A stretch of DNA of 53,024 bases from positions 1 through 53,024 of the IMG/VR virus record IMGVR_UViG_3300037961_002462; one strand, given 5' to 3'. Shown here piece by piece: positions 1-53,024 of this stretch; the first letter of the stretch is position 1; every line of letters starts with the position of its first letter. The DNA is from a virus (lineage: Duplodnaviria; Caudoviricetes). Below the pieces are notes generated by a model. That model searched no databases. It was not told the DNA's origin and saw only the letters and a program-made list of their open reading frames with translations. The translations under genes and the position numbers were made by a program.

Positions 1-1
1 A

Positions 2-142
2 AACAAAGCTGATGAAGTAGCTAAAGAAGTAGCAAGAATCGCTGCAACTGCAAGCGGAGCTGTTACAATAGCTGATAGTTTAAACAATGTATTTGCTCAC
101 GCAGACATAACTGCTGTGGCGAACTATGCTAAATCCGCATAA
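2..142 (+). CDS. 3' end of a truncated ORF (...ADEVAKEVARIAATASGAVTIADSLNNVFAHADITAVANYAKSA*), probably a small virion protein
   Basis: Open frame from the window edge to TAA at 140-142. Ala/Val/Thr-rich composition like neighbouring structural genes. Confidence 0.6.
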   Translation, partial: NKADEVAKEVARIAATASGAVTIADSLNNVFAHADITAVANYAKSA

Positions 143-157
143 TAACAATTAATTAAC

Positions 158-195
158 GGAGGTCTGTAGAAGATTGTGCCTTAATGCAGGCCTCC
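158..195 (+). terminator. Intergenic stem-loop (terminator or processing/stabilising hairpin)
   Basis: GGAGGTCTGTA...TGCAGGCCTCC pairs fully only with G-U wobbles on the + strand and is followed by TATTT. Confidence 0.6.
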
Positions 196-223
196 TATTT
201 ATAAACTTTAAAAATTTAAAAAA

Positions 224-778
224 ATGGCAATAAAATTTGATTTTAACAAACTAAGAACTGCAATTAGAGGTTTTTTACCTGGTTCTCAATCTGACGGTTC
301 CGCGGTTGCAAGTGGAAAAGAAGCTATCTTTGTTCCACAATTAAGAGCAGCAAAAGCTAACATTATTACATGGAGTTCTGCTTTGAGTATAGAGAACGGT
401 GATAGTGGTAGTATCGTTGTAACAGGTGATACTAGTGCTGGTATCTTGACTTTACCAACTGCTGCTCAAGCAGGAGCTGGTTGGTATGTAGATATCATGA
501 TAAATCACGCTCAAGCTTCTAATGCGACACACATTACAGTTGGTGATGGTTACTTTATTGGAGGACTTGTCCTTGTTGATAAAGATACTTCCGATAAATC
601 AGAACATTTTAATTCTGACAATGACAGTAATGATTTTATTAATTTAGACGCTGCTACAAAGGGTAACGACCCAGGTGGTCATATTCGAATAGTATGTGAT
701 GGAACTAATTGGTTAGTTTCTGGAGTACTAGTTGGAGATGGTACATTGGCTACACCTTTTGCTGATGCTGAATCTTAA
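224..778 (+). CDS. Putative capsid-associated/decoration protein (beta-rich, 184 aa)
   Basis: Gly/Asp/Thr-rich beta-strand pattern (LTLPTAAQAGAGW...GGHIRIVCDGTNWLVSG). Lies in the head-gene region between hairpins, with an A-rich start context. Confidence 0.45.
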   Translation: MAIKFDFNKLRTAIRGFLPGSQSDGSAVASGKEAIFVPQLRAAKANIITWSSALSIENGDSGSIVVTGDTSAGILTLPTAAQAGAGWYVDIMINHAQASNATHITVGDGYFIGGLVLVDKDTSDKSEHFNSDNDSNDFINLDAATKGNDPGGHIRIVCDGTNWLVSGVLVGDGTLATPFADAES

Positions 779-788
779 TAGATAATTA

Positions 789-822
789 GAGTTTAGGGGG
801 AGTTTAGGCTCCCCCAAATTCT
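789..822 (+). terminator. Intrinsic terminator-like hairpin
   Basis: GGGGGAG-TTTAGG-CTCCCCC stem (796-815), extendable by GAGTTT/AAATTC, directly after the stop codon. Confidence 0.65.
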
Positions 823-835
823 TAAAACGAAGACC

Positions 836-1039
836 ATGAATTTAATGAAATATTTACAAGATTTATCAGGTGACCCAGATTACTTAAAAAAGAAAGCTGC
901 AGAAGCTGATAAAAACAAAAAAAGATTTTACATAGGCGGGCAGTCTGGATTCAAATGGAGAACAGAGTCTGCCAATAAAACATGGGTAGAAAACGGAAGA
1001 ATAATTAAAGAAAATAAGGGTAAGAAATTATCCAAATAA
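836..1039 (+). CDS. Small basic hypothetical protein (67 aa)
   Basis: ORF track; fills the gap on the coding strand; Lys-rich. Confidence 0.6.
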   Translation: MNLMKYLQDLSGDPDYLKKKAAEADKNKKRFYIGGQSGFKWRTESANKTWVENGRIIKENKGKKLSK

Positions 1040-1068
1040 ATAGGGAGTATTAATAAAAAATAAATAAA

Positions 1069-1806
1069 ATGAAACACATCGTATTAATTAAAGCAAGAAA
1101 ACCAGAAAAATTTAATTACTGTAAGTTTGGTACTTACAAAGATAAAAGAGGTAAAATACAAAAATTAATAGACATAAATGGATTAGAAACAAGTGGATAT
1201 GAAATGTTTAACGCAGTTGTATCACTTAATATAAATGACGAGTACGACAAGTCTGTATATGAGTTTTTAAAAGACCATCCTCTAATAAAAAAGTTTATAG
1301 TTGAAGATGTGTCTGCAACAGAAAGACAGAATGCAGAAACATCAATTTTGTCAGCACAAGCTGTGACAACAGCTTCACAACTAAAAGAACAAGAATTAAA
1401 AGATTTTGCTTTATTACTTGGACTGGATAGTACTTTACAAGAAATGTTGTTAAGAGCTAAAATAATACAACACGCGAGTACAAAACCAGCAAAGTTCTTA
1501 GAACAATTAAACGACATTGATAAAGAACATAGAATATTTTTGAAAAAAGCTTTTAATGAAAAACTTTTAACAAAAGTAAATGGTGTATGGAAACATAATA
1601 CACTTAATATAGGTATGACAGATGACCAGGCTATTGTATGGTTAAAAGATAATGGTGATACATACGCATTATTAAAACACCAACTTAGAACTGGAGTAAC
1701 ACCTGTAGAAGAAACTATTGAATTAGAAGAAGTGGAACAACATCCACTAAGAGCTGGTTCTGCAATTTCTGAAATAGAAAAAGAAATAGATAATTTAAAA
1801 AAGTAA
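1069..1806 (+). CDS. Conserved crAss-like head-module protein of unknown function (245 aa)
   Basis: Long ORF with strong A-rich start. Its position ahead of ring-protein genes matches the crAss-like gene order downstream of the major capsid gene (synteny inference). Confidence 0.5.
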   Translation: MKHIVLIKARKPEKFNYCKFGTYKDKRGKIQKLIDINGLETSGYEMFNAVVSLNINDEYDKSVYEFLKDHPLIKKFIVEDVSATERQNAETSILSAQAVTTASQLKEQELKDFALLLGLDSTLQEMLLRAKIIQHASTKPAKFLEQLNDIDKEHRIFLKKAFNEKLLTKVNGVWKHNTLNIGMTDDQAIVWLKDNGDTYALLKHQLRTGVTPVEETIELEEVEQHPLRAGSAISEIEKEIDNLKK

Positions 1807-1812
1807 TAACGA

Positions 1813-2415
1813 ATGACACTCACAGATGCGTACGAATATTTAGATTTATTATTAGATAAAGCAAATCAACCATATTTTCAAGATGATGAAAAAGATAAAT
1901 TTATCAATATGTCTATAACAGAGTTTTTAAACTCTAGGTATGCTCTTATGAGAATAAATCAAGATTATTCTGAAATAATTGGAAATAGATATTCAGCAAC
2001 TGAAAGTACTGGTAATGTTACAGCGTCAACAGATAGTGTTACATTTGATATATCCTATTTACACTTAACAAATGCTGTGTTAAATGGTGTAACATGTAAA
2101 ATAGTATCAGATGACGAATTTAGTGAATTAACACGTACAAGTAATCCGTTTAAAAGTGTAGACGAAAACAATCCAATATGTGCGGTAACACAGGAATCAG
2201 GAGAACCTAAGTTATTCTTTAATAATGGCGGGTCTATTGACTTTACATCTACTGACGAGTTCAGTATAAGATTTTTATCACACCTAACTGTTAGTGAGTG
2301 GGAAGATATTCCAGAACATTATCAACATGATATTCTAAAAATAGTTGTAAGAAAAATGACAGCTAATATTGAAAATCCAAATTATCAGATAATAAACGCA
2401 GAACAAAAACAATAA
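1813..2415 (+). CDS. Tail ring/adaptor protein (P22 gp4/T7 gp11-like, crAss ring family)
   Basis: N-terminal helical pattern MT..AYEYLDLLLDK...EKDKFIN and C-terminal IPEHYQHDILKIVV, typical of podoviral ring proteins. Confidence 0.6.
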   Translation: MTLTDAYEYLDLLLDKANQPYFQDDEKDKFINMSITEFLNSRYALMRINQDYSEIIGNRYSATESTGNVTASTDSVTFDISYLHLTNAVLNGVTCKIVSDDEFSELTRTSNPFKSVDENNPICAVTQESGEPKLFFNNGGSIDFTSTDEFSIRFLSHLTVSEWEDIPEHYQHDILKIVVRKMTANIENPNYQIINAEQKQ

Positions 2416-2417
2416 TT

Positions 2418-2495
2418 CAGGGTAAAAATATTTTGCTCCCTGTGCAAAGGAAATAGGTCTAAACATTAATTTGTGAGGGCCTATTTCTGTTTATT
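2418..2495 (+). terminator. Tandem hairpins; second is terminator-like
   Basis: CAGGG...CCCTG (2418-2442), then GGAAATAGGTCT/GGGCCTATTTCT (2449-2488) with G-U pairs, followed by GTTTATT. Confidence 0.6.
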
Positions 2496-2508
2496 GAGAT
2501 AAAATTTG

Positions 2509-2516
2509 TAATTTTG
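2509..2516 (+). promoter_or_regulatory. Bacteroidota sigma-70 -7 promoter element (TAnnTTTG)
   Basis: TAATTTTG ends 16 nt upstream of ATG 2533, immediately after a terminator. Confidence 0.55.
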
Positions 2517-2532
2517 TAAATAATATACACAT

Positions 2533-3414
2533 ATGGCAACATTAAACGAAATAGCATACAATATTAAAGAATTAATGTCTGGTGGTGACGAGAAGTTGGA
2601 AAACAACATAGACACAAGACAAATAAAATATTGGGTACATTATCATAGAGCAAAAATAATAGAGGAAAAATTAAAATCGAGACAACCTATAGACAGAAGA
2701 TACATACAACCTATAGCGTCAGAAAGAATAGAATATTCAGATAAAGACGAGTTATATGGTAATCAATCTTCTTTATCAAATTCTGTAGAAGATAGTTATG
2801 GTTTTGCTTTGAATGATTATAATGGTGTAGACTGGAATGAAGGTAAACAGTTTAATACATTTTCTAAACACCTAGCTATACCAAGTACTATAAATGTAGG
2901 AAATATAGATGGTGTAACAGATATTAGATTAAGAAAAAGAGTAATAAGTTCATCAGGTGGTTCTACTACATTTGGTAGGTGGACTGGTTGGAAAAAACTA
3001 ACTATAAAATCAAAAGATGATGTAAAATTTGCATGGGCTAATAAATTTACAAAAACTTTAGAACCATACGCCGTATTGTATACAGACCTCAATAATTTAA
3101 ATTTAGAAATATCAGGATTAAGGTATCAGGTTGTAGAAAATAACAATACAAACATATACGATTATTGGGTTGATGTTTGGGGTATATTAACAGACCCAAC
3201 ACAAGCAAAAAAAGTACAAAGTGTATCTAGTGGTGTAACGACATACGAAAACTTTAGTCATAGTAGTAGTTACTATCCGATAGCCGAGGAAGATATACCA
3301 TTGTTAAATTCAAGAGTAGCAGAAGTAGAAATGAATCTTGTATTAAAAACACCTAATGATTTAGTAGAAGACAATGTGGATACAACAAAAATAAAGATAG
3401 GTAATGAGCAGTAA
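2533..3414 (+). CDS. Tail ring protein (crAss-like ring family, 293 aa)
   Basis: MATLNEIAYNIKELMSGG...IDTRQIKYWVHYHRAKII start and YPI.E..IP...PND end resemble crAss-like ring proteins; precedes the IHF-like gene. Confidence 0.6.
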   Translation: MATLNEIAYNIKELMSGGDEKLENNIDTRQIKYWVHYHRAKIIEEKLKSRQPIDRRYIQPIASERIEYSDKDELYGNQSSLSNSVEDSYGFALNDYNGVDWNEGKQFNTFSKHLAIPSTINVGNIDGVTDIRLRKRVISSSGGSTTFGRWTGWKKLTIKSKDDVKFAWANKFTKTLEPYAVLYTDLNNLNLEISGLRYQVVENNNTNIYDYWVDVWGILTDPTQAKKVQSVSSGVTTYENFSHSSSYYPIAEEDIPLLNSRVAEVEMNLVLKTPNDLVEDNVDTTKIKIGNEQ

Positions 3415-3799
3415 ATATAAACACAAGTATGTTCAAGTACGAGAAATGTACAAGAATGTTAGAGATAAATTAATAAAGAAAATAGATTACAGTACATTTT
3501 ACAAAATAGTAAAAAGATATTTTGAAATAGTATTGAGAGATTTAGTTGTAAAAGAAGATAAAATATATTTACCTAATAAAATGGGTTATGTATATTTAGA
3601 CAAAAGAAAACATAAAAGAGCTTTTCACGTGCGCGTGGACCAGAAAGCAAGTAAAGAGAAAGGGGAGTTAGTAAAATATAAGGTTCCTATACTAGACGAT
3701 TTTTATCATAAACTTGTATGGGTAAGACCTAAACAATATAAGAATTGTAAGATAATGCCACTAGGTATATATAAAAGAGTAATTAATAATTTAAAATAA
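3404..3799 (+). CDS. IHF/HU-like basic protein of the crAss-like tail module
   Basis: Very basic; helix followed by IYLPNKMGYVYL beta-turn of HU/IHF fold; conserved location just before Ttub/Tstab in crAss-like phages. Confidence 0.6.
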   Translation: MSSKYKHKYVQVREMYKNVRDKLIKKIDYSTFYKIVKRYFEIVLRDLVVKEDKIYLPNKMGYVYLDKRKHKRAFHVRVDQKASKEKGELVKYKVPILDDFYHKLVWVRPKQYKNCKIMPLGIYKRVINNLK

Positions 3800-3805
3800 A
3801 AAATT

Positions 3806-4267
3806 ATGGCAGATACTGATGTAAATGCAGGCACCCTAACAGTTACAATAACAGAAGCCTTATCAGTTGGACATGATGTTTCTGGTAATGATAGAGACTT
3901 TGCACAAACATGCACACATACATTTGCTTCAATAGCTAATGTTTCTAAAAGAGTATTAAAACTAGCAAACACAAATCTAACTGAAGTTGCAACATTTGGT
4001 TCTGCAGAATCTGTAGGAACATTTAAAAGAGCAGATGTAAAATATATAAGAGTTACTAATTTAGACGGAACAGACGCTTTACAAGTTGGATTAGATGATG
4101 AAGATTCAGACGCAGCTTACACATCACTAGCTCCAGCTACAAGTATTATGTATACAGGAACTACGGTAGAAGGTGGTAACGGAGGTTCGACATTAGACAA
4201 TGCTACTGCATTAAAAGTAAAAGGAGTGGCTGGTCATCAATTAGAAGTATTTATAGCGTCAGTATAA
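3806..4267 (+). CDS. Small beta-sandwich virion protein, paralogue family member 1
   Basis: YIRVTNLD motif shared with 37963 (YVKNLD) and 38368 (FIKNVD); Thr/Ala/Gly-rich. Confidence 0.5.
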   Translation: MADTDVNAGTLTVTITEALSVGHDVSGNDRDFAQTCTHTFASIANVSKRVLKLANTNLTEVATFGSAESVGTFKRADVKYIRVTNLDGTDALQVGLDDEDSDAAYTSLAPATSIMYTGTTVEGGNGGSTLDNATALKVKGVAGHQLEVFIASV

Positions 4268-4271
4268 AATT

Positions 4272-5348
4272 ATGTACGTACATATAGAAAGAATATATAA
4301 TACAGTAGCACGTAACTTAGGATTAAAAGATTACAGTTCACACATCAACAGTTGGGTGGAATGGGCTTTCGAAGCAGAATTACTTATAGGTAGTAGAGAT
4401 ACTTTTGAAGAAATCGAGTCTACATTTACAGCTACAGGTGAAGCGGCTACAGGTACTATCACATTTACAGCTAATCCATCATATGGGGACAGTATAACGC
4501 TTAATGGAGTTACAATATTTTTTAGAGATGGTGGTACTCCTGCAACAAATTTAAATCAACAAAACGAAACTAACACGGTACGTATACAATCTACATTAGC
4601 AGAAACCTTAACAGAGTTAGCTGCAGAGTTAAATGGTACGACTACAACTAATACAGCAAGTTCACCAGGTCTTGTATATGCAAATCTGTTAGAAAATTGT
4701 ACATATACAGTAGATTCAACTACACTTACTATTACAGCAGACGAAGTAGGATTACATGGTAATAAGTTTACCTTATCTTCTAATGAGGTAAATGCAAAAT
4801 GTAGTGGTAGTCATTTAACAGGAGGTAAAGGAATATATGCAAATCAACAATTAAGATTACCAGACAATTTAGTAAAATTACTAGGCGTACGTGTAGGTAA
4901 AGGAGACACAAAACATAAACACAGAGAGTTATTTAAACCCACAGCTGTACATAAAGGTAGAGTTGGTATGAATGACGATGAAACAGACCAAAAGTCCCTT
5001 AGATACTATGTTAGGGGTAATAGACTTAATGTACAACATGATGAGTTTATAGAAATAACAATAGTATATTCTGCGTATCCTACAGATTCTAATGGTTTTC
5101 CCATGATTAAAGAAAGTCACGCTACTGCTGTAGCACAATATATAATGTGGCAATATAAAAACATAGAATTTATAAATGGACAATTACCTATGTATATTGT
5201 AAAAGAAATAGAAAAAAGGTGGTATTTTTTATGTAGTAAAGCAAGAGGTGATGATAATATGCCGACATCAGAAGAACTAAAACAAATTGGTAGAATATGG
5301 AATACATTAGTTCCATTGAATAACAATAGAGGATTAATTGACTTTTAA
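4272..5348 (+). CDS. Tail tubular/ring protein (Ttub) with an inserted beta-domain
   Basis: N-terminal ..WVEWAFEAELLIG and C-terminal Y.AYPTDSNGFPMI...AVAQYIMW...WYFLC..ARG..MP pattern of crAss Ttub; immediately upstream of Tstab. Confidence 0.7.
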   Translation: MYVHIERIYNTVARNLGLKDYSSHINSWVEWAFEAELLIGSRDTFEEIESTFTATGEAATGTITFTANPSYGDSITLNGVTIFFRDGGTPATNLNQQNETNTVRIQSTLAETLTELAAELNGTTTTNTASSPGLVYANLLENCTYTVDSTTLTITADEVGLHGNKFTLSSNEVNAKCSGSHLTGGKGIYANQQLRLPDNLVKLLGVRVGKGDTKHKHRELFKPTAVHKGRVGMNDDETDQKSLRYYVRGNRLNVQHDEFIEITIVYSAYPTDSNGFPMIKESHATAVAQYIMWQYKNIEFINGQLPMYIVKEIEKRWYFLCSKARGDDNMPTSEELKQIGRIWNTLVPLNNNRGLIDF

Positions 5349-5350
5349 AA

Positions 5351-8300
5351 ATGGCAGAACAAAGAGGAAATAAACCTGTATCACAACCACAAGCTTTTAC
5401 AGGTGGTATGGTATCGGACGCTAATCCAAGATTTCAACCAAAAGGTAGTTATAGAGACGCTTTAAATATTCGTATAATAAACGATGAAGGAAATACGTTT
5501 AGTGTAGAAAATATAGAGGGTAACAAAAAGTTTTTAGATTTAACAGATATTGATATATTCAAAGACCCTAAAACATTAGATAGTAATAATAATGAAGTAG
5601 GTCCAGGAACGCCAACAGGAGGTTTGTCAACATTTAACAGTCACGACGCTTCTATAGTTGGACACTATTCTTATAGTTCTAATGTAATTTTTATTGTACT
5701 GAAAACTGTAAGTAATTACGATTGGGATGCAGTAACAGAAACTATATTTTTAGATGTAAAATTTAATGCAAATTTAGAGGTAGAATCAGTTACAGACTTA
5801 TATGTTTGTTACGACCATCAAAATGTGAGTCGGTATCCTAGATTGAACATGAGATTAGACCACCCAGTAAGAGTGGAGGGTTTAATAGAAAACGAATGTA
5901 TATCTAGAATATATTGGACAGACAACATAAATCCTTTGCGTTCTCTAAATATAAATCAAAGAGGTAAAAATTTATTGTCACCAGATGTTTTAGATTTAAC
6001 ACCAATGCATAGTCCATCACAGCCTGTGATTGAAAGAACATTGTCTGGAAGTTTACCAATAGGTAAAATACAGTATTGTTATAAATATGTGTCTAGGAAT
6101 GGTGGAGAATCTGTAATGAGTCCATTCAGTAATTTATACCACACAACAAATAAGTCTGGTACATACTCTGGTTTCTACGGAGCGCCATCAGGTGACCCAG
6201 CGGTAGATGTCGGAGCTCAGGGTTTCGAAATAACTATATATGACTTAGACGATAGTTTTGATGCTATTGAACTATACGCTATATTACATGAACAAAATAA
6301 TGGTGGTATACGTGTCGCATTTGTTTCAGTACAAAACTATCAACCTAATTCTACTGAGGTTACATTTTCACATACTAATTGGAGTGGAGATTTAGAAAAC
6401 GGTATAGACGCTATATTAATAGAAAATAATACTTGGGATGTAACAAAAGATATAGCTATTAAGGATAATATTTTATTTGCTGGTAATTTAAGAACAAGAG
6501 ACAACTCCATATCTGAAAGAGAATGGAATGTTAAAGTTAGGAGGTATAATGTTGTAGAACCAAGTGGTTCAGGAAATGTAGGTAGAATAACAACAACAGA
6601 TTCAGATATAAAAGAATATCAAAAAACTAGTGGTGTAGTAACTGAAGTTACACCTTCATTAGGACAGACATGGGATGATGGTAGTCCGAAATGGAGAACA
6701 TACAAAGGTCAAGGTTCGATAAGTACAAACTCTAATATAAGAGATGATGGTCGTGTAGATGTGCAAAAAAAACAATCACACGAATTTAGATATTTAAGTG
6801 ATGGTATAACTTTGGGAGCTGAAAGTTATAATTATGATTCTAATGAACTTGGTGGATGTAGAATAACTTTTGGTATACGAGAAAGAGAGTTAGATAGTCA
6901 AAATAATACAAATAAAATTCCTTTTATAAATGCGGGGTCGTATCAAGATATACAAACAGACAATATAACCGATGGAGGTACAAATAATACAGATAATGTG
7001 TATCAATCAAGTATAAATCTTGGTGGCTCTAAAGACCCAGCTATAGGAGACAGAGTGGGATACAGAAGAGGAGAATTATATAGATTTGGTGTACAAATAT
7101 ATGATAAAAAGGGGAGGCCAGGAAACGTCTTATGGATAGGTGATATAGAAATGCCAGAACAATACGACCCATTAAGAATGTTAAGGACTAATGCAAGTAC
7201 GTATTCTCCAGACCTTTCTACCTCAGATTTACTAAGTAACAGTTTGTTAAAATCCTCGAAGTATGCACAGGACCACAGAACAAGTTTTATTTATGGTTCA
7301 GTAGTACCAGGTTGTGAGGTAGCGTGGCTTACTAAAGCAAACAATTATACAAAAAGATTTCAAACACCAGGCGCTCAATTAACATATGGAACAAATTATA
7401 ATGATATAAATATATCACCAAACACAATTACCAATAGTGGAGGTGGTGTAGATTTGCATGAAACATATGTTAATTTAAATGGTAGTTCTACACATGGAGA
7501 TATATCAGTGCCTACACCAAAAACTATAGCTGCCCAAGCGAGTGTTTCAAATAGTGCAAGGCCAAAAGAATTTACTTTTAGACAGTCGATGACTGGACAT
7601 GATGACACGCATTACGCGCTAGACCTGTACGTAAACTTTGAATTTAGAATACCAGAAGATGTAAGAGATAAAATTTCAGGATTTAGAGTTGTTAGAGCTG
7701 AGCGAACTAGTTCAGATAAAAGTATAATACAACAAGGAATTTTAAATCAAACAATTGCATATGGTCATACAAAATTAAGCCGTGGTTACGACCAAATGTC
7801 AAAAATAAAAAGTGAACATCATGCAGACGGAACGGACGCTATAGCAAATGATGATAATAGTGAACCTACAAAACATCTCAATTATGACAGTTATTTAAAT
7901 GGGTACATAGGTTTAGCTGAAAATTCTAATTATGCAAGACAGGAAGTAAATTATAGTGAGGGAACAAAACTTATAACAGGAGCTGACCAGGATAACAATG
8001 TATTTGGTAAAAGTGACTATGAAGAAGCCAGTGTACATGGAACGGGTGGCGCGATGGTTTACCATCGTGATTCAGACTATACTAAGTTTAATTCAGGAGA
8101 CACTAGAACACCAGGTACACAACATAAACAGAGAAGACATAGCGCTTACTTTGGTAGTTACGAAGTTATACCTAATACTGACTATCAGAAAGTTTTAAAT
8201 TTAGAAGCTGGTGTAGATGGCACTGGTAACACTACAACTTACCCTGAACATGTAAGTCAGGGAGGTATCTCTCTGCCTGTACAGGGAAGTATATTTACAT

Positions 8301-11077
8301 TAGACAGTCCAGATAGTGCATTTGGTATGAATCCATATAATTATAGGTCGGGAGACCAAATAAGAATAGACGCTGTAATGAAGTTGGTCTATGATAATAG
8401 AACAGACTCCAATCAACAAAATAATGCTGGAGGTACTTATCCTTTTGGATATAGAAATCACAGTGGTAATAATGTTCCAGAATCCTCACCAACGGACCCA
8501 TCTCCGCCACCATCTTCTTTTACGGGTCCAAACATTGATGTTGTACAGGATGACGCTTTAACTACAGTTAGTGGGTCAGCTGAACACGATGAGCATGATT
8601 TGAAAGTAACTGGTAGAACAAGTGCTATCAAGTATAGTGATATGAGAAGTGAAGATGGTCGAGAAAAAAACTTTGCTCTATACGGTAAGTATTATATCTA
8701 CGATACGTATTATGGAATAGGAATGTCGGTAGATGGAGGTAATATATATACCTCAGGTGCACATGCTTCTTCTGCAACAAGTAGAGGTGATACAGGATAT
8801 AGACCGTCACAACATCATGATAAGTACACTTTAGATATTTTAGCTGCAAAAGAGATTGGAGATGGAGAAATATTATCTAATTCTTATTTTAAATCGGGAG
8901 TTTCAGGATTCGATTTAGGAAGATTAAGCGGATTTTCAAACAATACTTTAGGATACTGTCAGTGGGGTAGAAAATTACAAAACGAGAATAGTCTATCTTT
9001 TCTTGACGGTTCGTATAAAACAGCTGGGTGGTCAGTAAAATTTGCTCACATATATGGAAATCTTACAACCCCACCTAGTGATGTAAAAAATGCGGACTAT
9101 ACATATGACACCATGTCTACGATACAGCAGGGGTTAAGGAGTATAGTTTTACAAATAGATGGTGACGGAGGACACACAGGTAACAAAAGGGGATTATTAA
9201 ATCCCAGAAATTTATCAGCAGTTTTAGAAAATAGAAATTGGCATTCGAGAGGTACAGATGGTCAAAATTCAACTGCTACTATAGAAAAACCAACACTTTG
9301 GCAATCTGCTTTAGGAAATCCAAATGGCAATGCGAACGAACTGAAAGGAGAATATGGAAATAGAAGTTATATACCATTTAAATTTTTATGTAGTATTGTA
9401 CGTAATGTAACGCCATATGGAGGAGATTCAAAATCAGCAATAGAAAACACTAGGTTTATACCTTGTGGTAATTTTCATCCAATAACAAAAGATAGTTCTG
9501 GAAGTTCAGATGAAGCTCATTTATCTTCTGTTTATGGTGGAGACACGTATATAACATTTTATACCCATCAAAAAACAGCTTGTGTATATGAAGGCAATTC
9601 TGCTGCAAGATGGCAAATATTTCCTGTAGAATCTGAAACAAACACAGACATGAGAATGGGTAGACACCTATCAGCTGGTGATGTAAATACAGGAAATGAA
9701 AGTACATCAGATGGTCAATTCGTTACTAATGAGTGGCAATATAATGATGTATACTCACAACAAAACAACCTTAAATCAGCTATCATGGTAAATGAAGATG
9801 AGATATGTAAGTCTTTGGATTTAAGATACGAAATAGCATATAGTAATACAAAAATATCAGGAGAAAAAGAAGATTCTTTTAGAGTATTTGAATGGGCGAA
9901 TTTTCACGATATGGAAAGTTCATATGGTGAGATAACTAGACTAGTGAACTTTAGAAACGAGTTGTATGTATTACAAGAATCGTCTATATCTAAACTTTTA
10001 GTAAATCCAATATCTATGATAAAAGATGATTTAGGTACTACCATTAATGTAGGAACAGGGGATACTATTGAAAATCATTTATATATATCTACTAAGTTTG
10101 GTACAAGACACATGGACAGTGTTGTAGCCTCGCAAAACAATTTGTATTTTGTAGACAATAATTATGGCAAACTTTTAGCTTTTAATGGTGAGTCCTTAAA
10201 TATATTGTCAGACACTTTAGGACAAAGAGATTTTTTTAAGAAAACTATAACTGACAATAATTTAGAGTCATCAAGCATACCAGGATACGGAGCGTTAGCT
10301 GACACAGATAAATTTGGAAGAAACTTTTTCTGTGATAATCATTTGAAATACAATGGTATAACCAGCGCTTTTGATTATAAAAATAATGAACTTATAATAA
10401 CATTACATAGTTCTACTTTAGAAAAAGATAATACAAATGCAAGATATACTTCTAGAAAAACATCATATGATAATTTAGGAAACCAACATACTTTTAATAC
10501 AAAATCTAAAACAATAGTTTTTAGTGAAGCTTTAAACGCTTTTTCATCTTATTATAGTCACACCCCTAGAAAGTGGTATGAAATTGGAGGATATTTAGTA
10601 ACAGCAAAAGCAAATGTTAGTTTAGTTGATAATGCTGCAAACGCACTGGGTGTTTATGATAAAGACTTTTTATCTTTATGGAAATGGGACGACCACGTTA
10701 GTGACTATAAGACATTGTTCTTTGAGGATACAGACACGACAAAAGTTGAAGAAAGTTATATATTAAAAACTATTGCAGAAGCTCCACAAATAAGTAAAGT
10801 GTTTGATAATTGTAGAATTATAATGATTGGTACAAATCAAACTATAGATGACAGTACAATAGATTTCAATACAGAAATAACTGCTCAACAACTTATATTA
10901 GGTACAGATACTTCAGTAAAATATAGAGAGGGGGTGTTAAGATTTCCGCTTAGACAAGCACAAAGAAATTTACCAAGAATGAGAGGAACATATGTAAATA
11001 TAAAATACAGTACTAAAAGTACCGAAAAATTTAATATCTTTGCAATACTTGCAAAGTATAGACAATCATTTAATTAA
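5351..11077 (+). CDS. Tail stabilisation/muzzle protein (Tstab, P22 gp10-like), 1908 aa
   Basis: FTGGMVSDANP...YRDALNIRI start, IYWTDNINPLRSLNI, GYRRGELYRFGV, YGGD, YGEITRL and RMRGTY end are characteristic of crAss-like Tstab; synteny agrees. Confidence 0.8.
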   Translation: MAEQRGNKPVSQPQAFTGGMVSDANPRFQPKGSYRDALNIRIINDEGNTFSVENIEGNKKFLDLTDIDIFKDPKTLDSNNNEVGPGTPTGGLSTFNSHDASIVGHYSYSSNVIFIVLKTVSNYDWDAVTETIFLDVKFNANLEVESVTDLYVCYDHQNVSRYPRLNMRLDHPVRVEGLIENECISRIYWTDNINPLRSLNINQRGKNLLSPDVLDLTPMHSPSQPVIERTLSGSLPIGKIQYCYKYVSRNGGESVMSPFSNLYHTTNKSGTYSGFYGAPSGDPAVDVGAQGFEITIYDLDDSFDAIELYAILHEQNNGGIRVAFVSVQNYQPNSTEVTFSHTNWSGDLENGIDAILIENNTWDVTKDIAIKDNILFAGNLRTRDNSISEREWNVKVRRYNVVEPSGSGNVGRITTTDSDIKEYQKTSGVVTEVTPSLGQTWDDGSPKWRTYKGQGSISTNSNIRDDGRVDVQKKQSHEFRYLSDGITLGAESYNYDSNELGGCRITFGIRERELDSQNNTNKIPFINAGSYQDIQTDNITDGGTNNTDNVYQSSINLGGSKDPAIGDRVGYRRGELYRFGVQIYDKKGRPGNVLWIGDIEMPEQYDPLRMLRTNASTYSPDLSTSDLLSNSLLKSSKYAQDHRTSFIYGSVVPGCEVAWLTKANNYTKRFQTPGAQLTYGTNYNDINISPNTITNSGGGVDLHETYVNLNGSSTHGDISVPTPKTIAAQASVSNSARPKEFTFRQSMTGHDDTHYALDLYVNFEFRIPEDVRDKISGFRVVRAERTSSDKSIIQQGILNQTIAYGHTKLSRGYDQMSKIKSEHHADGTDAIANDDNSEPTKHLNYDSYLNGYIGLAENSNYARQEVNYSEGTKLITGADQDNNVFGKSDYEEASVHGTGGAMVYHRDSDYTKFNSGDTRTPGTQHKQRRHSAYFGSYEVIPNTDYQKVLNLEAGVDGTGNTTTYPEHVSQGGISLPVQGSIFTLDSPDSAFGMNPYNYRSGDQIRIDAVMKLVYDNRTDSNQQNNAGGTYPFGYRNHSGNNVPESSPTDPSPPPSSFTGPNIDVVQDDALTTVSGSAEHDEHDLKVTGRTSAIKYSDMRSEDGREKNFALYGKYYIYDTYYGIGMSVDGGNIYTSGAHASSATSRGDTGYRPSQHHDKYTLDILAAKEIGDGEILSNSYFKSGVSGFDLGRLSGFSNNTLGYCQWGRKLQNENSLSFLDGSYKTAGWSVKFAHIYGNLTTPPSDVKNADYTYDTMSTIQQGLRSIVLQIDGDGGHTGNKRGLLNPRNLSAVLENRNWHSRGTDGQNSTATIEKPTLWQSALGNPNGNANELKGEYGNRSYIPFKFLCSIVRNVTPYGGDSKSAIENTRFIPCGNFHPITKDSSGSSDEAHLSSVYGGDTYITFYTHQKTACVYEGNSAARWQIFPVESETNTDMRMGRHLSAGDVNTGNESTSDGQFVTNEWQYNDVYSQQNNLKSAIMVNEDEICKSLDLRYEIAYSNTKISGEKEDSFRVFEWANFHDMESSYGEITRLVNFRNELYVLQESSISKLLVNPISMIKDDLGTTINVGTGDTIENHLYISTKFGTRHMDSVVASQNNLYFVDNNYGKLLAFNGESLNILSDTLGQRDFFKKTITDNNLESSSIPGYGALADTDKFGRNFFCDNHLKYNGITSAFDYKNNELIITLHSSTLEKDNTNARYTSRKTSYDNLGNQHTFNTKSKTIVFSEALNAFSSYYSHTPRKWYEIGGYLVTAKANVSLVDNAANALGVYDKDFLSLWKWDDHVSDYKTLFFEDTDTTKVEESYILKTIAEAPQISKVFDNCRIIMIGTNQTIDDSTIDFNTEITAQQLILGTDTSVKYREGVLRFPLRQAQRNLPRMRGTYVNIKYSTKSTEKFNIFAILAKYRQSFN
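11035..11042 (+). promoter_or_regulatory. Bacteroidota -7 promoter element upstream of the cargo/vRNAP genes
   Basis: TATCTTTGCA inside the 3' end of Tstab, about 40 nt before ATG 11083. Confidence 0.5.
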
Positions 11078-11082
11078 TAATT

Positions 11083-12333
11083 ATGCCAAGTTACGTAGAT
11101 ATACTAAGACAATACCAAGATAGGAATAGAGTCACAAGACAATATCAACCTACCAATCCATTTTCTTCATCAGCATATATGGACGAGGGAGCAACAGATG
11201 CTCTTTCTCAAGCTAGAACAGAAGAAGCTCAGATGAATCCTATGATTACGAGTGACATGTATACAGAGCCTACAAATGTAGATAGAGCTATGTCAGCTTA
11301 TGAAAACATAGGTAGATTGGATAAAATAACTGAAAGTGAAGGCATACAAAATATAGCAGAAAAAATTGGAGGACAAACAAAAGTAAATGTACCATTAAAT
11401 CCAAATAACCCATTGTATAATGTAGGAAAAGAATATACTGAAATTGCGACACAAGGATTTACAGGCCCATATGCAGCAACGGAAACAGCTGCAACAGTAA
11501 ATCCACTTGATATGTATACAGCGAAAGATGTTGTATCATATAATATACCAGGATTGAATCCTGAGGGTATAATAAACCCTAGTAACACTGGAGCTATAGC
11601 GGCTATAGCTTATGGTTTAGCAAGTGATAACAATCCATATACTTACGATACAAAAGAAGCTATAGGTATGGGTATAGGAGATTACATGACAGGAGCAAAA
11701 GCTTCATCTTTATTAGGTTTAACTTCAAACCCAGCATTAATGGCAGCCGCTCCATATGTTCCTTTAGTAGCGGCAGGGTTAGGGTATTTATTTAGAAAAG
11801 GAAGGTCAAGAAGAAAACAAAAAGAAGAAGCTAGTGCGCAGGGTGATGTTCAAAGTAGATATGAAAATCTTGTAGATGAACAAAGAAGACGTATATCAAA
11901 TGACCAAATGGCGTCTAGAGGTGATGTTGGAAATACTATGTATGGAGGATATATGTATAATACTGGTGGTAAAAAATTGAATAATATTACAGCAGAGTTT
12001 ACTGGAAACGAATTGATAGTAAATGACCAGGATATTGTAGAACAGGGATTAAAAGAAGGTAACTTTAAGAAAGCGGCTGGACCAATAAGAAAAGCTATGA
12101 AAGGTGGAATGATTACACCTGGTGAAGAGTCACACAAAAACAATCCGATGCCTGTTACATCAGACGGTACTATATATGCTGGAGGTGGACCATTAAAATT
12201 CAAAGTAGGTGATGGAGCTGGTATATATGACCATGCTACTGACCAGTTTAAAGAAGATATGTCAGATAAACAAATTGCAAAGGTGGCAATGAAGAATATA
12301 AAAAAGTGGAAAAAAAATAATATGTATTCATAA
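11083..12333 (+). CDS. Ejected cargo protein 1 (membrane-inserting, 416 aa)
   Basis: First gene after the muzzle; Gly/Ala-rich hydrophobic segment (ALMAAAPYVPLVAAGLGYLF) followed by a basic coiled coil; C-terminal AEFTGNE...SHKNNPMPV domain. Confidence 0.55.
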   Translation: MPSYVDILRQYQDRNRVTRQYQPTNPFSSSAYMDEGATDALSQARTEEAQMNPMITSDMYTEPTNVDRAMSAYENIGRLDKITESEGIQNIAEKIGGQTKVNVPLNPNNPLYNVGKEYTEIATQGFTGPYAATETAATVNPLDMYTAKDVVSYNIPGLNPEGIINPSNTGAIAAIAYGLASDNNPYTYDTKEAIGMGIGDYMTGAKASSLLGLTSNPALMAAAPYVPLVAAGLGYLFRKGRSRRKQKEEASAQGDVQSRYENLVDEQRRRISNDQMASRGDVGNTMYGGYMYNTGGKKLNNITAEFTGNELIVNDQDIVEQGLKEGNFKKAAGPIRKAMKGGMITPGEESHKNNPMPVTSDGTIYAGGGPLKFKVGDGAGIYDHATDQFKEDMSDKQIAKVAMKNIKKWKKNNMYS

Positions 12334-15300
12334 TGGCAGAAAAGAAAAAGTCAGGTAAAATAACTGAAAAGTATCCTGGTGACACTGAAAGAGTTGTCAG
12401 ACCAGAATTAGCTGAGGCTCTAAAAGACTTATTAGCTTATGGAATAGATATTAGCGTAACAAGTCTACGAAGGGTAGAAAGGGGAGACAGGTCAAGATGG
12501 ATACACAGCGCGCATAGTACAGGCGCAGCTTTTGATTTAGTGCATAGTGATAACAGTGCATTTTTTGAGTTTTTATTTAACGACCCAAACGCTGACCCAC
12601 CTTTAATACAATTTGATAAGGATAATTTCAATTCAAAAGATATGAAAAATTGGAAATTATCTCCAAAAGCAGAGGTATGGTGTAAAAAACACAATATCAT
12701 GGTTTTTGATGAGTATAATGTTCCAAACAGTGGAAAAGGAGGTAGGAGGGTAATTTCCGACCATTTACATATTGAGGTTCAAACAAAAGATGGAAACTCA
12801 ATACGTAGACAGGGCAAAACAAAAATAAGAACTGATTATGATGAAAATTTTGGTGAAAGAAAAAACCTCAATAGAACAATGGACGATGGGTATGGTGCTT
12901 ACAAAGATGTTTATGAGGGTACAGGATATTGGGGACAAAACGATGAACAATTTACAACCAATGAATATAACTCAACACCAGAGTACAAAGAAAATATAGA
13001 ACAAAATGCTGATGACCACGATTATAATACAGGTTTAAAAGATGAAATATATATAGATATAGATAAGTTATCTGAAGACGCAAAAACTCGTGTAGATAAT
13101 AACGACATCCCGACATTTGAAAGTACACCAACCAACACGCATGAACTTGTTTTAGACACTTATACTGACGAACGAGGTAGTAATTTGTTACCAAGTATAA
13201 TATCAGATTTAGAATCAAAAGGGTATAAGGTAGAAACAAGAAAAGACAAAAATGGTAAGTTAAATCAAGATGTTATTTATTTTGAAAATGAAGAAGACGC
13301 AAACAAAGCGAGGGATTATGTAAGAAATCAAGTTACATATGATGGTAGTTTAGATGTTTATACACAAAAAATACAAACAACAACACAACAACCTACAGAT
13401 GAAACTACTACACCTGAAACTACTACACCTGAAACAACAAATAATCAAATAACAATTGTTGTAGAAAATAATAGAGATTTTGAAGAAAACCCAATAACAA
13501 AAGAAGAAGTACAGAATGTAGTCAATTATCAAAGAGATAGTGACCAATTAAAACAAGATTTTAAAGACGGAAAATTACCTTATAATTCTTTGTTTATAAT
13601 TGATGGTGTTTTATATAAAAAAGGTTTCGATGATTCAGTTCATGAGTACGATAGAGAAAGTCGTACATTCGATGACCAAAGACAGTTCCCTACTGTAATT
13701 GACGACCTAGAATTTGATGAATTACCAGTACCAACACCTGAAGACCCAGGTGACGCGATAAAAGAATTTGAAAATAGAGGAAAATCGAGAGAAAATGAAG
13801 ATGTTGAAGAAATAATAGAACCAGAAGAAGAATTTCCTGAACCAATATCTAAACCAAATAGAACAGATTATCCACTTGACCCAAACAAAAAAAGTGAAGG
13901 TAGGTTTAATCCCCTTACAAAAGGTAAGACATATAATGAAGCTTTAGAAGAATATAACAAACAAGAAGCAGAACGAAAAGAAAGGGAAGAAAGAGTTAAA
14001 AGAGAAACAACTACTGTAACACCATCTGACACTGATGAAAATCGTAATATTATAGCTGAAGACGATAGTGACAACGAATTTTTAACCAATGAATTAAATA
14101 AAATAGCTGAAGAAGCAGGTAGTAACAAAAGGTTAGAAAATAATAAAGTAGTAACTGTTGAAGAAGATGAGAAACAGGAAACAAAAGAAACAGAAGAAAC
14201 AGAAGAAACAGTAATATCAATCGAAGAAGTAGTCAAGAATGACTATATGAATGATAAGGGTTATACTAGTGAAGACCAATTAACTGAAGAAGACAAACAA
14301 TTTATACAAGCAGAATTAGAAAACGCTTCATTGGATGAAGAAGCAGTAAAAAAACAAGTACAAGATAAAATAAGAGGGGATACATACTTACAAGAAAAAT
14401 ATCAAGGTATGGACATTAATGATATTATTATGTCCCCTACTTTTGGTAATGATTTTGCAGATATTTATGACAATATAGTAGTTGGGGATACCGAACAAAA
14501 GACTGTTGAAAATGAAACAACAGGAACTGTCGAAACAACTGGAGATACAGAAACAACAGAATTTGAAGGAGAAAGATATGGTGATTCGGAAAGAGAAATA
14601 CTAGATTATATTTTTCAAGCTTCGGATGAAGATTTAGATAAATTAAAACAATTAAAAAAAGATAGAAATTTTATTACCAAAAATAAAGTAGGTAATGATA
14701 AAATATTAAAAGCGGCAGACGAAGACACGGCGGGTTCTGGAAAAGTTACATCAGAACAATATTACGAATTAGACTCTAGTCTAAGAAATGATTACACAGA
14801 AGTTATAGACTGGAACACGGGGGAGTCTTTTTACATTAGAACGGATTGGATAAATAGGTCTGAAGGACAAAGAGCTAATGATTTACGTAGAAAAAGAGAA
14901 TCGGGCTCTATAACTGCAGAGGAAATAGAAGAGTTAGAAAAATTAGATACTGGTTATCACATACGTGATGTATTGACAAGGGCTGACGTATATATGAATA
15001 CAAAAGGACATCCTGGAGGTCAAACAAAACAATATACAGGAGGTTTAGAAGAGGTTAATCAATTTATAAATAATAGAAGAACATTAATAATTGAAACTGG
15101 TAAAGACCCAGAAATACAATTATCGCCTGAACAAACAGAAATATACAATAAGGTTATAGATGAAAACTATGATGAATCCAATTTAGAAACAGATTTTGAA
15201 ATATTTTACAATCAACCTATTGTTTACAGAACACAGATAGTAGATGAGGATGGCAGAATCACATATGAAGGAGATGAATTTTTAACAACACCTTCAGATG

Positions 15301-16073
15301 TTACAACTACTGTAACGGGACCGCCAACAACAGATACAGATAAACAACAAATACCACCTGTAGTTACTAGAGAAGATGTAAGAACTTTGGGAGATATAGG
15401 GCAAGAGGTTTTAAAAGGTACTATGGCGGCAGCAAGAGGTGTTCTAGATGCTTTTGGTGGTCCAGACGCTTTAGTTAGTGCTGTAATGGGTAAAAAAGCT
15501 TTAGGTGTAGCAATGCAAGATTTAAACCCACAAGAGAAAGCTAAATTAAGTCCTATGTTTAACGAACAGTTAAGACAGTCTAAAGAGTTAACTAAGAGAG
15601 GATTTCACCCATCACAAGAAAGAAAAATAAGAAAGGATATATCACAAGCTTACAATCAAGGTTTGGACAATGCTGTAAGAGGTACAGCTGGAGACAGAGC
15701 AAAGTTTTTAGCTACGTCAGGAATTTTAGATAGAAATAGAGCTTCGGCATTGTTAGAGTTTGCAGCGTTAGATTCACAACAACAGATTGCAAATCAAGAT
15801 AGATATAATCAATTATTACAATTTAAAGAAACATTTGACGCACAACAAAAAGAAAGTTTAAGAAGTGAAAATCTTGAGTTGGCGTTAGCAAATAAAAAAG
15901 CAGCCTCACAATTTGCTGGTATTGCACTGGGAGATACTATGTCAAGATTAAGTGATTTAGCTGATAATGAAATTAATAGAGCTTTAAAAAACGAAATGTT
16001 TAATAGGTATAACTATATGTTTAATACAGATAAAACAAATCCGTATCTTACAAGTACAATAAATCCAGAATAA
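12333..16073 (+). CDS. Ejected cargo protein 2 with N-terminal M15-type Zn-peptidase (virion-associated peptidoglycan hydrolase), 1246 aa
   Basis: SAHSTGAAFD (SxHxxGxAxD) at 12507-12536 and DHLHIE at 12759-12776; long acidic E/T-rich middle; helical C-terminus. Confidence 0.6.
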   Translation: MAEKKKSGKITEKYPGDTERVVRPELAEALKDLLAYGIDISVTSLRRVERGDRSRWIHSAHSTGAAFDLVHSDNSAFFEFLFNDPNADPPLIQFDKDNFNSKDMKNWKLSPKAEVWCKKHNIMVFDEYNVPNSGKGGRRVISDHLHIEVQTKDGNSIRRQGKTKIRTDYDENFGERKNLNRTMDDGYGAYKDVYEGTGYWGQNDEQFTTNEYNSTPEYKENIEQNADDHDYNTGLKDEIYIDIDKLSEDAKTRVDNNDIPTFESTPTNTHELVLDTYTDERGSNLLPSIISDLESKGYKVETRKDKNGKLNQDVIYFENEEDANKARDYVRNQVTYDGSLDVYTQKIQTTTQQPTDETTTPETTTPETTNNQITIVVENNRDFEENPITKEEVQNVVNYQRDSDQLKQDFKDGKLPYNSLFIIDGVLYKKGFDDSVHEYDRESRTFDDQRQFPTVIDDLEFDELPVPTPEDPGDAIKEFENRGKSRENEDVEEIIEPEEEFPEPISKPNRTDYPLDPNKKSEGRFNPLTKGKTYNEALEEYNKQEAERKEREERVKRETTTVTPSDTDENRNIIAEDDSDNEFLTNELNKIAEEAGSNKRLENNKVVTVEEDEKQETKETEETEETVISIEEVVKNDYMNDKGYTSEDQLTEEDKQFIQAELENASLDEEAVKKQVQDKIRGDTYLQEKYQGMDINDIIMSPTFGNDFADIYDNIVVGDTEQKTVENETTGTVETTGDTETTEFEGERYGDSEREILDYIFQASDEDLDKLKQLKKDRNFITKNKVGNDKILKAADEDTAGSGKVTSEQYYELDSSLRNDYTEVIDWNTGESFYIRTDWINRSEGQRANDLRRKRESGSITAEEIEELEKLDTGYHIRDVLTRADVYMNTKGHPGGQTKQYTGGLEEVNQFINNRRTLIIETGKDPEIQLSPEQTEIYNKVIDENYDESNLETDFEIFYNQPIVYRTQIVDEDGRITYEGDEFLTTPSDVTTTVTGPPTTDTDKQQIPPVVTREDVRTLGDIGQEVLKGTMAAARGVLDAFGGPDALVSAVMGKKALGVAMQDLNPQEKAKLSPMFNEQLRQSKELTKRGFHPSQERKIRKDISQAYNQGLDNAVRGTAGDRAKFLATSGILDRNRASALLEFAALDSQQQIANQDRYNQLLQFKETFDAQQKESLRSENLELALANKKAASQFAGIALGDTMSRLSDLADNEINRALKNEMFNRYNYMFNTDKTNPYLTSTINPE
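13401..13439 (+). repeat. 15-nt in-frame tandem repeat (ETTTP x2.6) in a linker
   Basis: GAAACTACTACACCT GAAACTACTACACCT GAAACAACA. Confidence 0.85.
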
Positions 16074-16074
16074 T

Positions 16075-18105
16075 ATGGCATTAGATTTTTCATACTACAA
16101 TGCTTTAACTAGTGGGTACCAAAACTCACAACAACGTAGAGCGATTAGACAACAAGAAGAAAATAGACAGTTACAACAATTACAAATGTTGCAACAACAA
16201 CAGCAACAAAATGTACAAAACCAACAACAAATGCAACAGCAGATAATGCAGGCGGAACAGTTGGTTCAAAAGATAACTGGAAGTAAATTTGGTAGACAAA
16301 AAGATATAGACGATATGAAAAAGTGGTCGTCTGAATACTCTGGGTGGAATGACATAAAACAAATTATTAAAGATTATAATGGTGACTATACTGCCGCAAG
16401 AACATATGGTAACTTAGACCATTATGTTAATTTGTATAAAATGAAAATTAACAACCCTGATTCAGACCCAATGCAGGGTAATCCTATATTACAAAGAGTA
16501 CAACAAAACACAAATAATCTTACACAATTTTTAACTACCTATATGAGTCCAGAAGATAGAGGCCTTCTGTTTAAAGACGATATAATAAATTATCAAAAGT
16601 GGCAAGCAGGTGAAATAGATGATTTTGTATATAATGGACAAAGAAATGAGTATGATATTGAGTCACTTATGGAAGCTACAACCCGAGGCACTGATATAAC
16701 AGTTGACGATATGATTGACGCAAACATAAACGCTGTTATACACGACGCTTCAAGAATAACTGGTTTGCCTGCAGAACATTTTATGAACAACCGACACAAC
16801 TTAAAACAATGGTTTGTTAGAGAAATGGGAATTAATCAAAATGTTGTTGGTGTGGGTCAAAAAGATATAAGCACAGATTACGCAAGTGAGTTTAAAAATA
16901 GTTTAGAAAAGTTACCAAAACATCTTGGTGATAATGTAGGTAAGGCTATATTAACTGTTGAAGATATATATGATTTAGAAGATGAGGGTGTTACACTAAA
17001 ACAATTATTTGAATTACCATTTGAAGGAACATTTTACAGTGACAATTGGGAAAGAATGGGAGGATACAATTCTGGTAAACAAGCACATAGTAAATTAGGT
17101 GGTACTAATTTGGTATACCAGGGTCATCAGGGTATAACCTCTGGACAAATACTTACAGACAGAGCTTTACAAGTAGGTGTATTAAAAAGTCAATATGGCG
17201 AAAGATATAGTCCAGATGGTACAATACAAAATTTAAATGTAAACGGGTTGTACGCTGAAAATGGTAACAGAATTGGAGAAGATGATATAGCAAATCCAAA
17301 TTGGAATTTTACACAAACTATATTTGGATATGAACAACAAAATATGGATTTTAAATACAATGGTACATTTATAGGAATGAGAATTAAGTTCATAAACAAT
17401 CAGTCAGGTAAAGAAGAGTCTATATTGTTAACTAGGGATAGTGATGCTTCAGATATTAAAAAAATAAGAGAACAATATGGAGATAAACCTGTAGAGTTTG
17501 TAATGATAAATGAATTAATAGATGAAGATGCTTTAAGTTCTGATGACCCATATTATGATGTTATAGAGTTAGATAATGTGGCGTTTAGACAAGAATTAAA
17601 TAAAAATACGAACCCAGAAGGTTTGAGTGCAGTAATAAATCAATCTTTAAGTAACGAAGAAAAAATTAAATTACAAGAAATAAAAAATAAGAAAAGATTA
17701 CAAATAACGACACAACTTGCAGATGTATATACAAATGGAGATAATGAAGTATTAGACCAAGTAGCTCAATCATATTCACAATCTATAGGTGGTAGTTTAG
17801 TAATATCTGGATTTGATTTACAAGAATCTGTAAAATTACAACCTATTATGATGAGTTATTTGTTAGCTGAAGCCGAAAGAATATCTGAAGGAGATACAGA
17901 TAAAGTAAATGAAAACTTCAGACAAATGACAACCAATTTACCTAATTTATTAAATACAAGTAATTATCAACAAATGAGAAAAGCCATGCAAGAGGGACCT
18001 GATGCGTTTATAAACTTCTTAAAAAAGAACATGGATAAGAAAACTTTTAGTAAATTTACAGCAGTTAACAGGGATTGGAATAAATATTTCAGATTAAGCA
18101 AATAA
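16075..18105 (+). CDS. Ejected cargo protein 3 (676 aa) with Gln-rich N-terminal coiled coil
   Basis: Lies between cargo 2 and the vRNAP; QQLQMLQQQQQQNVQNQQQMQQQ tract; 1-nt spacing to both neighbours. Confidence 0.55.
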   Translation: MALDFSYYNALTSGYQNSQQRRAIRQQEENRQLQQLQMLQQQQQQNVQNQQQMQQQIMQAEQLVQKITGSKFGRQKDIDDMKKWSSEYSGWNDIKQIIKDYNGDYTAARTYGNLDHYVNLYKMKINNPDSDPMQGNPILQRVQQNTNNLTQFLTTYMSPEDRGLLFKDDIINYQKWQAGEIDDFVYNGQRNEYDIESLMEATTRGTDITVDDMIDANINAVIHDASRITGLPAEHFMNNRHNLKQWFVREMGINQNVVGVGQKDISTDYASEFKNSLEKLPKHLGDNVGKAILTVEDIYDLEDEGVTLKQLFELPFEGTFYSDNWERMGGYNSGKQAHSKLGGTNLVYQGHQGITSGQILTDRALQVGVLKSQYGERYSPDGTIQNLNVNGLYAENGNRIGEDDIANPNWNFTQTIFGYEQQNMDFKYNGTFIGMRIKFINNQSGKEESILLTRDSDASDIKKIREQYGDKPVEFVMINELIDEDALSSDDPYYDVIELDNVAFRQELNKNTNPEGLSAVINQSLSNEEKIKLQEIKNKKRLQITTQLADVYTNGDNEVLDQVAQSYSQSIGGSLVISGFDLQESVKLQPIMMSYLLAEAERISEGDTDKVNENFRQMTTNLPNLLNTSNYQQMRKAMQEGPDAFINFLKKNMDKKTFSKFTAVNRDWNKYFRLSK

Positions 18106-18106
18106 T

Positions 18107-21100
18107 ATGGCAGAAAAAACACCATTGGCACAAGATGAAAATGTATCTGTACCAGGTATAGATATAGTAGAATATGATAATAATTATCAAAATGCATCAC
18201 AACTTGCAGAAGGATTATTAAATCCTGCTCCACAACAAAATAGACAGATGGACGCTTATATGAGGTCACAAGCTGTTACTGATGTGCAACAACAACAGTT
18301 TGAAGGATTGTCTACTAGTCCTATACAACCAGGACAAGAGTCAGGAATGTTTGGTGTAGACCCAGATGCAGTAATAGGAACATTTGCGCAAGATACGACA
18401 AGGTCTATAAAAGCTGGTTGGGGTGATTTAGTTGCTGGTACTGGAGATACAATTGATGTGTTAAACGCATGGTTTAATCCTAATGACCCAGACCCATCAA
18501 CAAGTGTTGGAAATTGGATGAGAGGTGTTGGAGAAAAATATCAAAACGAAAACTTTTTAGTTATATCAGAAGACCTACAAGATTTAACTTGGGACGATAT
18601 GTTTAAAGCAGAATTTTGGTCATCAAAAGTAGCAAGATTAGTTCCATATGCAGCGTCTTTTCTAATACCATATGCTGGAGGAGCTGCATTAGCTACAAGA
18701 TTTACAAGTAAATTATTAATTGGAGCGGCTAAACGAGGTATTATAGGAAACGCTAGTAGAGTAATAGGGACTGCGTCAAAGTCCAAAAAAGCAAAATATC
18801 TATTTGGAAAAAACAGAATAGGTGGTAGTGGTTTAGCTGGGGTATCTTTAGTAGATAAAGGAATAAAAGGTAAACAAGCATTAGAATTAACAAGAGGTGT
18901 AAAAAGTTTATCACAAGCTGTTGGAGGGGGTTTTGCGGCTAACATGATGGAAGGAGTATATTTAGGTGGAGAAGCTTACAATCAGGGAATGAAAGACGGT
19001 TTAACTATGGAACAAGCTTCTGCCGCTGCTAGTGATGTAGTGTATGATAACGCACAATACATGTGGGTAGATATGGCTCAATATGGTTTATTGTTTGGTG
19101 GTTTAGGGAAGACATTTAGATTAAGTAGATTAGCAAATCTTACACCCGACCCAAAAAGGTTTGGTTTTAGTGTTAAAGGTTTAATTAATCCTTTAGTTCA
19201 AAGAGGACTAATAAATTTACCAACGGTAGGAACGTATGCTGGTATCGAAGGTTTTTCAGAGGGTGTACAAGAAACATACCAAGAGTGGATTAAATACAAA
19301 GCTATTCATAAACAACAAGGTAAGGATTATCAATCTTATACTAATTGGTTAAAAACTGCGGATGGTAAATTTACAAAAGAAGCGAGGGATGTATTTTGGA
19401 CTTCTGTTGGTTTAGGTGGAGCTATGGGTAGTGTTAGGGGATATGTCGATGGAGCAGCAGAAAGACAATCAACTATTCAAGAAAGATTAGAAAAAACGGC
19501 ATTAGGGATAAACTTACAAGAAGAGGGTAAGTATAGTGACGAAGCGCAAATGATGTTTCAACAATTTGCAGACGAAGTTATTGCTGAACACATATATAAC
19601 TATAATGGAGATGGTACACCGTTAAAACAAGTAATTAGTAAACAAGTAGAAGAGGGAAAGATTACACCAGAAGCGGGAGAGGCTTTGAACAACACTATAG
19701 ACCAAATGGTTACTACTTATGATAAACATTCATTAAGTACCACACTTACAGAGTCAGGACAAGAACAGGCATTTTATACTGAAGTCAGATTAGAAAGAAA
19801 TAAACAACAAAGACAAGACACAAAAAATATATTCAACGAAGAAAGAAAAAGAGTAAAACAAAATGTAAAAGACCCAGCAAAACAAAAAGAACTTCTTGAC
19901 GAAATAACAATGGAAGAGAATGCTGTAATAAATATATTAGACCAAGAAAAGAAAGAATTAGAAAATAGAATAGAAAGTTTTTATTACCTAAAAGAAGAGG
20001 TAATGACTAAAGATGGTAAGGTAGATAAGAGGTACAAAAAAAGAATGACAGCTGATGAGTTTGAACAGTTTACAACACAGGGTCAAGAAAGATTAACAGC
20101 ATCACAAGCGCAAGAAATGGGCATGTCTGTTGAACAATATAAAGAATATAATAAAAGAAAAAAAGAACAGGGTACTTTTAGAAATGTTGTAGAAAGTATT
20201 AAAGATAGATTTAAAAAAGGTAGAGATATAGTATCTCAAAAAATTAAAGATTTTAGAGAACCAGAAATAAAACCTACAGAATCAAAAACTACAGATACAG
20301 ACATAACACCGCAACAAGAAGCTAAAAAAAAAGCGGTAATTGAACTACCTGAACCACCTAAGTCTGAAAAAGTTAGACGAAAAATACCAATAAAAGATAA
20401 AGTAAAAAAGTTAGCTAAAGCTATAGTTGACAAAGGAGGTGAGTTAATTGTTAAAGCTTCTAGTATAATACCTACACCAGGTGGTACGAGTTACACAATA
20501 ACAGACAGTAAAGGAAAAACTATAAAGTTTTTTAATAGAACTGGTAAGGTTGGTAATCAATCAATAGAAAACTTTTTATCTAAATATATCAAAGATAAAT
20601 CTACAGATGTAAAAATAAAAATCATTTTACCACAAGATGGTGAAGCTAATGTTGTTAAGATTGATGGACAGTTGTTTTTTCAATATAATAATGACTTGTA
20701 TCAATATAAAATGGAAGCTAGTATAGATGGACAGACTATTGGTACAATTGAATATAGAGATTATGATATTAAAGACGAACAAATAACAAGAGCAAAGAAA
20801 ACGAAGTCAGAAAGACAGGTTAAAAAAACTAAAGATGTTATAAAAAAATATTTTGATAAAATAAAATCTAAAGTAACACCATCTAAAGATAAATCAAAAG
20901 ATGATAATTTATTTAAAAAATATGATGGAACTGTACCTAGAAGAAATTTTGAAGTATATACAAATTCAGGATTAGCAGAATATGTTTTACTTAATAAAAT
21001 ATTAGAAAGAAATCAAATACCAGCTGACAGAGCCTATATAGTTAGTTCAGAACTATTAGATAGTTTTGGTAATGAAGCGGTATCTTTAGCTATAGGTAAT

Positions 21101-24100
21101 AGTATTTTCATACAAGAGGGTGGTACCGTAGGGACAGATATAATACACGAAGGCGGACATATATATTACCGTATGTTTGCGGGTACACCACTTATTAAAA
21201 GAATTAACGAACTTTTAATAGGAACAGATATATACGACCTTACTACTATAGAATATCCAGAACTAACACTTATAGATGTCGGAGGGACTGTTATGACTCT
21301 AGGACAGTATGTAGAAATACAAAAAGGTGTGTTAAATCAAAGAAATGATTTAGATGGTGATATAAAAAGTATTATTAAAAGTATAACAGAAGTGGAAGGT
21401 GTAGACGACACCAAAACAAATAACTTTTACATATCTTTATTAACACAATTAACTACAAAACGTAGGGGTGGAGCAATAGCTAAACGATTAACAGACTTAG
21501 AACAAACACATTTATTAGAAGAGTCTTTTGTAAGAACATTAGAAGCTAACTCTTTTGGTAGATTAGACGCTATTATTAAAGATAGTTCTACACAAAAGAA
21601 AATAGAAGAAGAGTTAATTAAGTATTATAAAGAAGCGAAACAACTTACTACAGACGAAGAAGCAAGACAATTTTTAGATTTAGTGGATGATGTGGTACCA
21701 ACACTAAGTTTAGACGCGGCTATGAAACACATATTGTTAAAGTTTGGGAAAAAAGGTGGTATAAGAAATTCTGGATATGCAGGAATAAATAGAGCAAAGA
21801 AAAAAAACATAACTAAAGCAACTGAATTTGGTCTAATACATACTTATATAAACTATGAATTAGGAAAAGATTTAACAGACCAAGAAATTATTGACAATGT
21901 AATAAAACGTATAGAAAAATCTGGTTTAGTAAATTTAAAAAGTTTAGATAAAAAATTAAAAAAAGAAGTAACTAGTTATATTGAATCAGTGTTGTATACA
22001 ACAAAACCTGAATACAAACAATTATTACTTACAAGTAATGATTTATTAATAGACGCTATTATACGAGAAAAAGGTTTTAAAGAAGGTAGTGTACAAGAAC
22101 AACAGGCAAAAGAAAAATATGAAGAAGAGTCGTTAAATGAAGACGACCCAAGTGATGTAGATAAGTATAATGAAGAAAAGAAACAGATAAACATGCCTAA
22201 GACAATGACTAATTTTTTTAAGGGCATTGCAGAAATATATAATGTTAAGTCAGAGTCACCATTCGAAAGAAAAAAATTAATGTATCAATTGCGTACTATT
22301 TCTAGAAATACTAGAAAAAACCCATACGAATTTATTTCTGCGATAAGAAACAGTAAGTTTACGGAAATACAACAGATGTTAGATATATTAGATAACAAAG
22401 TATTTAAAAATCAAAATTTAACAGACGCAAAACTATTACAAATCAATAACATATTTAGAAGTATGGTAATTGAAAGACTAACAGGTAATATGTTGTTAAT
22501 ACAAAACGAAACTGATTACAAATGGATAAACAAACCATTAATGAGTAGAACTACAGAAAAAACTGTAGTAAAGAGAATGTTGGATTCTTGGAAAAATTTA
22601 TCAGAAACTAAAAAAGAACAAAAAAGGATTGCATTAGAAAATGTCTATAATACAGTTAGTCAAAATAATTTTAGTGATAAAGCAAAAGCCGAAGGTACAG
22701 TAGCTATATTAGAAATACTATTTAAAGATACTGATGGTTATGAAAGACTTGATACAGAAGCGATGATGAATGAGTTAATAGTTTATAATAACAAACCTAT
22801 GTATTTGATGGATGTATTTTTTGATACTAAAAGTACACAATATGGTCCTAAGCTTACTAACAAAGAATGGATGTTGTACAATAACAAATCTAAAAGATGG
22901 TCATATAAGGTAGGTGATAGAAAAGCTTTCGAATATTATAACAATAATTTATCATCATATAAAACTGTGTTAGAAGAATTAATGATAGTTTCTAGGCCTT
23001 ATAACTACTTATCAGTGGTAGACAATGTTACAGGTGACGCAATGAGTATATTTAACAATAACAATGCGTTACACAATCAAGCTTACGACAGTGTAGAAAA
23101 AATAATAAATGTAGATAAGAGAAAGAAAAGTATATTTAATCCAAAGAACAATATATTCGCGCAAATAATACAAGATAAATTTGAAATGAATATATTGTTG
23201 AACAAACAAAATGGAGAGATATTAGACAATCCATTTGATATTAGTATACAAACAGGTATGTATAGATACTATCCAGGACAAGAACTAATAGAAAGATGGG
23301 ATGAAGGAGCAAGAAATATGACTAATATTAATCCAGCTGAAATACAATCAATGGATTTCTTTAGTTTTTTAACAGCTATTAAAAATGCAGAAAAAGGTGA
23401 CATAGTATTTTACGACCAAAGTATTGGTACGTTTTCAGACAAAAGTAGAAGGTATTATGTTAAATCTATAGCAGCTATAGATAAAAATACAAGACAAATG
23501 ATTTTGTCTAGATTGTATAATAATCCAGCAAAAAATGATACATATATAAAAGGTGATAGAGTTTTACCTTTTGATATTATACGTAATAAAAATGGTGAAT
23601 ATCAAATAGAAAACTTAACAGAATTAGTTGAAAAATTCAAATCTGATATAAGAAAAAATAGTGAACTATACGAAGGACATGAATTATTCAGGAAAGCTAC
23701 ACAAGAAACGATTGAGAACTACCTAATTAGTTATATAGGTAATAGATTTATGGCTCAACAACTGTTAGCATATGACCATAAACAAGCTAAGAACGAAGTA
23801 GATTACGTAAAAAGATTGGCGGGTACTATTGCGTCACATATGACATATGACCACAATACTTCTTTTGAACCTATAATTGTTAAAGATTATTATGTAGATG
23901 ATAACGGTAATTTATATACAGAAGATGAAATACCAGAAGGTGTAGATGTGTCAATTGAAAATGATGCTGCTGGTTATATATTACCAGAACAAGCTAAAAT
24001 AATTACAGATAAATATGCTGGTGTTAGAGATGTTGGTGGTGTTTATAAGTTTGTTTATAACTATAGACAAGAAGATGGAAGTACAGTGTATTTAAAGTTC

Positions 24101-27100
24101 GCTGTACAGGTATTAACACCAGAGATGGAACAAACAAGTGAAGTGCATAGAAATATAGCAACTCTACTTAGAGAAAGAAACATGAGTATAGCTGATGCAA
24201 CTATACCAAATTTAGAGTTTATAGATATGTTTGCACATGGAAATTTGGTAATAGCTGCTTCAGAATCATCTGCAAAACTTTGGTTTGATGGTGTGAGTGG
24301 TAAAAAGGGTGGGCAGTATGTGTATGATGTACGTAATTTGGATGACACGAATTTACAAAACATATTAAGCAAACAAGATGAAATATTTATGGAGGGAGAT
24401 ATTAACGATGCTAATAGAGTTTTTGTAGGTTTAGATGGTAAGGGATTAGGTATACAGTTAGAATTAGACAAACAAACAGACGAAAGATATTATCCGTCAC
24501 AATTATTTTATCATTTGAATAACAACATGTATAGTCCTGCAAATGTTGAAATACTTAACAGAATGTTACAGTTAAGAAAAAATGTGATGGAAAAAAGTAA
24601 TCAAGAAAGAAACTTTGATGAAGGAATGATAAGTGAGTTAGGAGCTACAACAGAACAAATATTTAAAGAGATGGAAAGTTTTAAAAGTTCTGTAGACCCA
24701 GGTATATATGGTCAGTTGTTATCGTCTTTGTTTGGAGATATAGATGGTAGATACCCAGCTATGAATGACATATATAATGCAATAGCTAGAGGTAGAGTAC
24801 AAAAGAAAGGGACTAAAATGTATACAAAAGGTAGTATAGCTTATCAATCATCTTCTTTAGGTATGGGTCTAGAATCGTTTGTTACACGTAATATAGATGG
24901 TAGAGATGTAGTAGTTTCGGAAGCGTTTGTTCCTGGTTATTTACAACAACAAGGTGTTAAGGTAGGAGATTTGTTTTTAGGTACTAGAATACCATCACAT
25001 GGTAAGGTAAGTACATCTGTATTTGTAGTAAAAGGTTTTCATCAACAACTAGAAGGTACACCTACATCTAAGATAACTATACCAGCTAAAGTGTCTAAAT
25101 ATTGGGGAGCTGACTTAGATGGAGATTCTATACACATGAATTTTAAATACAATGAAAACGAAATAAAAAGTGCAGATGATTGGAGAAATGATAGTAATGA
25201 GTTTTTTGATTTGTATGTTGATTTAGTTAGTAAACAAGATGTAAGAAAAGAAATAACAGCTGATATAGAATTTGAAAACGAAGTTAATAACATACTAGGA
25301 GAAGACAGAAAAAGACCTGAATCACAACTTACACCAACAGGTGATAGTCAAACTTTTAAAGAAAATGTACCAACAAAAAAGTTAGTTGGTATTGTAGCTG
25401 CATTACAAAGAACATTAAATGTATTTTCTAATTCTGGAGTAGAGTTAGGTTTTGAAATAGATATAGAGGGTAGAAAGGTAGATAGGTTTTTTGATGATGT
25501 AGCATTAGAAGATGGTAAGGGTAACTGGTTTGGTCTAGCACAGATTCTTAACATAGTATTAGACAACGCAAAACATCAGTATGCAGAAGGTTTGGGTATT
25601 AATTTTAATTCAGCTGCGGGTTTTGTAATGTTGAGAAGACTGGGATATTCTTTACAACAAGTAAAAGATATATATACATCTGATGTAGCTAAATCATATT
25701 TCGATTGGTTAGACACTACAAATGGTAAAAAGTTTACTTCGTCTAAAAATACGATACAACAGTTAATTGGTAAAACAAAACGACCAGGTAAAAAATCTAG
25801 TGATTTTATAAAGTTTTTAGGTAGAAACCTTACCAAAGAAGAAAATAAAATATTAACTATAATATATAATTTACAAGAGTTTAATAAAACTATAGCACAA
25901 CCTATAGGTCAAATGTTTACTGTACATCAAGGTATAATTAAAAATCCTTTAGAGTTAAGAGCTACTTTAAGAAAAATAGAATTAATAAAAAATAACAGAA
26001 TAAAACCAAGTATTAAAAATTACAAAGAAAATAAACTTGGTAATTTATTTACAAATCCTATATTAACACATGCTCAAGAGTTGATGGAGTTAGTTTTAAC
26101 AAGAGCTAGTTCTACTGATATAAGATACACACCTTATATGCAATCTATTACAGAAGAAGTGTATACAGACGCAAATAGTAAATTTTTCTATTATTCAGAC
26201 CAACAAAAAAACAAAATAATAAATCATATAATAAAAGAAAAACTCGCAGAGTATATTGATGTTATAAACTCTAGTAGAAGATTGTCTAGTTTAGTTGAAG
26301 ACTTTAAGACAATGAAAGAAGAGAATCCTAATAATAAATTTTTACAGTCTTTAAAAGTTGTAACTAATAGTAAGGGTAGGGAAATTATAGTTACAAACAA
26401 ACAAATACTTAATGAATTTCTTACAGAATCAGAAATACAAGAAATCAAAAAAGATTTCAGTCAGTTGACTGCAGAACAAAAAGACACAATGATAAATATT
26501 GAATATAGATTTTTTGATTTTGGTTTTAAAGAAGAATCTATAATACCTTTGTTTGATAATGTAGAAATACAACTTTTAAATAAAGATATACAAAAGGCTA
26601 TAAATTATATGCAAGAAGCAATACCAACGGGTGTTAAGGGTATTGATATTATTGAACAAGCAGAATCTGAAATTCAACAAGAGTTAAAAGAAATAAAAAA
26701 TATAGAAGATAGACTTATAGAAGAATCAACAAAAGAAAGAGAATCAGGAGATACTTTTGATGGTAAAATGAAATTAACAACTTCAGAAGAACAGTCTATT
26801 ATATCTGGCAACAAAAAAACAATAGCGCATGGTTTCAGTTATAATGACACTGGTGGTAATATAGTTAAGTTAATTACACCTGGTAGTACTTTGGTTGAAA
26901 TATCACCTGCTATTAAAAGAAATAGTTTGGATGAGATTACAGATAAAGATGCATTTGCTAGGTCTGAAGGATATGACAACTTTCAAGATATGAAAGAAAA
27001 TGGTACGAAGTATCATAAAGATTTTATAGAAGGTAAAAAACCAATATACATACACAAGATTGTTGGTAAACCCTCTACAGCTACAGAAAACAGAAGAGCT

Positions 27101-29650
27101 AAAAAAGCTTTTGACAGAAATGTTACTGAGAGTGTAGAATATATGGAAGAAACAAATCTTTTGTCATTTGATGAGTGGTTACAAGATAAAGGTATAACTA
27201 TAAAGTCCTTAACAAAAGGTTCTATTATATATAAAAGACTACAACAAAGATATAAACAATATGTTATAGACTACAATTTGTCAGAAGATTTTATCGTAGA
27301 AAAACTTACTGATGCAAAAATTAAAAAGATGTCTATGGATGATTTATTTAATGCGGTTAAAAAGTTAAATAAGTTAGATGGTAGTGCAAGTAATAGAGCA
27401 AAACATTTAGTTAGAAAAGAAATAGCACAAAGAGCATTTAGAGAACAGTCAGACTTTTTACAAGAACAAGCAGATATACAATCATTTAAATTTGTTAAAC
27501 CAGCAAAATCAGATGATATAACTTGGTTTAGAAAGTGGTTAGGTTCTAATAATATGACATCACGTAGACCAGAAATACAATACATGATTAATGAAATAGA
27601 AAAAAATTATTATAACTATTTACAAAGAAATAGAAAGTATGTAGCTGAAATAAATAAAGTACATAATGAGTTAATTGATAGTAAATTAGCTGGTATATCT
27701 ACAATAGAAAAAATAAAAGGAAGGTTAAACATGGCTCAAAGATATGAGTTATTGTATGGTAACATAACTAATAGAGATAAAAATGGTAGAATTGTATTGT
27801 TGTCTAAAGAACAAATGAAAAGTAAACGTAGTTCTATAACACAACAAGAATACAACTACTGGAAAATGTATCAAGATATAAACAAAAGATTTTCTGATAT
27901 TATAAAACAAGAAAAAACTGATTTTATTAAAAATATAAAAATGGGTGATTTAGAAATGTTTGGTAGAGAAGGTTTGTTTGGTTTGTATGATATGAGAATG
28001 GGTAAAAATATGTACGTAGAAAATGTAAAACTATATTTTGATGTTGGTGGTACACAAGTTTTAATGCCACTCAGTACTATAAGAACATATTTAAAGAGTA
28101 GTGGAGCTACAGCAAAAGAAAGAATAAAGAATGTAGAAACATTAGAAAAACTTAAAAGAAAAGCAACTAGATTAAAAAAACAAGGTAAACATGAGGACGG
28201 TAGTGATATTACACTTACTGATGCAGAAATTGACGCACTTATAGATGATGGTGATGCAATTATGAGAATGGCTAATGGATACGAAGGTGAATTATCTGAA
28301 GCAGATAAAGCATTGATACAAGAAATAAAAAGAAGACAACTTACAGAATTTGAACATATGTCGATGGATTTAAATGGAGCTCTGTTAGAATATGTTAGAG
28401 GTATGTTATTTAAATATGGAGATGTAACTAGAGATAGAAATGGAAAACCAAACAACTTAGATGAAAATCCTTTTGTAGGTATGTCTAACATGTCTGTATT
28501 AGTAGACGCTGTAATAGAATTTAATAAAGAAAATGGAAATAAAAACGCGGCAGAATATTTAACTAGGGTTTGGAAAGATTCATTTTTAGAAAAGAAAAAA
28601 CCTAGATTAAATACAGTAGAAAAAATAATAGACTTTTTAGTAAGACTTACATCTTTAAATGTATTAGGTTTTAATCCATTAGTAGCAGTGGGTAATGTAT
28701 TAGCTGGTAAATATCAGGAGTATAGAAAACGTGGTGGTAAAACATTTAAATTAGGTGAAAAAAGGTATTGGAAAGATTGGGGATACTCACAAAAGTTATT
28801 AGAAAAATACAGAATTATAGAATATAGTTTTAGTGACTTTGTACATCTTGACAACAAAAAAGGAGTGTTTGGTAAGATAGAAAGAGCTTCGTATGTATTT
28901 ATGGATAAAACGGAAAACTATATACAAGGTGCTGCCTTTCTTAGTATGTTAACTGAAGAAGAATATATATCAGGTGAAATATCACAAAGAAGAGTTGCAC
29001 AAATAAATTCTAGAATAGCTACTTTACATGGTGAAGGTTATACAGCTCTAGATGGTAGGTTATTAGGTACTTACGCTTTAGGTAGGGCGGCTTTACAATT
29101 TAAAAAATGGTTTGTTACTTTAATAGGTGACAGATTCCAACAACACGATATAGACAGGTTTGGAGAAGTGCAAATAGGTAGTTATACTGCAACTGGTAAT
29201 TATATAAAAGATTTGTATAGACAGTTTAGAGAAGGTGAAATTACCTTAGAACAAATGCAAGACGCGTATAATAAAATGAGTGTAGAACAACAAAGAGAAA
29301 TGGGTGCCTATATAAGAGGTGTGGCGTTAGCAGGAATTGTAGCGACACTTATATTAGTTATGGATGAAGAAGATGAAACTGATGGTACAGTATTAAGAAA
29401 TCTTAAAAAACTTAATAAAGATATTAATGTAATATCAGATTACAATAGACATATTAATTATACTTTTATACCTTCTAGTGTAGGTTTAATAGAAAGTATT
29501 GGTAAGATTTTAGATGGTATGTCAGAAGGTAATACAGAAAAATGGGAAACAGAATTAAAGTATGATGTTGCTCCATTTGGTAAGACTAGAAGAAAGTTAG
29601 AAAGTTCATTAGAAAGTACTTCTGAAAGAGAAAGCGAAATAATACGATAA
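18107..29650 (+). CDS. Giant virion-packaged DNA-dependent RNA polymerase polyprotein (two-barrel DPBB family), 3847 aa
   Basis: RIPSHG (~24986) followed by GADLDGDS (25106-25129), the R-x-P...DxDGD arrangement of two-barrel RNAPs. Size and position after the muzzle/cargo genes match crAss-like phages. Also IIHEGGH (21146-21160). Confidence 0.85.
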   Translation: MAEKTPLAQDENVSVPGIDIVEYDNNYQNASQLAEGLLNPAPQQNRQMDAYMRSQAVTDVQQQQFEGLSTSPIQPGQESGMFGVDPDAVIGTFAQDTTRSIKAGWGDLVAGTGDTIDVLNAWFNPNDPDPSTSVGNWMRGVGEKYQNENFLVISEDLQDLTWDDMFKAEFWSSKVARLVPYAASFLIPYAGGAALATRFTSKLLIGAAKRGIIGNASRVIGTASKSKKAKYLFGKNRIGGSGLAGVSLVDKGIKGKQALELTRGVKSLSQAVGGGFAANMMEGVYLGGEAYNQGMKDGLTMEQASAAASDVVYDNAQYMWVDMAQYGLLFGGLGKTFRLSRLANLTPDPKRFGFSVKGLINPLVQRGLINLPTVGTYAGIEGFSEGVQETYQEWIKYKAIHKQQGKDYQSYTNWLKTADGKFTKEARDVFWTSVGLGGAMGSVRGYVDGAAERQSTIQERLEKTALGINLQEEGKYSDEAQMMFQQFADEVIAEHIYNYNGDGTPLKQVISKQVEEGKITPEAGEALNNTIDQMVTTYDKHSLSTTLTESGQEQAFYTEVRLERNKQQRQDTKNIFNEERKRVKQNVKDPAKQKELLDEITMEENAVINILDQEKKELENRIESFYYLKEEVMTKDGKVDKRYKKRMTADEFEQFTTQGQERLTASQAQEMGMSVEQYKEYNKRKKEQGTFRNVVESIKDRFKKGRDIVSQKIKDFREPEIKPTESKTTDTDITPQQEAKKKAVIELPEPPKSEKVRRKIPIKDKVKKLAKAIVDKGGELIVKASSIIPTPGGTSYTITDSKGKTIKFFNRTGKVGNQSIENFLSKYIKDKSTDVKIKIILPQDGEANVVKIDGQLFFQYNNDLYQYKMEASIDGQTIGTIEYRDYDIKDEQITRAKKTKSERQVKKTKDVIKKYFDKIKSKVTPSKDKSKDDNLFKKYDGTVPRRNFEVYTNSGLAEYVLLNKILERNQIPADRAYIVSSELLDSFGNEAVSLAIGNSIFIQEGGTVGTDIIHEGGHIYYRMFAGTPLIKRINELLIGTDIYDLTTIEYPELTLIDVGGTVMTLGQYVEIQKGVLNQRNDLDGDIKSIIKSITEVEGVDDTKTNNFYISLLTQLTTKRRGGAIAKRLTDLEQTHLLEESFVRTLEANSFGRLDAIIKDSSTQKKIEEELIKYYKEAKQLTTDEEARQFLDLVDDVVPTLSLDAAMKHILLKFGKKGGIRNSGYAGINRAKKKNITKATEFGLIHTYINYELGKDLTDQEIIDNVIKRIEKSGLVNLKSLDKKLKKEVTSYIESVLYTTKPEYKQLLLTSNDLLIDAIIREKGFKEGSVQEQQAKEKYEEESLNEDDPSDVDKYNEEKKQINMPKTMTNFFKGIAEIYNVKSESPFERKKLMYQLRTISRNTRKNPYEFISAIRNSKFTEIQQMLDILDNKVFKNQNLTDAKLLQINNIFRSMVIERLTGNMLLIQNETDYKWINKPLMSRTTEKTVVKRMLDSWKNLSETKKEQKRIALENVYNTVSQNNFSDKAKAEGTVAILEILFKDTDGYERLDTEAMMNELIVYNNKPMYLMDVFFDTKSTQYGPKLTNKEWMLYNNKSKRWSYKVGDRKAFEYYNNNLSSYKTVLEELMIVSRPYNYLSVVDNVTGDAMSIFNNNNALHNQAYDSVEKIINVDKRKKSIFNPKNNIFAQIIQDKFEMNILLNKQNGEILDNPFDISIQTGMYRYYPGQELIERWDEGARNMTNINPAEIQSMDFFSFLTAIKNAEKGDIVFYDQSIGTFSDKSRRYYVKSIAAIDKNTRQMILSRLYNNPAKNDTYIKGDRVLPFDIIRNKNGEYQIENLTELVEKFKSDIRKNSELYEGHELFRKATQETIENYLISYIGNRFMAQQLLAYDHKQAKNEVDYVKRLAGTIASHMTYDHNTSFEPIIVKDYYVDDNGNLYTEDEIPEGVDVSIENDAAGYILPEQAKIITDKYAGVRDVGGVYKFVYNYRQEDGSTVYLKFAVQVLTPEMEQTSEVHRNIATLLRERNMSIADATIPNLEFIDMFAHGNLVIAASESSAKLWFDGVSGKKGGQYVYDVRNLDDTNLQNILSKQDEIFMEGDINDANRVFVGLDGKGLGIQLELDKQTDERYYPSQLFYHLNNNMYSPANVEILNRMLQLRKNVMEKSNQERNFDEGMISELGATTEQIFKEMESFKSSVDPGIYGQLLSSLFGDIDGRYPAMNDIYNAIARGRVQKKGTKMYTKGSIAYQSSSLGMGLESFVTRNIDGRDVVVSEAFVPGYLQQQGVKVGDLFLGTRIPSHGKVSTSVFVVKGFHQQLEGTPTSKITIPAKVSKYWGADLDGDSIHMNFKYNENEIKSADDWRNDSNEFFDLYVDLVSKQDVRKEITADIEFENEVNNILGEDRKRPESQLTPTGDSQTFKENVPTKKLVGIVAALQRTLNVFSNSGVELGFEIDIEGRKVDRFFDDVALEDGKGNWFGLAQILNIVLDNAKHQYAEGLGINFNSAAGFVMLRRLGYSLQQVKDIYTSDVAKSYFDWLDTTNGKKFTSSKNTIQQLIGKTKRPGKKSSDFIKFLGRNLTKEENKILTIIYNLQEFNKTIAQPIGQMFTVHQGIIKNPLELRATLRKIELIKNNRIKPSIKNYKENKLGNLFTNPILTHAQELMELVLTRASSTDIRYTPYMQSITEEVYTDANSKFFYYSDQQKNKIINHIIKEKLAEYIDVINSSRRLSSLVEDFKTMKEENPNNKFLQSLKVVTNSKGREIIVTNKQILNEFLTESEIQEIKKDFSQLTAEQKDTMINIEYRFFDFGFKEESIIPLFDNVEIQLLNKDIQKAINYMQEAIPTGVKGIDIIEQAESEIQQELKEIKNIEDRLIEESTKERESGDTFDGKMKLTTSEEQSIISGNKKTIAHGFSYNDTGGNIVKLITPGSTLVEISPAIKRNSLDEITDKDAFARSEGYDNFQDMKENGTKYHKDFIEGKKPIYIHKIVGKPSTATENRRAKKAFDRNVTESVEYMEETNLLSFDEWLQDKGITIKSLTKGSIIYKRLQQRYKQYVIDYNLSEDFIVEKLTDAKIKKMSMDDLFNAVKKLNKLDGSASNRAKHLVRKEIAQRAFREQSDFLQEQADIQSFKFVKPAKSDDITWFRKWLGSNNMTSRRPEIQYMINEIEKNYYNYLQRNRKYVAEINKVHNELIDSKLAGISTIEKIKGRLNMAQRYELLYGNITNRDKNGRIVLLSKEQMKSKRSSITQQEYNYWKMYQDINKRFSDIIKQEKTDFIKNIKMGDLEMFGREGLFGLYDMRMGKNMYVENVKLYFDVGGTQVLMPLSTIRTYLKSSGATAKERIKNVETLEKLKRKATRLKKQGKHEDGSDITLTDAEIDALIDDGDAIMRMANGYEGELSEADKALIQEIKRRQLTEFEHMSMDLNGALLEYVRGMLFKYGDVTRDRNGKPNNLDENPFVGMSNMSVLVDAVIEFNKENGNKNAAEYLTRVWKDSFLEKKKPRLNTVEKIIDFLVRLTSLNVLGFNPLVAVGNVLAGKYQEYRKRGGKTFKLGEKRYWKDWGYSQKLLEKYRIIEYSFSDFVHLDNKKGVFGKIERASYVFMDKTENYIQGAAFLSMLTEEEYISGEISQRRVAQINSRIATLHGEGYTALDGRLLGTYALGRAALQFKKWFVTLIGDRFQQHDIDRFGEVQIGSYTATGNYIKDLYRQFREGEITLEQMQDAYNKMSVEQQREMGAYIRGVALAGIVATLILVMDEEDETDGTVLRNLKKLNKDINVISDYNRHINYTFIPSSVGLIESIGKILDGMSEGNTEKWETELKYDVAPFGKTRRKLESSLESTSERESEIIR

Positions 29651-29657
29651 GTTTTAT

Positions 29658-29665
29658 TATCTTTG
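29658..29665 (+). promoter_or_regulatory. Bacteroidota -7 promoter element
   Basis: TATCTTTG in the 38-nt gap before ATG 29689. Confidence 0.6.
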
Positions 29666-29688
29666 TAAAATAATATAAATTAAAAAAA

Positions 29689-29931
29689 ATGGCAAGAAAT
29701 TTAAATGATACATACGCTACAAGAGGAGCTGCGGTAACTGCTTCAGATAGTGCAGATTTAGATAAACCAGGTTTTCTATATGTAGGAACTTCAGGAAATA
29801 TTAAAGTTACTACTACAGAAGGCGATACTTTAACATTTAATAGTATTGCGGCTGGTATAGTACATCCTATATTTGTAAAAAAAGTATTTAGTACAGGGAC
29901 AACAGCATCTAATATTTTAGTAGTATTTTAA
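29689..29931 (+). CDS. Head-spike base protein, RcGTA Rcc01079-like (80 aa)
   Basis: AAVTASDSADL...LYVGTSGNIKVT...TF..IAAG..HPI.VKKVFSTGTTASNI matches the family pattern over its full length. Confidence 0.8.
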   Translation: MARNLNDTYATRGAAVTASDSADLDKPGFLYVGTSGNIKVTTTEGDTLTFNSIAAGIVHPIFVKKVFSTGTTASNILVVF

Positions 29932-29932
29932 T

Positions 29933-30730
29933 ATGAGAGTTGGTATATCAAGTACTGTATCTACTAACGTAGTTAGTGTCGCGGAAAAAAACTATTCGTT
30001 ATTATTCGATGGTAGTAACGATGAAGTAGATTTTACTTCTACTGGTTTTCAAGCAGCTTTAGTTGATGGTAATTTTAAATTAACAGGTTCTGTGTCTATA
30101 TGGGCTAGAGTTAATGTGACGGGTTCTAACGGACAGATGTGGGACTTTGCTATAGATGAAGATAATAGAATACAACTACAGTACAAACATGGTGACGATA
30201 GTTTTACAGGAACATATAGAGCGGGTGGTACTAACAGAACAGTAAACCACAATCCATCAGGAACACAAGAAGGTGACGGTAATTTTCACCATATAGTAGT
30301 GACTTGGGATAGAGCTGGTGAAAACGAACTAAAGATATACTATGATGGTAGTTTAAGAGCAACTCAGACTTTGCCAGCTACTTTAACTGGAGATTTTGAT
30401 GACACTGCTGATAGTACCCTTGGTCAAGCTGGTGCTAGTGGTGTAGAATTTTTATCTGGTACATCATTCAATGGTAATGCAGATTATAATGGTTATTTAG
30501 ATGACTTTGCGGTTTATAGTGATGTGCTTACAGCAAGTAATGTAACTACCCTATATAATAGTGGTAAATCAAATCCATCTAATGTAAGAACAGTAGGAAC
30601 ATTGATTGCGCATTGGAAGTTTAATGAAGGAACAGGAAATACAGTAACAGATTCAAAACAAGGATTTGTCGGTACATTTGGTTCAACAGGTAATGAACCA
30701 GTATTTTCTGAAATAAATGCAGAAGAATAA
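29933..30730 (+). CDS. LamG/ConA-like lectin domain protein, putative head-spike fibre (265 aa)
   Basis: YSLLFDGSNDEV, SVSIWAR, FHHIVVTWD, KIYYDG, GYLDDFAVYSDVLT...LYNSG, AHWKFNEGTG form the LamG signature. Confidence 0.8.
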   Translation: MRVGISSTVSTNVVSVAEKNYSLLFDGSNDEVDFTSTGFQAALVDGNFKLTGSVSIWARVNVTGSNGQMWDFAIDEDNRIQLQYKHGDDSFTGTYRAGGTNRTVNHNPSGTQEGDGNFHHIVVTWDRAGENELKIYYDGSLRATQTLPATLTGDFDDTADSTLGQAGASGVEFLSGTSFNGNADYNGYLDDFAVYSDVLTASNVTTLYNSGKSNPSNVRTVGTLIAHWKFNEGTGNTVTDSKQGFVGTFGSTGNEPVFSEINAEE

Positions 30731-30746
30731 TAAATAAAATAAAATT

Positions 30747-30851
30747 ATGAAAAATAAAATATGTAAATGGGTTCAAGCTATAACATTTGGACTAGTATGT
30801 TTTAAATGGTGTGAGTGTTGTTGTAAATTAGATAACTGTTGTAAAAAATAA
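30747..30851 (+). CDS. Unannotated 34-aa cysteine-rich peptide MKNKICKWVQAITFGLVCFKWCECCCKLDNCCKK
   Basis: Translated by hand; A-rich leader TAAAATAAAATTATG; fills the intergenic gap, stop 4 nt before the next ATG; 8 Cys. Confidence 0.65.
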   Translation: MKNKICKWVQAITFGLVCFKWCECCCKLDNCCKK

Positions 30852-30855
30852 TATT

Positions 30856-31146
30856 ATGGCAAAAGAATTAAACGAGGATACTGGTTTTGTATTAAGCATT
30901 AAAACAATTATAGGACTAGGTTTTGCAGTAGCTACAATTGCTGGTATGTGGTTTACACTACAAGCAGATATAGCAGAAGCGAAAGAATTACCAGTACCAC
31001 CTCCACCAGATGTAACTAGGATGGAATTTGATATGAAGGATAAAAACATACGCCTAACTATCGAAAATACTCAAGAAGATGTTGAAGAGATAAAAGAAGA
31101 TTTAGACAGAATAGAAGAAAAAATTGATGAACTAACCAGAAGATAA
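30856..31146 (+). CDS. Single-pass membrane protein with C-terminal coiled coil (96 aa)
   Basis: TM segment IIGLGFAVATIAGMWFTL, poly-Pro linker, heptad VEEIKEDLDRIEEKIDEL. Confidence 0.7.
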   Translation: MAKELNEDTGFVLSIKTIIGLGFAVATIAGMWFTLQADIAEAKELPVPPPPDVTRMEFDMKDKNIRLTIENTQEDVEEIKEDLDRIEEKIDELTRR

Positions 31147-31493
31147 TGGAAAATTCTGTATGGAAAATTTATTCGTTGCTTTTATTTTGTTACTTGTGTC
31201 CATCATTGCTATATTCGCAGATAACGATAACCCAGTTTAATGCAAGTTGGAACTCTTCAAATGATGTAGAGTGGTTAAACAAGTTATCTGATGTAGATAA
31301 AATAAAATATATAGATATAGCAGAAAACACTAAAGCACAACAAAAACATGAAATAGTAGTAGTTCCTACTATTGTAATATATAAGGACGGAGAAGAAGTA
31401 AAAAGATTACAAGCAGACATATCGTTTGCTATAAAAGCAACTAGAGAAGAGTTGCAAGAATATATAGATGAACTATTAATGGAAGACTTTTAA
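31146..31493 (+). CDS. Exported thioredoxin-fold protein lacking the CxxC active site (115 aa)
   Basis: Signal peptide ending YSQ; FNASWNSSN in place of F.A.WCxxC; YIDI; IVVVPTIVIYKDGEEVKR (cis-Pro loop motif). Confidence 0.75.
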   Translation: MENSVWKIYSLLLFCYLCPSLLYSQITITQFNASWNSSNDVEWLNKLSDVDKIKYIDIAENTKAQQKHEIVVVPTIVIYKDGEEVKRLQADISFAIKATREELQEYIDELLMEDF

Positions 31494-33679
31494 TGAAAAA
31501 ATTATTATTATTTTTATTATTACCATTGTTAACTTTCGGACAAAAGGAAGTCATTATAACTATTAAAACAGATGTATATCCAGGAGAAACAAAATGGGTG
31601 TTATATGATTCTGTTTATCAAGGTGATACATTAGCCCATGTTCCTTATGGGTATTATACACAAAACAATACTGTTAATAGTGATACAGTGTACATTCCAG
31701 ATAGTATTACTAATATATCTTTTGTTATATTCGATTCTTATGGAGACGGTATAACTAATGGGGAGTATTATGTAAGTATATGTGGAGACACCGTAGTTGA
31801 TTATCCTACTAGTACATTTACTTCAGGATTAATACATAATAGAGTTGTACCACAATGTATGCCACAACCACCACCAGTTCAGTTAGTTCCAGCTAAAGTT
31901 ATAATAAACTTAGACCAGTATCAAAGTGAAACATCTTGGGATATAAAGGATACAAATGGTAATGTATATGCTATGGGTGGTAATTATAATACACAACCAG
32001 ATTACTCTACAATAGTAATTCCTGTACAAATACCTAAAGGTAATTTAATATTTACTATATATGATACGTACGGTGATGGTTTAAATGGGAGTTTGTGGCA
32101 GGGTCAAGATGGTTCGTATTTTGTAAAACAATGTAATGATACATTAGTGTATGGTACAAACCCAGCTTTTGGTAACGACACATCACATATATTTGTTTCA
32201 GATTCTTGTCCGCCTATATATGGGTGTACAGATGATGATTATGTAGAATGGAATCCATTTGCAGATATAGATGACGGGAGTTGTCAAACATTAAAAATAT
32301 TTGGATGTATAGACAGTACAATGTACAATTATGATAGTACAGCAAATACTATGGAACTTATAGATACTTGTGAGTATACATTGATACTACATGACCTTAT
32401 GGGTAATGGATGGGTTGGTTCACATTTAAAAGTGATACATCCAGATACATCTTATCAATTTACACATACAGGTGGTTTTATAGATGAATATCAAATAGGA
32501 TTAACCGCGCCTGACCCAGTAACATTTAGATTTCATATATCGTCACAGGCAAGTTTAACTACAATAGAATGTGGTTTTACATTTATAAATCCAGAGGGTG
32601 ATACTTTGATAAGTATTATGCCTCCATTTATACAACCATTATTACCATATCATATAATAACAAACTGTGGTAATACATGTGAAGAAAAACTATTCGGTTG
32701 TACTGATAGTACAGCTGTTAATTATACTGACTCTGTCAACACTGATGACGGTAGTTGTTATTATAATCCAGGTTGTATGAATCCTCTATTTTTAGAATAT
32801 GATTCTACAGCCGATTATGATAATGGTTCTTGTGAAACTTTAATAGTTTTAGGATGTATGGATAGTACAGCTTTAAATTACAACCCAAATGCAAATGTAG
32901 AATTACCTGGTAGTTGTATAGATATAATATATGGATGTATGAATCCATTAGCATTTAATTATAATCCTAATGCAAACGTAGACGATTCTACATGTATACC
33001 ATTGATATATGGTTGCACAGACCCAACTATGTTTAACTATTGTGATAGTTGTAATACAGATGATGGAAGTTGCGAACCATTTGTATATGGATGTACAGAT
33101 TCAACAATGTTTAATTTTAATCCACTTGCAAATGCTGACAATAATTCTTGTGTTCCTTATATTATCGGGTGTACTGACCCTACTGCACTTAATTACAACC
33201 CCGAAGCTAATACAGAAGATTTTAGTTGTATTGATTATATCTATGGTTGTACTGATAGTACTGCTCTTAATTATAATCCAGAAGCTAATACTGACAATGG
33301 TTCGTGTATTGATGTGGTTGAAGGATGTATGGACCAAGATGCGCACACATATAATGAACTAGCTAATGTAAATATAGAAGATTCATGTTTTTATGACGCA
33401 GAATGTATAACAGGACCTGGAGAACCATATTGGTTAAATGACCCTTGTTATGCTTGGGTTATAGATGTTGATGAGTATTGTTGTGAAAATGAATGGGACA
33501 ATATATGTCAATTAACATATGACTATTGTGAAGGTACTTGGACAGGGCCGTTACCAAAACGAACGAAACAGTTAATTATGATTGTAGATATATTAGGTAG
33601 ACCTGTAGTAGAAAATAAAAATCAACTATTGTTTTATATATATGACGATGGTAGTGTAGAGAAAAATTTAAAACAATGA
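31493..33679 (+). CDS. Secreted Cys-repeat protein with T9SS-like C-terminal sorting tail (728 aa)
   Basis: Signal peptide MKKLLLFLLLPLLTFG/Q; two TDxYxxETxW...DxYGDG domains; 11 GC(T/M)D..A.NY...AN.DDGSC repeats; C-terminal LIMIVDILGR...LFYIYDDGSVEK. Confidence 0.75.
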   Translation: MKKLLLFLLLPLLTFGQKEVIITIKTDVYPGETKWVLYDSVYQGDTLAHVPYGYYTQNNTVNSDTVYIPDSITNISFVIFDSYGDGITNGEYYVSICGDTVVDYPTSTFTSGLIHNRVVPQCMPQPPPVQLVPAKVIINLDQYQSETSWDIKDTNGNVYAMGGNYNTQPDYSTIVIPVQIPKGNLIFTIYDTYGDGLNGSLWQGQDGSYFVKQCNDTLVYGTNPAFGNDTSHIFVSDSCPPIYGCTDDDYVEWNPFADIDDGSCQTLKIFGCIDSTMYNYDSTANTMELIDTCEYTLILHDLMGNGWVGSHLKVIHPDTSYQFTHTGGFIDEYQIGLTAPDPVTFRFHISSQASLTTIECGFTFINPEGDTLISIMPPFIQPLLPYHIITNCGNTCEEKLFGCTDSTAVNYTDSVNTDDGSCYYNPGCMNPLFLEYDSTADYDNGSCETLIVLGCMDSTALNYNPNANVELPGSCIDIIYGCMNPLAFNYNPNANVDDSTCIPLIYGCTDPTMFNYCDSCNTDDGSCEPFVYGCTDSTMFNFNPLANADNNSCVPYIIGCTDPTALNYNPEANTEDFSCIDYIYGCTDSTALNYNPEANTDNGSCIDVVEGCMDQDAHTYNELANVNIEDSCFYDAECITGPGEPYWLNDPCYAWVIDVDEYCCENEWDNICQLTYDYCEGTWTGPLPKRTKQLIMIVDILGRPVVENKNQLLFYIYDDGSVEKNLKQ
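32215..33390 (+). repeat. About 26-aa (78-nt) two-Cys repeats: 2 copies, a spacer domain, then 9 in tandem
   Basis: For example GCTDPTALNYNPEANTEDFSC and GCTDSTALNYNPEANTDNGSC. Confidence 0.85.
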
Positions 33680-34710
33680 AAAAAATATTAATATTTATTT
33701 TTCTATTACTACCTTTGTTTGGTAAATCACAAATAGATATAGAAAAGATTTTTAAATTTTCTACATTCTATGCAGCTGTTAATGGTGGTACATCTGTTTC
33801 AGATGTTGAAATATTTTCTGTACAAGATGGTTTAACTACTGAAACAATACAAACACCGTATGACTTTAATCTTACTGTAGGTATCAGAAAGATAGCTAGG
33901 TTTGGTTACGAAAACAAAGCAAATACATTTTATGATGGTACAGAATCTAATTATAGTGACGCTGCTACTATTGGTAAAGTAAAAGGACCTGAGTTTTTAT
34001 TTCAAATAGATTACAAAAGACAAGAGGGTGTAGAGTATTTGGACCAACATCATTTTGTTAGACACACAGTATATGACTACATATTAAAAGCTGAGTATCT
34101 TGTTGATGGTTTTGCAGATGTAGAATATTTTGAAACATCACAAAGATATAAGTATAAGGTAGGGGGGTTTGTTTTTAATGGTGGTATTGTACAACGTATA
34201 GCAGAACCATATGGATATGACCCATTAGACCAATGGAAGTTAGATAATGGTGGTATACATTATACATACTTAGCATTACAAGAAGGATATAATGTAGATG
34301 TATATCATGAAATGTATTATAACTCTAATGGTGATTTAGTAGCTACATCTAATGATGTTTGGGAACAAGTGGTAATACCAGATGTACTATCTCAATATAC
34401 AGAAAGAAAGAGAAATGAATTAGATAGAATATGGAATCATTCTATAGTTATTGGTTTTGATTATTATTACTATAAAAAAGATTTTTGGATACATAGTTGG
34501 GGTAACTTATTGCCTTGGCATTATAATGATGGTAATGATTTTAATTATCATTATGATGTAGATGGACAATGGTACGATTATTCAGGAGGTTTGATATTTG
34601 GACAGAAATTTACAAAACAATTTGGTATCTTTGTAGAAGGTAAATACAATAAGTATTGGAATAGAGAATGGTATGATTTTAAATTAGGATTAAATTACGT
34701 AATAAGATAA
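33676..34710 (+). CDS. Putative outer-membrane beta-barrel protein (344 aa)
   Basis: Signal peptide MKKILIFIFLLLPLFGKS/Q; aromatic-rich alternating strands; C-terminal FGIFVEGKYNKYW...DFKLGLNYVIR beta-signal-like end. Confidence 0.65.
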   Translation: MKKILIFIFLLLPLFGKSQIDIEKIFKFSTFYAAVNGGTSVSDVEIFSVQDGLTTETIQTPYDFNLTVGIRKIARFGYENKANTFYDGTESNYSDAATIGKVKGPEFLFQIDYKRQEGVEYLDQHHFVRHTVYDYILKAEYLVDGFADVEYFETSQRYKYKVGGFVFNGGIVQRIAEPYGYDPLDQWKLDNGGIHYTYLALQEGYNVDVYHEMYYNSNGDLVATSNDVWEQVVIPDVLSQYTERKRNELDRIWNHSIVIGFDYYYYKKDFWIHSWGNLLPWHYNDGNDFNYHYDVDGQWYDYSGGLIFGQKFTKQFGIFVEGKYNKYWNREWYDFKLGLNYVIR

Positions 34711-34994
34711 TGGCAATAATAGGATATGTAGATAATATACCAGTGTTTGAAACACCAATAGAAGCTTTACAGTATGGTAATACCAATGGATTAGTTGGAT
34801 ACCATACACACAATATAAATGGTGTTGTTGGATATATGGCAGGGCCAACACATGGTCAAGCCGCTTCAGGTTCACAGGGTAGTATGACAAGTAATTTTAT
34901 TAGTACAGGTAGTAGTAGTACACCAGAAGGTAGTTCAAGTAGTGGTTCACAAGGAGCTCCGTCTTTTGGTGGTGGTGAAAAAGGAGGATATTAA
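34710..34994 (+). CDS. Small protein with GYHTH...YMAG.TH motif and Ser/Gly-rich tail (94 aa)
   Basis: TAATG overlap with the upstream gene; His cluster suggests metal binding. Confidence 0.6.
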   Translation: MAIIGYVDNIPVFETPIEALQYGNTNGLVGYHTHNINGVVGYMAGPTHGQAASGSQGSMTSNFISTGSSSTPEGSSSSGSQGAPSFGGGEKGGY

Positions 34995-34995
34995 T

Positions 34996-36387
34996 ATGAG
35001 TAATGGACCATATACATTAACAACTTCAGGAGAAGGTTTAGGACCAGGACCAGATAGAAGGTATCAGTTTCCTGTTGAATTTGGTATGATGAAAAATATA
35101 CCATTTCAATATGATTTTGGTGAGTTTGGACCACCTGAGGCAAAATTAGGAAGAGATGGTAGAATAACTTTTACAGGACCTGTAGTCAGACCTACTTATA
35201 AAAAAGGTAAGAAAAAAGGTGAATACAGACCATTAGCTAAACAACAAACTGTTAAGTATAAACCTAATGAATTAGGAGCGACAATTAAAGTAAAAGAAAC
35301 TCCATTACAACGTACAAGAAAAAGAAGATTTACAGAAGATTTTAATTATCAAGGAGATTATAGTACAAGAGATGTTAGAAGGTTTAATAGATTAAGAAAA
35401 AAAGGGTTTCAAAGTCCATTATCTAGTAAGGGTTATAAAAAAATATTAGACCCTGATACAGAACCATATAGATTACATGTACCTGTTATTGGTCAAGCTC
35501 CAGACTTAATAAATAGATTAGTAAGTTTTACTAAAAGAGGTATGCAATTAGGTGGAGAGTATGGTCCAATAGCAGGTGGTGATTATACAGATGTTACAAG
35601 AACAAATGTTAATCCGTCTGATGGTTTTTCGTTATTTACTAGAGGAAGATTAAATCCTAATATTACGTATGGACTTGAAGGGACAAAAAAAAGAGGAGGT
35701 AGTAGTCCTTTTAATACAGTATTAGGAATGACTTTGGGTGGAATGGCAGGATTTGGTACACTTTTTCCTGCTAGTGGTTCTGAACAAAGTTATTTAAATC
35801 TACCTATTAAAGGTAGGTTTACTAAAAATAAATTTTTAAATACTATATTTCCAGGTTTTGAAGATTATGCAGCACAAGGAGACAGTCCAAGTGGTAGGGA
35901 CGATGTTACAGTTACGAATTATGGAGGTAGTTTAAATATACCTATTTTAGGAGTTTCTACAAATAGAGGCCAAAAAAATATAATAGATATGGGAGTATAC
36001 GGCAGTCAATATAGTAATCAACGATATAGTAATCAAAGACTTTCCAAAATACATCCACTAATTCCTTTTACAGGTAGATATACTATAGGAGGTGATGATA
36101 AAGGAGCTCCAGATTATAGTGGTAATATTTTTAAAGATATAGGACAATATGTATATAAAGGTGGTTTAGATAAAAATTTAAGGTCATTTGGATATCCCTA
36201 TGGAGCGTCATTTGAAACACCAATACCATTATTACCACCATATGCAAATGTATTTGACCCTGGTAGATTTAATGTAAAAAGAACAAAAGAAGTAATATAT
36301 AATCCACAAGGTGGTTTGAATGAAATGACAATATATAACACGAGGCCTGGGAGATTTACAACAACAGATAGAAATTTTGTATATTAA
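34996..36387 (+). CDS. Hypothetical basic Gly/Pro/Phe-rich protein (463 aa; start revised from 34942)
   Basis: ATG 1 nt after the previous stop; no recognisable domain. Confidence 0.65.
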   Translation: MSNGPYTLTTSGEGLGPGPDRRYQFPVEFGMMKNIPFQYDFGEFGPPEAKLGRDGRITFTGPVVRPTYKKGKKKGEYRPLAKQQTVKYKPNELGATIKVKETPLQRTRKRRFTEDFNYQGDYSTRDVRRFNRLRKKGFQSPLSSKGYKKILDPDTEPYRLHVPVIGQAPDLINRLVSFTKRGMQLGGEYGPIAGGDYTDVTRTNVNPSDGFSLFTRGRLNPNITYGLEGTKKRGGSSPFNTVLGMTLGGMAGFGTLFPASGSEQSYLNLPIKGRFTKNKFLNTIFPGFEDYAAQGDSPSGRDDVTVTNYGGSLNIPILGVSTNRGQKNIIDMGVYGSQYSNQRYSNQRLSKIHPLIPFTGRYTIGGDDKGAPDYSGNIFKDIGQYVYKGGLDKNLRSFGYPYGASFETPIPLLPPYANVFDPGRFNVKRTKEVIYNPQGGLNEMTIYNTRPGRFTTTDRNFVY

Positions 36388-36403
36388 TAAAAATTAAAAA
36401 ATT

Positions 36404-36829
36404 ATGAGTATCTTTACAAAAATATTTACAGGGAGTGCTGACAAGATAATTAATTCTGTCGGTAACGTATTAGACGAGGTAATAACTACACAGGAAGAAA
36501 AAGACGCAGCTAAGTTAGCTATACAGAAAGTACTATTAGAAGCAGAAAAAGATGCTTTTGCTAAAGAAGTAGAAGATAGAAAGTCTGCACGTGATATGTA
36601 TAAAGATGATGCAATGATACAAAAAATTCTTGCAACATTGTTTACGGTAGCATACTTTGGTATTACATTTGTAATGTTTAGTTATTTTGTAACTAAATCA
36701 ATAGACTTAGGTGAGTTTGAAATAAGTTTTATATCTACAATTTTTGGTGCTATGTCATCTAAAGTTAATACGATAATAGACTTTTTCTTTGGTGGTAGTA
36801 GTAAGAAAAGTGAACCTGTAAAAAAATAA
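36404..36829 (+). CDS. Holin (3TM GTA-holin-like)
   Basis: EVEDRKSARDM motif, two hydrophobic helices and FFFGGSS ending; two genes upstream of the endolysin. Confidence 0.7.
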   Translation: MSIFTKIFTGSADKIINSVGNVLDEVITTQEEKDAAKLAIQKVLLEAEKDAFAKEVEDRKSARDMYKDDAMIQKILATLFTVAYFGITFVMFSYFVTKSIDLGEFEISFISTIFGAMSSKVNTIIDFFFGGSSKKSEPVKK

Positions 36830-36832
36830 ATT

Positions 36833-37168
36833 ATGGCAAAAACACCAGCTTGGCAAAGAAAAGAAGGTAAAAATCCTTCAGGTGGTTTGAACGCAAAAGG
36901 TCGTGCATCATTAAGAGCTAAAGGACAAAATATAAAAGCACCTGTAACAACTAAACCTTCTAAACTAAAAAAAGGTTCTAAAGCTGCAAAACGTAGAAAA
37001 TCTTTTTGTGCACGTATGAAGGGTATGAAAAAAAGATTAACATCTGCAAAAACAGCTAGAGACCCTAATTCAAGAATTAATAAAGCATTAAGAAAATGGA
37101 ATTGTGCACATGGATGTGCAATGCCTAGAAAAAATAATTATTCATCAATGAGACCACAACTAGACTAA
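36833..37168 (+). CDS. DUF6321-like highly basic phage protein
   Basis: WQRKEGKNPSGGLNAKGRAS...RRKSFCARMKG...DPNSRINKALRKWNC family signature. Confidence 0.75.
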   Translation: MAKTPAWQRKEGKNPSGGLNAKGRASLRAKGQNIKAPVTTKPSKLKKGSKAAKRRKSFCARMKGMKKRLTSAKTARDPNSRINKALRKWNCAHGCAMPRKNNYSSMRPQLD

Positions 37169-37662
37169 TGGCAAAAATAAGCGACCACATAACATATCAC
37201 GAGGCTACCTATAGTAGAACTGGTGAAAGATTAAATTTAGACAATACACCGAATCCTAAACAATTAAAATGTATGGCAGAAGTAGCAGAAAATCTGTTTG
37301 AACCATTACGTAAGTGGGTTGGTGGACCTATAAAAGTAAATAGTTTTTTTAGGGGGGAACCTGTAAATACAGCTATAGGCGGTAGTAAACATTCACAACA
37401 CATGAAAGGTCAAGCTATAGATATAGATGACACGTTTGGACATAAAACAAACGCAGAAATGTATCATTATATAAAAGATAATCTAGAATTTGACCAAATG
37501 GTATGGGAGTTTGGTGGTGAGTATCCTGATGGTAACCCTAACTGGGTACATATTAGTTGGGTATCACATAGACCAAATAGAAAACAAGAAGTAATTGCTA
37601 TCAAAAAAAATGGTAGAACTAAGTATATTAAAGATATAGAGGATTATTTAAAAAATAAATAA
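37168..37662 (+). CDS. Endolysin, peptidase M15A/M15_3 family
   Basis: PIKVNSFFR...N.AIGGS..SQHMKGQAIDID...WVHIS. Confidence 0.88.
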   Translation: MAKISDHITYHEATYSRTGERLNLDNTPNPKQLKCMAEVAENLFEPLRKWVGGPIKVNSFFRGEPVNTAIGGSKHSQHMKGQAIDIDDTFGHKTNAEMYHYIKDNLEFDQMVWEFGGEYPDGNPNWVHISWVSHRPNRKQEVIAIKKNGRTKYIKDIEDYLKNK

Positions 37663-37675
37663 AATAATTTTATAC

Positions 37676-37942
37676 ATGAAAAAAAAGACAAATCAAAAGG
37701 GTGTAATTTTTAATGACATGTATAAAAATGCATATTATATTATTATGGGAAGATTAGTTGTAGATGATTTGTTGGATTATAATGGTTGTGCATTACCATT
37801 TATACCATATTCTAAGAATGATGAAATTAAAGAAGAAATATATGATGATATAATAAATCACTTTATAACTACTGAAGAATACGAGAAGTGTGCAGATATA
37901 AAAAAAATAAAAGATAGTATATATAATAATAAAAATTCTTAA
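37676..37942 (+). CDS. Hypothetical protein with UVR-like C-terminal hairpin (88 aa)
   Basis: FITTEEYEKCADIKKIKD resembles the UvrB/UvrC (E.YE.AA..RD) motif. Confidence 0.55.
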   Translation: MKKKTNQKGVIFNDMYKNAYYIIMGRLVVDDLLDYNGCALPFIPYSKNDEIKEEIYDDIINHFITTEEYEKCADIKKIKDSIYNNKNS

Positions 37943-37947
37943 CTTTG
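37940..37947 (+). promoter_or_regulatory. Bacteroidota -7 promoter element
   Basis: TAACTTTG ends 15 nt before ATG 37963. Confidence 0.5.
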
Positions 37948-37962
37948 TAAAAAATTAAAAAA

Positions 37963-38352
37963 ATGCCTAAAAATTATACATTTAACGCAAATATAAATAT
38001 GACAGCCAACTCATCTACTGGATACAGTCAGTCACAGAGTGGTTCATATACATTAAATATTACAGGTGTAGACCAAATAGCTACAGGTAGAATAGATGTA
38101 GCTCATGATGGTGACTCAACAGTAATGGCAGCCCCAGGTAGTGGTAGGGTAATATATGTTAAAAATTTAGATGATACTAATTTTGTAAAAATATATGACG
38201 GAGCTTCAAGTGCTAATGATTTAATTGGTATATTAAGACCAGGTGAATTTTTATGTACAATTATAAGAGGAACAGGAACAACAACAGCAAAAGCAGATAC
38301 AGCTACAGTAACAATTGAATATGCTGCAGTAGAAATAGACGCAAACGCATAA
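37963..38352 (+). CDS. Small beta-sandwich virion protein, paralogue family member 2
   Basis: IYVKNLDDTNFV...LRPGEF. Confidence 0.55.
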   Translation: MPKNYTFNANINMTANSSTGYSQSQSGSYTLNITGVDQIATGRIDVAHDGDSTVMAAPGSGRVIYVKNLDDTNFVKIYDGASSANDLIGILRPGEFLCTIIRGTGTTTAKADTATVTIEYAAVEIDANA

Positions 38353-38367
38353 TAAAAATATTTAAAT

Positions 38368-38796
38368 ATGGCAACACAATCATTATCAGTAACAGTTTCA
38401 GCTAGTTTATCATTAGTTGATTCAGATGGAAATACAGTATTTACATTTTCACCTAGTTTTACGACGGCAAGCACTACTGTAGATTCAGCTTTAATATCTA
38501 CAGGAGAAATATTAACAAATGGTACAAGTGATACTACAATTAATTTAGCTAGTCACAATAAAGACTTAATATATACATTTATTAAAAACGTAGATACAGA
38601 TTATCCTGTTGCAGTTAAACCAGATGGAGATGTTATAGCAGATTTAAAACCAGGTGAATGTTTCTTTTCACCTATACATGTTGATGGAGCTGGAGATGGT
38701 TCTGCAAATTTAGACCTTGCTGCTACAACAGCTGCACAAAAAGTACAATACCTTATATGTGATGGTCCAGATACAGGTATAAGTTCTGACGACTAA
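38368..38796 (+). CDS. Small beta-sandwich virion protein, paralogue family member 3
   Basis: TFIKNVDTDYPV...LKPGECF. Confidence 0.55.
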   Translation: MATQSLSVTVSASLSLVDSDGNTVFTFSPSFTTASTTVDSALISTGEILTNGTSDTTINLASHNKDLIYTFIKNVDTDYPVAVKPDGDVIADLKPGECFFSPIHVDGAGDGSANLDLAATTAAQKVQYLICDGPDTGISSDD

Positions 38797-38804
38797 TACA
38801 TAGT

Positions 38805-39347
38805 ATGCCTTTAATTAAAGACAAGGATAGGTATAAAAAGTTAGTTAACGTAGATAAAACAAAAACCTACGAACCTAGACAAACTGGTAACGTAGTAACT
38901 AACGTCACACAACGAAATAGACAGATGGCCACTGACAAACAAAAGTCAGAGGTCATTTCTGTTTCAAATAACAATAATTTTGTAGAATCCTTAATTACAC
39001 CCACGTCAAGTACTGTACAAACACTAACATCAATTAATCAAAATCAATCTTTGATAGATGTTATAATGTACAATATGAGCAGTGGTAATGCTGTGGTAGA
39101 GTTCGGATGGACACATACAAATCCAGAATCAATAACTTTTGCTGGTGACACTGTAGTTGTAGATGCATTAATTGCACCATTGTTTAGAGCTACAGTAGCA
39201 GCTGCTGGGACTGTGTCTTTAAAATCACAAATAGAAAATGCAAGGAGTACAACAGAAATTAGTGTGTTTAACAATGTAAACAAAACTGTATATTTTATAA
39301 TAAGAACAGAAGACCAGTTTGCTGTAACATATACAACTACACGTTAA
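38805..39347 (+). CDS. Hypothetical beta-rich protein (180 aa), possibly structural
   Basis: ORF track; co-oriented, Thr/Ser/Val-rich. Confidence 0.55.
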   Translation: MPLIKDKDRYKKLVNVDKTKTYEPRQTGNVVTNVTQRNRQMATDKQKSEVISVSNNNNFVESLITPTSSTVQTLTSINQNQSLIDVIMYNMSSGNAVVEFGWTHTNPESITFAGDTVVVDALIAPLFRATVAAAGTVSLKSQIENARSTTEISVFNNVNKTVYFIIRTEDQFAVTYTTTR

Positions 39348-39366
39348 TAACTTTGTTAATAACTTT
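39343..39366. repeat. 12-nt direct repeat GTTAATAACTTT x2, overlapping a TAACTTTG -7 box; DnaA-box-like
   Basis: GTTAATAACTTT GTTAATAACTTT followed by an AT-rich tract; TGTTAATAA is TTATTAACA on the other strand. Confidence 0.6.
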
Positions 39367-39436
39367 TTTTTAATCATTTCTTTTTCAGTCATTTAAAAAA
39401 TAATTTTATAGACATATAACAAAAACCTATAAATTT

Positions 39437-40720
39437 ATGAATTTAGTTGATAAAATAAAGAAATATCTCACAGACAATCCTCATCTTTTGACTAGTAAAT
39501 ATGCAGATACTGCAAAAAAATTTGGGACTAATTACGAACAAATAAGAGCTATAGCGAGAAGAATAAGAGAAAAGAATCCTGATAATATGCCGAAAGAAAA
39601 AGAGGTATATAATTTCCAAGAATCAAAACAACAAGCTATAGCTACAGCAGAAAACTGTACACGTGTAAAATCTTTAGAAGATTTACTTATACAATGTAAA
39701 GTTGATTTGGATAAATGGTATGTAGAGAAATATGATATAGGTACTTATGAGGTAACAGGTTTTGACAAAGAACGTAATCCTGTTACTATTACTATGTATA
39801 GAAGTAAAGCGTTTCTTAAACCTGTACAAGAAGAGTTCAATGTAAAGTTAATTAAAGAACAAATTAAAGAAGATTTATCAGATATATCACCTTTAGTGGC
39901 AAAAAAAGAAAGGAATAGAAATGATAAAAAAGATAAATATCTATTAGAAATATCTGCGTTTGATTTACATTTAGGTAAAATAGGTATTAAAGGTGACAAA
40001 TACGATTTAAAAATCGCTGAAGAAAGATTAGTAAATGCAGTAGAACACTTATTATATAGAGCACAGGGTTATTATATAGATAAAATATTGTTTATTGCGG
40101 GTCATGACTTTTTAAATGCAGATGGTGACTGGCCTATACCAGCTACTACAAAAGGTACACCACAGTTTAATAGTGACTATCATATAGACATGTATAGAGC
40201 AGGTAGGAAGTTATTAATAAAAGTTATAAACTATTTAGCAGAAGTAGCCCCTGTACATGTTATGATTATACCAGGTAATCATGATAGAGAATCTATGATG
40301 CATTTAGGTGATACATTAGAACTGTATTTTGAAAATCATAAAGATGTTAAAGTAGACAATGGTGATAGTTTAATGAAAATGTTAGTATATGGTAAAAATA
40401 TGGTTGTATCAGACCATGGTGATGGGCCTAAAACAAACGATTTACCAGGTATTATATCACAACGATATAAAAATGCTTGGAGTGATGTAGACTATGTTGA
40501 AGTACATAGAGGTCATTTACACACTAACAAGTCCACAAAACTACAAGCAATTGAAGAACTGCAAGGCATTACAGTTCGTAATCTATCGTCTATGTCTGCT
40601 ACAGACTATTGGCACGATAGTAAAGGTTACATAGGTAATATTAAGAAAGCACAAGCTTTTCTTTACCATAGAATAAACGGTTTACAAGGTATACTTAATT
40701 ATAATGTAGAAATTAATTAG
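39437..40720 (+). CDS. Calcineurin-like metallophosphoesterase with N-terminal HTH-like region (427 aa)
   Basis: DLHLG, GHDFLNAD, GNHD, HGD and GHLH motifs in canonical order. Confidence 0.85.
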   Translation: MNLVDKIKKYLTDNPHLLTSKYADTAKKFGTNYEQIRAIARRIREKNPDNMPKEKEVYNFQESKQQAIATAENCTRVKSLEDLLIQCKVDLDKWYVEKYDIGTYEVTGFDKERNPVTITMYRSKAFLKPVQEEFNVKLIKEQIKEDLSDISPLVAKKERNRNDKKDKYLLEISAFDLHLGKIGIKGDKYDLKIAEERLVNAVEHLLYRAQGYYIDKILFIAGHDFLNADGDWPIPATTKGTPQFNSDYHIDMYRAGRKLLIKVINYLAEVAPVHVMIIPGNHDRESMMHLGDTLELYFENHKDVKVDNGDSLMKMLVYGKNMVVSDHGDGPKTNDLPGIISQRYKNAWSDVDYVEVHRGHLHTNKSTKLQAIEELQGITVRNLSSMSATDYWHDSKGYIGNIKKAQAFLYHRINGLQGILNYNVEIN

Positions 40721-41046
40721 ATATAAGCTCCAGTTATGTTATCTCTAATTTGTTCATTACGTTGAACTTCAGTGTATTCTTTTGTTCTATTTTTAAATCC
40801 AACACGAGCATGTATCTTTAAACCAATAACCACAACATCTTGTTCTAGAGGTTTTTTAGGGTTTATTTTATGTATATCTCTTTTATGTGTTATATAATCT
40901 AAATGTGGGTATGTATCATCGTACTCAATTCCAAATACTACATTGTACAATGTTTTTGTTTCAGTTTTTGTTCTGTTTCTAAATTTACGTTGCCATTGGT
41001 ACGTAATATCACAAAACACTATTTCTCCTAATTGTATATTATCCAT
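40717..41046 (-). CDS. Hypothetical protein (109 aa), last gene of the - strand block
   Basis: ORF track; stop overlaps the convergent phosphoesterase stop by 4 nt. Confidence 0.65.
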   Translation of the reverse strand: MDNIQLGEIVFCDITYQWQRKFRNRTKTETKTLYNVVFGIEYDDTYPHLDYITHKRDIHKINPKKPLEQDVVVIGLKIHARVGFKNRTKEYTEVQRNEQIRDNITGAYI

Positions 41047-41050
41047 AATT

Positions 41051-41129
41051 AAAAAAACAGGCGAGGAAATGTAATTACCCCAAAGTATAACAGCAGTGTT
41101 ATTATTAAATATTACTAACCCCGCCTGTT
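41051..41129 (-). other. Long structured intergenic hairpin with U-tail
   Basis: Minus strand AACAGGCGGGG...CCTCGCCTGTT-TTTTT (11 bp, one G-U) enclosing an inner ATAACA/TGTTAT stem. Confidence 0.65.
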
Positions 41130-41139
41130 GACAAACAAC

Positions 41140-41232
41140 TTATTTATTTTCTTTTCTTCCTTCATCAAAACCCCAGGCAAATCCAATCATGATAAATCCA
41201 ATTGCACAAAATACGTAAAATACTTCAGTCAT
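41140..41232 (-). CDS. 30-aa single-TM peptide MTEVFYVFCAIGFIMIGFAWGFDEGRKENK
   Basis: Hand-translated; TAATG coupling to the MTase stop. Confidence 0.6.
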   Translation of the reverse strand: MTEVFYVFCAIGFIMIGFAWGFDEGRKENK

Positions 41233-42050
41233 TAGTAATTCATTATTAAGAGTTCTTCACCTTTGTTTTGTTTTTTACCTTTAGTTGCACCTGCAGCTTT
41301 AGTAAATTCTTTTGCAACCCATCTAAAATCTTTCTGTGGGTACATTTCTTCTAAACCTTCAAAATAATAATATGATAGTGCAAATTTACCATGTATATTT
41401 TTTAACCACACAGACAAATTTTCATGGTCCATAGAATCAAAATCATGATTACTATAATAGTTTTCTGTTTTGTAATATGGTGGGTCTAAATAGAAAAAAG
41501 TTTTGTTCGTGTCATACTTTGCTATACATTCTGTATAGTCATAATTAGTACAATCAGTTATTGCATGTAGTTTTTGCATTATATCTGGGTCATTTAATTT
41601 TTTGACAAATGTATCAAATTTACTTGTATATTTACCTTTTAAATCTATAAATTTAGATTTCATGATTTTACTACCACTAAAGACCTGTGTAGCTATGTAT
41701 GCGTATTTCATAGCCATATCAAATGAATAATCACTAAATCCAAGGTTACAAGTATTTTTGATTTCTTCTTGATATTTGTAAAACAATTCTTTGTCTTGTG
41801 ATTTAATACCACTTTCTATAATATGTTTTAAGAAAAAATGTGGTTCTGTACAACATTGGAATAAATTAACCATATATCTATTTACGTCATTGTAAACGAT
41901 TTTATTAATATTTGGTAATTGATGTATGTTGTTCTTTATATATACCCAGAATGCTCCTCCAAATACTTCAACATAGTTTTCTATGTCTTCTGGTATATAT
42001 TGGTTTATCCATTTAGCCATACGACTTTTACCACCTATATAACTAATCAT
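41232..42050 (-). CDS. DNA N6-adenine methyltransferase, Dam/D12 class
   Basis: YIGGKS, YVEVFGGA, YNDVN, FYLDPPY, ELLIMNY. Confidence 0.9.
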   Translation of the reverse strand: MISYIGGKSRMAKWINQYIPEDIENYVEVFGGAFWVYIKNNIHQLPNINKIVYNDVNRYMVNLFQCCTEPHFFLKHIIESGIKSQDKELFYKYQEEIKNTCNLGFSDYSFDMAMKYAYIATQVFSGSKIMKSKFIDLKGKYTSKFDTFVKKLNDPDIMQKLHAITDCTNYDYTECIAKYDTNKTFFYLDPPYYKTENYYSNHDFDSMDHENLSVWLKNIHGKFALSYYYFEGLEEMYPQKDFRWVAKEFTKAAGATKGKKQNKGEELLIMNY

Positions 42051-42144
42051 TGTTATTTATATTTTTATCTATTTCTTTTTCTATTTGTGTAGATACATAC
42101 ATACCTGACACAAATCCTGTTACAAATGTTATTATTGCTATCAT
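42043..42144 (-). CDS. 33-aa single-TM peptide MIAIITFVTGFVSGMYVSTQIEKEIDKNINNND
   Basis: Hand-translated; ATGA overlap with the upstream stop. Confidence 0.55.
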   Translation of the reverse strand: MIAIITFVTGFVSGMYVSTQIEKEIDKNINNND

Positions 42145-42464
42145 TGTTTTAGTTTTTCTAATTCAAACTCTAAGTGAGCTATAGCTTTTTCAATACAATT
42201 AATTGGTGTATCATGTTTTTTATAAGCTCGCAAAATGTATGTTACAGCTGTACCGCAATGATAAGACAAATCAAAATTATCACATACTTTTCTAGCTTCA
42301 TAACCTTCTTTACCTTTATAATATTTTGGTATTCTATGGTCACTTTGTAAACCACCTGTTCTTGTTTTACCATTATACTGGTTTGTATTACTTTGTTTTG
42401 CATTATCTAAATTTCTATCAAATTCATAATAATACTTGTTGTGTTTTTTATCTACCTTGTCCAC
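42141..42464 (-). CDS. DUF3310-like protein (T7 gp1.7-related putative nucleotide kinase domain); start uncertain, GTG at 42464 proposed
   Basis: PKYY.G..GYEA......G.AV.YI.RA.KK....IEKAI.HL pattern. The longer 42539 start would overlap another plausible gene. Confidence 0.65.
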   Translation of the reverse strand: MDKVDKKHNKYYYEFDRNLDNAKQSNTNQYNGKTRTGGLQSDHRIPKYYKGKEGYEARKVCDNFDLSYHCGTAVTYILRAYKKHDTPINCIEKAIAHLEFELEKLKQ

Positions 42465-42570
42465 GATATTTTTTTTTAAATTTAGTTTGACTTTTACTAG
42501 CGTTTTTTGAATGTACCCCTGGGCGTTTTTTTCTACCATTACCCTTAAATATAAAGTTTTTTACTGCCAT
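42448..42570 (-). CDS. Unannotated 40-aa very basic peptide MAVKNFIFKGNGRKKRPGVHSKNASKSQTKFKKKYRGQGR
   Basis: Hand-translated; ATG directly abuts the upstream stop (42571); ends in YRGQGR, a C-terminus I recognise from small marine-phage proteins. Confidence 0.75.
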   Translation of the reverse strand: MAVKNFIFKGNGRKKRPGVHSKNASKSQTKFKKKYRGQGR

Positions 42571-42825
42571 TTATTTAATAAAATTTAATTTTTCTATATA
42601 ATTTATTGTTTCTTTAAGTTCTTCAATAGTATCTTCTTTTCTGTGTCTTAACTCATCTTCAATAAGTTCTTTAATTAAGTCATCTTTGTTTTGGTATGGT
42701 TCAGGAATTTCTTCATTCATTCCAAACCATTCTCCCCAAAGTTCTTCTAATTCTGAACGATTAAATTGTTCGTAGTATTCTTGTTGAACTATCTCCCAAT
42801 CTTGTAATAAATCTTTCTTTTTCAT
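42571..42825 (-). CDS. Acidic hypothetical protein (84 aa)
   Basis: ORF track; TAATG coupling; Glu-rich. Confidence 0.65.
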   Translation of the reverse strand: MKKKDLLQDWEIVQQEYYEQFNRSELEELWGEWFGMNEEIPEPYQNKDDLIKELIEDELRHRKEDTIEELKETINYIEKLNFIK

Positions 42826-43235
42826 TAGTTTAGTTTAGTTTTATAATGTTCTACAATTTTATTTAATTGTCTTTTGTAAAATAAATCAAATTCAACCAAT
42901 TCTAATTGTCCATTATCAGGATTGATTTGTTTTGGTTGTGTTTGTTCCCAATGTACATACAATACATTTCTTAGTCTTTGACTTGGTGTTTTGTTACCAA
43001 ATTCTGTAGACTCGTGTTCTATAGAACTACTAGCTTTTTCTACAGCTTCTTGTTGGTCTTTATTTACAGGGTATGGTGATAGTAATACATATCCTGTCTT
43101 TCTGTTCATTTTAAATAAATTTACCATAGTTTCATCTGATAGTTCAGGTGTACCTATATGTACTCTTAATGAACCGTCGGCAAGGGTAGATATTTTTTCT
43201 ACCCCGCCTTCGAATAATACTGATTTAGATTTCAT
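42825..43235 (-). CDS. Conserved phage hypothetical protein (KTPSQRLR.VLY motif, 136 aa)
   Basis: TLADGSLRV..GTPEL and KTPSQRLRNVLY...F..FY motifs. Confidence 0.65.
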   Translation of the reverse strand: MKSKSVLFEGGVEKISTLADGSLRVHIGTPELSDETMVNLFKMNRKTGYVLLSPYPVNKDQQEAVEKASSSIEHESTEFGNKTPSQRLRNVLYVHWEQTQPKQINPDNGQLELVEFDLFYKRQLNKIVEHYKTKLN

Positions 43236-44034
43236 AGTTATTACTTAATATATGTATTGTTCTTTCTGATTTATTATTCAATGGGTCATAACCTGTACCA
43301 GGCCAATAATCATTGTCCATACAATATTTGTATATTTCTAATTCACTATTGTACATATCACGACCATCCTCTATCATATCATCACCTAGTTCAAATATAT
43401 TAATAGCAAATGGTGCAGTTTTTTCTATAGCAATTATAAAGAATCTATCTGCTTTAACAGCATCCATATAGAACGCAGCTTGTTTGTGATATTTATATTG
43501 TCTCATAGACTTCATAAAACCATTGTAAGAACAATCTTTAGTTGTTTTGATGTCTATTATCATATTATCTCTATGATAGTCTAACATACCCTTACATTTA
43601 ACGTTATATGATTTATTAGTCCAAGTAATAATTTTTTCTGCTTCACCGTTTTGTAACAACTTAGAAACTGTATCGTCTCTCATAACGGTAAAACATATTT
43701 GTTCGCACAAAGCATAATCTGACTCACTAATAATAGTTTTAAATTGATTTTGTTTTTCAAACTCCGCACTATCTATTTTACCTTGTTTTGTACGTTTGTC
43801 AAATTTAGGTTGTATAGCATAGTGTTGTGTAAACTTCATAGGTTCTAATATCATCATATGTATTGCACTACCTAGTTTCATTGCAGGTGTTGGACTTTGT
43901 TGATTGTCATACATATGTTTAAAATACTCAGGAGATACAGATATATTACTTAACATACTGTTAGATACATACTCCCTGTCTTCGTAGTAATTATGATGCG
44001 TCAGACTCATCTTTAACAACTTTATTGTTTTCAT
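43225..44034 (-). CDS. RecE/exonuclease VIII-like PD-(D/E)xK nuclease (DUF3799-like)
   Basis: S.SML, GSAIH..ILEP, CKGMLD, IIDIKTT, YHKQAAFY, FIIAIEKTAPF. True start may be the second Met (MSLTHHNYY). Confidence 0.85.
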   Translation of the reverse strand: MKTIKLLKMSLTHHNYYEDREYVSNSMLSNISVSPEYFKHMYDNQQSPTPAMKLGSAIHMMILEPMKFTQHYAIQPKFDKRTKQGKIDSAEFEKQNQFKTIISESDYALCEQICFTVMRDDTVSKLLQNGEAEKIITWTNKSYNVKCKGMLDYHRDNMIIDIKTTKDCSYNGFMKSMRQYKYHKQAAFYMDAVKADRFFIIAIEKTAPFAINIFELGDDMIEDGRDMYNSELEIYKYCMDNDYWPGTGYDPLNNKSERTIHILSNNYEI

Positions 44035-44293
44035 CTACTTTTTCCATTTCTTTTAAAATGTTTTTTGCATCAGGTATTCTCATAATATATTTATGCATTT
44101 CATCATAAAGTGTATCTATATCTTTTTTATCTACAGCTTTATTATTATATATTTTGTGACACCATGTGAGTAAAGCTACTTCGTGAGCTCTAATAATTCT
44201 ACTAAGAAAGTCTATAGTATCTTTTACCTCTACAGGGACCATGTGGTTTTTACCCTGTATTTTAATTTTAGTTTTTGTTTGTTTTTTTGTCAT
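43991..44293 (-). CDS. Hypothetical protein (100 aa)
   Basis: ORF track; ATGA coupling. Confidence 0.6.
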   Translation of the reverse strand: MTKKQTKTKIKIQGKNHMVPVEVKDTIDFLSRIIRAHEVALLTWCHKIYNNKAVDKKDIDTLYDEMHKYIMRIPDAKNILKEMEKVDENNKVVKDESDAS

Positions 44294-44724
44294 GTCGTTA
44301 ATAAATAATTTTTTCTTTTATCATCTATAATTTCTTTAATCATAATTTCGTTTCTATCAATTCTTGCTCTAAGTTTATCATTTTCTGATAGTAATTCTTG
44401 GTATATATTATTATGTTCTTTAAGTTTAAATTCATATTCTGCATATAAATTATTAGTTTTATCAAACATTTCTTTCATATATGGATACCCTTCGATTAAA
44501 TCTGTAATTTTATTTACATAATGTATCATAGAAGCATGATTTCTATTCATAATTTTACCTATGTGTGACCAACTTAATTGTGTACCTTTACGTAAGAAAT
44601 ATGCAAGAATCATTCGTTTTTCTACTGTCTCTCTATGTCTTCTATTAGAAAATAATTCATGATTACTAATTTCATGTAATTCACAAAAATCTTCTATAAA
44701 TTGATTTATACTTGATATATTCAT
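44290..44724 (-). CDS. DnaA C-terminal (domain IV)-like HTH protein with coiled-coil tail
   Basis: LFSNRRHRETVEKRMILAYFLR....SWSHIGKIMNRNHASMIHYVNKI matches the DnaA domain IV pattern (R...Y......S...IG.....DH.TV.H...KI). Confidence 0.75.
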   Translation of the reverse strand: MNISSINQFIEDFCELHEISNHELFSNRRHRETVEKRMILAYFLRKGTQLSWSHIGKIMNRNHASMIHYVNKITDLIEGYPYMKEMFDKTNNLYAEYEFKLKEHNNIYQELLSENDKLRARIDRNEIMIKEIIDDKRKNYLLTT

Positions 44725-45089
44725 AATATTTCTATTTTTACTCCAGGGTTCTCTTTGTCGTATACATATGGTTTAAAGTGTGGTATAATGTAATCACAGT
44801 TGTCATCTTCTATCCATTGATACCTAACCATTAAATCTTGTACTGTTTGTGCAGGATTAATGTAATCGAACTTACGTCTAGAACCTCTATAAAAGGTAAA
44901 CGAAATGTTATAAGGGGGTTTCAAATTATTAACTAAATATATGAATACTTCTTTGTTTTCCATGTATTGTTCCATTGTATTTTGAATATACTTCATAGTA
45001 GTTTTAGAATGTATAAGATATTTCCCTGTCCATCTTTTTCCATTCTTAGAACTTGGAACATTTCCCTTTATAAATATTTCGTTTACCAT
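44721..45089 (-). CDS. RusA-like Holliday junction resolvase
   Basis: VPSSKN, RRKFDYINP...VQDLM....IEDDN, DKENPGVKIEI. Confidence 0.75.
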   Translation of the reverse strand: MVNEIFIKGNVPSSKNGKRWTGKYLIHSKTTMKYIQNTMEQYMENKEVFIYLVNNLKPPYNISFTFYRGSRRKFDYINPAQTVQDLMVRYQWIEDDNCDYIIPHFKPYVYDKENPGVKIEIL

Positions 45090-45101
45090 ATAGAGTATTA
45101 A

Positions 45102-45680
45102 TTAAAACGGTAGGTCTTCAAATGTATTACCGTCTGCATTTTCTACTGAGGAACTAACACTATTATATTGTTCCATCATAGTTTGATATTTACCTCTATC
45201 TTCATTAGAAAGTTTTTTGTTCATATCAGAATTATATGCACACTTAGCTCCTAATTTATTACTCCATCTATATTTTACAGATTCACGTATAACAGGTTCT
45301 CCTGTTTCTTTATTAGTAGTTACGTATTCTTCTGATATAAATGTAATCATAAGTTCTTTACCTATTACATCATTCATAGCTTTAGAATCATCAGAAAAAT
45401 CTGTAACACCAGCATTTACAAGAAAGTCTTTCATTTGTTTCTTTTTCCAATCTTGTGTAGATGGTTTATCTGTTTGTTTTACTGCCCACATTTGTACTCT
45501 ACCAAGTTTACCATTACTTTCTACATTAAATGTAATAAATGGTGAACCTTTATAGTTATCAATAAGGTCAGATGTTGTAATACTTACAACCTTACACTGA
45601 TGTGCACCAGGTTTTATGTACTCTTGTTTACCACTAGGTTTCGTACTAGTAGTATTTAGGTCAAAAGGTAATACTTTCAT
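45102..45680 (-). CDS. Putative single-stranded DNA-binding protein (DUF669-like OB fold)
   Basis: IKPGAHQCKVVSI start, acidic C-terminal EDLPF tail, adjacent to Sak. Confidence 0.65.
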   Translation of the reverse strand: MKVLPFDLNTTSTKPSGKQEYIKPGAHQCKVVSITTSDLIDNYKGSPFITFNVESNGKLGRVQMWAVKQTDKPSTQDWKKKQMKDFLVNAGVTDFSDDSKAMNDVIGKELMITFISEEYVTTNKETGEPVIRESVKYRWSNKLGAKCAYNSDMNKKLSNEDRGKYQTMMEQYNSVSSSVENADGNTFEDLPF

Positions 45681-46147
45681 TATTTATTATTTTTTAATTT
45701 CCAATTAATATATTTAGTCAATGTGTCACCATCAAATATTATTTTATCTTTCTCAGGTGCGTATGGATACTCTCTACCTTTGTATTCTTTAGTTTTAAGA
45801 GTTTGTATTGGTAATCTGTATAAAAATCTACCTATACCCCATGATACACAAGCACGTTTAAACGCATCTGATGCGTGACCTTTTTGTTTTTCAACATTAG
45901 ATTCAGAACCAGTGTCTGATTTCCAAACCCAACCGTTATCTGTATGTATACCTACACGACACATTAATAAACCACATGATTCATAGTATTCTGTAGACCA
46001 TTTATCAGGTCCAACTATTTCGTCAAGTAAATCTTGTGCGTCACGTGCATCTATGTAAGCGACACATGTAGCTTTACCATATTTTGCAGATTGTACTCTC
46101 CATTTAAATGGTAGTTCTTTTCTTAGTTCATTTAGATTCATCTTCAT
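45680..46147 (-). CDS. Rad52/Sak-family single-strand annealing protein
   Basis: WRVQS, AYIDARD....LDE.VG...W, WKSDTG.ES..E..KG.ASDAFKRA.V.WGIGRFLY. Confidence 0.88.
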   Translation of the reverse strand: MKMNLNELRKELPFKWRVQSAKYGKATCVAYIDARDAQDLLDEIVGPDKWSTEYYESCGLLMCRVGIHTDNGWVWKSDTGSESNVEKQKGHASDAFKRACVSWGIGRFLYRLPIQTLKTKEYKGREYPYAPEKDKIIFDGDTLTKYINWKLKNNK

Positions 46148-46376
46148 TAGTTTTCACATTGTTTATATCATCTTTGATTTTTCGTAATCCACGTAATGCA
46201 ATTACAAGTTTTACGAATCTTCTTATCAACACTGGCTTACCCTTTAGGATAAGTGTTATTGCAATTTCTTTAAAGAGTAGTATAAGTACATCTCTTACCA
46301 GTTGTTTTTCTACACCTAAATCGTGTGATATTTCATTAATAATTTGTTTAAACTTAGTAGTTCTCATATTATACAC
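46128..46376 (-). CDS. HU/IHF-like DNA-binding protein (short)
   Basis: IINEISHDLGVEKQLVRDVL..LFKEI..TL...GKPVLIRRFVKL matches the HU-fold N-terminal half. Confidence 0.65.
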   Translation of the reverse strand: MYNMRTTKFKQIINEISHDLGVEKQLVRDVLILLFKEIAITLILKGKPVLIRRFVKLVIALRGLRKIKDDINNVKTNEDESK

Positions 46377-46401
46377 TTATTTATTTAAGTGATTGAGTCC
46401 G

Positions 46402-46409
46402 CAAATATA
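46402..46409 (-). promoter_or_regulatory. Bacteroidota -7 promoter element for the recombination operon
   Basis: TATATTTGC on the - strand, with TATG 19 nt upstream as a possible -33 element. Confidence 0.6.
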
Positions 46410-46413
46410 TCAT

Positions 46414-46566
46414 TTATTTTATATATTTCATAACTTTATTGACAAAATGTTGACACCCATATATAAATATAAGTCCAATAGCTGTGTATAAAATTAATGT
46501 ATATGATATATATATAAACACCATTAATAATGCAAATGCAAGAATAATTTTAGTTTGTATTTTCAT
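46414..46566 (-). CDS. 50-aa membrane peptide (MKIQTKIILAFALLMVFIYISYTLILYTAIGLIFIYGCQHFVNKVMKYIK)
   Basis: Hand-translated; ATGA overlap with the dnaB stop. Confidence 0.6.
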   Translation of the reverse strand: MKIQTKIILAFALLMVFIYISYTLILYTAIGLIFIYGCQHFVNKVMKYIK

Positions 46567-47840
46567 AGATTTTCAAATTTAGTTAAACTACTATTAAATC
46601 TAAGTGGTATTTCACCAACACCTATATTTCTACCTTTAGCAAATATTATGTTAGCCATACCTTTAGTTGGTTCTCCTTTATCGTCATGTTCTATTCCATA
46701 GTACTCAGGTCTATGTATTAGTATAACAACGTCGGATGCTTGTTCTATTTCACCAGATTCACGTAAATCTGATAATGTAGGTTTACCCATTGCACGCATA
46801 CCAACACCACGATTTAACTGTGATAATGCTATGATTGTAATATTAAGTTCTTTTGCTAGATTCTTTAGAGTTCTTGCAACTTTACTAACTTCTTGTTCTC
46901 TTGTAGAGTTTTTATTAGAGTATGATACCAGTTGTAAATAATCTACTAACACAAGTTTAACATTTTTTACACGTACATATTCTTTTGTTTTTTTAATAAG
47001 ATAATTTAATGAAGTTATATTACATTCGTCTATATTAAGTGGTAACTTTTCTATTTTAGCTATAGCTTGATTGACATGTAAGTATTCGTCTTTACCCAAC
47101 GTACCATTAATTATATACGAATTATTTACACCTGATTCCATAGATATTAATCGTTTAAGTAATTGTGTACCACTCATTTCATATGAGAATATTACAGATG
47201 GACAATTAGAATATACACAGGCGTTTAATAATAACGCAAGAGCAAAACTAGTTTTACCCATAGATGATGCTCCACCTATAATAACTAAGTCTGACTCTTG
47301 CCATCCCCCTGTAAATTTATCTATTTTATCAAAACCTGTAGCTATACCTAACAATCCATCTGTAGACATTCGTTTATTAATATCTTCAAGTGTATTTTTT
47401 AACAAATCAGATAGACTTGATAACTCTTGTGTAGTGTTATCATTTATACCTTCTAAGTTTTTTTGTATTTCATACATTATTGCACTTGTAGTTTTATGAT
47501 TTGATACACTATTATCAATATCTTGTGCTATATGTAATAATTTATTAGTTTTAGATATTTCGTCTAATTCTAAAATCAATGATTGTACATCGGCATATAT
47601 ATGACCTTTGTCTAATAATGATGACAAATACGATGTACAATTATCTAAATGATTTAATTTTTTACTGATTGTAATAATATCAATAGTAGTACCATTTTGT
47701 TTATACTTATCTATAATTGTATATATTTCTTTATTTAGTGGAGTTTGAAATATATCTACGTGAAAATTATATTTTTCTAATAATTCTGGTTCTAGTATTA
47801 ATTTACCTAATAGTATTTGTTCTATATTGTTTGTATCCAT
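46563..47840 (-). CDS. dnaB: Replicative DNA helicase DnaB (start revised to MDTNNIEQ)
   Basis: Walker A GASSMGKT, FSYEMS, VDYLQL, LSQLNR, LSDLRESGEIEQASD, AKGRNIGVG. The longer ORF start runs through a terminator. Confidence 0.95.
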   Translation of the reverse strand: MDTNNIEQILLGKLILEPELLEKYNFHVDIFQTPLNKEIYTIIDKYKQNGTTIDIITISKKLNHLDNCTSYLSSLLDKGHIYADVQSLILELDEISKTNKLLHIAQDIDNSVSNHKTTSAIMYEIQKNLEGINDNTTQELSSLSDLLKNTLEDINKRMSTDGLLGIATGFDKIDKFTGGWQESDLVIIGGASSMGKTSFALALLLNACVYSNCPSVIFSYEMSGTQLLKRLISMESGVNNSYIINGTLGKDEYLHVNQAIAKIEKLPLNIDECNITSLNYLIKKTKEYVRVKNVKLVLVDYLQLVSYSNKNSTREQEVSKVARTLKNLAKELNITIIALSQLNRGVGMRAMGKPTLSDLRESGEIEQASDVVILIHRPEYYGIEHDDKGEPTKGMANIIFAKGRNIGVGEIPLRFNSSLTKFENL

Positions 47841-47870
47841 AATTGTTTTTGGGACGGTAAATATACTATA

Positions 47871-47898
47871 AAAAAATAAAAGGGGGTCAAAGACCCCC
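47871..47898 (-). terminator. Intrinsic terminator
   Basis: Minus strand GGGGGTC-TTT-GACCCCC-TTTTATTTTTT. Confidence 0.85.
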
Positions 47899-47912
47899 AA
47901 ATATTTATATTA

Positions 47913-48332
47913 TTAATTTGTTTCTACATTTTCATATAAAGTTAATAATTGTTCTGGTGAACCTTTAAATATAATTTTTTTCTTCCATACATCACGTATT
48001 GTAATTGATAGATTTTCACTATCATTACCTAGTATTTCATAAATATATTCTTCACCATAGTCTTTAGCGTCAGGACGCATACAATATATACCACCTGGAC
48101 CATCTTTGAAATGTGCAAACATTTGAGCAGCTAAACAATCCATACCATTAGCTATCAATCTTGTATCATTTAAACTAATACCGTTTACAACATGATATTT
48201 TGATAACCATTCTGCCAATTCTATACCATGTCCACTAGGATAACCGTCATATTGACGATACATGGTGGTAATAGTTTTTTTAGAACCATCATCACATTTT
48301 TCTATTATTTTTGTTAAACTTCTTGTTCCCAT
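47913..48332 (-). CDS. Conserved phage early protein (MGTRS...Y.QYDGYP.G.G family)
   Basis: Recognisable motif set; function unknown. Confidence 0.7.
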   Translation of the reverse strand: MGTRSLTKIIEKCDDGSKKTITTMYRQYDGYPSGHGIELAEWLSKYHVVNGISLNDTRLIANGMDCLAAQMFAHFKDGPGGIYCMRPDAKDYGEEYIYEILGNDSENLSITIRDVWKKKIIFKGSPEQLLTLYENVETN

Positions 48333-48508
48333 AATACATTATAACTTTTAATTATTGATTTTCTAATTGTTTTCCATTTATCGATTTGTTTCTCTGTCAA
48401 TTTATCGTTTTCGATACCAGAGTTTTTTATATCAATAACCTTTTGGTCAATCAATACAATTAAATCTACTAATTTTGCATTAGTCATGTCATTAAAATTA
48501 TTCTCCAT
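48314..48508 (-). CDS. Hypothetical protein (64 aa)
   Basis: ORF track; overlaps neighbours in a tight operon. Confidence 0.55.
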   Translation of the reverse strand: MENNFNDMTNAKLVDLIVLIDQKVIDIKNSGIENDKLTEKQIDKWKTIRKSIIKSYNVLWEQEV

Positions 48509-48770
48509 AAATTTCTAAATTTTCGTATTCATAATAATAACTTTTAATTTTTTCTATAATACCTCTACCGTTTGCAGTATGAAAACCATAACTGTGTGTA
48601 TGTAAAGATGGTATAGGTTCGTTTTCTACTAATAAACGAAATAAATCCCAGTCATTTTCGTAGTCTATATCTAGTTGTGTTTGATTTATAGCTTCTGCTA
48701 GATAATCAGGGTTATGTCTACACACCCCGTATGTTGCTGTTAAATATTCTTCAACTTCTTGTCCTGTCAT
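48498..48770 (-). CDS. Hypothetical protein (90 aa)
   Basis: ORF track; ATGA coupling. Confidence 0.6.
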   Translation of the reverse strand: MTGQEVEEYLTATYGVCRHNPDYLAEAINQTQLDIDYENDWDLFRLLVENEPIPSLHTHSYGFHTANGRGIIEKIKSYYYEYENLEIYGE

Positions 48771-49021
48771 AATTTTACTTTTCCGCCTTTAGCGATTAAT
48801 ACATATTCTGAATAATTTACTTTTCTATTAAATCTATTAATAGAAGTTTTCATATTTGTGTCAATTATATATCCATCATTTCTTAAATTATATATGATAG
48901 CTGATAATCTTGTAGCTCCATATTCTTTTATTGCTTCCCATGATGTTATACGATTATATTCATTAAGATGCCATAAAACAGCTTCATGTTGATTTTTTGG
49001 TGTATCTACTAATTTTGTCAT
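48767..49021 (-). CDS. Winged helix-turn-helix protein (HTH_39-like)
   Basis: Q...VL.HL....ITSWEAI..YG.TRLSAIIYNLR..GY.I.T. Confidence 0.8.
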   Translation of the reverse strand: MTKLVDTPKNQHEAVLWHLNEYNRITSWEAIKEYGATRLSAIIYNLRNDGYIIDTNMKTSINRFNRKVNYSEYVLIAKGGKVKL

Positions 49022-49139
49022 ATTTAAGTTTATTAATAATTTTATCTAAATGTCTCATATACATAAAGTCTTGTTTGTTTAAAGGTTTATTTAATTCTCT
49101 TTTCAAACATTCTATATAAAAATTTATATCTTTAGTCAT
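48984..49139 (-). CDS. Unannotated 51-aa hypothetical protein (MTKDINFYIECLKRELNK...)
   Basis: Hand-translated; fills the gap between the structured RNA and the HTH gene. Confidence 0.5.
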   Translation of the reverse strand: MTKDINFYIECLKRELNKPLNKQDFMYMRHLDKIINKLKYDKISRYTKKST

Positions 49140-49157
49140 AATTCACAATTTATATTT

Positions 49158-49344
49158 ATAATAAAGAGAGTATAGACTTGCCGTTGATTCACACTTATCC
49201 TAAACTGCTCACCATATTTGCAGTAAAGTACTAACTAGTCTTCCTTCAATAAGTGCATCCGTTTTATCAGGACCTTCTATAGTAGCGTCTTCTAACTACA
49301 CGTAGTGGGGCGGTACTTATGTTCGTACTATACTCTCTTATTAT
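49158..49344 (-). ncRNA. Candidate ~190-nt structured non-coding RNA
   Basis: Perfect 12-bp closing stem AAGAGAGTATAG (49164-49175)/CTATACTCTCTT (49328-49339); internal stems GCACTTATT/GATAAGTGT, ACTGC/GCAGT, GTCC/GGAT; higher GC than flanks; no tracked ORF. Confidence 0.55.
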
Positions 49345-49493
49345 TATTGATTAATATATTTTATTGCATCATCTAATTCTTCAAATGATTTATGTTTATA
49401 AAACACAAATAAAAATAGTTTTTTGTATACTATTATATCATATCCACTTGTGTCTAAAAAATATTTGAACTTTGTTAATGAAAATTTTATCAT
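49344..49493 (-). CDS. Unannotated 49-aa hypothetical protein (MIKFSLTKFKYFLDTSGYDIIV...)
   Basis: Hand-translated; starts 2 nt after the DUF932 stop. Confidence 0.5.
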   Translation of the reverse strand: MIKFSLTKFKYFLDTSGYDIIVYKKLFLFVFYKHKSFEELDDAIKYINQ

Positions 49494-49495
49494 TG

Positions 49496-50377
49496 TTAAT
49501 TTTTTGATAACCAATTAAATGCATTATCACACATTTTTTGTCCTGTACCTGTGTATATAGATTCTTCTCTACCGTTTTCTCTATTTGGAACAGACTTATA
49601 ATGTGTTGTATACATAGTTACACCGTTAAATAAACCCCATTTGTTTCTACCTAGTCTATCTGTTTCTCTAGATATACACATATGTAAATGGTCTCTGATG
49701 TTCATTTTTCTTGTAGTGTAGTTATCAGCCCAACCATATTGTGTAGAATCCATACCAGTTAGATAATCAATAAGTCCAATAATGTCTTTAGCGGTTACAG
49801 GATTAAAACTCATTTCATGTAGTTTTGCAATACGTTCTTCTTGTCCGTCAAAATTTAATATTGTAGGTAAATCTTTTACTTTATCTTGTATAGATTGTTT
49901 GTGTACATAACCTTTAAGACCATTGCTATTTAACCAACTATACTGATTTTGACAAAATATTACAGTATTCATAAATCCAAATTTAAGTGCTGATGTACCG
50001 TCATGTGAATTAATTGCGTATACATATTGTTTCGTATCTTGATTAGCAATAGTCACATTGTTGTCTGGTTTTTGCATTTGTACAAGTATTTTTCTACCAC
50101 CATTAATAGACATAGCTTTAGTAATTAACAAATCATTATTACCAGCTATATTTTGCATAGTTTCTATAATAGTACTGTTTTGTGTAGGTGTATAACCTTC
50201 TTTTACTGTAGTAAATACTTCACCAGTATCTTCACGTACAATACCATAATAATCAGTTTTATGCAAACCATTATTAGCTTCTGGAGTACACTCACCAGCG
50301 TATATAAGTGGTTTTTTAACCACATTCCAATTAAGATTACATTCATTTAAAATTTGTTCAGTCGTTTTCATATTCAT
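49496..50377 (-). CDS. DUF932/DUF945-family phage/plasmid protein
   Basis: LNWNV.K.P, VREDTG, Y.P.QN, GGRKI, NSHDGT, IFCQN, WGLFNGVT.Y..H. Confidence 0.85.
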   Translation of the reverse strand: MNMKTTEQILNECNLNWNVVKKPLIYAGECTPEANNGLHKTDYYGIVREDTGEVFTTVKEGYTPTQNSTIIETMQNIAGNNDLLITKAMSINGGRKILVQMQKPDNNVTIANQDTKQYVYAINSHDGTSALKFGFMNTVIFCQNQYSWLNSNGLKGYVHKQSIQDKVKDLPTILNFDGQEERIAKLHEMSFNPVTAKDIIGLIDYLTGMDSTQYGWADNYTTRKMNIRDHLHMCISRETDRLGRNKWGLFNGVTMYTTHYKSVPNRENGREESIYTGTGQKMCDNAFNWLSKN

Positions 50378-50552
50378 AATTTTTATTTACCCATATTAAA
50401 AAATCTTCTAACATATTGTGTTCGTCTAAATAATCTAAACACATATTTAATTCTACATTATCTTCTGTGTATTCTTTTACTTCATCGTGTTCTGTAGGGT
50501 CGTCACAATGTTGATATGTAGATTTATACCAATCTTCGTAATTAAGATTCAT
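50358..50552 (-). CDS. Highly acidic small protein (64 aa)
   Basis: ORF track; D/E-rich. Confidence 0.6.
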   Translation of the reverse strand: MNLNYEDWYKSTYQHCDDPTEHDEVKEYTEDNVELNMCLDYLDEHNMLEDFLIWVNKNYEYEND

Positions 50553-50913
50553 AATCTAACTTTGATTCTACTAATTCTACTTCTTCTTCTTCTTCTTCTA
50601 CTTTAAACATGTTATCTATATGACGTATAACATCATCAATTAAACTATCATGTTCGTTAAATGACATGTGAGATATTTCTACTCTATTATCATATTCCAT
50701 AGATAGTTCATAATCAAAATCTTGTTCTGAAAAACTTACATCATATAACGCATTTTTTACAGCGTCTGAAATAAGGTCATAAACCTTACGACTTAATACA
50801 GGTTTGTTAATATCTTCCAAAACTTTTTTCTCTCTGTTAAGCGAGTGTGTAAGATTATTAATTTGTGATTCTAATGTTTCAATTTTTGTTTGTAATTGTT
50901 CTTTAGTTTCCAT
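50542..50913 (-). CDS. Acidic protein with N-terminal coiled coil (123 aa)
   Basis: ORF track; EEEEEE tract. Confidence 0.65.
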   Translation of the reverse strand: METKEQLQTKIETLESQINNLTHSLNREKKVLEDINKPVLSRKVYDLISDAVKNALYDVSFSEQDFDYELSMEYDNRVEISHMSFNEHDSLIDDVIRHIDNMFKVEEEEEEVELVESKLDYES

Positions 50914-51081
50914 TTATTTATTATCTATTTGGTTATACATACAATATTTTACTAATTTTTCAGTTTCTTTAATAAGTTGTTCAACTGTTTGTTGTTCATA
51001 AGGTGAATTCAAGGTGGCAATAATTCTTGCACACCTTGTTCTTATGTTAGATTTTAGTTTTAACTCTTCAGTTACAATCAT
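50914..51081 (-). CDS. Unannotated 55-aa hypothetical protein (MIVTEELKLKSNIRTRCARII...)
   Basis: Hand-translated; ATGA overlap upstream, stop abuts the next ATG. Confidence 0.6.
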   Translation of the reverse strand: MIVTEELKLKSNIRTRCARIIATLNSPYEQQTVEQLIKETEKLVKYCMYNQIDNK

Positions 51082-51443
51082 ACATTATACTTTAAGATTA
51101 ATTTTTCAATTTTATTTTCAATAGGTTCTTTGGTTTGGTGCCTATTGTTCCATTTAGTTATTACTTTGTAATATCTTTTTATATACTTTCTTCTAGCTGA
51201 CTTATACCATTTATTTACTATTTGTACTTCAGACATAAGTTTATTAAAAGATAAAAACTTTTTCGTATCACCATTAAGATAAGTAATTACTAGTTTTGTT
51301 TTGTCTACTGAACTGATTATACAGTGTTGGTTAGCTTTACGAAAAGATGCGTGTGCAACATCGTAAGAAGTAATTTTTTTCATACGCAATAGTGTTTTTA
51401 ATTTTTTAATGTAATCATCAGTTAGTTCTAGTTGTTTGTTCAT
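51078..51443 (-). CDS. Basic hypothetical protein (121 aa)
   Basis: ORF track. Confidence 0.6.
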   Translation of the reverse strand: MNKQLELTDDYIKKLKTLLRMKKITSYDVAHASFRKANQHCIISSVDKTKLVITYLNGDTKKFLSFNKLMSEVQIVNKWYKSARRKYIKRYYKVITKWNNRHQTKEPIENKIEKLILKYNV

Positions 51444-51486
51444 AAATATAAATTTAAGGGATTAATAGTAATAGAGAATAAAACAC

Positions 51487-51578
51487 CAAGTCTGAAAGAC
51501 TTGTAAGAAAAAAGAAAGAGTCACATGGACTCTCTCTTCTACACACTCAATGGTCCTAAATGGACAAATCATAGTGTG
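51487..51578 (-). terminator. Three-hairpin intergenic element including an intrinsic terminator
   Basis: CACACT/AGTGTG with inner GTCC/GGAC (51542-51578); AGAGTC/GACTCT followed on the - strand by TTCTTTTTT (51508-51533); CAAGTCT/AGACTTG (51487-51503). Confidence 0.65.
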
Positions 51579-51594
51579 AAATTTAAGTAAATTA

Positions 51595-51942
51595 TTAAGA
51601 AACTTTGTTTTCTTGTTTTCTACTTTCTAATTCGAAGTCTTCACTAAATACTTGGTCTGCAAGTTGTTGTGCATCGTGAAAATAATCGTTTAATATAACT
51701 GTGTATCTATCATTTTGTGAAGATGGTAGAGCTTTCATATTAACCCACGAACTACCGTCTTTACCGACTACTGCGTTGTTTCTTAAGAAGTCTATAAAGT
51801 CAGGTATTTTACAACTGATATTTAATATTGTAGTCCCATTCTTAAATGTGTGTGGTGCAATTTTAATGTTAGGAACTAATTTACCTTGTTTCTTAGTAGT
51901 TTCTGCTTCTACTTTTTTTGTAACTTTTTTTGTTTTTGCCAT
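51595..51942 (-). CDS. Hypothetical protein (115 aa) with Lys-rich N-terminus
   Basis: ORF track; strong A-rich leader. Confidence 0.65.
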   Translation of the reverse strand: MAKTKKVTKKVEAETTKKQGKLVPNIKIAPHTFKNGTTILNISCKIPDFIDFLRNNAVVGKDGSSWVNMKALPSSQNDRYTVILNDYFHDAQQLADQVFSEDFELESRKQENKVS

Positions 51943-51996
51943 TTTTATTTATTTAAATTAATACTTATTAATAATGTAAAAAGAACACAAAGTGTT

Positions 51997-52188
51997 CTAA
52001 TCTGTGTAACCGAATGTTTTATTAGCTGTTTCTAATAATATTTCTGTTAATGATTCATCGTAAAACAAATTACCAAATCTTTCTATCATTATATAAGCTA
52101 CATCTTGATGATGTTTTGTAGTACTATCACCTATAACATTTAATATTTTTTGAAACGATTTCATTTTACTTACTGTTTTTTTGTCCAT
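51997..52188 (-). CDS. Hypothetical protein (63 aa)
   Basis: ORF track. Confidence 0.55.
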   Translation of the reverse strand: MDKKTVSKMKSFQKILNVIGDSTTKHHQDVAYIMIERFGNLFYDESLTEILLETANKTFGYTD

Positions 52189-52412
52189 ACTGTATCTAAT
52201 TTTATAACTGTATCTTGATTAATAATTAATTTATGTCTACAAAGTTTGTGTATATACAACCATGTACTATCCATACTAAATTTATAGATAGTATCTGTAT
52301 AGATTGTATCTACATTATATTCATAATCTGTTACACATACAATGTTTTGTTTTTGGGTATTAGATATACCTATACCCAATAGTATCGCTACTATTATACT
52401 TATAGTTTTCAT
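52170..52412 (-). CDS. Small exported/membrane-anchored protein (80 aa)
   Basis: N-terminal hydrophobic MKTISIIVAILLGIGIS; DTIY/DTV repeats. Confidence 0.6.
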   Translation of the reverse strand: MKTISIIVAILLGIGISNTQKQNIVCVTDYEYNVDTIYTDTIYKFSMDSTWLYIHKLCRHKLIINQDTVIKLDTVWTKKQ

Positions 52413-52448
52413 AATTATTTAATTTTGTTTATACATTTATTTAATTGC

Positions 52449-52522
52449 AAAAGGAAGAGAAGACACTCGTAAATTATTTACTTTAAAGACATTTATTCTT
52501 TTTACAAGTGTCAACTCGACCT
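52449..52522 (-). other. Long bulged intergenic hairpin
   Basis: Minus strand AGGTCGAGTTGACACTTGTAAA...TTTACGAGTGTCTTCTCTTCCT-TTT; the U-G wobble favours the - strand. Confidence 0.65.
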
Positions 52523-52650
52523 ATATTATTAACCTAATATATTATTAGACATATATTGTGTTTGAGTTTTAGTCGTAGTTACTTAGTCACTCTGGTGTTA
52601 TTGGGCCACACATATATATGTAATTAGTAATAAAATCTAGAAACGAAGTT

Positions 52651-52872
52651 TCAAGACTTAGGTAATAAACTGGTGAAGATAGAGAATAGTACACCAGCCA
52701 TAACAGCGGTAGCTAGACCACTGAATGTTCCAATGAATAGTATTGGTAAACCAAGTGTAAACACTATGTCCCACAATACCTGTGTTTTAACAAGTTTTTC
52801 TCTACCCAACATTTTGTACATAATAATAAAGTATCCAATTGCGGTAAAGAAAGAAATAACAAATAAGTTCAT
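52651..52872 (-). CDS. Small 3-TM membrane protein (73 aa; start revised from 52932)
   Basis: Three hydrophobic segments. The longer start lies inside the upstream hairpin. Confidence 0.65.
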   Translation of the reverse strand: MNLFVISFFTAIGYFIIMYKMLGREKLVKTQVLWDIVFTLGLPILFIGTFSGLATAVMAGVLFSIFTSLLPKS

Positions 52873-52901
52873 AATATATATATTTAAGTTAATATTTAAG
52901 C

Positions 52902-52978
52902 AAAAAAAGGACATTGTCTTTACTTGAAACACCTAATGTTAGTTGTGTGTGTGTTCGTAAGTTTAGATAAATATGTCC
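52902..52978 (-). other. Long bulged hairpin with U-tail
   Basis: Minus strand GGACAT...ACTT..GAACAC...GTGTTT.AAGT...ATGTCC-TTTTTTT. Confidence 0.6.
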
Positions 52979-53024
52979 AATATGTAATAAGAATGAACAT
53001 ACAAAGTATGTGAACCGAAAGTCA

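Follow-up and report, generated by a model that had tools for sequence, protein, structure and literature searches.

Four adjoining phage genes, here called B, C, D and E, form a conserved module of late genes in an abundant lineage of uncultured marine phages that very probably infect Bacteroidota. Their products, predicted to occupy the inner membrane, periplasm, outer membrane and surface of the host cell, are probably exported envelope proteins that act in one process. The genes were analysed in the IMG/VR record IMGVR_UViG_3300037961_002462, the 53,024 nucleotides of which are referred to here as the window.

The module belongs to a set of five ORFs on the plus strand between positions 30747 and 34710, all of which were found as first described. 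A (30747–30851) encodes a Cys-rich peptide of 34 aa with nine Cys, B (30856–31146) a bitopic membrane protein of 96 aa, and C (31146–31493) a predicted secreted thioredoxin-fold protein of 115 aa. D (31493–33679) encodes a predicted secreted repeat protein of 728 aa with 37 Cys, the last 38 residues of which (33563–33676) form a short C-terminal tail that is a candidate host-type sorting tag, and E (33676–34710) encodes a predicted outer-membrane beta-barrel of 344 aa. A and B are separated by a 4-nt gap, B/C and C/D overlap at TAATG, and D/E overlap at ATGA. The initial annotation had called the five genes tightly coupled, and all four junctions bear this out; the coupling even runs past E, whose stop codon overlaps the next ATG (TAATG).

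The initial annotation had also proposed a search of gene neighbourhoods, and this search showed that B to E co-occur across homologous loci. In the 80 IMG/VR loci fetched through E (clade 1), B, C and D were present in 71, 67 and 66, respectively, and several of the misses were loci cut by contig ends. The gene order among 57 complete pairs was B-C-D-E in 23 and E-B-C-D in 34, and a third order, M15-B-C-D-x-E, was seen in 3 loci. A second clade has an E of just 36% identity; of its 80 loci, 78 contain E, 67 contain B and 65 contain C. E is followed there by an unrelated small secreted protein with nine Cys and a similar-looking tail; the ORF in that position had at least six Cys in 62 of 78 loci and the tail pattern in 55 of 78. 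Thus, both clades pair a secreted, Cys-rich, tailed protein with the Cys-less thioredoxin fold. The co-occurrence of B, C, D and E in uncultured marine phages spans two deep clades and three or more gene orders, and it is not due to chance. A, which had been counted as a member of the cassette, is indeed a conserved family of small peptides but not a fixed member: blastp detected relatives in 15 of 80 loci, and a scan for Cys-rich ORFs added 3, for a total of 18. These relatives precede B, separate C from D or neighbour the M15 endolysin gene, and A is thus only loosely attached to the module. Because Lys residues break its hydrophobic stretch, A has no clear signal peptide.

Signal peptides were judged by eye from the sequence and from alignments. 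The N-termini of C, D and E each consist of a basic n-region and a hydrophobic core followed by Gln, a residue that all 33 aligned C sequences share, that is at least 90% conserved among 30 aligned D sequences and that most of 27 aligned E sequences contain. A Gln following the cleavage site of Sec signal peptides has been described for Bacteroidota as the Q-rule (PMC5837995), and phage proteins that conform to it have been published (PMC10367356). C, D and E are accordingly predicted to carry the three Bacteroidota-type signal peptides that had been claimed for the set. The host is very probably a member of the Bacteroidota, as judged from these signal peptides, from the T9SS domains of D orthologues (see below) and from remote homology to structural proteins of crAss-like and Cellulophaga phages: the N-terminal ~400 residues of a 1908-aa ORF in the record share 23–29% identity with proteins from crAss-like phages and from Cellulophaga phage phi14:2 that are described as structural or "stabilization" proteins.

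By its sequence, C is a redox-dead thioredoxin fold. It matches PF00085 with an E value of 6.8e-5 (23.3 bits against a cut-off of 23.5), and a profile built from 33 C sequences matches thioredoxins in the PDB, including 2vim_A at E 1.3e-9, with 209 chains at E ≤ 1. The WCxxC of thioredoxin is replaced by WNxxN, in which N36 and N39 are invariant in the 33 sequences, and the cis-Pro (VPT) and a C-terminal Phe are conserved. CxxC occurs in 3 of 66 homologues, in all three within the signal peptide. The profile match and the altered active site uphold the earlier identification of C as a Cys-less thioredoxin. E. coli CnoX/YbbN is a redox-inactive thioredoxin-fold chaperone that lacks the CxxC pair and is thought to hold substrates; C is similar in having a thioredoxin fold without CxxC, but it is secreted and phage-encoded, and it consists of a single small domain with NxxN. 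B, which is always immediately 5′ of C, has one hydrophobic or TM span (approximately residues 16–36), a Pro-rich linker and a C-terminal helix, a layout kept in 61 distinct homologues. Family searches with B gave no significant match, and its charge pattern does not fix its membrane orientation.

The AlphaFold2 model of E (pLDDT 75.5, pTM 0.70) has about 14 strand segments. A Foldseek search with the model gave four matches at E ≤ 0.001, namely NanC (two crystal forms), OmpT and FapF, and the best VIA matches were KdgM (Z 10.7), TamA and EstA. In the VIA search with the whole model, 14 chains reached Z ≥ 8, and the re-aligned rows listed at Z ≥ 8 were all membrane barrels. These matches, together with the model itself, agree with the earlier suggestion that E is a beta-barrel and predict that it resides in the outer membrane. 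When its C-terminus was inspected for a beta-signal, the window E was found to end in NYVIR and distant relatives in NYLIF or NYLFF. E is phage-specific, without a host homologue: a search of 1.84 billion sequences gave 321 representatives at E ≤ 0.001, and E was detected in 1 of 401 Bacteroidota genomes, one that holds a phage-like contig. E matched no NCBIfam or Pfam family and no T9SS barrel family, and the comparison with PorP/SprF (PF11751) gave no match at E ≤ 10. A chain of a T9SS translocon entry (6h3i_F) scored Z 7.8, which is inside the generic barrel background.

D is the variable member of the set; its length ranges from 610 to 1347 aa across relatives, whereas B, C and E are conserved. 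The window protein comprises a signal peptide, three beta-sandwich domains (residues ~17–389), Cys repeats (~244–632), eight of which satisfy a strict 21-residue pattern, a Cys-rich helical module and the short tail. No family in Pfam, NCBIfam or PHROG matched D, and 5830 of the 8000 candidates scored were relatives at E ≤ 0.001. Of 200 other Bacteroidota genomes, 4 also contain D-type repeats, in some cases within ORFs that have a type A domain at their end; two bacterial ORFs combine D-type repeats with a type A T9SS domain.

The initial annotation took the C-terminus of D to be a T9SS sorting tail and proposed TIGR04183 and Por_Secre_tail models as a check. For the window's own D, this was not borne out. 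No T9SS C-terminal-domain model in Pfam or NCBIfam matched it (thresholds of E ≤ 0.1 to 1), a search of the entire record in all six frames brought no such domain to light at E ≤ 10, and 32 isolated tails likewise did not match these models. AlphaFold2 folded the last ~38 residues of the window protein into three strands (pLDDT ~75), whereas a seven-strand Ig-like sandwich of ~70–100 residues is reported to be essential for T9SS cargo (PMC11285876). The window D has no detectable T9SS C-terminal domain of the canonical kind. Alignment of the short tail with the full type A domain by hhalign was insignificant (probability 2% over 17 columns). Close orthologues of D, however, do match, and they do so at the same junction. 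PF18962 was found in 18 of the 120 D relatives listed; when D orthologues were re-scanned with this model, 9 of 9 matched, 7 of them above the 27-bit cut-off, and TIGR04183 exceeded its cut-off in 5 of 5 orthologues scanned. Distinct short tails number 46 at this junction, and full type A domains 8. In one pair of loci, a D with the full domain (L068) and a D with the short tail (L057) are 91% identical over 678 residues and split right after the conserved junction, and tail type switches at least four times on the E tree.

Among 201 Bacteroidota genomes, 4 were matched by a profile of the short tail (E values from 5.5e-15 to 8.8e-4), in each case at the C-terminus of a secreted protein, including a GH16 glucanase and a beta-lactamase-fold hydrolase. 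Each of these genomes encodes 86 to more than 150 type A domains, and E was not found in them. Because the short tail ends secreted enzymes in T9SS-rich genomes that lack E, it is likely to be a host-type sorting tag rather than an E-specific handle. The resemblance of the repeats and tail to Bacteroidota proteins, noted at the outset, was thus recovered for both in bacterial ORFs. The clade-2 tail showed no significant kinship to the short tail or to a true T9SS domain, and its bacterial matches were marginal only. On balance, we lean slightly toward the view that the window tail is a T9SS signal. The notion that E is D's "own barrel partner" fares less well: E does not co-vary with the tail type of D, bacteria bear the tail without E, and E matches no T9SS barrel family. 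Since bacteria export tail-bearing proteins without E, the proteins B, C and E should not be needed merely for the export of D.

One interpretation of these results, which we prefer, is that the module serves the export and assembly, or display, of a variable surface protein; taken as a whole, this reading is tentative and its chance is somewhat below even. The adhesin-like D would be exported via Sec, and in the periplasm C would hold it, acting as a holdase for a cargo with dozens of Cys, while B at the inner membrane would tether or organise C. D would then cross the outer membrane by whichever host pathway handles such tags, and this is most likely the T9SS. E, inserted by BAM, would be a conserved outer-membrane partner (an anchor or platform) and not a tail receptor.

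The location of B and C directly against the endolysin in relatives runs counter to this interpretation and points toward lysis instead of display. Neither this location nor the alternative gene orders had been noticed in the initial annotation. In the window, a holin-like protein (36404–36829; phrog_3427, E 6e-4), a DUF6321 protein (36833–37168; PF19846, E 1.1e-18) and an M15 endolysin (37168–37662; phrog_894, E 1.3e-24; PF08291, E 5e-12) are encoded downstream on the plus strand. In all 26 clade-2 loci with an M15 match, the endolysin gene starts no more than 3 nt from the end of C and a holin-like gene comes next, and in this clade a 2-TM holin-like ORF often lies immediately 5′ of B. B-C adjoin the M15 endolysin in 3 further loci in the order M15-B-C, the classic position of spanin genes, which in lambda follow the endolysin gene. 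The lambda two-component spanin Rz/Rz1 is encoded by adjacent overlapping genes next to the endolysin gene, the first of which specifies a bitopic protein of the inner membrane that extends a helix into the periplasm, and the second a secreted protein. B-C are likewise an adjacent, overlapping pair in which a bitopic helix protein with an i-spanin-like architecture is followed by a secreted protein. One could, then, envision a lysis or egress device in which B and C, with the barrel E, carry out the outer-membrane step or control lysis timing, as a spanin substitute or a holin/antiholin-like pair, D being a separate host-exported cargo that shares the late region. B, C and E show the conservation of core genes, E is phage-specific, and a lipobox pattern scan of all ORFs of at least 35 aa in the window detected no lipobox-type signal, and hence no ordinary o-spanin or u-spanin candidate, although the pattern is crude and the record is ~80% complete, so that a spanin could be in the missing part. 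Several features speak against a spanin role. C has an SPase-I-type signal with Gln and no lipobox Cys, and is thus not an o-spanin; it is a predicted thioredoxin fold and not a lipoprotein, and only ~55 residues of B are extramembrane. We know of no case in which a beta-barrel or a thioredoxin fold acts as a spanin. Furthermore, C and the endolysin are 5.7 kb apart in the window, and E is present in only 23 of the 40 loci that have a related endolysin and enough flank. We consider a lysis device unlikely, albeit the main alternative to the display of D.

Another scenario is that the genes are a loose, moron-like collection of independent late accessory genes, each product being exported and the genes having in common only their place between tail-fibre and lysis genes, with no joint mechanism. 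The independent movement of A and the insertion of DUF6321 or GH16 genes within the set in some loci are compatible with it. Against this, B to E stay within ~5 kb through at least three permutations and through divergence of E down to 36% identity, and B-C adjacency is kept in 65 of 78 clade-2 loci. The upstream genes, for a tail-fibre-like 80-aa ORF and a Laminin_G_3 protein (29689–30730, plus strand; phrog_12296, E 1.2e-17; PF13385, E 2.9e-15), are themselves not conserved, being found in 0 and 2 of 80 related loci. This scenario seems improbable. That the products are ordinary virion tail or fibre components with merely signal-peptide-like N-termini is very improbable: the set does follow tail-fibre-like genes, and the D repeats match, at 51% identity across 19% of D, an ORF of Synechococcus phage S-CAM3 that bears the annotation virion structural protein, but in hundreds of relatives three proteins retain the signal peptide ending in Gln, both the model and all structural matches make E a membrane barrel, D orthologues carry a T9SS export domain, and the tail is common to D and secreted bacterial enzymes. 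The products look targeted to the envelope, as first proposed, and not like parts of the virion.

Phage-encoded T9SS cargo was already known before this module, a precedent that the initial annotation had not mentioned. In the Bacteroidota phage "Cryophage", Bellas et al. (2020, PMC7468147) described variable proteins bearing type A sorting domains of the T9SS, which they presume to be secreted by the host system and link to competition or superinfection; the phages here whose D orthologues end in a full domain likewise encode such proteins. The Cryophage cargoes named there are enzymes (endoglucanase, GH39 and a PA14 protein) in variable islands, whereas here a single Cys-rich repeat protein is part of a conserved set whose other members are a barrel, a thioredoxin fold without active-site Cys and a membrane protein, and most D members, including that of the window, end in a short non-canonical tail. 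D is like type A cargo (TIGR04183/PF18962) in its Sec signal with Gln, its modular adhesin-like body and its extreme C-terminal tag, and its orthologues are true members; the window D differs in failing the models and in having a tail about half the domain length. A bolder, joint claim seems doubtful to us: that B, C and E form an undescribed phage-specific trans-envelope apparatus (an inner-membrane helix protein, a periplasmic redox-dead thioredoxin fold and an outer-membrane barrel), either a spanin stand-in in very abundant marine Bacteroidota phages or a private assembly line for the surface protein, and that Bacteroidota possess a new, compact export signal at the C-terminus, namely the ~38-residue tail that D has in common with secreted hydrolases of bacteria, which in function can be exchanged for the T9SS type A domain.

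Lambda Lom and Bor and T5 Llp are phage proteins of the host outer membrane whose genes lie near tail or lysis genes, and Llp masks the receptor and guards progeny against re-adsorption. E is similar in its predicted destination and in the position of its gene, but Lom, Bor and Llp are single small proteins, whereas E is a far larger, predicted ~14-strand barrel, and no sequence or family kinship to them was found. If the module does display D, its most likely purpose would be to alter the surface of the infected cell as infection draws to a close. Such a change may mask receptors or stop re-adsorption, so that progeny and superinfecting phages would not be lost on infected cells and debris.

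The five ORFs of the cassette, all on the + strand, are present exactly as the initial annotation described them: a 34-aa Cys-rich peptide (A, 30747-30851), a 96-aa single-TM protein (B, 30856-31146), a 115-aa Cys-less thioredoxin fold (C, 31146-31493), a 728-aa secreted Cys-repeat protein (D, 31493-33679) and a 344-aa predicted outer-membrane beta-barrel (E, 33676-34710). The junctions (a 4-nt gap, TAATG, TAATG and ATGA) were likewise confirmed, and the ORF after E is also coupled, via TAATG. The window (53,024 bases, linear, approximately 80% complete by CheckV) carries structural and lysis genes on the + strand to about 40.7 kb and replication and recombination genes on the − strand beyond. 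The composition of the cassette is unremarkable (GC 0.32 versus 0.27-0.36 elsewhere in the window), and the promoter and terminator scan placed no site convincingly at its borders; promoter-like sites numbered 41 versus 57 expected, by a sigma-70 consensus that is unsuited to Bacteroidota, and terminator-like sites 6 versus 2.3 expected. Far upstream, a 1908-aa ORF (5351-11077) resembles, over its N-terminal ~400 residues, structural or "stabilization" proteins that gut crAss-like phages and Cellulophaga phage phi14:2 encode (23-29% identity). This remote similarity is the only support seen for the label crAss-like.

Upstream of the cassette, a 3847-aa ORF (18107-29650) without a PHROG match probably encodes a giant virion protein, internal or ejected; it is followed by a tail-fibre-like ORF (phrog_12296) and a Laminin_G_3 gene. 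Among 80 related loci, the C-terminal 600 residues of the 3847-aa ORF, the sole part compared, are present in 12, the tail-fibre gene in none and the LamG gene in two (the latter two by tblastn). Downstream come a 94-aa ORF and, starting with a GTG inside the end of it, a 481-aa ORF (34942-36387). These are followed by a holin-like gene, a DUF6321 gene and the gene of an M15 endolysin. The 481-aa ORF has no relative in the 80 loci and no family match in Pfam, NCBIfam or PHROGs. The DUF6321 protein (36833-37168), which adjoins the endolysin, sits between C and D in loci L030, L033, L041, L042 and others, and its PHROG relatives are C-terminal portions of far longer proteins.

The cassette genes themselves persist. 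In clade 1, the loci related through the window's E, 469 of 472 candidate IMG/VR stretches encode an E relative. Among the 80 loci that we kept, which were selected through E, tblastn detected B, C and D in 71, 67 and 66, several of the misses being contig ends; the proposed co-occurrence of these genes with E across homologous loci was thus borne out. Where both D and E are complete (57 loci), the gene order is B-C-D-E, as in the window, in 23 and E-B-C-D in 34. A second clade of 96 further IMG/VR stretches was reached through an E relative at 36% identity. A profile search of 80 of its loci identified E, B and C in 78, 67 and 65, and D proper in only 5. The ORF directly after E in clade 2 encodes a small secreted protein. 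In 62 of 78 loci it has at least six Cys, and in 55 of 78 its C-terminal pattern looks similar to the short tail that forms the last ~38 residues of D; all seven such proteins scanned gave weak LDL-receptor-A-like matches, every one under the cut-off. This 9-Cys protein (L155:8011-8559 and 61 other loci) contains a DGxxDCxDxSDE stretch, LDL-receptor-A-like but under the cut-off, together with a repeat region of Thr, Glu, Ile and Tyr that is variable and strongly acidic. Some clade-2 phages have a GH16 gene (PF00722, E 8e-16; L094:8047-8754) directly after E and before the small Cys-rich protein. In 50,697 deposited phage records, B, C and E have no relative, and D is matched through its Cys repeats only, in 5 records and over no more than 19% of its length.

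The A family consists of conserved Cys-rich, Lys-rich peptides of 27-49 aa. It occurs in 18 of the 80 clade-1 loci, where its members precede B, separate C from D or adjoin the endolysin; one guess is that A is a small lysis or membrane-active peptide. Besides the window's A, members lie at L004:8626-8721, L062:7119-7202, L026:7687-7779 and elsewhere. In B (92-107 aa across homologues), one hydrophobic span is joined by a Pro-rich linker to a helix that is conserved. C alone gave a weak thioredoxin match (PF00085, E 6.8e-5), and as a profile it clearly matched PDB thioredoxins (from E 1.3e-9). Asn replaces both active-site Cys in every aligned member, with the cis-Pro VPT and the C-terminal Phe retained in the alignment; a CxxC occurs in 3 of 66 homologues, each time inside the signal peptide. 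Signal peptides were judged from alignments because our heuristic was too unspecific, passing 104 of 709 control ORFs too.

D contains 37 Cys, and a strict 21-residue repeat occurs eight times in it. In its low-confidence model (pLDDT 53.5), three beta-sandwich domains make up the N-terminal part and three strands the tail; no fold was assigned, because the Foldseek matches, with TM-scores under 0.1, were multi-sandwich proteins of a generic kind. Residues 17-240 gave uninformative ESM Atlas scores (at most 0.80). Residues 640-728 have 1394 relatives; the 120 matches listed are all metagenome sequences, mostly of D length, with no informative name or Pfam domain among them. The Cys repeats occur within large ORFs in 4 of 200 other Bacteroidota genomes, and two bacterial ORFs with D-type repeats also end, at shared coordinates, in a T9SS C-terminal sorting domain of type A (PF18962/TIGR04183). 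An ORF of Synechococcus phage S-CAM3 (L085, NC_031906.1, 36382-37932), annotated as a virion structural protein, carries the repeat at 51% identity; the repeat is therefore common to phages of unrelated hosts and to bacterial surface proteins.

The earlier suggestion that D ends in a T9SS-type tail holds for some members of the family and was not supported as worded for the window: D itself fails every T9SS C-terminal-domain test, whereas some relatives bear the true domain. PF18962 was found in 18 of 120 D relatives among the matches listed, and at the extreme C-terminus of 9 of 9 re-scanned relatives (7 above the cut-off) versus 0 of 4 short-tail relatives; TIGR04183 scored above the cut-off in 5 of 5 D relatives. 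Short tails dominate the loci, with 46 distinct ones against 8 full domains, and the two kinds interchange directly after a conserved junction. For example, the D proteins of L068 and L057 share 91% identity across 678 residues, with the tail as the sole difference. When mapped onto a maximum-likelihood tree built from 57 E sequences, tail type changes 6 times by parsimony, and at least 4 times judged by well-supported branches. Profile comparison of the short tail with the full domain was insignificant (probability 2%), as were those of the clade-2 tail with either.

In 201 sampled Bacteroidota genomes, the clade-2 tail gave marginal matches only (E 0.0016 to 0.0096). The short-tail profile matched four of the 201, and each match falls at the extreme C-terminus of a secreted protein. 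One is a GH16 glucanase that also has a CBM48-like module, another a beta-lactamase-fold hydrolase, and the other two are proteins of 105 and 476 aa. These bacterial loci include L248:370-1623 and L250:1492-2847 (genomes G145 and G169), as well as L249 and L251; for the two proteins scanned, no T9SS tail model was among the matches listed. The count of type A domains per genome is 86 at the lowest and above 150 at the highest, and all four genomes lack a relative of E. Because the short tail ends bacterial secreted proteins in genomes without E, it is a candidate host-type sorting tag independent of E. It is probably read by the T9SS, and could be a sorting signal not described before. The notion that E is the cargo's own barrel partner was not upheld, since E is indifferent to tail type and bacteria with the tail manage without it.

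That E is a barrel, as first proposed, is supported by the predicted model (from an alignment of 27 relatives; ~14 strand segments, pLDDT 75.5) and by top structural matches that are all barrels: NanC, OmpT and FapF by Foldseek, and KdgM (Z 10.7), TamA, EstA and NanC by an independent structural aligner. A match to a chain of a T9SS translocon entry (Z 7.8) is within the generic barrel background. E belongs to no family in Pfam, NCBIfam or PHROGs. The PorP_SprF model gave no match. ESM Atlas returned viral clusters only; among named clusters the nearest (0.93) were generic barrels, no more than a lead. Marine metagenomes abound in E relatives: 3665 of 5240 candidates pass E≤0.001, and there are 321 representatives when sequences are clustered at 50%. 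E is present in 1 of 401 sampled Bacteroidota genomes, one that holds a 63-kb phage-like contig, and a genome-collection scan with a single E protein found three MAG contigs with the appearance of binned phage DNA. For the E relative P0322 (25% identity), a viral locus was not found. A complex prediction of E, C and the C-terminal region of D scored 0.01 against a mark of 0.32, which speaks neither for nor against binding.

The reading that we tentatively prefer, as a possible account, is that the module exports and displays D. One alternative is that B and C, perhaps with E, serve in lysis, for which gene position and architecture argue. In clade 2, C ends and the endolysin starts no more than 3 nt apart in 26 of 26 loci with an M15 match, the endolysin is followed by a holin-like gene, and a 2-TM holin-like ORF often lies just before B; three endolysin-anchored loci have the order M15-B-C-D-x-E. 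In the window, our own pattern scan found a lipobox-type signal in no ORF. However, C is not a lipoprotein. Where loci were anchored on the endolysin and had 6 kb or more of upstream sequence (40 loci), E occurs in only 23 and B and C in 25, so that the module is not bound to this endolysin family as such. We know of no precedent for such a role and regard it as somewhat less likely than export and display.

That the genes are a loose collection is improbable. B, C, D and E persist together through permutations and deep divergence; both clades pair a Cys-less thioredoxin fold with a Cys-rich, tailed, secreted protein, the latter unrelated between clades; and B, C and E are conserved, in contrast to the highly variable D (610-1347 aa). 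We give hardly any credence to the products being virion parts.

Our literature search found no paper on this module; known systems to which it can be compared are the spanins lambda Rz/Rz1, the phage outer-membrane proteins Lom, Bor and T5 Llp, and the thioredoxin-fold chaperone CnoX. A phage-encoded T9SS cargo has been described in one cryoconite phage, termed unique at the time (PMC7468147), and phage proteins obeying the Q-rule (PMC5837995) in Porphyromonas phages (PMC10367356); a seven-strand domain is reported to be required of T9SS cargo (PMC11285876). One review says of lysis by crAss-like phages only that it proceeds via spanins and lysins among the late genes (PMC10136315).

Should the module breach the outer membrane, this would explain how many Bacteroidota phages complete lysis, which is at present a gap. 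If, instead, a variable Cys-rich binder is displayed or released via the host T9SS, then these phages would reprogram, late in infection, the cell surface of the bacteria that dominate marine polysaccharide degradation. The short tail, common to D, a bacterial GH16 glucanase and a beta-lactamase-fold hydrolase, is a possible unrecognised sorting signal, with potential use in secretome annotation and as a compact export tag.
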